A DNA stretch of 28,486 nt, taken from the NCBI GenBank assembly GCA_964534625.1, contig CAZHRF010000042.1, positions 1 to 28,486 on the forward strand. Reading direction: 5' to 3'. Every line of letters starts with the position of its first letter. Positions within the stretch are counted from its first letter, which is position 1. This document shows, one piece after another, positions 1 through 28,486 of the stretch. The stretch is from an uncultured archaeon (lineage in GTDB: Archaea; Asgardarchaeota; Heimdallarchaeia; Heimdallarchaeales; Heimdallarchaeaceae). Made by a program: the position numbers and the translations under genes. The notes under the pieces are model-generated. The model was given only the letters and a program-made list of their open reading frames with translations, was not told the origin of the DNA and ran no database searches.

Positions 1-124
1 AATTTCAACCGTAAACATTTCTGTAATGCCTTCAATTTCAACCGTAAACATTTCTGTAATGCCTTCAATTTCAACCGTAAACATTTCTGTAATGCCTTCA
101 ATTTCAACCGTAAACATTTCTGTA
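1..124. repeat. Perfect 33-bp tandem repeat, about 3.8 copies visible (truncated by window edge)
   Basis: Unit aatttcaaccgtaaacatttctgtaatgccttc starts at 1, 34, 67 and 100 (last partial); no spacers. Confidence 0.97.
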
Positions 125-237
125 CAAAGAACAGTAAAATTTTCATTTACAGTATCTATTTCACTTAGAGTCAAACTCATAAAAGCAGTTGTAAAAAACA
201 ACGCCAACATTGCTATTTTAATCTTCTTGGACATCAT
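1..237 (-). CDS. Secreted/membrane-anchored tandem-repeat protein, partial (3' end beyond window edge); not in the ORF track
   Basis: Reverse complement from ATG at 237 reads MMSKKIKIAMLALFFTTAFMSLTLSEIDTVNENFTVLC then (TEMFTVEIEGI)n with no stop before base 1. Basic N-region plus hydrophobic h-region; GTGAT SD-like motif and TTTATAT box upstream. Confidence 0.75.
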   Translation of the reverse strand, partial: MMSKKIKIAMLALFFTTAFMSLTLSEIDTVNENFTVLCTEMFTVEIEGITEMFTVEIEGITEMFTVEIEGITEMFTVEI

Positions 238-273
238 ACTGACATCACTTAAGTAAAAGAATGGATGACTAAC

Positions 274-281
274 ATATAAAT
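274..281 (-). promoter_or_regulatory. Putative archaeal TATA box for the repeat-protein gene
   Basis: ATTTATAT on the minus strand about 40 bp upstream of ATG 237. Confidence 0.45.
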
Positions 282-315
282 ATTTGTGAAATGTTTCCAA
301 TATTGTTCACGTGCC

Positions 316-464
316 TTTCTCCTCATTAAAAAATGCGATGGTACGTTGAGGAGAAACCGACCAAAAGGTTTTGTCGGAATAATTCTACCTCAATGTATGA
401 GTTTAAGTACGAACTCATGTTCACTTAGTGAACATCGTTCACTAAACCAACATCGTTAACACTA
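316..464. repeat. Cluster of inverted and short direct repeats in an intergenic region
   Basis: tttctcctca (316-325)/tgaggagaaa (347-356); atgagtt (397-403)/aactcat (412-418); palindrome atgttcact-t-agtgaacat (417-435); aacatcgtt at 431 and 449 (18-bp spacing). Confidence 0.7.
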
Positions 465-569
465 TAAAGATAAGAAGTTACGCTAATCATTTGATAAAAC
501 ATAAAAAACCAACTTAACTTCAAAATATTAAGACCACTAGTAGTTAAAAAAAGGCATTGAAAGGAACTT

Positions 570-2111
570 TTACTCCTTAGCATTATCTTCTTCAGAGCTT
601 TCTTTTGTTACTTCTTTTACCTCATTTACTCTAATAAGGAAGAGAAAAGCAAAGATCATACAGATTAAAACAAATGGGAACATCACAACGTATTGTTGTG
701 GACCCAGATATTGGAAAAAATCTAAATTGAGACCTAGTAGCATAGGAGCCATTGTATAAGCAAATTGATTAAATGTATAGTATACCCCTGTATATGTGCC
801 TACTTCTCCTTTAGGTGCAAGTGACCATACTAGAGGAAAACTGTTTACAATAAAGCACATCCAAGGCATAGAAATAAAGGCAAGGTTAACCATTACCAAG
901 TAATCTTTAGTGGTTAAAACTTGTTCTGGAACATCCACAGGGTTATAAATAGCGGGAACCAAAAAGACAACCAAAACAAACGTAGAAAGGATAACTCCTA
1001 CTATACCAACTACTGCTGCTTTCTTTCGACCAATCTTTTGCCCTAACATTCCCCAGAAATAGGCAGAAAGTATCATTGGAACTGAATAAGCCAAAAAGAG
1101 AGTTCCAGTTACGGTATCTGCTTTGCCCATATAAGATTGAGCGAATGTAGAAAAAAACGCCTCTACTGCAGCAAAACCCGTATAAGCAAACATAACTGTA
1201 AACAGCATATTCCTAAAACTTTTGTCATCAGAACGGAAAATATCACCAATTTTTTTCAATACTGAAACTGATTCTTCAACACATTCTTTATTTTTTGAAA
1301 CTTTTTCAGATACACGTAAACTTATTGGGTCTAAGGTAATTTCGCTTGTGTTTAACTGGAAAATTTTGTCTCCTGTAGGTGTTTCTTTGACCAAGACAAT
1401 TTGTATGATTACTACTGCTATCATTAAAGCAGATACTATTACGAAACTAATAATATTAAACATTTGATTTTGAACTTCCATACCCTCTATTATTACATAT
1501 TCTTTTATTCCAAAACCTGTTACAATCATAGGAATAGTAAAAGCTAACACTCCACCCATGTTGGCAGTAAATTGTTGTATAGCACTTGCTTTAGACTGCA
1601 ATTTATCTGGTGTATAATCCGGTAAAATAGCAATTGAAACTGAACGATATACCGCCATTGCTAAATCAAAACATAAGATAATTAAAACCAATCCGGCCAA
1701 TGTTTGCATTAGAGGGATAGTAGTAAAGAAGAAAGCAGCTAAGGTAGTTCCTAAAACAATGTAAGGCATCCTTCGCCCATATTTACTACAAGTTCTATCT
1801 GATAAATTGCCAAAAAAAGGTTGAAGAATTACGGCCACTAGGTTATCTAATGCCAAAATAACACCTTTAATGGTTTGTTTGGTACGAATAGATCCCATTG
1901 GCAACAAAATATCATCTAATAATCGAGGCACTTTAAAATTAAAATAAGCCCAAGCCAATAACACAGTAAAAAAACTCAAGGAAATGAATATAGTTCTTTT
2001 AGTGTCTAACTTATCCGGATCGTTAGGAGCCATTCTAGGTTCAAATTTATTTAACCTAGGTGTATTTTCAGAACTCATATCATGGTATAATAGGTAACTC
2101 TTTAAAAGCAT
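570..2111 (-). CDS. MFS sugar/glycoside transporter (GPH/SLC45/MalT-like); candidate SQ or SQ-glycerol importer
   Basis: About 12 hydrophobic segments; MFS motif QPFFGNLSDRTCSKYGRRMPY. Lies 13 bp downstream of the GH31 gene on the same strand. True start may be ATG at 2078. Confidence 0.85.
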   Translation of the reverse strand: MLLKSYLLYHDMSSENTPRLNKFEPRMAPNDPDKLDTKRTIFISLSFFTVLLAWAYFNFKVPRLLDDILLPMGSIRTKQTIKGVILALDNLVAVILQPFFGNLSDRTCSKYGRRMPYIVLGTTLAAFFFTTIPLMQTLAGLVLIILCFDLAMAVYRSVSIAILPDYTPDKLQSKASAIQQFTANMGGVLAFTIPMIVTGFGIKEYVIIEGMEVQNQMFNIISFVIVSALMIAVVIIQIVLVKETPTGDKIFQLNTSEITLDPISLRVSEKVSKNKECVEESVSVLKKIGDIFRSDDKSFRNMLFTVMFAYTGFAAVEAFFSTFAQSYMGKADTVTGTLFLAYSVPMILSAYFWGMLGQKIGRKKAAVVGIVGVILSTFVLVVFLVPAIYNPVDVPEQVLTTKDYLVMVNLAFISMPWMCFIVNSFPLVWSLAPKGEVGTYTGVYYTFNQFAYTMAPMLLGLNLDFFQYLGPQQYVVMFPFVLICMIFAFLFLIRVNEVKEVTKESSEEDNAKE

Positions 2112-2124
2112 TTCTCGATTTGTT

Positions 2125-4146
2125 TTATATTTTAGTCTCTTTTATAGATTCAAAAAGTTCTAACCATTTTTTACTTGCATTTTTTCGATAAAAAACAGGA
2201 GGTTGTCCTATGGGAGCTTTAACTTCTACCCATCCTTGTTCATATTCTTTGCTTGTCCAGAGATGTATCCACTGATCTTCAGGAAGATATATTTTTCTTT
2301 TATTACGCTTTTTATTAATTATGGGAGCAACTAATAACTCTCTGCCTAACATATATTGATATTTCATTGAATGTAAATTTTTATCATTTTCATAATGTAT
2401 ATAACAAGCTCTAAATGGTGGAATGCCAGTTTCAGAATATTCTGTCACTAACGACTTTAAATAAGTCTTTAACTTCACATGAACTCTTGTCATCTTTGCT
2501 AGATGATTAAGTGTTTCTTCATCACTATCAAACTGCCAGTTATCATCAGGTCTATTGCCTTCATGTGTTCTCATTACCATGGTAAAAGCAGCAAACTCCA
2601 CCCATCTCATAAAAACTTCTTTCGATCTTTTGAACGGTCCAACTGTGGTATAGCCCCCAATATCAAAATGATAATTGCCTATTCCACAGATTCCCAAAGA
2701 GATACCAGCAGGTATACAAGAAGCTAATCCATCATGCTTACTGAATGTAACCAATTGGTCACCTGCCCAAATAAGTTGACTGTGTTGGGATGTCGATGAA
2801 TAACCTGCTCTGCTAAAGAATACTACATCATTTAATTTTTCTGCTTCTTTTAGTGCTTCTTTGTTTATTCTAGCCCATTCAACTGGATATCTATTATGAA
2901 AAGTTTCAGCACTTTCACCCGAATATAGTACAGCATCAGTAGGCAAATACTCGCCATAATCAGCCATCCACCCATCTAAACCCACTTTTATCAGATTCTC
3001 TTTTATTACTTGTTTGATCCAGTTCTCTGTTTCAGGATTAGTTATATCTAGTATTACAGCAGGAAAAGTTGTTGTTACAACAGGATAATCTTCACCATTG
3101 CAGTTTTTGACAAGTAATTCTTTTTTTGAGGCTTCTTTGTAAAGCTCACCTTCAATAGCCAAAAAACAATTAATATAGCCTAGAAACTTAATTCCTTTTT
3201 CATGTAGTTCAGCTATATAGCCAGGTAAATCAGGATATAACTTAGGGGCATAAATCCAATCCCAAAAAAGCTGTCGACCGAAAGCAGTTTCTCGTTTCCC
3301 TTCCCAATCCTGACACCAAACAGCAGATACTGGTAATCCATGTTCTTTAGCTGTTTGTAATTTTTTATTGACTACTTCTTTCCCTCCTTGTAGGCCTAAT
3401 ATTATTCCATCATACATCCAATCGGGTAATGGTGACTGTTTACCTAAGAGTGTCGCTAAAGCACCTATTGTCTTAGAAGCTGTTTCGTATTTGCCTATTA
3501 TAATTTCAGGGATATCCCAAAAGTATAATTCTGTTACTTCTTTTTGTCTAAAATTAAATATACTATATGCTGTTGTTTCTACATGACAGAAATAATTTTT
3601 TGACGATACTAACGTTGGTTGCGGATAGTAAGTAGTGTAATGATCTCCTCCTACGCCATCATATAGTAGATTAGCCAAGAAAGTAAACCATAAAGGATCA
3701 CCCCTACCTACCCCTTGTTCTTGGCACCACAAAGGAACTTTTTTACCTTGAAGATTCACTTCAGAAAATTGTTCCCCACAGCCATAAAACGCCTCATGTT
3801 CATTTGAGACGAATCTAAACCAGCTTCGGTTAAAACTTAAATCTGTTTGGGGTTTAATTCTTATTTGTCCTTCATTTTCGGTAAAAACAATAGTCAAGTT
3901 TATTTTTTCATCATTTGAAGAGAAATCTATAATCAAATTATTCTCTGATTGATTCTTAATTTTATAATTTATAAGAGGAATTTCTTCTTCTATTTTTTCT
4001 TTAATTTTGTAAATTCCATGATTTAATTGAAACTTACCTTCTGCCTTCCCTATCTTTAAAAATGGCGTTTTATATGTGTGATGCATTAATATATAACCAT
4101 CAATAGCTAGTTTAAATCCTTCTTCAAAGGTTTTAATTTCCATCAT
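2125..4146 (-). CDS. yihQ: GH31 alpha-glycosidase of the YihQ/sulfoquinovosidase subfamily
   Basis: YGCGEQFS..NL.GK.VPLWCQEQGVGR, GGDHYTTYYPQPT, LGLQGG, WCQDW.G.R.T.FG, nucleophile GWMADYGEYLP, acid/base WAGDQ, DIGGYTT and MRTHEGNRP all match YihQ as recalled. Confidence 0.88.
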   Translation of the reverse strand: MMEIKTFEEGFKLAIDGYILMHHTYKTPFLKIGKAEGKFQLNHGIYKIKEKIEEEIPLINYKIKNQSENNLIIDFSSNDEKINLTIVFTENEGQIRIKPQTDLSFNRSWFRFVSNEHEAFYGCGEQFSEVNLQGKKVPLWCQEQGVGRGDPLWFTFLANLLYDGVGGDHYTTYYPQPTLVSSKNYFCHVETTAYSIFNFRQKEVTELYFWDIPEIIIGKYETASKTIGALATLLGKQSPLPDWMYDGIILGLQGGKEVVNKKLQTAKEHGLPVSAVWCQDWEGKRETAFGRQLFWDWIYAPKLYPDLPGYIAELHEKGIKFLGYINCFLAIEGELYKEASKKELLVKNCNGEDYPVVTTTFPAVILDITNPETENWIKQVIKENLIKVGLDGWMADYGEYLPTDAVLYSGESAETFHNRYPVEWARINKEALKEAEKLNDVVFFSRAGYSSTSQHSQLIWAGDQLVTFSKHDGLASCIPAGISLGICGIGNYHFDIGGYTTVGPFKRSKEVFMRWVEFAAFTMVMRTHEGNRPDDNWQFDSDEETLNHLAKMTRVHVKLKTYLKSLVTEYSETGIPPFRACYIHYENDKNLHSMKYQYMLGRELLVAPIINKKRNKRKIYLPEDQWIHLWTSKEYEQGWVEVKAPIGQPPVFYRKNASKKWLELFESIKETKI

Positions 4147-4226
4147 GGTGTCATTAATCCTTTTAGGGTATTACTTAATCAGTTTTACTATACGCAAATA
4201 AGAAAATGAAAAATTTTATCATATTC

Positions 4227-4835
4227 CTATTTTTCTATAGGTTCTGGTCTTAACCACCAAAGATAATCATCCTCACCGAGATCAGCACTTCGAAGTTTAA
4301 AGCTAAATTCTGTCGTTTTTTTGTTATCGATACCATAGTAGACTTCAATTACACATGTAGAATTTTCGTCAATGGGGACAATATTATCCTCAAGTGCATC
4401 AATAGAAATTATGTTTACATTGGTGGATTCACCTGGATCAACTACAATGGGATAGGTGGGACGAACAAAACTATATCCTTTTTCTTGAAACTTATCCCAG
4501 TCAATTAATTCAATATCTTCATAGTTCAATTCATGAAGATGAATTTTACCTAAAATATCAATGTACTTGATCTCACTCATATCTGATTTCCTAAACCCAA
4601 CTTTTATTTGATAAATCATGCCTTTTTTTGCCCCTTCATTATGAAATAAGAGGGGAAGACAGAGTAAAATTGATTCTTGATATTTAGAATGAATAACCCC
4701 ATATTCAACAAATTTATTCGGAAAAATTTTAGCGGATCTATTGGCCATATACCAGTTATATGCCGAAAGAATAGTTCCAAAAGCAGCTGGTATAAAACTT
4801 ACAATGTCTAATTCGTAACCAAATATATTTACCAT
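4227..4835 (-). CDS. Hypothetical protein with an N-terminal membrane anchor
   Basis: 202-aa ORF; hydrophobic IVSFIPAAFGTILSAYNW, then a beta-rich soluble region; family not recognised. Confidence 0.7.
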   Translation of the reverse strand: MVNIFGYELDIVSFIPAAFGTILSAYNWYMANRSAKIFPNKFVEYGVIHSKYQESILLCLPLLFHNEGAKKGMIYQIKVGFRKSDMSEIKYIDILGKIHLHELNYEDIELIDWDKFQEKGYSFVRPTYPIVVDPGESTNVNIISIDALEDNIVPIDENSTCVIEVYYGIDNKKTTEFSFKLRSADLGEDDYLWWLRPEPIEK

Positions 4836-5088
4836 GACCTAAGATTATCCTTTTCCTGTAATAAATATTCCTAGATTAAAACCAAATATAATATTTAATA
4901 AGTAAAATCAATTAGTAATAAATCTTTGCTTTCATCCCCTTGAATAGTAAAAAAGAGGATCACTGAAGAAAGGATAAACTTTAAGCTAATGTGCGTACTG
5001 GATAAGAAAAAAAAATATTTCAACAGATAACAAGTCTTTTATTGTTTTGTCCCCTAAAAAGTTAGTAAACAAAAATTGTGAGTTAAAA

Positions 5089-5607
5089 ATGATCAATATC
5101 AAAGAGCTTCTTTTTTACCCAACAAGAGTAGCATTAGTCAGTACAAAACACCAAAAGATGGAATCAATCATTACAATATCATTAATAGGAATCCCAAATT
5201 TTGAACCTCCAATGATTTCTATTAGTTTAAAACCCCACAGGTTTTCTTATTCTTTAATTAAACAAGCACAAGAATTTGTAGTTAATATACCCACGGAAGA
5301 AATGATTGAGACTGTGATATTTTGTGGAAAGCATTCTGGAAAAGATTATGACAAATGGAAAAGAAATAAGTTAACAAGAGGCAGAAGTCAATCTGTAGAG
5401 ACACCCTTTATTGAAGAGTGTCCTATTAATATTGAATGTAAATTGAAACAAATAATTGAGTTAGGTTCTCACCATCTTATTATTGGTAAAGTAACCAACA
5501 TAAGAAATATTCAAAAGTTAAAAAAGAATGAATACCCTCCAGTTTTGACATACATCAAAGGCAAGTATGTCATCTATGAAGGAAACTCGATAAAATCCGT
5601 CATATAA
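5089..5607 (+). CDS. Flavin reductase-like (flavoredoxin/DIM6-NTAB family) FMN-binding split-barrel protein
   Basis: EPPMISISL...RFSYSLI....EFVVNIP, CG.HSG...DK, TPFIEECPINIECK, GSHHLIIGKV. ATG 5089 preferred over TTG 5047. Confidence 0.88.
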   Translation: MINIKELLFYPTRVALVSTKHQKMESIITISLIGIPNFEPPMISISLKPHRFSYSLIKQAQEFVVNIPTEEMIETVIFCGKHSGKDYDKWKRNKLTRGRSQSVETPFIEECPINIECKLKQIIELGSHHLIIGKVTNIRNIQKLKKNEYPPVLTYIKGKYVIYEGNSIKSVI

Positions 5608-5669
5608 GATCTTATGCTTTTGGGGTTACTTATATGAATAAAGAGCCTTCTTTCTTGCTGTTTGGTAAT

Positions 5670-6986
5670 TCATTCTACAATTTTCCATTCTTGTAGTTTT
5701 GCAAATATTTTAAATGGTTCAATAAATTCCCCATAAACTACGCTAAGATGATGAGCTATACCATTTTCAATTATCTTGTCAAGAACATTTTTCACTCCTT
5801 CAGAAAAAACGGCTTTCATATATGTACCTTTAAGATCTTTAGTCATGGGGACAGCTTTCGCCCTCTGTAGAAATATTCGATATTCTCCACAAGCATAATC
5901 AATTCTAGCAATAGATAGCGGTCCTTCTTTCATAACAAAATCAGCTGTGACACCCTTTCCTCCAGCAAAATAGCTATCTAATGAGCGTATACATTTTCTA
6001 TCATGTAAATTACATGGTGCCACTCCGCAATGCCATAGAAGAGCAAAATCTTCTTTTAAATCTACTTGCGAGAAATCCGCCAAAAAAGGTGTTTCACCGC
6101 CTATAGCTTGATGTGCTAGCATTGATAGACTCCCCAGCATATCACCCTCACAAGTTAATATTTTACCTTCTGATTGGAGAATAGACATAGCAGCACAAGG
6201 TGAAATGCCAAACATTGAGGCAAATTCTGGCCAGCATCTAACAGCTATTGAATTTAAATTGTTAGCTTCCATGAAATTATCAAATTTAACTACTAGGGTT
6301 GCTACTTTACTTAGCTGTTTTGCATCAATATCAGACAAGTCAAATAAGTCTCTAATTTGTTCTTTACGTGCAGACAACTTTTCTTGCTCAATTTCTTGCT
6401 CAAATACTTCTTGCAACTCATAATGATCAACGAGAATACCCAATTGTTCATACAGACTCAATTCATCAACATCTAAATTAAAAAAACCCTGGGCTCTATA
6501 ACCAATAAGACCCACATGAGCTATGAAAAACTTTTTCTTAATTCTAAGTGCATCAAGCCAATTTTCATCTATAGTATTACCTATTACAGTAGAATAATTT
6601 TTTATTCCTGCCTTATATAGATTTGAAGCATTCAGGTTTACACCACAAATAGAATTTAGGCGTATCTTCCCTCCATCATATGGAAGCTCATTTAACCCCC
6701 AAAGTAAAATAGGTCGATCAACCACTTTATTGAGTTCTAAAACCAGATGACCTAAAGCAAAGGTTCCGCTTATAACTACCAAACCATCAACATGTTGTTC
6801 CCGCATTTTTTTTGCTGCCTTTTGAGCATCTGCAATGTCTATAATCAGTTTGGGAATACATATCCATTGAACTTGTTCTATTTTATGCAATTTTTTTTGT
6901 AACTGAATGTAAATCTCTTCTGCTGCCTTGTAATCAAAAGTTTTGCGTGCTAAACATACAACCCCAATAATCAGCTCTTGTTTCAT
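5670..6986 (-). CDS. L-fucose/L-arabinose isomerase-fold sugar isomerase; probable sulfoquinovose isomerase (SqvD/SftI-like)
   Basis: AVRCWPEF, CEGD (metal/catalytic), WHCGVAP and C-terminal GIAHH of the FucI/AraA fold; N-terminal ARKTFD and RLNS.CG recalled from SqvD-type proteins. Context with yihQ and the SF-transaldolase supports the SQ role. Confidence 0.75.
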   Translation of the reverse strand: MKQELIIGVVCLARKTFDYKAAEEIYIQLQKKLHKIEQVQWICIPKLIIDIADAQKAAKKMREQHVDGLVVISGTFALGHLVLELNKVVDRPILLWGLNELPYDGGKIRLNSICGVNLNASNLYKAGIKNYSTVIGNTIDENWLDALRIKKKFFIAHVGLIGYRAQGFFNLDVDELSLYEQLGILVDHYELQEVFEQEIEQEKLSARKEQIRDLFDLSDIDAKQLSKVATLVVKFDNFMEANNLNSIAVRCWPEFASMFGISPCAAMSILQSEGKILTCEGDMLGSLSMLAHQAIGGETPFLADFSQVDLKEDFALLWHCGVAPCNLHDRKCIRSLDSYFAGGKGVTADFVMKEGPLSIARIDYACGEYRIFLQRAKAVPMTKDLKGTYMKAVFSEGVKNVLDKIIENGIAHHLSVVYGEFIEPFKIFAKLQEWKIVE

Positions 6987-7044
6987 CTTTCTCTACTCTT
7001 TCAACAATTTGTTATCAATAAAAATAAACTTTTGCTAGAAATTA

Positions 7045-8458
7045 TGGGTAATACGTTGCGAAAAAATGCGAAAAGTGAGGGGCTTAAAAAGGATCAAGCA
7101 TAATACGCTAGATGGCGAAAGTACCCAGAACAGAGCAGATGGAAGTGGGAGAAAACAAAGCACTCGGGAAGCTTTGCCATCGGACAAAGAATCTCTATAA
7201 TAGAGCAAACTACGTCATAAAACACACATGGAAGGAGGAAGGGAAATTGGTAGGATACAACACCTTGGCGAGAGAGTTAAAGACAGAAGAGTGCTATAAA
7301 GTGCTGCCAGCGCAAACCAGCCAACAGACACTCAAACTCCTAGGGAGGAACTGGAAAAGTTTCTTTCGAGCGTTAAAAGAGTACAGAAAAGAGCCAAAAA
7401 AGTTTCTAGGATGTCCTCGTCCTCCTGCCTATAAAGCTAAGAAGGGGCAAACTGTTGCTGTTTTTACCAATCAACAGGTGAACATTCGCAATGGATGGAT
7501 AGTCTTTCCCCGGAAGGCTAATTTCAAGATACAAACACGTTTATCTCCACAAACGGATATCAGAGAAGTACGAATCATTCCCCGCGGAGTAGGGTACACG
7601 GTGGAACTAGTCTACAAGAAAACCCTGAAAAAGAAGCCCAAGACGGACTCACAGCGTAAAGCTGCTATTGACCTGGGATACATTAACCTCATGACCTTAG
7701 TGGACAATATGGGTGGACAACCGATTATTGTCAAGGATCAAGGGAAAGGAGTAAAATCAGTTATTCAATATTATATGAAAAGAATGAAACACCTTCAGCA
7801 AGTATACGAACACCAGCAACACAAGAGAAAGAACAAGAACAACAAGAAACCCCATTTGAGCTATGGGCAAGCCTATAAACGACTAAGGAACAAAAAACGG
7901 CTAAAAGTCCGTGATTGTCTCCATAAACTTACAACGTTTATTATACAGGTCTGTGAAACGCGAGAGATAGAAAAACTCATCATCGGCTATAATCCCACCT
8001 GGAAACAGAACCTCCGTTTACGCAAAAAGACCACCCAACTCTTCGTCCAGGTGCCCTTTGAACGAATTATTGCCTTGCTCCAGTACAAGGGAGAAGATAG
8101 GGGAATTACCGTTGTCTTGCAAGAAGAGAGGTATACGTCCAAATGTAGTTTCTTGGATAATGAAGAACCCAAAAAGCGAGAGAATTATGTAGGAAAACGC
8201 TCTACCCGTGGAACGTTTGTTGCTGCTTGTGGCTATACGCTCAATGCTGATGTGAATGCTGCTTATAATATTTTACTCAAAAGCGACCCCTATGCTGTTC
8301 CTTTGCGTACAGCTGCGGATGTAGGAGGGTATGTGACGTACCCCGTTAGTTGGTCCCTGGTCCATTCGTGGTCTCAGTTCCCAAGCTAGTAAAATTCGAT
8401 CCGATGTCGCACATTGTCGCATCGAATATGTCATGCCTAACTTAAGTACTATAAGTTA
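7045..8458 (+). mobile_element. Solo tnpB insertion element (IS200/IS605/IS607 superfamily, IS1341-like, no tnpA); boundaries approximate
   Basis: Visibly more GC-rich than flanks; contains only tnpB; paired TGCGA motifs at the left end and inverted TCGCA pair at the right end; hairpins at 8394-8427 and 8438-8458. Confidence 0.7.
7112..8389 (+). CDS. tnpB: RNA-guided endonuclease TnpB
   Basis: N-terminal KNLYNRANY, PAQTSQQTL, W.SFF, PRPPAYK; RuvC-I AAIDLG, RuvC-II region IIGYNPTWKQ...QEERYTSKCSFLD, RuvC-III NADVNAAYNI. Confidence 0.93.
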   Translation: MAKVPRTEQMEVGENKALGKLCHRTKNLYNRANYVIKHTWKEEGKLVGYNTLARELKTEECYKVLPAQTSQQTLKLLGRNWKSFFRALKEYRKEPKKFLGCPRPPAYKAKKGQTVAVFTNQQVNIRNGWIVFPRKANFKIQTRLSPQTDIREVRIIPRGVGYTVELVYKKTLKKKPKTDSQRKAAIDLGYINLMTLVDNMGGQPIIVKDQGKGVKSVIQYYMKRMKHLQQVYEHQQHKRKNKNNKKPHLSYGQAYKRLRNKKRLKVRDCLHKLTTFIIQVCETREIEKLIIGYNPTWKQNLRLRKKTTQLFVQVPFERIIALLQYKGEDRGITVVLQEERYTSKCSFLDNEEPKKRENYVGKRSTRGTFVAACGYTLNADVNAAYNILLKSDPYAVPLRTAADVGGYVTYPVSWSLVHSWSQFPS

Positions 8459-8544
8459 ATTGGTGATAGATTCTTTCTTTTCTCTTGCTTGCAAATACTT
8501 AGGTTTATTAATTTAGTTACTTCAATCTCATCAACAAAGGTCAG

Positions 8545-9324
8545 GTGAAGAAAGTGGCTATACTTAATATCAATAATCTGTACAAATATTTTGGTCATGT
8601 CAGAGCTGTCGATGGTGTGTCATTCAATATTAATGAAGGAGAGTTTTTTGGCTTATTGGGCCCTAATGGTGCAGGTAAGACGACTACAGTTAAAATGATT
8701 TTAGGCTTATTAGAACCCGACCAAGGCACCATTGAAGTATTCAATATGGATCCTTTCCTTCATGAATTAGAAGTTAAGCATGCAGTTGGTTATGTTTCAG
8801 AAGAGCCTTTAGTTTACGAAAGTCTTACTGTACAAGAACTGTTTAATTTTATTGCTTCAATTAGAGGTTTTTCTAGTGAGAAAGAACAACGCTTTGTTAA
8901 CTTGCTTCAAAGTTTAAATGCTTTACAATATTATGACAAAGCAATTGCTACGCTCTCTAGGGGGAACAAACAGAAGATACAATTAATAGCTTCTTTACTT
9001 CATGAACCTAAATTATTAATTTTAGATGAACCTTTAGCGGGATTAGATGCGAAATCTGTACGTGTCTTCAAAGAGATCCTTAACATGCATATCGAAAATG
9101 GAGGATCAATTCTTTTCTCCACCCACATAATGGCAGTAGCCCAAGAGATTTGTGATCGTATAGCCATCATCAATGAAGGTAAAATTGTTGCCATAGGTAC
9201 TGTTGAAGAGTTATCTGAAAAAGCCAATAAAATTGGAGCTTCTCTTGAAGATATTTTCCTAAAACTTACAGAGCAAGATGAATCAGTCCATCAAATTATT
9301 ACCCAACTTAGGGCGAGTCTTTGA
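8545..9324 (+). CDS. ABC-2-type transporter ATP-binding protein
   Basis: Walker A GPNGAGKT, signature LSRGNKQK, Walker B LLILDEP, H-loop STH. Confidence 0.95.
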   Translation: MKKVAILNINNLYKYFGHVRAVDGVSFNINEGEFFGLLGPNGAGKTTTVKMILGLLEPDQGTIEVFNMDPFLHELEVKHAVGYVSEEPLVYESLTVQELFNFIASIRGFSSEKEQRFVNLLQSLNALQYYDKAIATLSRGNKQKIQLIASLLHEPKLLILDEPLAGLDAKSVRVFKEILNMHIENGGSILFSTHIMAVAQEICDRIAIINEGKIVAIGTVEELSEKANKIGASLEDIFLKLTEQDESVHQIITQLRASL

Positions 9325-9340
9325 TTTCTAGGTGGTTTAA

Positions 9341-11020
9341 ATGAATATCAGGCAACTATTGAAAATTTCAAAAACAGTATATCATGAATCCATGCTTCAA
9401 AGTCAGTTAAAAATGATGGGGAGTAATAAGGAGCGATATTTAGAAAAACTTAGTAAAAAAAATGATTTCAAAACTCAAGCGGGATTTCAAAAAATTATGA
9501 TTGGTATATATTATCTTATATTGGTAATGCTTCCAGTTCAAAACTTTAACCAAATCAAAAAAGCCATTTCTGCTGACATCTCTATGTCTTGGATTGTTTT
9601 TTCTTCAGTCTTGACCTTAAGCGTATTTCTTATCTTACAATTTATTCTTCTGCTAACATTTACAATTATGTTTTCTTCAAGTTTGATGTCTGGTGACCAA
9701 TTTAAGTGGTTAGCTACTTTACCTCTTCGTAAACGGTCTGTTCAAAAAATAGCTTTTCTTACATTTTTTAGAGGAATAGATATTCAAATGATTGGTTTCA
9801 TTTTCACTTTACCTTTAGCTGTGGCTATTATTACTAAGAATATTCTTTTTACAAGCATTGGTTTACTCATTTCTATTGCAAATGCGCTTTTGTATCTCAG
9901 TTTATTAATCATTTTAGGACAAAAAATGTCTAAGATACTTGAACACTATGCAGTAAATGATCGAAAAACGAATCTAATCCGAATGGTTTCAATGCTAACT
10001 TATATACTAAGTACGCTATTCATTTTCTTGCTAATAAATTTGGCTTCTCAGAATATTACCAAAGTATATAGCAACCAATTTCTTCAACAAGATGTGTTAG
10101 GAATCATTAATCCCGTACTTAGTATCGTACCGTTTCCTTTCGCCCTTTGTTACATTCTGACCTTCATATCCATTGGACAAATAAACGTTACCTTCTCTTT
10201 CATTGGTGCTATTATAGGTTGTTTGGTATATTTTCTTATTACGTACTTTGTTGTAAAAAAAGCTTTTTCCACTCTTGGAACTATTACATCGAGTGAAATT
10301 GAATATTATCAGAAGGAGGAGACAATGGAAGTTCAATCTGCAGATGTTACTATTGATTCAACATCTCCCATTATAGCTTTTATAAAAAAAGATCTCCATA
10401 TGGCAACAAGAGACATTCAAACAATGTCACTATTTTTATTTCCTATCTTATTTCCTTTACTTTCTATAATCAGTTCTGGTGGAACATTTTTAACAGATAC
10501 AACTTTAACTTTATTGTTAACTTCCAATCTACCATTTATTACCTTAGGCAGTCTTATGCTGGTTCAAGGAATATCAAATATGGAAAAATCCGGAGCTACT
10601 ATAAATGCGTCTTTACCTATTTCAGGAAGAGATCAAATCAAGGCAAAACTTCCTTATTTTTTTATTATTCTACCAATAGCTTTGTTTATACCTCTTCTTT
10701 TTCTAATTAATCGACCAAATTTTTTTAGAATTTTGATAACGACATTAATAATCCTCTGTATTCCTCCTCTAACCGGATTAGCTGGATTATTCTTGAAAAT
10801 CAAACTGTTTGGCAAACTACGCCACAAATACGTCCTTGAAGACGTAAATGATGACCTTAAAGTAATCAAGTGGATAGCTATAATAGTTTTTACTCTTTTT
10901 CTGGTAGGTGTGTTTATTTTCCTTTCTACACTTAACTGGTATTCCGTACTTATCGGAGAAGGAATACTAGCACTCTTAGTTTTACTTATATTCAATCTAA
11001 TGTTTCCAAAGAAAAAATAG
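9341..11020 (+). CDS. ABC-2-type exporter permease (about 12-14 TM)
   Basis: Multi-pass membrane ORF 16 bp after the ATPase, with GGTGG SD; duplicated LATLPL/NASLPI motifs and FIKKDLHMATRD are typical of ABC-2 permeases. Confidence 0.8.
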   Translation: MNIRQLLKISKTVYHESMLQSQLKMMGSNKERYLEKLSKKNDFKTQAGFQKIMIGIYYLILVMLPVQNFNQIKKAISADISMSWIVFSSVLTLSVFLILQFILLLTFTIMFSSSLMSGDQFKWLATLPLRKRSVQKIAFLTFFRGIDIQMIGFIFTLPLAVAIITKNILFTSIGLLISIANALLYLSLLIILGQKMSKILEHYAVNDRKTNLIRMVSMLTYILSTLFIFLLINLASQNITKVYSNQFLQQDVLGIINPVLSIVPFPFALCYILTFISIGQINVTFSFIGAIIGCLVYFLITYFVVKKAFSTLGTITSSEIEYYQKEETMEVQSADVTIDSTSPIIAFIKKDLHMATRDIQTMSLFLFPILFPLLSIISSGGTFLTDTTLTLLLTSNLPFITLGSLMLVQGISNMEKSGATINASLPISGRDQIKAKLPYFFIILPIALFIPLLFLINRPNFFRILITTLIILCIPPLTGLAGLFLKIKLFGKLRHKYVLEDVNDDLKVIKWIAIIVFTLFLVGVFIFLSTLNWYSVLIGEGILALLVLLIFNLMFPKKK

Positions 11021-11209
11021 TAAATAGGTCAACAAAACGCTAAATCTCAATTCAACAAATAGTAATGAGTTAAAACATCTATACGCCTTATTATAACTAA
11101 ATTACTTAAAGAGTTTAGAGAAGATTTATATAGAACGACTAGTTGAACCAAATTAAATAAAGCAATATCAAAAATATTTCTTTGTTTCAAAATAATTAAA
11201 CATAAACTA

Positions 11210-14200
11210 ATGGTGCAAAAATTGCAAATTAAAAATAATATTACGAATAAAAAAATACTTTTAATAATGTTTAGTCTTGTTCTTCTTTTAAGTCCTCTCG
11301 CTGTAATTGCAGTTAGACCAGATGGAATACCACCTGTAGTAAATATCACATCTCCAGCTGATGGTGCAACTGTACAGGGATTAGTTACTATTACTTTTAC
11401 AGCGGAAGATCAACAAGATGATTTAAAAGAATACGGTTTGAAAATCGACGGAACAACAGTTTCAACTTATTCTTTCAGTTATGATTGGGATACAACAACA
11501 TTTGTTGATGGAGATCACGTCATTGAGGCTTATGCTCACGACAGAACAACAGTAGGTACAGACCAGATAACGGTGACAGTTTCTAATGGTGGGCTCATAG
11601 ATAATCCTCCCACAGTAACAATAACTACACCAAATGCAGGTTCAATAGTTTCAGGAACTCAAACCATTACAATAGATGTTTCAGATGATATTGACACATT
11701 AGTACCAGATATCTATATAGACGGAATCTATATAGCTACAACTAATAGTTATGAGTGGGACACAACAACCTATTCAAATGATACGCATACAATTTATGCA
11801 GAAGTAACAGATAGTTCATCACAAACAGCTTCAGATCAGATATCCGTCACAGTAGATAATTCGGGAGATAGCACTACTCAAGAAGTATTCAAATTAATGT
11901 GTTTCAATATTAAAGAGTCTGGCGAATCTACGGATTATCCCGATTGGAAAGAAGTGGTAAAAGAAGAGAACGCTGATATCCTCATGTTCATTGAAACAGG
12001 TTATTGGGATGACAATGGAAATGAAAAACTTAATCTATATGTAGAAGAATTTAACAGTTATTTTATTGATGAGACACCTTATGAAGGCTATACTACGCAA
12101 GATATAAGTTATTCGACAAGTGGAGCAGCTATAATGACACGTTATCCTGTTTTAGATTACACCCAAATTACTCATGTTCCTCTTGACGATGGGACAAGTT
12201 ATGATGTCACTCATGATTTCTTTGATGTAAAAGTCAACATAGGCGGTTCTGCTGTTCATATTATTGGTTCTCATCTTAAAGCGATGACAGGAAGCACAAA
12301 TGAACAACGGAGAGAATGGGAACAAGAAGGTATTATCAATTACATGGATAATCTTGGTGATGGTATCCCTATTGCCTATTTGGGTGATCTTAATTCTTTC
12401 AGTCCCGAGGATTATGAATTAAACACGCTTCAATCTGGACTCGGTTATGGTCCACTTAGCATGTTTATTGATCCTTATACTAATCCTGAAACTGGTGAAG
12501 ACTTCAGTCAATATAGTTCTGTGTATCATACATTTACTGACGTATTTAGAACACTAAATCCTTTAGACTTAGGTATTACAAGTCCAGCTTATGATAGCCG
12601 AATAGATTTTATTTATACTAACGAAGAACTAACCGCCTACATCATCAACAGCACTTGTGGCGATACTTCTTCCGCTCTCACAGGATCTGATCATCTTACA
12701 GTAGATGTTTTCATAGCATTAAATAGTGATGGTATTGATTACATCCCCCCTAAAGTTACTATCACAAATCCTGAAAATAATGCCATTGTTAGCGATGTTG
12801 TAGAAATCACTTTTGACGCCTATGACGATGATGCTATTGATTCTCAAAGAATACTCATTGATGGAATCGAAGTCAGTACTTCTACAAGTTACTTGTGGGA
12901 TACAACCGCTTATAACGAAGGATCTCACATTATTAAGGCGGAAGCTACTGATCCTAGTGGTAATATTGGATATGCAGAGCATACTGTTACTGTAGATAAT
13001 GATGGTTTCATTCCTGGTCCTAATTATATTGTGATTAATGAATTTCTGGCAGCCCCATCAACTGTGTATGATGATGAATGGATTGAACTTTGGAATCCAC
13101 TTGATGATGATATTGATATTTCTGGTTGTGTGTTAGATGATCTTATTGATGGAGGAGGAAATCCTTATACTATCCCTAGTGGTACTATCATGGCTCCAAA
13201 TAGTTTTATGCTATTTTATGGTACCGAAACAGGATTTGCGCTCAATAATGCTGGTGATGACGTAAACTTTATTGATACGGATGGAATAACGATTTTAGAT
13301 TCACACACCTATACTTCGACCAAATATGATGTCTCATGGGGTCGAGAATTTGACGGTTCCGAAAATTGGATAGAATTTACAGAACCCACACCAGGTGCGT
13401 CTAATGGCGAACAGAGTGGTGATACTACGCCTCCAGCTCAAGTTACAGGCTTAACTGCCACAACAATTAGTACTTCTCAAATTGATTTAATGTGGGATTC
13501 TAATACCGAACCAGATTTAGATTACTATAAAATTTATCGTGATGGTCTTTTCTTGATTTCTGTGAGTTCTGAATCTTATAGTGATACAGGTTTAGCAGCT
13601 GAAACTACTTATAGTTATACTGTTTCTGCAGTAGACACACATGGTAATGAAGGTACTAAATCGACTAGTGCAAGTGCCACAACTGACGCAGGGTCAACAT
13701 CTAGTCCAAGTCAGATAGTCATCAACGAGTTTTTACCTGATCCTTATTCTCTCTATAGCGAGGAATGGATTGAATTATACAATCCAACAAGTGATGATAT
13801 TGACTTATCTGGATGTGTTTTAGATGATATTACTTCAGGTGGAACATCACCTTATGTTATTCCTGATGGAACTATTATAGCTGCTGGAGGTTTTTTGGTT
13901 TTCTATCAAAGTGTTACTAAAATTGGTCTAAATAACGACGGAGACACAGTAAATTTAATCGATAAGGATGGTATAACTATTATTGATAGTTACTCTTATT
14001 CCCATTCTTCTGATGATGTCAGTTATGGTCGAGAAACTGACGGTTCCGAAAATTGGACAGAATTTACTGAACCTACACCAGGCTCTTCAAATAATGATAC
14101 AACCACTACTAATAGTTATATTCATGTTGATAGTATTACGGTAAGTCATAACTCTAAAGGTGCTTCTGGAAAATATGATATATATATCGAAGTCCTTGTT

Positions 14201-14437
14201 TATGATGAATCCGGTAATCCCGTCTCTAGTGTTTCTGTAACAATAGAATTACAAACGCCTAGTGGATCAATTCTAACTCAGACAGTTATGACTGATTCAA
14301 ATGGTATTGCAATAGCTACTTTTAGTGATATTAGAGAAACAGGTACCTATGTAGCTACCGTTACGGATTTATCAGCGACCAATTATATCTATGACGAAAC
14401 AGCCAATATAGAAACGAGTGAGCAATATACAATCTGA
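11210..14437 (+). CDS. Secreted multidomain nuclease/phosphoesterase: signal peptide, 2x Ig-like, EEP (DNase I-like) domain, Ig-like, lamin-tail domain, FN3, lamin-tail domain, Ig-like
   Basis: EEP motifs FNIK, ADILMFIE, GSHLKA, LGDLNS, RIDFIY, GSDHL; PP.V.IT.P...WDTT Ig repeats; IVINEFL...EWIEL.NP...LNN.GD.V...PTPG LTD repeats; PAQVTGL..WD..Y.IYR..Y.YTVSAVD FN3. Confidence 0.88.
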   Translation: MVQKLQIKNNITNKKILLIMFSLVLLLSPLAVIAVRPDGIPPVVNITSPADGATVQGLVTITFTAEDQQDDLKEYGLKIDGTTVSTYSFSYDWDTTTFVDGDHVIEAYAHDRTTVGTDQITVTVSNGGLIDNPPTVTITTPNAGSIVSGTQTITIDVSDDIDTLVPDIYIDGIYIATTNSYEWDTTTYSNDTHTIYAEVTDSSSQTASDQISVTVDNSGDSTTQEVFKLMCFNIKESGESTDYPDWKEVVKEENADILMFIETGYWDDNGNEKLNLYVEEFNSYFIDETPYEGYTTQDISYSTSGAAIMTRYPVLDYTQITHVPLDDGTSYDVTHDFFDVKVNIGGSAVHIIGSHLKAMTGSTNEQRREWEQEGIINYMDNLGDGIPIAYLGDLNSFSPEDYELNTLQSGLGYGPLSMFIDPYTNPETGEDFSQYSSVYHTFTDVFRTLNPLDLGITSPAYDSRIDFIYTNEELTAYIINSTCGDTSSALTGSDHLTVDVFIALNSDGIDYIPPKVTITNPENNAIVSDVVEITFDAYDDDAIDSQRILIDGIEVSTSTSYLWDTTAYNEGSHIIKAEATDPSGNIGYAEHTVTVDNDGFIPGPNYIVINEFLAAPSTVYDDEWIELWNPLDDDIDISGCVLDDLIDGGGNPYTIPSGTIMAPNSFMLFYGTETGFALNNAGDDVNFIDTDGITILDSHTYTSTKYDVSWGREFDGSENWIEFTEPTPGASNGEQSGDTTPPAQVTGLTATTISTSQIDLMWDSNTEPDLDYYKIYRDGLFLISVSSESYSDTGLAAETTYSYTVSAVDTHGNEGTKSTSASATTDAGSTSSPSQIVINEFLPDPYSLYSEEWIELYNPTSDDIDLSGCVLDDITSGGTSPYVIPDGTIIAAGGFLVFYQSVTKIGLNNDGDTVNLIDKDGITIIDSYSYSHSSDDVSYGRETDGSENWTEFTEPTPGSSNNDTTTTNSYIHVDSITVSHNSKGASGKYDIYIEVLVYDESGNPVSSVSVTIELQTPSGSILTQTVMTDSNGIAIATFSDIRETGTYVATVTDLSATNYIYDETANIETSEQYTI

Positions 14438-14643
14438 AAAAAATTAAATCGTTTTTTTCCCTTATTTTTTAATTGCGTATTTTTCTTTTCTCTCTTTTTT
14501 GATTCACGTTTTCGTCACTTTTAAAGGATTTAGTGTGCTTTAATTATCTTAGAATTAATAATAAGGGGTTGAATAGAAAGAAAAAAGATATCTCGAATTA
14601 TTATTAGATCGTATCACTAAAAGAAATTACGGGGAGATGATTT

Positions 14644-15306
14644 CTATTCTTTTTTTATTTGATTCCAAGCATCTTGAAAAATCTTCAATCCACGGTCAGT
14701 AAATGGATGCTCAAAACTAGCCTTATATACATCAAAACCCGCGGTCACTATATCTGAACCCAATTCTGCTGCTTGAGCTATTTGTTTACCATTTCTTAGA
14801 GCTGCAGTTATTATTTCTGTTTTAAAACCATAAAGGCTATAGATTTGCGTGATTTGATATAGAAAATTTGTGCAATCTACTCCACTAGCTTCTTGCCAAC
14901 CAATAAATGGAGAAACATATTTTGCGCCTATTCGTCCAGCTTGGATTGCTTGACTTGTTGAAAAAACAAGAGTTACATTTACAGCTACTCCATCTTCAGT
15001 TAATTTTTTGGCAGCAGTTAACCCTTTTTCGGTACAAGGAATCTTAATAACAAAATTCTCTGACATAGCTGCCAATTCTTTGGCTTCTTTTATCATATTA
15101 GGAACATCTAGTTTATAAGGATTGATTTCTACAGATATAGGAAAATCAATACCTTCAAACTCTGAAGCTATTTCTTGTATCACAGGAATAAAGGGCTTAC
15201 CAGATTTCATAATGTGTTTTGGATTACTAGTTATGCCTTCTATCCCCCAATTTTCATAAGCATATTTGATATCTTCCAATATTGCTGAATCTAAAAAATA
15301 TTTCAT
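14644..15306 (-). CDS. Transaldolase (TalC/FSA family), sulfofructose-transaldolase (SqvA/SftT)-like
   Basis: MKYFLDSAILE.I.YAYENW, SVEINP (Glu acid/base), VIKIP (Schiff-base Lys), SPFIGW (Trp where ordinary TalC has the phosphate-binding Arg), AALRNGKQI. Closely resembles Bacillus SF-transaldolase as recalled. Start at 15306 follows a GAGGT SD. Confidence 0.85.
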   Translation of the reverse strand: MKYFLDSAILEDIKYAYENWGIEGITSNPKHIMKSGKPFIPVIQEIASEFEGIDFPISVEINPYKLDVPNMIKEAKELAAMSENFVIKIPCTEKGLTAAKKLTEDGVAVNVTLVFSTSQAIQAGRIGAKYVSPFIGWQEASGVDCTNFLYQITQIYSLYGFKTEIITAALRNGKQIAQAAELGSDIVTAGFDVYKASFEHPFTDRGLKIFQDAWNQIKKE

Positions 15307-15517
15307 TTTTATTATAACCTCAAAAACCTTTATCTCCAATGCTATTTGAAGATTTTGTTAATAAAACGACAATGTTAAAAATGGAAAAGTATTTTTTCAG
15401 CAACTTAAATGACCAAACTCAAGGACGAGGTTTTCAAGAAGACGTTCACATAAATATATTTATTCTCTTTTTGTTTACAATCTAGAGATTACTATTACCT
15501 TGTGATAGTCTTGAGTA

Positions 15518-15739
15518 CTAATTTTTGCAATACATTACTATATCACATTTAATAATTTCACCCGCATTGTATTTATCCAAAATTTTTTCTAAATTGTCAG
15601 CACAATAATAGTCATTAATGCAGGTTAAAACACTGATCTCATTGATAGGAAACCATTCTTCACCATCTATACTACATTTGACTGTTCCATAATTGGGTTC
15701 GGTTTCGGAAGTATTAGAAACATCAGTATTATTATTCAT
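15518..15739 (-). CDS. Small acidic Cys-containing hypothetical protein (73 aa)
   Basis: ATG at 15739 with TTTATATA 25-32 bp upstream (15764-15771), a leaderless arrangement; 5 Cys. Confidence 0.6.
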   Translation of the reverse strand: MNNNTDVSNTSETEPNYGTVKCSIDGEEWFPINEISVLTCINDYYCADNLEKILDKYNAGEIIKCDIVMYCKN

Positions 15740-15999
15740 TGCAATAATAAGAAAAGTTTTGAGTATATAAATAGACAAAATATCTACATGTGCACAATAT
15801 GTTAGCAAGCTAATATGATTAATTAAAAGAAAACGAGAAATGAGCGTATTTTGATAGAAGATGGCGACAAAAAAAGTAGAGTGTTTTATAGCTGCATTAG
15901 ATAATCATATGGCATTAATTTGCTAGGATTAAGTGAAAAATAAACAAAAATTTAGATGAAGATTTTTTCAACTATTTCCTTTCGTTTAAATGTAATAAT

Positions 16000-17394
16000 T
16001 CAAACCATTCGCTTATAATCCAAGAGTTCATCAACTTCTTTTTCTGTTAGTCCTAAATCCGATTCCATTGCCACCTCTTTTATTGTTTTTCCTGTCTCAT
16101 ATGCCTTCATAGCTATTTTAGAAGCCTTATCATACCCTATTTTTTGTGTGAGATTAGTTACAAGCATTAAACTTCTTGACATATCTTGTTCAATTTTTTC
16201 CTTATTTACACCTAATCCTTCTAGGAGATTTTTGGTAAATGATCGTATCCCATTTGACAACAGAGTAAGCGATTCAAGCAGATTATGTATCATCAATGGT
16301 TTTGTCACATTTAAATCTAACATACTACCATATCCTTCTGCCATAGACACTGTTATGTCATTTCCTAATACCGACAATGCAACTTGTATCAACATTTCAC
16401 TTTGAGTAGGATTAATTTTACCTGGCATTATAGATGAACCTGGTTCATTGGCTGGTAACTGTAACTCTGCTAGTCCCGCCCTAGGCCCACTGCCCAACAA
16501 TCGGATATCATTTGCCATTTTCATTAAAGAGAGAGCCAATGTTTTGAGATTTGAGTGTATATTAACTACTACATTGTGGGAAGCGATACCCTCTGCTTTT
16601 AATGGATTCGATGAAAAGTCTATATTTGTTATTATATTAAGATAATGAATAGCTTTGTCTGCGAAATCGTGAGGTGCATTTATACCCGTTCCTACAGCTG
16701 TACCTCCCAGAGACAACTGTTTAAGTTCTTGTAATGAATTTAACAATCTTTTTTTATTATCTTCTAATTGTTTCTTATATACTTCAAATTCAAGAGAAAG
16801 TGGGATAGGAACAGCATCTTGTAAATGCGTCCTACCGATTTTAATAATATCTTGGAATTGAGCTATTTTTTGATTCAATATCCCTATGATCAAATCAATA
16901 TTTGGTAGTAGGTTTTTTTTGATCTCTTTTACAATAGTCACATGCATGGCTGTGGGTATAATGTCATTGCTTGATTGAGCTTTATTCACGTGATCATTTG
17001 GATGTATGGGATATTTTTCACCCTTTTTATGCCCCAATATTTCATTTGCTCGATTAGCAATCACTTCATTCATGTTCATGTTTGTTTGCGTACCTGACCC
17101 TGTTTGATATATATCTATTGGGAACTGATCAAAATATTTTCCTTCATCTAATATTTCATCTATTGCGAGTTGCATTGCTCGTTTTTTTGTATCGTCAATT
17201 AAACCTAATTCATTGTTTGCCAACAAACAAGCTTTTTTTACCTGTGCTAAAGAAAGAATAAAAGAAAAGGGTAATGTCCTTCCGCTTATTTTAAAGTTAT
17301 TTATAGCTCTTTGTGTTGTGGTTCCCCAGTAAGCATTAGAGGGTATTTTTACTTCTCCAAGCAAATCTTTTTCTATTCTATATTCTTCGCTCAT
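16000..17394 (-). CDS. fumC: Class II fumarate hydratase
   Basis: QTGSGTQTNMNMNEV, HPNDHVN.AQSSND, KIGRTHLQDAVP, signature GSSIMPGKINP. Confidence 0.93.
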   Translation of the reverse strand: MSEEYRIEKDLLGEVKIPSNAYWGTTTQRAINNFKISGRTLPFSFILSLAQVKKACLLANNELGLIDDTKKRAMQLAIDEILDEGKYFDQFPIDIYQTGSGTQTNMNMNEVIANRANEILGHKKGEKYPIHPNDHVNKAQSSNDIIPTAMHVTIVKEIKKNLLPNIDLIIGILNQKIAQFQDIIKIGRTHLQDAVPIPLSLEFEVYKKQLEDNKKRLLNSLQELKQLSLGGTAVGTGINAPHDFADKAIHYLNIITNIDFSSNPLKAEGIASHNVVVNIHSNLKTLALSLMKMANDIRLLGSGPRAGLAELQLPANEPGSSIMPGKINPTQSEMLIQVALSVLGNDITVSMAEGYGSMLDLNVTKPLMIHNLLESLTLLSNGIRSFTKNLLEGLGVNKEKIEQDMSRSLMLVTNLTQKIGYDKASKIAMKAYETGKTIKEVAMESDLGLTEKEVDELLDYKRMV

Positions 17395-18152
17395 TATTTT
17401 TCACGTTTATGTTCCGTTCTTATTTTGTGAATTGCGGTTCCGGGTCTAACACCTTTGGGACAAACTCGATTACATGCGAATAGTTTTTGGCATGATGGAA
17501 CTGCATCCTCTTCCCAAGCCCTCTGTATTTTTTCAGATCGTTTTTCATTTGAAAAACGGGTATCTAAAATAAACCTATAGACTTTTGCAAGTGCTGCTGG
17601 GCCCAGATAATTTTTATCCTCTTTATTAACGGGACACGTCCAGCAAAGACCACAGAGGATACAATAAACAAGATGTTCTATAGATCTCGCTTCTTCGGGT
17701 TTTTGTTTTGATTCTGGAGAAGTATCATTCCACTCACGGGAAAAATAAGGTTGAACTTCTTTGTAAAAGTTCCAAAAGGGGCTCATATCTACAACCAGAT
17801 CTTTTATCACTGGCATATTAGGTAACGGTTCAATTAAAATCTCATTATCTTCATCCCACTCACTTACATCCCCAAAAGTTATTTCAGGTAGTTTTGGTAC
17901 TGTTTGTGTTTTTACTACCGTTATTTGTGTTCTGCAAGCTAATTGAGGATATTTATCTACCGTTACACTACATGAACCACAAATAGCCCCTCTACAAGCA
18001 TATCTAAATGCTAATGTAGAATCAAGATGATCTTGAATATAAAAAAGTGCATCAAGTATTGTCATTCCTTTCCTAATAGGTATTTCATATTTTTCATATT
18101 TTGGTTCTTCATTTGGTTTTTTTCTATAAACTAAAAATTTCTGCTTCTCCAT
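17394..18152 (-). CDS. sdhB: Succinate dehydrogenase/fumarate reductase iron-sulfur subunit
   Basis: CRGAICGSC...C (2Fe-2S), CILCGLCWTCP, CQKLFACNRVCP, VIKDLVVD; 1-bp stop/start overlaps with both neighbours. Confidence 0.93.
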   Translation of the reverse strand: MEKQKFLVYRKKPNEEPKYEKYEIPIRKGMTILDALFYIQDHLDSTLAFRYACRGAICGSCSVTVDKYPQLACRTQITVVKTQTVPKLPEITFGDVSEWDEDNEILIEPLPNMPVIKDLVVDMSPFWNFYKEVQPYFSREWNDTSPESKQKPEEARSIEHLVYCILCGLCWTCPVNKEDKNYLGPAALAKVYRFILDTRFSNEKRSEKIQRAWEEDAVPSCQKLFACNRVCPKGVRPGTAIHKIRTEHKREK

Positions 18153-19861
18153 TAATATTCACGCTCCTTGACTTCAAAATGTCCCAATTTTACTGGTTTT
18201 GTGGTTAATCTTAAACCATCTTCTATCCTATATACCAGCGAGTGTACAAGATATTTACGATCATCTCGGTTAGGATAATCTGTTCTATAATGTGCCCCTC
18301 TACTTTCTTCTCGCCATAGTGAAGCATACGCAGTTACTTCTGCTATATCAAGCATATTTCGTAATTCTAAGGTTCTTAATAATCCAAAATTGTATCTTCG
18401 GTCTGAAGTTTCAATATATACATTCTTGAAATCGTTCTGTAATTGCACCATAACTTTATGTGCTTCTTTCATATGTTTTCTATTTCTGAAGACCCCAACT
18501 TTTTTATCCATTGTTTCTTTCATTTTTGTTCTTATTTCAGCAGGTGACATCCCTTCATTATGCTCCCATGTTGAAAAGAGATTTTCAATATTATCTAGTG
18601 TCTTCTCAGCTGCTTCTTTGCTTTCAGATTTAGAATAGGATTGTAATCCTCTTTCAAGCATTTTTCTAGCAACATAACGACCAAAAACAGCTGTTTCCAG
18701 TAAAGAATTACCACCTAAACGATTAGCGCCATGAACAGATAGACAAGCTGTCTCTCCTATAGCAAATAAACCAGGCAGAGGGGTTTCGCAAACCATTTTG
18801 CTTCGAGTAGTCGCTATACCACCCATAGAATAGTGTTGACCTGGTTGAACAGGTATAGGCTCTTCGATTGGGTCTATATCTGCAAAATACATTGCAATCT
18901 CACGTATACCAGGTAACCTCTGCTTAATTTTCTTTTCACCTAAATGTGTCAAATCTAAATGGACATAAGCATTTTCAAAACCCCTTCCTTCTCTCACCTC
19001 GGTTTCAATTGCTCGAGCAACTATATCTCTTGGGGCTAACTCTTTGGCTTCAGGAGCCACCTTAAGCATAAAGCGTTTATGATCCGAATTATATAGATAA
19101 CCCCCCTCACCGCGAGCACCTTCGGTAATAAGTATATTTGTGCCATATAATGTTGTTGGATGGAATTGTACAAACTCCATGTCTTGCATGGGAACACCTA
19201 CTCGAAAGGCAGCTCCCACACCATCTCCAGTATTAATAATACTATTTGTGGAGCGTTTGTAAATTCGCCCAAAACCGCCAGTAGCTAATACTACATTGGG
19301 GGAATGAAAGACAACCAAATCCCCCGATGACATGTCCATAGCTATTAATCCCGCTACCTTAGACTCATTTTTAATTAGATCAATGAGAAAATATTCATCA
19401 AAGAATATTACACCCTTATTGATACATTGCTCATAGAGTGTGTGTAATAAAGCATGTCCCGTCCTATCACCAGCATAGCAAGTCCTTGGAAAACCTGCTC
19501 CACCAAAAGGTCTCTGTGCTATTAATCCTGTATCTAATCTTGAAAAAGGTGCACCCATCGATTCAAATTCAAGAACAATCTTTGGTGCTTCTTCACACAT
19601 TATCATGACAGCATCTTGATCAGCTAGATAATCTGCGCCTTTAACGGTGTCAAAAGCATGACGTTCAGGTGTATCGTCACTTCCTTTTTCTGTATTTCCC
19701 AATGCAGCATTAATTCCTCCTTGTGCAGCACCAGAATGAGATCTTACTGGATATACCTTGCTTACAATAGCCACATTCCATTCATTTTGTAATTCTAAAG
19801 CTGTTCTAAGTCCACTTAATCCAGCACCCACTATAACAGCATCAAATTCTTCTTCTCTCAA
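18152..19861 (-). CDS. sdhA: Succinate dehydrogenase/fumarate reductase flavoprotein subunit (TTG start)
   Basis: [16 protein letters not shown] (covalent FAD His), [36 protein letters not shown]; GAGGT SD upstream. Confidence 0.95.
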
Positions 19862-20056
19862 ATTATAACCTCAATTTTATCTTAATATCATTACTAGCTT
19901 TTTTAATTTCTTTTAGCTATAAATAAAGTAAACTTCGTTCTTAAAAATATTTTTACGAACAAGAAATAACATCCAAATCAAAGAAGATATTAGGAAAACA
20001 AGACCTTCTAATGAAGATTAATACCTATTTAGATTAAAACTCTCATAATAATGTTC

Positions 20057-21016
20057 CTACAATTTTGTGATGATTAAAGAATAACCTACAACATGGGGAT
20101 AACACTCTAAATATACAGGTAACGATAATTTCTTATCAATTTGCCTTCTTAATTTATAGTTGCTCCACCATTGATGAATCGGTTCAGATTGGTGTCTATG
20201 ATGTTTAATTTCCACATGTTTACCTTTGAACCATTTATTTGTTAGGTCTACTATATGTTCAAAGTCATTATTTTCAAAAATATTAATCTTCAATGCTAAA
20301 ATATGTCCCTTTTTGCGAGGAACAAACCTTTTAATTATTGTTCTTGTTAAACTTAATCCTATTTTTCCTCCTCCCCCAAAAGCGAGAGAATCATTAGAAA
20401 GTACCAAATCGGGATCAAAAGGAGGTTGTGAAACAACTATATTAAATCCTCTTTTCTTAACCTTTGTTATCTTTTTTAGATGAAAGTCTGCGTTATCTAA
20501 TCCATTCAAATCACGATTAAAGTTAGCAAGAGAAATTGCACGGGGATTAATATCTATACCCACACTAGATACACCTTGTTGAGCTGATTGTAAAGCGAGA
20601 AGCCCACTACCAGTTCCCAGATCAAGAAGACAATTTTTGTTATCTAAAGGAATTTTTTCTATCAATGACCAGCTAGGTTTAGTAGGAATACATTGTAACC
20701 AAACATAATTATTGTGGTGAGTATATTTGTGTAGATCTCTGAATAGAATAAGATTTCGATCTAAATCTAAAACAGGTAAAAATTGCCAGATGAAACAATC
20801 TTCATCAGTCTGGTTTATTATATTCAATTTATATAAAAGATCTAAAGAGTGTGGTGCAATATTATTCAAAAAAAATTCTGAAAGTTTTAAATTTACTTCA
20901 GTATATTGAGTATCGACAGGATATTTGGACAATAGCTCTTTGAGTTCAGTACCTAGGTTATGCAGAGTAGTAAAAGAAAAATTGCTCTGGGATCTAATTT
21001 CAGGTATGGCGACCAT
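20057..21016 (-). CDS. Class I SAM-dependent methyltransferase (HemK/MTS-like)
   Basis: LLDLGTGSG, GIDINPRA; motif IV reads VSQPPF rather than NPP(Y/F). Confidence 0.8.
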   Translation of the reverse strand: MVAIPEIRSQSNFSFTTLHNLGTELKELLSKYPVDTQYTEVNLKLSEFFLNNIAPHSLDLLYKLNIINQTDEDCFIWQFLPVLDLDRNLILFRDLHKYTHHNNYVWLQCIPTKPSWSLIEKIPLDNKNCLLDLGTGSGLLALQSAQQGVSSVGIDINPRAISLANFNRDLNGLDNADFHLKKITKVKKRGFNIVVSQPPFDPDLVLSNDSLAFGGGGKIGLSLTRTIIKRFVPRKKGHILALKINIFENNDFEHIVDLTNKWFKGKHVEIKHHRHQSEPIHQWWSNYKLRRQIDKKLSLPVYLECYPHVVGYSLIITKL

Positions 21017-21082
21017 GTTTTATTTTTATGCACCACATACAATAAATTTTGGTCAATGCTTGGTTTTGAGTGGTATTAGTCG

Positions 21083-21150
21083 TTTATATTTCGTCAATGT
21101 GGATAAATTTTATATTTCGTCAATGTAGATAAATTTTATATTTCGTCAAT
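21083..21150 (+). repeat. 26-bp tandem repeat (2.6 copies), each copy containing a TTTATA box, in a divergent intergenic region
   Basis: tttatatttcgtcaat at 21083, 21109 and 21135, joined by gt(g/a)gataaat. Confidence 0.93.
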
Positions 21151-21164
21151 TATAAAAAAAACAT

Positions 21165-21542
21165 ATGAAATTTGAATCAACGTCTTTTGGTTCTATTACT
21201 ATAGATGGAAAAAAATATGCGCATGATGTTTATTTACTCAATGGTGGGAAAAAAATCGAACAAAGAGACAAATCTCATTCTCCTAGGATTAGATTTCATA
21301 GATCCTTATCTAAATGGGAATTAGAAAAATTGCTTGGAAATAATCCTGAATATTTAATCATTGGTACTGGTCAAAGAGGTGTTCTTCCCTTACAGAAAAA
21401 AACCGAAAAGTGGTTAGAAAAAGAACTTAAAAACAAAGAGATTTGTTTAATTAAAGATCTAACGCCCAATGTGTTAGAAAAAGTTAATGAACTACTAGAA
21501 AAAGGTGTTAAGGTTGCAGGTGTTTTCCATACAACTTGTTAG
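21165..21542 (+). CDS. Mth938-like (DUF498/AAMDC family) protein
   Basis: FGSITIDGKKY.HDV, PEYLIIGTGQ.G.L, C-terminal FHTTC. Confidence 0.9.
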   Translation: MKFESTSFGSITIDGKKYAHDVYLLNGGKKIEQRDKSHSPRIRFHRSLSKWELEKLLGNNPEYLIIGTGQRGVLPLQKKTEKWLEKELKNKEICLIKDLTPNVLEKVNELLEKGVKVAGVFHTTC

Positions 21543-21556
21543 ATAAATAGCTTGTA

Positions 21557-22891
21557 TCACTTTTCCATTTTTAAGCACTCAAATAGTATAAATAATGGCC
21601 ATCTATCATGGACGAATGCTAGCAGATGAGGGAATTCTCTAATTTTTTCTAGGTCTGGCTTTGGTTCGACTATTTTTCTTATCACAAATCCAGCATCAAC
21701 TAAAGCTTGAGAGTACTCTGTGAAAGTCCTGTGAAATTGCCAAATGGGAGATAAGTTTCCCCATGACACAAGTATACCTCCGCTATCAAAATAACGGTCT
21801 ATCATCACATATTCTCTCTCTTCATTTCTTCTAGAGTCTAAAGGTATTTTCCAAGTCATTTGCATGGCAGTGCCAAAAACGGGGTGCAAATTGCTCCATA
21901 CAAACCTTCCTCTTGGTTTTAATACTCTATTGATTTCCTTAAACGCTTTTTTGTAGTCTTGTATATCTACGAAAACAACATTAGAAACCACCAGATCAAT
22001 TGATTCACTTTCAATATCTGCTAAATCAGTTAAAGAAGCACAAATAAATTTCATATCCTCCGCTTTTGTTATGTTTTTCTTTTTGTTACAAAAATCAATT
22101 AAAACCTCAGAAAAATCCACCCCTATAACCTTAGCTCCTTTTTTAGCTAGTTTTCTGGATAAATATCCATGCCCACATCCTGCGTCAAGAACTCTTTTAC
22201 CTTTAACATCACCTATAAGTTTCCAGAGTTCTGGATCAATCAGTAACTGTCTATTTATATCGCCCTCATCACCCTTTGCTAAATGCGGTTCATGCCCATC
22301 AATCCAAGCTTTACTTGTTTTCGTCCATTTAGATTGTGTTTCTTTTAAATCAATTTCATCTTCTGGAATAATTCCAGACAAAAAAACACACGATCTAGAA
22401 TATTTCTTTCGTTTTGGAAATACCTTATTAGATATTTTTAAGGCTGATTTTAAAGATATTTCCTCTCCACTTCTTTTTTTTGGAGGGATCCATTTCTGAT
22501 ATCTTGAAGGGCTCTGTATAATACATTCTATACTTGAATTATCTGTATTTTGTTTTAATTGCCAAGGATGTTCACCAATAAATTCACTAAATAGTAAATC
22601 ATAATGTATTGCTCCACAATCACAATCGAATTTGTAGGCATAGGTTTTATCCCAGAATCTAACTGGATAGATTGTTGGTTTGTTACACTTCCCACATATT
22701 AGCTCGTCTTTTGTTGGACAGTAATAAAAGAAACCAAAATGGTAGAAATTTTCACATTTACAGCATTTAAATTGAGCATGCCAATTACATCGATAATAAA
22801 TACCCTCATAGCTATATTCTGCCCTCCTTAAAGGATAATTATCTTCATATTCACCAATAATTTTACAATAGTGGCAAGTGTTTTGTTCCAT
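21557..22891 (-). CDS. Class I SAM methyltransferase with an N-terminal Cys/His-rich putative multi-zinc domain
   Basis: VLDAGCGHG, GVDFS, INRVLKPRGRF, HP.F; N-terminal CHYC, CNWH, CCKC, C..ICGKC, CDC...H. Confidence 0.88.
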   Translation of the reverse strand: MEQNTCHYCKIIGEYEDNYPLRRAEYSYEGIYYRCNWHAQFKCCKCENFYHFGFFYYCPTKDELICGKCNKPTIYPVRFWDKTYAYKFDCDCGAIHYDLLFSEFIGEHPWQLKQNTDNSSIECIIQSPSRYQKWIPPKKRSGEEISLKSALKISNKVFPKRKKYSRSCVFLSGIIPEDEIDLKETQSKWTKTSKAWIDGHEPHLAKGDEGDINRQLLIDPELWKLIGDVKGKRVLDAGCGHGYLSRKLAKKGAKVIGVDFSEVLIDFCNKKKNITKAEDMKFICASLTDLADIESESIDLVVSNVVFVDIQDYKKAFKEINRVLKPRGRFVWSNLHPVFGTAMQMTWKIPLDSRRNEEREYVMIDRYFDSGGILVSWGNLSPIWQFHRTFTEYSQALVDAGFVIRKIVEPKPDLEKIREFPHLLAFVHDRWPLFILFECLKMEK

Positions 22892-23144
22892 TATAAAACA
22901 GATGTATTTTTACATCTTTATATACCTCCCTCTTTTTGACCAGAAAATGCAATAAAAACAGGAGAAAAATCAAAACACGTAGAAACATATAAACAACTAA
23001 TCGGTGACTTACTTTTTGCGTTTACTTGGATATTTCTTGAATTTCTGTTATTTAGGGTGGGATAGTTCCTAATTCTATCTATTTGAGCTATAATCTATAA
23101 CATTGTTAGGGAAAGGATCATCGACATACCTTGCTCTAACTACA

Positions 23145-24464
23145 TCATAGATTATCTGATACAGATTCTATATTCACTTTTTTCTTCTCAGCAATTTTAT
23201 CTAGATCTTTTTTTTCTTCTATGTCTTTTATTTTGGCAGCTATTGCCTTATCCAAATCCTTTGCATTAGTTCCAATATAAATTAGCCCTGATACAATGAA
23301 TCCTGCTATTGCTGATATGATAAATAATAATTCAATTCCGATAATTCCTCCCAATATTCCCGAAAGTACCATTCCAAGTGGTGACATAACCATAGCAATT
23401 GTCATTATGACAGACATAACCCTACCAATTTTATCTTTAGGAACAATTAATTGCACAACTGTCATTACGCTCACGTTTATTATGGGAGTTCTAAAATACA
23501 TTATGGCTAGAAACAATCCAATAATCAAGAACGCTCCCGTAGGTATAAATGCCAATCCTGCATAAAGTACATAACCTAACATTAACGCAACAATAGTTGC
23601 CAATATTTTTCTTTTGAACCCTTTATAGAGTGACATAAATAATGAACCTAATACCATACCAGTTTGTTGCATGGTCATGATAAGGGCGTAACTTTTTTCT
23701 GTTCCTCCGTGGTTTCTATAAATGAACAAAGGCAATAATGTTCCCAAAGGCATGGAAATAAAATTTACAAAAGCGAAAATTCCTAGTAATGCAACCATAC
23801 CCTTTGTGCTATTTATTGTTTGAAATCCAATTTTCATATCTGAAAAAAATGCAAGTGAAGTAGTTGTTTTTTGTGCAGAAGGGATCCTTGCCATTAATAA
23901 AGGTATAATTGCGATTCCAAAAGTGATTAAATCTACCCACAACACATTTCCTATTGATACAAAGGACAAAAGTAAAGCAGCTACGGCGGGTCCAATTATT
24001 CTTATAACTCCTGATGACAAAAATGTTAGTCCGTTAATTCGAGATAATTTTGTTTCTGGTACCATAGCAGGTATTATAGCTTGCATGGTTGGTGATTGAA
24101 TCGCCTGAAATGCACCCCTAAACCCCAAGATTATGAATATTATTGGTATATTTGCATGTCCAGTAAGAAAAACAAATATTAAAACTGTTGTTACGATGGC
24201 TTGAAAACTATCTGATAATAACAAAATTGCTTTTCGATTGAGTCTATCCGCTAGTACTCCAGCAAAAGGAGTAATAATTAGAGAGGGTCCAAAGCCTACT
24301 AAAGCAGCTAAAGATAACATTAATTCGCTTTCTGTAGTAATGGTTATAAACCAAATAATTACAAATTGGACAACAGAGGAGCCCAATAAGGAAACTTGTT
24401 GCCCACCCCAGAAAAAAAGGTATTGTCTGAACCTTTCTTCCTTGTCAATTTCGGACATACTCAT
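23145..24464 (-). CDS. MFS efflux transporter (DHA3/MefA-like)
   Basis: GQQVSLLGSSVVQFVIIW, PFAGVLADRLNRK, about 12 TM, VPKDKIGRV. Confidence 0.9.
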   Translation of the reverse strand: MSMSEIDKEERFRQYLFFWGGQQVSLLGSSVVQFVIIWFITITTESELMLSLAALVGFGPSLIITPFAGVLADRLNRKAILLLSDSFQAIVTTVLIFVFLTGHANIPIIFIILGFRGAFQAIQSPTMQAIIPAMVPETKLSRINGLTFLSSGVIRIIGPAVAALLLSFVSIGNVLWVDLITFGIAIIPLLMARIPSAQKTTTSLAFFSDMKIGFQTINSTKGMVALLGIFAFVNFISMPLGTLLPLFIYRNHGGTEKSYALIMTMQQTGMVLGSLFMSLYKGFKRKILATIVALMLGYVLYAGLAFIPTGAFLIIGLFLAIMYFRTPIINVSVMTVVQLIVPKDKIGRVMSVIMTIAMVMSPLGMVLSGILGGIIGIELLFIISAIAGFIVSGLIYIGTNAKDLDKAIAAKIKDIEEKKDLDKIAEKKKVNIESVSDNL

Positions 24465-24564
24465 AAGGGAGTTCTTGCAATAGTTGTTAATAAATCCTTT
24501 TAAATAATTATTCTAACCATAAAACAAAGTATCCGCTGTTATTTAAACACAAAAGGTTAAAACA

Positions 24565-25266
24565 ATGAAAAAAATAGGCATAGTGGGAGGGTTAAATGTT
24601 GAAGCCACTATTCAATATTATCAATATTTGACAGAGGAATACCATAAAATAAATAAGCAAAGTACATGTCCTCCGTTAATTATAGACAGTCTTAATTTAC
24701 TAGAAATCAGGCGTTTAATGAAAAATGACCAATGGGCTGAGCTTACTACTATTCTAAGGTCGTCTATTAAAGACCTGGAAAGAGGAGGAGCGGGAGTTAT
24801 TCTCTTAGCAATGAATATTATCCACAAAATTTATGATGAAGTTCAAGCTAAGACAAAGATACCCATAATCAGTTTAATGGATGTAACAGCTAAAGAAATA
24901 AAGAAGAGAGGAGTAGATCGAGTCTTTTTATTAGGAACAAAAAAAACCATGCAATCCAATTATTTTCAGGAAGTTTTCAATGAATATTCAATTAAAACGT
25001 TTACTCCCACTCTGAAAGATCAAGAGCGTATTAACACAATAATATTCGATGAGTTAGATCAAAAAATCATTAATCAGCATTCCCTAAAGATTATTTTGTC
25101 AATTATTGACGAGAGCATCAATAACCATCGAATAGAAGGCGTAATCATTGCTTGTAACAAACTCCCTCTTTTACTTTCCCAAGAAGATTGTAAAGTAATT
25201 TGTTTTAATACAATGGAAATACATTGTAAAGCCACTATACGCTTTTTAATTAAAAAAATGCTCTAA
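24565..25266 (+). CDS. Aspartate/glutamate racemase family protein with a degenerate active site
   Basis: MKKIGIVGGL..EAT..YY, IPIIS, LLGT..TM; catalytic motifs read AMNIIH and ACNKLP. Confidence 0.85.
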   Translation: MKKIGIVGGLNVEATIQYYQYLTEEYHKINKQSTCPPLIIDSLNLLEIRRLMKNDQWAELTTILRSSIKDLERGGAGVILLAMNIIHKIYDEVQAKTKIPIISLMDVTAKEIKKRGVDRVFLLGTKKTMQSNYFQEVFNEYSIKTFTPTLKDQERINTIIFDELDQKIINQHSLKIILSIIDESINNHRIEGVIIACNKLPLLLSQEDCKVICFNTMEIHCKATIRFLIKKML

Positions 25267-25361
25267 TGATAATCACATTTTCCTCATGTCCCTAACAACT
25301 TATTTAAATAATCAAAATGCTTTTACTTTTTTAAGAAGAAATAAACAACCAATAAGCAACT

Positions 25362-25399
25362 TCGCGGAATCCTTCCGCGATTCTTCTTTCTTTCTTTTC
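25362..25399 (+). terminator. GC-rich hairpin followed by a pyrimidine tract between convergent genes
   Basis: tcgcggaa-tcc-ttccgcga (perfect 8-bp stem, 25362-25380) followed by ttcttctttctttcttttc. Confidence 0.55.
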
Positions 25400-25425
25400 A
25401 GTATGGTAAAAACTTATTATTAACG

Positions 25426-26523
25426 CTATCTCCAATCAAAATAGACTTTTTTTGGGTTTTCAGGTAGTTCGACTCCTTCCAGATTGAACACATCTAATGT
25501 CATCTTTTTTGGAAAGAAAATAAACCTCGCTGATTTGAAACCTTCTGTTTTAAAATATGGGATATATGGCGTTTGTAATCCTTGCCAACCTTTTTTCTTT
25601 GCAATTAAACAAAGTAAATTAGCCAAATCCTTTGTTTCTTGATCATTCAAGTTATATGTGTGTACCATATCTAGCCAACCAAAGGGAATACTATTCCCAA
25701 AACCAGCTAAATTAAACTCCCACGCGATTAAGAAACCATCAACTTTTCCTTGTTTTTCATGAACAACACTTATTACCCCTGGTTGTTTCACCATCCATTT
25801 GAAATCCTCATATTCTTGTACAATTGAAATTTCATTTATTTTTATATGATCTTTTGTTAACGCAAACATTTTTTCGAGATCTTTTTCCTTTGATTCTCTG
25901 ACCTGAACTAATGTTTCTTCTTTAGCTTTTATTTTTTCTTTTAACTGAAAAAACAGTCTTTCATACCATTTGAGCCTTACTACACTAGCCAATTTTTTCG
26001 TATCAAACACTCTGATAACAAATTTATTAATTTCTATCAGCTTGTTTAATTTAATTTCTGCTTCTCTTGCTACTGCTTTAGATGTGTCTATACCATGTTG
26101 AACTGGTTCATGAATGGCAAATCCTCCTTGATATCCTTCTTTCTTTGCGATTTCTAAAACTTTTAAGCCCATCAATTTGGCTATTCCTTTCCGTTGATGT
26201 TTATAGTGAACACAAGCCCAAGCAGGTATTGCAAACTTATGTACTGAGTTTTTGTATTGTAAATGTCGAGGAATCATTCCCATAAATCCTACAGTTTCTT
26301 TAGTCTTTTTTTCTATTGCACGGACAAATAATTGTGGATTAACAGATGGTGCGCCAAAAACGATATTAAATGTTTGTCTTGTAAAAAGAAGACTCGCACC
26401 ATTTTTTCTTGCATCTTCATCATGTAAGAATGAAATGGAAATTAATTTTGAAAGCTCATCATAATGCCCCTCTTCTAATATGAATTGCTCAATCCGATAA
26501 AATTCATTTTCAAAATTTTTCAT
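25426..26523 (-). CDS. Tandem-GNAT acyltransferase resembling eukaryotic glycylpeptide N-myristoyltransferase (NMT)
   Basis: GNAT CoA motif CVHYKHQRKGIA; colinear by-eye similarity to NMT over both domains (see findings). The GNAT call is secure; the NMT relationship is inference. Confidence 0.7.
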   Translation of the reverse strand: MKNFENEFYRIEQFILEEGHYDELSKLISISFLHDEDARKNGASLLFTRQTFNIVFGAPSVNPQLFVRAIEKKTKETVGFMGMIPRHLQYKNSVHKFAIPAWACVHYKHQRKGIAKLMGLKVLEIAKKEGYQGGFAIHEPVQHGIDTSKAVAREAEIKLNKLIEINKFVIRVFDTKKLASVVRLKWYERLFFQLKEKIKAKEETLVQVRESKEKDLEKMFALTKDHIKINEISIVQEYEDFKWMVKQPGVISVVHEKQGKVDGFLIAWEFNLAGFGNSIPFGWLDMVHTYNLNDQETKDLANLLCLIAKKKGWQGLQTPYIPYFKTEGFKSARFIFFPKKMTLDVFNLEGVELPENPKKVYFDWR

Positions 26524-26682
26524 ATTAGTTATGAGTAAACTTATCTATTTTTTAATTTAGTTGTCCAATTATGGTTATATTTCGTGATTATGGCAAAAAA
26601 GAGTATTCTTCTTAATATTTAATTTAAGCTTTGAATTGCAATGCTTAAAGGAGGGATTGTTTTACCAAATAAAAAAAAGAGG

Positions 26683-27021
26683 TTAGAAATCTGGCTTATC
26701 AATAGATTTCGGTATGTTGGGATCATCAGATTCTTTGAATATTTTCCCTTCTCTCCCAAGACTGATTTGTTTATTCCCTTGATAAGATTTACACCAGCCA
26801 TTTCTTATACTAATCACATCTCCTACCGAGTATTCCTTTCCTGCATCCCATCCCCACAAGGTTAGGACTACAGATGATTCCTCATCGCGCACTAAGACAT
26901 CCCATACAGCAGTTTTTCTTCCTCTTATGTCTACTGGTCTTGGGCCTTGTATGCTCAGAATTCTTACTTTAAGTTCATCAAAATTTGAGTTAACTTCTAA
27001 GTCTTCAATTTTCATTATCAT
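26683..27021 (-). CDS. Single OB-fold ssDNA-binding protein (archaeal SSB/RPA-like)
   Basis: MKIEDL, V.D.LVRDE.SSVVLTLWG, VGDVISIRNGW.K.YQG..QISLGR.G.I match crenarchaeal-type SSB; AGGTG SD upstream. Confidence 0.85.
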   Translation of the reverse strand: MIMKIEDLEVNSNFDELKVRILSIQGPRPVDIRGRKTAVWDVLVRDEESSVVLTLWGWDAGKEYSVGDVISIRNGWCKSYQGNKQISLGREGKIFKESDDPNIPKSIDKPDF

Positions 27022-27165
27022 TACACCTTTTTTCTATTAATTCGAAGTATTTTGCATAAATATTTCTTCGTGCTTTATAAAATTTTACATTTTAAGAAAG
27101 ATTTTTACATGATAGGTTATTGGAAAGTGATAAATAATTGTTCACTTCAAGGATTATTGAGTTGA

Positions 27166-28002
27166 ATGAATACTGAAAAATCTCCTTCGCATCAATCTGA
27201 GAAAATCATCACTGACTCTCAATATGCTGTTCTAAATTATCTTCAAGAATTAATTAATGAAAAACTAACTGAACTTCAAATCATTTCTGCTGCAAAGACT
27301 GATAAAGCTGACATTCTAACTACTAACATAGAAACAAAGAATAGTTTAGAAGACATTGCAAGTCATTTAGAAGAAATAAATCAAGAGATTGCTGAGTTGA
27401 CTATTTTCCAAACAAAGGTTTTAGATATTCTCAGTTTTATTGATCTCGTATCCATAAACCAAATCAACCCAAACAAACGTCACCTGAAACGTTTTCAAAA
27501 TGAGTGCACATCACTTTATGATCTGTTCAAGCAATTTTCAGATACGCTTAAAATACACGATAAAAAAATTAAAGATAATAAAGAATCAATTGCCAATCTC
27601 ACTCCTAAAGCACAAGACTTCAAATCTTTAGCCATTAAATTTGTCAAGATTGATAATGAGAATAAAGCAAAACTTGCTTTAAAAAAGAAAAAAGAAGTAG
27701 AAGAAAAGATTCAAGAGCTTGAAATGAAAAATGATGAACACCAGCTTATATTGAAAGAAAAACGTTTTGATTTCTTAAAAACAACAAGATCACAAATTGA
27801 AAAAATTATTAAGAAAGCAAAGGTTGATGATTATATATCGGTGAAAGATGATACTTTTGAACAAAAGGAGGATATGGTTTTAGATAGTGATAGAGAAGAT
27901 TTCATGCAACTTGAACAGTTAACAATTGAAGAAGTAGAAAACTATGAATTTGACGAAGATATTCTTGCTGAATTGGAACAAATAGAAAATGAACTAGAGT
28001 AG
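27166..28002 (+). CDS. Helical coiled-coil protein with ESCRT-III (Snf7/Vps20)/PspA-like C-terminal half
   Basis: All-helical charged sequence; AKLALKKKK..EEKI..LE, TIEEVE and acidic tail FDEDILAELEQIENE. Confidence 0.55.
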   Translation: MNTEKSPSHQSEKIITDSQYAVLNYLQELINEKLTELQIISAAKTDKADILTTNIETKNSLEDIASHLEEINQEIAELTIFQTKVLDILSFIDLVSINQINPNKRHLKRFQNECTSLYDLFKQFSDTLKIHDKKIKDNKESIANLTPKAQDFKSLAIKFVKIDNENKAKLALKKKKEVEEKIQELEMKNDEHQLILKEKRFDFLKTTRSQIEKIIKKAKVDDYISVKDDTFEQKEDMVLDSDREDFMQLEQLTIEEVENYEFDEDILAELEQIENELE

Positions 28003-28069
28003 TTTTTTTTGTTTCTATTTTTCTTAAACTTTATAAATGTAATTTGATTTAAATTATGTAGTGAAAAAA

Positions 28070-28294
28070 ATGACTGCAGAAAATGACAAAGTTTACAAAA
28101 TTATCGAGTTAGTAGGTTCTTCTTCTATTAGCTTTGAAAAGGCTGTTGAGGCTGCTGTAGAAAAAGCAGCTAAGACTCTAAATGATTTACGCATTGTCGA
28201 GGTAGTAAAATTAGATTGCAGAATAGAAGATAACAAAATTGTTTCTTATCGTGCTCGTGTTAAAATCAGTTTCAAATACCACGACAAAATGTAA
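28070..28294 (+). CDS. Dodecin family protein
   Basis: VYKIIELVGSS..SFEKAV..AV.KA.KTL..LR..EV...D..IE...I..YR..VKISFKY; ATG 28070 (alternatively GTG 28061). Confidence 0.9.
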   Translation: MTAENDKVYKIIELVGSSSISFEKAVEAAVEKAAKTLNDLRIVEVVKLDCRIEDNKIVSYRARVKISFKYHDKM

Positions 28295-28486
28295 AAAGCA
28301 ATTTAGATCCTTGCTACCTTCTAACTATTTTTTTATTCTTTTATACCTTTTTTATCTTATTTGAATAAAAAACTTACTTGGGGATAAATGACTTGTTACA
28401 AACGTCGTTTTTTCTTTATCTTAGATCATTAATCTTTTAACTTTTTTTCATATTTCCGTAAACACTTTCTAACAACGAGAGTCTCC

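Follow-up and report, generated by a model that had tools for sequence, protein, structure and literature searches.

A member of the archaeal family Heimdallarchaeaceae carries the bacterial-type set of four genes for sulfoquinovose (SQ) degradation, in broken-up form. SQ, a sulfur sugar abundant in the membranes of algae and plants, ranks among the most abundant organosulfur compounds; to our knowledge, its degradation has so far been shown for no archaeon. The set is probably a sulfo-transaldolase (sulfo-TAL) SQ module that was inherited or exchanged within the Asgard archaea and split here by insertions. Support for the sulfo-TAL reading comes from gene identity, conserved gene order, co-occurrence, and trees, with the individual steps inferred from homology and gene context. 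An earlier note on this DNA had proposed SQ catabolism by this route, and the co-encoding of a predicted sulfoquinovosidase (SQase), isomerase, and sulfofructose (SF) transaldolase supports that proposal.

Module layout and source genome

In the window (the whole stretch of DNA analyzed, 28,486 nucleotides), open reading frame calls bore out the four co-oriented minus-strand genes within 15 kb described by the earlier note, all of them intact and full length (Table 1), and Pfam matches upheld its MFS assignment. As a grouping, the description stood for orientation and not for a tight operon: only GH31 and MFS are directly coupled, with a gap of 13 nt. Within the module span lie six unrelated genes, one on the minus strand and five on the plus strand. 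Isomerase and transaldolase are 7.6 kb apart, with a TnpB element and genes for an ABC exporter and a secreted nuclease-like protein between them. The TnpB element, which interrupts the module and is outside the pathway, has a GC3 of 0.47 (genome median, 0.24) and copies at 98 to 99.5% on contigs C4, C19, C105, and C120. Neither the exporter and secreted-protein genes nor the two genes between isomerase and GH31 had a homologue in the other loci compared. A role for the flavin reductase as a sulfo-SMO component was unsupported, as none of the other clusters compared has the gene and there is no linked monooxygenase.

Table 1. Module genes and intervening features in the window
Feature	Position	Strand	Details
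MFS/GPH-like sugar transporter	570..2111	-	513 aa; Pfam MFS_1/MFS_2, weak GPH
YihQ-family GH31 (GH31_13) predicted sulfoquinovosidase, Gln variant	2125..4146	-	673 aa; NF007746
202-aa hypothetical (-) and flavin-reductase-like gene (+)	4227..5607	-, +	Between isomerase and GH31
SqvD/SftI-like aldose-ketose isomerase, distinct subfamily	5670..6986	-	438 aa; AraA/FucI fold
TnpB, multi-copy IS200/IS605 element	7112..8389	+	NF040570; element about 7040-8440
ABC ATPase and 12TM_1 permease, then 1075-aa secreted EEP/LTD/Big_7/fn3 protein	8545..14437	+	Intervening
SqvA/SftT-type predicted sulfofructose transaldolase	14644..15306	-	220 aa; BmSF-TAL match

The contig was confirmed as that of an Asgard archaeon. 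The host metagenome-assembled genome (MAG) contains an archaeal 16S (SSU) rRNA and shares its GTDB family with "Ca. Heimdallarchaeum endolithica," and the contig backbone genes, including fumarase and the gene at 25426-26523, have their best matches in Heimdallarchaeaceae. Contig composition is inside the range of the genome, TnpB excepted, and the genome has no second fumarase. A bacterial or misbinned contig was ruled out on these grounds. The two module halves are joined across the multi-copy TnpB element. Independent Logan contigs stop at 7071 and 8407, and linkage over the full 15 kb therefore depends on the MAG assembly; it is supported by its match to a conserved gene order and strand. 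A sigma-70 promoter scan gave chance-level results with a model that does not cover archaeal promoters.

Enzymes of the module

The YihQ-type GH31 assignment was borne out. The protein passed the family model NF007746 (865 bits; cutoff, 553), is 44% identical to E. coli YihQ, and has SQases as its best PDB matches (8R56, 5AED, 6PNR, and 5OHY, 540 to 697 bits; next GH31, 153). Using a published list of SQase active-site residues (10.64898/2026.02.11.705467), we mapped Q253, Q279, W295, D396, D463, Y499, and H528 to E. coli Q262, Q288, W304, D405, D472, Y508, and H537. The catalytic Asp pair, Q262/Q288, W304, Y508, and H537 of the GH31_13 enzymes E. coli YihQ, A. tumefaciens SQase, and E. rectale SftG are thus all kept, but their sulfonate-binding Arg301 is Gln in the window enzyme (Q292; R301Q), and Q/E-RWY, the sulfonate motif of GH31_13 SQases (PMC12780224), is not intact. 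Among the 120 nearest GH31 homologues, about half have Gln301, and it also occurs in bacterial sulfo-clusters, including one of sulfo-EMP2 type and one of sulfo-TK type. No aligned Asgard GTDB YihQ has the full RWY set; Q-W-Y, R-W-F, or Q-W-F is found instead. Our searches found no characterized Gln301 YihQ enzyme.

The isomerase belongs to the SqvD/SftI-like group of sulfo-sugar clusters as a divergent subfamily. Its sole NCBIfam match, SftI (NF048012), scored 216 bits and failed the equivalog cutoff of 700, while a true SftI member in another locus (L170) scored 820; identity to true SftI is 27%, and the tree separates the two subfamilies. Identities were higher to isomerases in bacterial sulfo-TK-type clusters (58 to 59%) and in Thermotogota sulfo-TAL/SuyAB clusters (39 to 43%). 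A profile search against PDB sequences gave no match; the AlphaFold model (pLDDT, 89.6) matched L-arabinose and L-fucose isomerases in Foldseek (TM, 0.74 to 0.87), and the CWPE, CEGD, WHCG, and HH motifs are conserved. The FucI fold named in the earlier note therefore held, and the isomerase group is located in sulfo-sugar clusters. No assayed member of the subfamily was identified. Because the SQase lacks the canonical Arg301 and the isomerase is divergent, the substrate is inferred rather than certain.

The transaldolase, described earlier as TalC-type, was found to be of the SqvA/SftT type and not an ordinary TalC; the SPFIGW and AALR motifs are present as described. It scored 303 bits against BmSF-TAL and 173 against the next TalC, is 60% identical to a Metabacillus-like (Bacillaceae) SqvA in an SftI cluster, and lies inside the SqvA clade, apart from TalC/FSA, with 100% SH-aLRT support in a quick tree. 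The phylogeny check against SqvA/SftT thus ruled out an ordinary TalC. SF transaldolase reportedly has an Arg-Trp-Arg sulfonate triad (work ascribed to Snow, 2023). In the window enzyme, D6, E60, K88, F134, W137, and R171 are kept and Bacillus R30 is K30, with Trp at the Arg position of ordinary TalC. D6, E60, and K88 form the Asp-Lys-Glu catalytic set, and F134 is the Phe of the transaldolase, not the FSA, type. Among 120 homologues, residue 30 is Lys in 112 and Arg in 8, and the two alternate between close relatives. Plasmid searches for the SqvA reference found none.

It is very improbable that the genes serve ordinary sugar metabolism as an alpha-glucosidase, a pentose/fucose isomerase, and a housekeeping transaldolase. 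The window transaldolase is the only one found in the host genome, SftI can also interconvert fructose-6-phosphate (F6P) and glucose-6-phosphate (PMC7491151), and database names for the module proteins are generic, all of which would suit such a role. However, no transketolase was found in the host genome, and hence there is no non-oxidative pentose phosphate pathway for a transaldolase to serve; ordinary Asgard TalC proteins, about 40% identical, branch as a clade of their own; and characterized GH31_13 enzymes are inactive on pNP-glucoside and pNP-xyloside (PMC12780224).

We compared the module with known sulfo-TAL (sulfo-SFT) systems of Priestia aryabhattai SOS1 (SftGITD), P. megaterium DSM 1804 (SqvCDA, SlaB), and Eubacterium rectale (PMC7491151, PMC9594981, PMC11968277). 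A GH31 SQase, a FucI-fold isomerase, an SF-type transaldolase, and an MFS-type transporter are common to all. The window set differs in its archaeal host, its isomerase, the R301Q and R30K changes, and its interrupted operon, and it has no linked SftD/SftR, DUF4867, TauE exporter, or regulator. A further comparison was with Thermotogota clusters (loci L186 to L190), themselves only predicted sulfo-TAL variants (Liu 2020, as cited in PMC9594981). These have Gln301 YihQ, Lys30 or Arg30 transaldolases (48 to 54% identity only), and a related isomerase subfamily, but they also have SuyAB-, LarA-, and SlaB-like desulfonation genes, whereas no SuyAB or SlaB orthologue was found in the host genome. 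Since the same variants occur beside a sulfolactate lyase there, R301Q, R30K, and the isomerase subfamily do not refute SQ as the substrate.

The same variants raise another reading, in which the module acts in the same way but mainly on an anionic sugar related to SQ (sulfofucose, or a different C6-sulfonated or sulfated hexose, e.g., of archaeal or algal glycans), with SQ secondary. In its favor are the three changes that together set the module apart from the enzymes studied so far, the missing RWY set in the aligned Asgard YihQs, and a sulfatase near the cluster in five Loki loci. We consider it unlikely: the variants also stand beside bacterial SuyAB/SlaB-like or sulfoacetaldehyde-reductase-like genes, pointing to a C-sulfonate, close relatives carry either R30 or K30, and the remaining active-site residues are all kept.

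Predicted route and partner genes

On the sulfo-TAL reading, the MFS transporter would import SQ or SQ-glycerol, and the retaining GH31 (D396/D463) would free SQ. The metal-dependent isomerase is predicted to convert SQ to SF. The transaldolase, through a K88 Schiff base, may then cleave SF to sulfolactaldehyde (SLA) and move dihydroxyacetone to GAP, giving F6P; the Schiff base of SF transaldolase is on Lys89 (PMC12890257). The MFS is a candidate importer or, alternatively, an exporter of a C3 sulfonate; a homologous MFS (35 to 37%) adjoins the operon in three Heimdall MAGs (L115, L117, and L093). F6P plausibly re-enters glycolysis via the ADP-dependent sugar kinase and divergent class II aldolase of the genome. 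A missing glycolytic aldolase was ruled out, as the HMM search had missed the class II aldolase of the family and tblastn found it on contig C56.

The earlier note had seen no SLA dehydrogenase or reductase in the window, and a genome-wide search found no dedicated SLA enzyme. Orthologues of YihU, SlaB, the cluster-type AOR (best match, 37%), DUF4867 (an HMM search without a positive control; tblastn query without a match), and the AEC transporter were not found in the 89.8%-complete genome. Generic ALDH (30% to SlaB-like), AOR, Fe-ADH, and TauE genes are present but unlinked. Six aldehyde:ferredoxin oxidoreductases, three full aldehyde dehydrogenases, and two Fe-alcohol dehydrogenases are encoded. 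One of these unlinked, general enzymes (AOR, aldehyde dehydrogenase, or Fe-alcohol dehydrogenase) probably disposes of SLA, most likely by oxidation to sulfolactate, which would be excreted. Sulfolactate lyase (SuyAB) was not found in the host genome, and the sulfur is therefore probably left to cross-feeders.

Distribution and origin in Asgard archaea

Transaldolase, isomerase, and YihQ occur together in 33 of 400 Asgard genomes, among them "Ca. Lokiarchaeum ossiferum," and within 25 kb in 22 of the 33, against 0.6 genomes expected under independence (a figure that treats related genomes as independent), indicating that the grouping is not due to chance. Nearly all genomes with an SF-type transaldolase (33/38) also carry the other two. 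An uninterrupted transaldolase-isomerase-YihQ-MFS order is found in Heimdallarchaeia GCA_016927615.1 and G091, and GCA_014730365.1 has MFS-transaldolase-isomerase..YihQ.

The window adds the Heimdallarchaeaceae to the range of the module: searches of 30 relatives in that family found no YihQ, no isomerase, and no gene of the TalC family. Related Heimdall MAG G090 keeps only YihQ-MFS at the same site, without the other two genes. This pattern, the two insertions in the operon, and the missing dedicated SLA enzyme would fit a decaying remnant of a module that functions in other Asgard archaea. We regard that as improbable, because all four reading frames are complete and keep their catalytic residues, the transaldolase and isomerase end branches (0.26 and 0.28) resemble in length those of the intact Heimdall copies (GH31 is somewhat longer), and the intact Heimdall operons likewise have no linked SLA enzyme.

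The earlier note's probable bacterial transfer, read as a recent import, was not borne out. GC3 of the four module genes is 0.21 to 0.25, like the genome, and their nearest relatives are other Heimdall and Loki copies. In all three trees (quick/FastTree, with thin bacterial sampling), the window copy groups with Heimdall copies at 97 to 98% support. Recent direct transfer from bacteria was thus ruled out; an ancient bacterial origin of the module is plausible.

There is about an even chance that Loki- and Heimdallarchaeia are widespread, unrecognized primary SQ degraders in sediments, with a Gln-type SQase, a new isomerase subfamily, and, in some lineages, AOR-oxidized SLA; we found no literature report of AOR as the terminal SLA-oxidizing step. 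If active, the module would give about 8% of sampled Asgard species a defined substrate, which could be a selective one for enrichment, and would tie them to partners that respire sulfite, through cross-feeding on sulfonates. In other Asgard clusters, the SLA-handling candidate near the transaldolase is a YihU-like reductase or an AOR plus Fe-S subunit. The core genes are present in cultured "Ca. Lokiarchaeum ossiferum" B35, making the SQ-degradation claim testable. Its transaldolase (UYP45182.1) and isomerase (UYP45188.1) are 65% and 66% identical to the window orthologues, and a Gln301 YihQ (UYP46230.1, 50%) is encoded apart from that cluster. Unlike the window module, the B35 cluster, known from automatic annotation only, has an AEC transporter and a YihU-like reductase (UYP45183.1), automatically named 3-sulfolactaldehyde reductase.

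Putative sulfosugar genes of the window

The window, a complete contig (C42) of a 3.37-Mb MAG (completeness, 89.8%; contamination, 2.6%), carries a real, interrupted copy of an Asgard-wide variant of the sulfo-transaldolase module. The four co-oriented sulfosugar genes proposed in an earlier note (MFS transporter, GH31, isomerase, and transaldolase) are all intact and all on the minus strand; that they are a remnant is quite improbable. The GH31 protein passes the YihQ-type model NF007746 (865; cut-off, 553), and its closest solved structures are four sulfoquinovosidases. The transaldolase had been called TalC type; a transaldolase it is, but closer to the Bacillus megaterium sulfofructose (SF) transaldolase (303 bits) than to the next TalC (173 bits). 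The isomerase matched a sole model, SftI, below its cut-off (216 versus 700), and is 27% identical to true SftI versus 58 to 59% to isomerases of bacterial sulfo-transketolase-type clusters; its predicted structure (pLDDT, 89.6) has an L-arabinose/L-fucose isomerase fold.

MFS comes 13 nt after GH31, two small genes separate the isomerase from GH31, and 7.6 kb with plus-strand genes for TnpB, an ABC exporter, and a secreted EEP/LTD protein, possibly an extracellular nuclease, separates isomerase from transaldolase. The IS200/IS605 element has nearly identical fragments on four further contigs, a sign that it may have been active recently. The terminal 33-bp repeat also occurs at the end of contig C15, which may adjoin.

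Independent Logan assemblies match positions 441 to 7071 and 8407 to 25306 at 100% identity and end at the multi-copy TnpB element, so that the join of the halves depends on the MAG assembly, which reproduces the conserved gene order and strand exactly. The contig proved archaeal, as first read: the host 16S gene is archaeal, two backbone genes have their best matches in the host's own GTDB family (which includes a closed genome with a protein named Ca. Heimdallarchaeum endolithica), and composition is within the host range, TnpB excepted. The closely related transaldolases and isomerases that bear taxon names are without exception archaeal, and nearly all are Asgard.

Features of the window and of comparison loci
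Feature	Location	Strand	Remarks
33-bp tandem repeat	window 1-124		inside ORF truncated at contig end
Multi-copy IS200/IS605 element	window 7040-8440	plus (TnpB)	intact TnpB; GC3 0.47
1075-aa secreted protein	window 11210-14437	plus	Big_7, EEP nuclease/phosphatase, two lamin-tail, fn3 domains
Fumarase C; succinate dehydrogenase/fumarate reductase A, B	window 16000-19861	as transaldolase	directly upstream of transaldolase
AOR + 4Fe-4S subunit (Loki-type)	L103:2055-4378; L106:8409-10716; L147; L150; L154; L165; L171
Molybdopterin oxidoreductase-domain genes (SorA/MsrP-like)	L115:9344-9880; L168:2588-3637	as transaldolase
Distant YihQ-like gene (35%)	G134 C1:915507-917489		closed 4.4-Mb genome

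Proposed route and variant residues

The module probably serves sulfoquinovose (SQ) catabolism. SQ or SQ-glycerol would be imported, hydrolysed, and isomerised to SF, and transaldol transfer to GAP would yield F6P and sulfolactaldehyde (SLA). The host genome encodes an ADP-dependent sugar kinase (GK or PFK), a divergent class II aldolase, FBP aldolase/phosphatase, and glycerol kinase. No transketolase was found in it, which makes a housekeeping role of the transaldolase less likely and opposes service in ordinary sugar metabolism, a very improbable reading.

Snow reportedly described in 2023 an Arg-Trp-Arg triad in the SF-transaldolase; the window enzyme retains D6, E60, K88, F134, W137, and R171, and Lys replaces Bacillus R30. 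The GH31 enzyme retains equivalents of E. coli YihQ Q262, Q288, W304, D405, D472, Y508, and H537; Gln at the R301 equivalent means that it fails Q/E-RWY, the published sulfonate motif (PMC12780224). Action on a related sulfosugar is unlikely. Bacterial loci, whose function is itself predicted, served as the control for these residues. In Thermotogota clusters that carry SuyAB-, LarA-, and SlaB-like genes, YihQ has Gln301 and the transaldolase has Lys30 or Arg30, and Gln301 also occurs in a Desulfurispora sulfo-EMP2-type cluster and one sulfo-TK-type cluster. Such variants thus accompany sulfonate-specific genes, which weakens strict family membership of the SQase and isomerase, not SQase- or isomerase-like working. 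Five Thermotogota loci (L186 to L190) share the order transaldolase-SuyAB-LarA-SlaB-isomerase(-YihQ); their nickel racemase is a candidate sulfolactate racemase.

A route of the kind proposed here has been reconstituted for P. aryabhattai (PMC7491151). The SQ pathway is known from bacteria, and according to a 2026 review none is characterised in archaea (PMC12890257); our literature searches found no Asgard report of an SQ pathway, in agreement with the earlier note.

Fate of sulfolactaldehyde

The earlier note saw no dedicated SLA enzyme in the window, and the genome-wide search found none either; no orthologue of YihU, SlaB, DUF4867, SuyAB, or cluster-type aldehyde:ferredoxin oxidoreductase (AOR) was found in the host genome (89.8% complete). 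Unlinked candidates there are six AORs, three full ALDHs, two Fe-ADHs, and several TauE genes; tentatively, a general enzyme may oxidise SLA to sulfolactate. Seven other Asgard clusters carry a YihU-like reductase, and seven an AOR with a 4Fe-4S subunit, immediately or a short way downstream of the (SF-type) transaldolase. The cluster AORs share 69 to 74% mutually (four compared) and are candidates for ferredoxin-linked SLA oxidation, a combination for which our literature search (AOR with sulfolactaldehyde) found no paper.

Distribution and origin

Among 400 phylum genomes, YihQ occurs in 55, the isomerase orthologue in 47, and SqvA-type transaldolase (called at ≥59% identity; ordinary TalC, ~40%) in 38. 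All three occur together in 33, within 25 kb in 22, and transaldolase and YihQ within 6.5 kb in 18, these genomes being kin rather than independent and for the most part Lokiarchaeia. Within Heimdallarchaeia, transaldolase-isomerase-YihQ-MFS is uninterrupted in GCA_016927615.1 and G091, and GCA_014730365.1 has MFS-transaldolase-isomerase..YihQ; the host's own family has 30 further genomes, and searches of these found neither YihQ nor the isomerase nor the transaldolase. Ca. L. ossiferum groups transaldolase, YihU-like reductase, AEC transporter, and isomerase, with YihQ at another site.

Each of the three trees places the window copy with other Heimdallarchaeia copies (97 to 98% support) within Asgard sequences; sampled Asgard YihQs form a single clade (99%), and GC3 of the module genes resembles the host. 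The bacterial transfer suggested earlier is unsupported as a recent, direct event. One old acquisition with many losses would fit, and so would exchange between Asgard lineages; the sampling of bacteria was too sparse to name a donor. The YihQ of one Heimdallarchaeia MAG (G083, L020), carried on a 2.9-kb contig, falls within Loki sequences and has a very short branch, probably through misbinning or recent transfer.

Some Asgard clusters include molybdopterin-domain genes that share the orientation of the transaldolase. Such a gene immediately precedes YihQ-MFS in G090 (L191), which lacks the transaldolase and isomerase present in L115, an apparent clean loss relative to that site. The distant YihQ-like gene of G134 occurs without SF-type transaldolase or isomerase. 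Close to Loki clusters (L095, L096, L102, L107, and L109), genes for a sulfatase, GH2, GH3, GH4, and NagB-like proteins turn up repeatedly, which suggests larger glycan-use islands.

Follow-up and report, generated by a model that had tools for sequence, protein, structure and literature searches.

A distant homologue of N-myristoyltransferase in Asgard archaea belongs to a prokaryotic family of NMT-type double-GNAT proteins

N-myristoyltransferase (NMT, glycylpeptide N-tetradecanoyltransferase; EC 2.3.1.97; Pfam PF01233 and PF02799; human NMT1, yeast Nmt1p) is the eukaryotic enzyme that adds a fatty chain to protein ends. Essential and textbook-eukaryotic, it is tied to the membrane targeting of Arf GTPases and to other eukaryotic hallmarks. 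Its terminal carboxylate deprotonates the acceptor amine, and the motif-A loop of GNAT proteins has an established role in CoA binding. Two fused GNAT domains with an active site at the lobe interface, as in the protein described here, are also found in MAB_4324 (7q3a), the Pyrococcus PH0736-like protein (3ddd), Eis (3sxn), the clavulanate-pathway GNAT (2wpw), glucosamine N-acetyltransferase (5kf1), MshD (1ozp) and HisAT/NAT16 (9emd), and several tandem GNATs other than NMT act on small amines (PMC12219266). Reviews, at least as they are cited in that 2025 paper, describe NMT as limited to eukaryotes; the paper itself, from which the definition of "NMT-type" is taken, noted structures of this type in archaea and bacteria (PMC12219266).

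The window analyzed here, a stretch of 28,486 nucleotides from an uncultured Heimdallarchaeaceae archaeon, contains a complete gene for a 365-aa NMT-type protein, the sole match in this genome (Table 1). This protein is a genuine, distant homologue of NMT, with a similarity far above chance at a pairwise identity of 13-17%. In a phmmer search of the PDB, 20 of its 20 weak matches were NMTs, and a profile built from its family retrieved 44 distinct NMT sequences, with E values from 1.7e-12 to 0.04, ahead of the first other GNAT. Furthermore, hhalign of the family with a profile made from 17 real NMTs gave a probability of 98.8 and an E value of 4e-16, the NMT sequences having been gathered by scanning for the back-translated NMT signature. 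The colinear match to human NMT that had been proposed by eye in the initial annotation is recovered by these searches. Indeed, the phmmer alignment to human NMT2 places VGFMGMIP opposite VGFISAIP and ACVHYKHQRKGIA opposite LCVHKKLRSKRVA and contains the blocks VRESKEKDL, EKQGKVDGFL, and LIAKKKGW, and the profile alignments contain ISFLHDED opposite NYVEDDD and IRVFDTKKL opposite HRSLNPKKL. The comparison with the two Pfam domains of NMT, also suggested at that stage, came out positive for one of them: PF01233, the N-domain, matches residues 15-118 marginally, at 26.9 bits for a cut-off of 25 (E 5.1e-6), and PF02799 (NMT_C) gives no match in the 365-aa protein even at E values up to 10. Real NMTs score 194-243 bits with PF01233 and 204-242 bits with PF02799. 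The N-terminal lobe also matches Acetyltransf_9 (E 1.2e-6).

Table 1. Features of the NMT-type gene and its flanks (positions in the window)
Feature	Position	Strand	Basis
Complete gene, 365-aa NMT-type double-GNAT protein	25426..26523	-	ORF list and translation; ATG start; stop TAG 25426-25428
N-terminal GNAT lobe, residues 1-172, predicted acyl-CoA-binding	26008..26523	-	Pfam, model secondary structure, NMT N-lobe alignment
NMT Ab-loop equivalent, F32 to F47, invariant G42	26383..26430	-	Columns against real NMT sequences; family conservation
P100-A101-W102-A103, opposite NMT I-N-F-L beta-bulge	26215..26226	-	HMMER alignments to yeast and human NMT; column counts
Q110-R-K-G113-I-A115, GNAT motif-A pyrophosphate (CoA) loop	26179..26196	-	Opposite NMT R-S-K-R-V-A; family-conserved
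Inter-lobe linker, residues 173-207, with conserved KWYE motif	25903..26007	-	Model secondary structure; family alignments
C-terminal GNAT lobe, residues 208-365, predicted acceptor-binding side	25429..25902	-	Model; weak NMT C-lobe alignment
C-terminal tail Y361-F-D-W-R365	25429..25443	-	Family alignment; structural superposition; W364 and R365 invariant
AT-rich TATA-like stretch, about 20-35 nt 5' of the ATG	26541..26559	-	Sequence read directly
Hairpin rich in GC (stem of 7 bp) with a T-rich run after it	25362..25380	.	Sequence read directly

The predicted fold points in the same direction. The AlphaFold model has a pLDDT of 93.1 (77 for the last five residues) and a pTM of 0.90, NMT being among the structures on which AlphaFold was trained. 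The best 50 Foldseek matches of this model are all NMTs, with E values of about 1e-20, and its comparison with NMTs by VIA gives Z scores of about 30-33, with 333-340 of the 365 residues superposed at an rmsd of 2.6-2.8 A. In the VIA comparison including other GNATs, two NMTs reach 31.5 and 30.0, against 22.6 for MAB_4324, 20.3 for PH 3ddd, 19.6 for Eis, and 14.7 for HisAT. NMT thus stands about 9 units above the other tandem GNATs, whose scores lie at 14-23 and none of which precedes NMT in the profile searches; HisAT differs additionally in that its chain stops right after the last strand, without a return to the active site. The initial annotation had named, as outcomes that would speak against it, a best match to Eis or to generic GNATs and a C-terminus lying away from the active site. 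What was found is that NMT clearly outscores Eis, MshD, HisAT, and the other tandem GNATs (Z about 30-33 against at most 22.6) and that the C-terminus is modelled at the place where the catalytic carboxylate of NMT sits.

The position of this C-terminus deserves attention with regard to the catalytic role that it would have. Residue 365 of the model is the last aligned residue and lies opposite residue 496 of the human, 455 of the yeast, 492 of the A. fumigatus, 421 of the L. major, 410 of the P. vivax, and 451 of the C. albicans enzyme, each of which is the final residue in its NMT numbering. When the human deltaC2 and deltaC3 truncations are used, the aligned range shrinks to model residues 364 and 362. 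Furthermore, all 28 of 28 aligned sequences have W364-R365, and the chains of nearly all relatives stop in this register. The in-register C-terminus that had been noticed by eye is therefore borne out, within the predicted model, by superposition on the six NMT species and on the truncations; in sequence-only alignments the register is less certain, as MAFFT leaves three extra tail residues (DWR), an ambiguity of about 3 residues. A forced global hhalign alignment of the C-terminal region put YFDWR on the NMT YLYNWK strand at the cost of a 30-residue gap, and the structural alignment was preferred.

The protein therefore shares with NMT two GNAT lobes arranged in the same way in one chain, the CoA loop and the position of the beta-bulge, an Ab-loop equivalent and, in the model, the end point of the chain, and its size is similar to that of the giant-virus NMTs (348-358 aa). 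It differs in having no counterpart of the N-terminal segment preceding human residue 148, and in its tail, with an invariant polar Trp-Arg in place of the hydrophobic Val-Leu-Leu/Gln of NMT. GNAT motif A (Q/R-x-x-G-x-G/A) is present as Q110-x-x-G113-x-A115, and both this loop and the bulge are conserved in the family. In NMT, the backbone amides of the beta-bulge form the oxyanion hole, a role involving Phe247/Leu248 (PMC7048800).

The residues by which NMT recognizes its substrate compare less well, in alignment columns that stand at about 15% identity. The signature E-I-N-F-L-C-x-H-K is absent and reads I-P-A-W-A-C-V-H-Y, keeping C-V-H and, as Trp, the aromatic; the replacement of EINFL by IPAWA, already pointed out in the initial annotation, recurs in the phmmer alignment and in the column counts. 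Of the residues holding the substrate glycine in pocket 1 (Tyr180, Tyr192, Asn246, and Thr282 in human NMT), the first three all appear substituted, by Phe32, Phe47, and Ala101, the family having Ser, Ala, or Gly at position 101. The Tyr180 hydroxyl of NMT helps to keep out residues larger than Gly, and the human Tyr180Phe/Asn246Ala double mutant retains 89% activity (PMC7048800), so that NMT-type chemistry may still be compatible with F32 and A101. Of the three Asp residues that read residue 7 of the peptide in NMT (Asp183, Asp185, and Asp471), Asp183 is kept as D35 and Asp185 as D37, the latter being variable within the family. Asp471-Gly472 corresponds to Pro338-Lys339, with a Lys that is invariant in the family, and the Phe188 lid position is occupied by Gly or Ala; for Thr282, phmmer, hhalign, and MAFFT place the equivalent differently. 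The family alignment also reveals invariant residues in the C-terminal lobe: G282-W-L-D285, Q317, P319, Y323, and K339. Judged from these columns, the glycine- and peptide-recognizing residues of NMT are largely replaced, and the family as a whole appears to have lost them or never to have had them.

The closest predicted structures are bacterial. Clusters from the ESM Atlas assigned to Aminicenantota, Myxococcota, Acidobacteriota, Pseudomonadota, and others match the model with TM scores of 0.81-0.87, against 0.80-0.81 for eukaryotic NMT. Distant relatives look bacterial, and proteins of this type, about 350 aa long, are widespread in bacteria; some distant relatives clear the cut-offs of both Pfam NMT and NMT_C. 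Some bacterial groups have hydrophobic ends like those of NMT and match NMT better than the Asgard clade does, the profiles of two groups reaching E values of 7.6e-18 and 1.3e-16, against 1.7e-12 for the Asgard family. A word-indexed protein search with broader alignments returned no new eukaryotic NMTs or named bacterial relatives. The bacterial double GNATs resemble the 365-aa protein in length, fold, and end register, many of them also ending in acid-x-Arg, and they have in common with it Y361, F334, a basic residue at 339, and the KWYE linker. Their identity to it is nevertheless only 18-27%, and P100, H109, H143-G144, G282-W-L-D285, Q317, and W364 are invariants specific to the Asgard clade, which is separate in a quick tree with a support of 100. 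In the best tree, nodes with supports of 93 and 80 part this clade from NMT, and the AU test leaves a joint clade of Asgard proteins and NMT unrejected (p 0.458), so that there may be a special tie to eukaryotic NMT. The protein is thus a member of an NMT-type family of prokaryotes, with chains of about 350-365 aa, in which one well-defined clade, scattered through Asgard archaea, has an invariant terminal Trp-Arg and the other clades are bacterial.

The search for homologues gave 120 of about 364 aa, and the family is represented in cultured Lokiarchaeum ossiferum. Of 400 Asgard genomes, 62 carry it; it is absent from several families, with none in the 12 and none in the 22 genomes of two families that belong to the same order, and the gene is broken in two closed Asgard genomes. 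In Asgard archaea it is thus patchy, accessory, and dispensable, unlike NMT, which all eukaryotes have. The proposal that it could be a eukaryotic signature protein finds no support in view of this distribution, of the bacterial look-alikes whose profiles are nearer to NMT, and of the tree, with the reservation of the AU test; the missing NMT_C match, the replaced glycine- and peptide-specific residues, and the depletion of glycine at position 2 of the proteome (below) weigh in the same direction.

A comparison of nine loci revealed no conserved operon or partnership. In the window, the neighbours are a racemase and an MFS transporter; shared neighbours (Peptidase_M28, DinB_2, and GH20) are restricted to close Heimdall relatives, and the neighbours at the Loki loci differ again. 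Across the loci, the neighbours are variable and metabolic; genes for peptidases, a racemase, transporters, or a hexosaminidase occasionally lie next to the gene. A small GTPase directly upstream of the gene in L. ossiferum was considered as a substrate; since its N-terminus is MTASK, without Gly2, it lends no support to such a link.

Candidate substrates were sought among the ORFs of the same genome, a crude set with uncurated start codons. Glycine is found at position 2 in 78 of 2564 proteins (3.0%), against 5.6% overall, and is therefore depleted there, and the myristoylation-like motif Met-Gly-x-x-x-Ser/Thr follows 19% of N-terminal and 22% of internal Met-Gly pairs. A Met-Gly start occurs in 1 of 27 small GTPases, and one Ras-family GTPase starts with MGQQFN; two of the Met-Gly candidates turned out to be false starts within longer genes. 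Serine is the commonest second residue (15.1%), and 3 of the 4 Arf-like proteins, a group of GTPases with amphipathic N-termini in this genome, start with Met-Ser. Published Asgard Arfs are without Gly2, and their membrane binding was found to be independent of lipidation (PMC11914678).

Taken as a whole, the product of the gene is probably an active N-acyltransferase that depends on acyl-CoA and belongs to the NMT superfamily, with both GNAT lobes in one chain. The N-terminal lobe would bind acyl-CoA through the Q110-x-x-G113-x-A115 loop and the P100-A103 beta-bulge, the predicted oxyanion hole, and the acceptor would sit between the two lobes. The C-terminus, Y361-F-D-W-R365, would return to the active site, as the NMT chain does, and its carboxylate could serve there as the base, a catalytic role that we infer from the end point of the predicted model. 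We give about an even chance to an acceptor that is a small carboxylate-bearing amine, such as a free amino acid, a short peptide, or an amino sugar, and rank a protein N-terminus below it, as a tentative second choice. The small amine is favored because the peptide-reading residues of NMT are replaced, because the invariant basic K339 and R365 line the predicted acceptor site, because the gene is dispensable and patchy, and because of the peptidase, racemase, transporter, and hexosaminidase genes that occasionally lie beside it. The small-molecule reading is tentative, drawing as it does on weak, non-conserved neighbourhoods and on residue columns at about 15% identity, and the near-complete NMT core, the Ab-loop equivalent, and the missing operon would suit a protein-modifying enzyme just as well.

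Such an acyltransferase of protein N-termini, differing in specificity from eukaryotic NMT and for instance acylating or acetylating the Ser or Ala ends left after methionine removal, seems rather unlikely, though several observations suit it. Almost the whole NMT core is retained, including an Ab-loop equivalent with conserved aromatics; the Phe at the Tyr180 position (F32) could admit a small side chain (PMC7048800 for Tyr180); the gene is solitary, as genes for protein-modifying enzymes often are; and serine ranks first at position 2. Possible targets would include the Arf-like GTPases starting with Met-Ser. However, Asp471, Phe188, and part of the acidic Ab-loop, which read the peptide in NMT, are replaced; the gene, broken in two closed genomes, is absent from many Asgard families bearing small GTPases, and the bacterial relatives occur in lineages without such GTPase expansions; the Asgard Arfs were found to bind membranes independently of lipidation; and serine is simply the residue most often present at position 2. 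A bolder version, in which the enzyme of some Asgard archaea, including cultured Lokiarchaeum, acylates or perhaps lipidates protein N-termini, accepts Ser and Ala ends such as those of Arf-like GTPases through a glycine gate relaxed by the change of Tyr180 to Phe, and belongs to the lineage from which eukaryotic NMT descends, is improbable; if true, co-translational protein lipidation would be older than eukaryotes. It is more improbable still that the protein is a bona fide archaeal myristoyltransferase, a direct Asgard forerunner of NMT that acylates N-terminal glycine with a fatty chain, which is the strongest reading of the initial annotation, even though NMT is the closest characterized family on every measure, the modelled C-terminus is in register with it, the AU test is permissive, and one Ras-family GTPase has an MGQQFN start. 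The depletion of Gly2, the motif being no more frequent at N-termini than internally, the single Met-Gly start among the small GTPases, and the Asgard Arfs without Gly2 argue against it, as do the missing NMT_C match and EINFLCxHK signature, the bacterial relatives closer to NMT profiles, the two nodes separating the clade from NMT, and the patchy distribution. The low identity to NMT and the Pfam score barely above cut-off could finally suggest a generic tandem GNAT, resembling NMT by shared fold or convergence, or an inactive pseudo-enzyme. This is scarcely credible, as sequence profiles alone favor NMT over other GNATs by many orders of magnitude and the structural Z score exceeds that of other tandem GNATs; moreover, the 120 homologues show strong conservation of the CoA loop, the bulge, and the C-terminal tail, which argues for a working enzyme.

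What is most to be expected is therefore a new N-acyltransferase activity of prokaryotes that shows the evolutionary source of NMT, rather than archaeal myristoylation, because Asgard archaea, in which the gene is dispensable and its distribution patchy, share the family with many bacteria, and because the glycine- and peptide-reading residues of NMT were lost from it or never present. Since cultured L. ossiferum has a conserved NMT-type enzyme, bench experiments can directly address how the NMT fold and its unusual catalysis through a C-terminal carboxylate arose.

The flanks of the gene may carry its transcription signals. The TATA-like stretch preceding the ATG is possibly an archaeal promoter, and the hairpin with its T-rich run, which sits where the racemase gene and the NMT-like gene converge, is a possible terminator.

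The window protein is homologous to the eukaryotic and giant-virus N-myristoyltransferases (NMTs). Indeed, a phmmer search against the PDB retrieved NMT1 and NMT2 chains only, and the alignment with human NMT2 contains the VGF..IP, CVH.K...K..A, R..E.KD., G K..DFL, and LAK.KG blocks; all the blocks matched by eye in the initial annotation were reproduced by programs. In Pfam, the protein matches Acetyltransf_9 (E 1.2e-6) and the NMT N-terminal domain (26.9 bits for a cut-off of 25), with no match to NMT_C. A profile of 28 sequences of the Asgard family retrieved 44 distinct NMT sequences from the PDB (E 1.7e-12 to 0.04) and a first non-NMT GNAT only at E 0.047, and hhalign against 17 genuine NMTs, recovered from metagenomes and giant viruses, gave a probability of 98.8 (E 4e-16). 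The AlphaFold2 model built with the family alignment (pLDDT 93.1, pTM 0.90) comprises two GNAT lobes and a joining linker, and its best 50 Foldseek matches in the PDB are NMTs without exception (E about 1e-20). When the model was compared exhaustively against 48,161 representative chains, yeast and Cryptosporidium NMTs (Z 31.5 and 30.0) led the other tandem GNATs, namely MAB_4324 (22.6), Pyrococcus 3ddd (20.3), Eis (19.6), the clavulanate GNAT (18.1), HisAT (14.7), and MshD (14.4), by about 9 Z units, and the possibility of a tandem GNAT with no preference for NMT therefore fails. The predicted structure displays an NMT-type fold and end point.

The catalytic base of human NMT1 is the carboxylate of Gln496, and removal of two or three C-terminal residues costs 98-99.6% of efficiency (PMC7048800). 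In the structural alignment, residue 365 of the model is the last aligned and faces human 496, yeast 455, A. fumigatus 492, L. major 421, P. vivax 410, and C. albicans 451, each the final residue of its numbering, and the aligned range shrinks to 364 and 362 when the human enzyme is truncated (deltaC2 and deltaC3, respectively). Considering this pairing, its tracking of the truncations, and the role of Gln496, the model places the chain end at the position of the NMT catalytic carboxylate, which bears out the in-register C-terminus initially proposed. The last five residues have a pLDDT of 77, and sequence-only alignments disagree by about three residues in the tail or misplace it. The Trp-Arg end is invariant in the Asgard family, and its register is common to nearly all relatives in the alignments.

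Residue by residue, the CoA pyrophosphate loop (Q110-R-K-G113-I-A115) is kept or compatible with NMT, and the CoA site is conserved. The same holds for the bulge P100-A-W102-A, which faces I-N-F-L of NMT and where the oxyanion hole consists of backbone amides, and for V105/H106, P59, F80, R209, D215, and F334. Phe32, Phe47, and Ala101 (Ser, Ala, or Gly in the family) stand at human Tyr180, Tyr192, and Asn246, changes that are compatible with NMT-type chemistry because the human Tyr180Phe/Asn246Ala double mutant retains 89% of activity (PMC7048800). Other positions are replaced: Asp471-Gly472, which hold substrate residue 7, by Pro338-Lys339 with the Lys invariant in the family, the Phe188 lid by Gly/Ala, and the hydrophobic V-L-L/Q tail by F-D-W-R. 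Furthermore, H109, E139, H143-G144, G282-W-L-D285, Q317, P319, and Y323 are invariants peculiar to the Asgard family. For human Thr282, phmmer, hhalign, and MAFFT each point to a different counterpart.

A word-indexed protein search retrieved 120 homologues of about 364 aa (40-86% identity), the closest bearing Heimdallarchaeota/Asgard names and the whole set spanning Heimdall-, Loki-, Thor-, Gerd-, and Sigynarchaeota; Lokiarchaeum ossiferum, which is in culture, is among them. Three members at 48-54% identity (P0064, P0033, P0020) come from bins named Smithella, Zixibacteria, and Bathyarchaeia, which may reflect either mis-binned Asgard contigs or recent transfer. Distribution is patchy: of 400 genomes surveyed across the phylum, 62 have a match, with 26/30 in the family to which the window belongs, 12/12 in a second, 2/4 in another, 10/14 in the one with 4.4- and 6.0-Mb closed genomes, three weak matches among the 135 genomes of the largest, and none in two families of the same order (0/12 and 0/22) or in another (0/19). 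Two closed genomes from a sister genus in the window's own family have decayed copies, and the gene is therefore dispensable there. Across the 400 genomes the Pfam NMT N-domain model found the Asgard family alone (38 above cut-off, best 41 bits), and it found nothing in 14 control genomes.

An exhaustive phmmer search of 1.8 billion representatives added relatives of 330-410 aa at 20-27% identity, several of which exceed the Asgard family on the Pfam NMT model (40-47 bits), one passing both the NMT and NMT_C cut-offs. One group is a second Asgard paralogue family of Sigynarchaeota type (about 340-390 aa, C-terminus Tyr-x-Asp/Glu-Ile/Val-Arg; proteins P0154, P0147, P0161, and P0164; genomes G022, G031, G035, and G037 and families f15-f17 and f20, one genome being named Sigynarchaeota), which is missing from the window's own genome. 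The remaining groups look bacterial, their nearest ESM-Atlas clusters being from Myxococcota, Aminicenantota, Acidobacteriota, Pseudomonadota, Chloroflexota, and others. These clusters are the predicted structures closest to the model (TM 0.81-0.87), with scores that equal or exceed those of eukaryotic NMT (0.80-0.81) and giant-virus NMT (0.74). Small profiles of two distant groups outscore the Asgard profile against PDB NMTs (7.6e-18 and 1.3e-16), and some groups have hydrophobic C-terminal residues as in NMT. The window protein is a member of a prokaryotic family.

For phylogeny, NMTs were sampled with a scan for the EINFLCVHK signature in back-translated form, which yielded 4 loci from giant viruses and 116 from metagenomes; 35 full-length ORFs were extracted from them. 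Three of the viral ORFs reach 194-243 bits on each of the two NMT Pfam domains, and the compact viral NMTs show that an NMT core is functional at roughly the length of the archaeal protein. The unrooted tree (LG+C20 PMSF, quick search, 365 columns) comprised 17 NMTs, 22 Asgard-clade members, and 15 distant relatives; two NMT rows whose ends are atypical (L032 and L114) were excluded. The NMT and Asgard clades have 100% support each; the sister of the latter is the Sigyn-type paralogues (93), followed by a group of 404-411 aa (80), and NMT, whose branch is very long, attaches among the bacterial groups at an unresolved node. Constraining the Asgard clade and NMT together costs just 1.8 log-likelihood units (p-AU 0.458), and a special relationship is therefore neither supported nor rejected.

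Coordinates of the features discussed (window positions where no contig, genome, or locus is named)
Feature	Location	Strand	Remarks
NMT-like ORF	25426-26523	-	ATG start, 365 codons, TAG stop; sole ORF in the interval
Asp/Glu racemase	24565-25266	+	downstream, convergent to NMT-like gene
MFS transporter	23145-24464	-	beyond racemase, downstream side
Coiled ORF, acidic tail	27166-28002		278 aa, no Pfam match; ESCRT-III-like label from the initial annotation
Hairpin	25362-25380		GC-rich, 7-bp stem, then T-rich run; between the convergent genes
Ras-family GTPase	C28:17430-18164 (locus L142)		starts MGQQFNFK...; single Met-Gly case among 27
Arf-like GTPases, own-genome contigs	C6:49554-50120; C38:13184-13747; C15:31683-32210; C95:3570-4157		amphipathic N-termini
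Heimdall-group M28/DinB_2/GH20 loci and Gerdarchaeota locus	L002:3748-8908; L005:3602-8247; L008:3742-10741; L004:77-6095		
Compact giant-virus NMTs	L024:4789-5835; L025:11924-13000; L022:1615-2790		348-391 aa; full-strength NMT and NMT_C
Decayed copy, closed genome	G014:C1:1011617-1012702		2 TAG and 1 TAA inside
Decayed copy, closed genome	G015:C1:1138304-1141232		two separated fragments

The protein is a real, well-conserved enzyme and a new, uncharacterized variant within the NMT superfamily, which would act as an acyl-CoA N-acyltransferase with catalysis through its own C-terminus. Glycine-specific myristoylation and direct ancestry of eukaryotic NMT are unlikely. A scan for MGxxxS N-termini, proposed initially with Arf-like GTPases in mind, gave no support to such myristoylation: in a crude set of ORFs from the same genome, Gly is depleted at position 2 (3.0% vs 5.6% overall), the myristoylation-like pattern occurs at 19% of the 78 Met-Gly starts vs 22% of internal Met-Gly, with no N-terminal excess, and only 1/27 small GTPases starts with Met-Gly. 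The Arf-like GTPases of this genome (MSVFTGFSQWLK, MFGNFSKWLKG, MSFLLKLF, and MSWLGRLFGRKK) lack Gly2 and start with Met-Ser or Met-Phe, in agreement with two papers, one being PMC11914678, according to which Gly2 is missing from Asgard Arfs and their membrane binding is independent of lipidation. A protein N-terminus is a possible but less probable acceptor. We tentatively favor a small, carboxylate-bearing amine, a reading of about even probability on slender grounds, because Lys339 is invariant, the chain ends in Arg365, the residues that read the peptide in NMT are lost, the gene is accessory in its distribution, and a peptidase, a racemase, and transporters occur among its neighbors.

NMT has been described as confined to eukaryotes (Meinnel et al. 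2020, cited in PMC12219266). The latter, a 2025 paper on HisAT/NAT16, notes briefly that archaea and bacteria have predicted double-GNAT structures of "NMT-type", lists a second Thorarchaeota protein in its table of compared structures, where NMT-type rows are unmarked, and cautions that activity is unproven; our literature search found no paper describing the Asgard family, its invariant tail, or its distribution. Given the bacterial-looking relatives and the patchy Asgard spread, the eukaryotic signature protein initially proposed as a candidate is not established. Nor is the protein an established archaeal myristoyltransferase. Its evolutionary interest is nevertheless clear, and cultured Asgard archaea allow it to be tested.

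The gene is single-copy in its 3.37-Mb genome (about 90% complete), which includes the gene-bearing contig C42, and the window is AT-rich (31-38% G+C). Its window neighbors show no obvious functional kinship: a 112-aa ORF without Pfam match lies upstream on the same strand, with the ESCRT-III-like ORF and a dodecin farther upstream, and the intergenic hairpin is a possible shared terminator of the racemase and NMT-like genes, judging from the sequence. Neighborhoods differ between loci. In close Heimdall relatives the gene lies between a divergent Peptidase_M28 gene and a DinB_2 gene with a GH20 hexosaminidase nearby, and GH20 and DinB also occur at the Gerdarchaeota locus; this arrangement is absent from the window and the Loki loci. 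At the latter, the neighbors are either an MFS transporter with an ATP-grasp ligase or a CDP-alcohol phosphatidyltransferase with a Ras-like GTPase, whose sequence starts with MTASK. At Loki locus L003, an MFS transporter and a D-Ala-D-Ala-ligase-like gene lie beside the orthologue, as a racemase and an MFS transporter do in the window, which may be due to chance or to a weak, recurrent association with the metabolism of amino acids or peptides.
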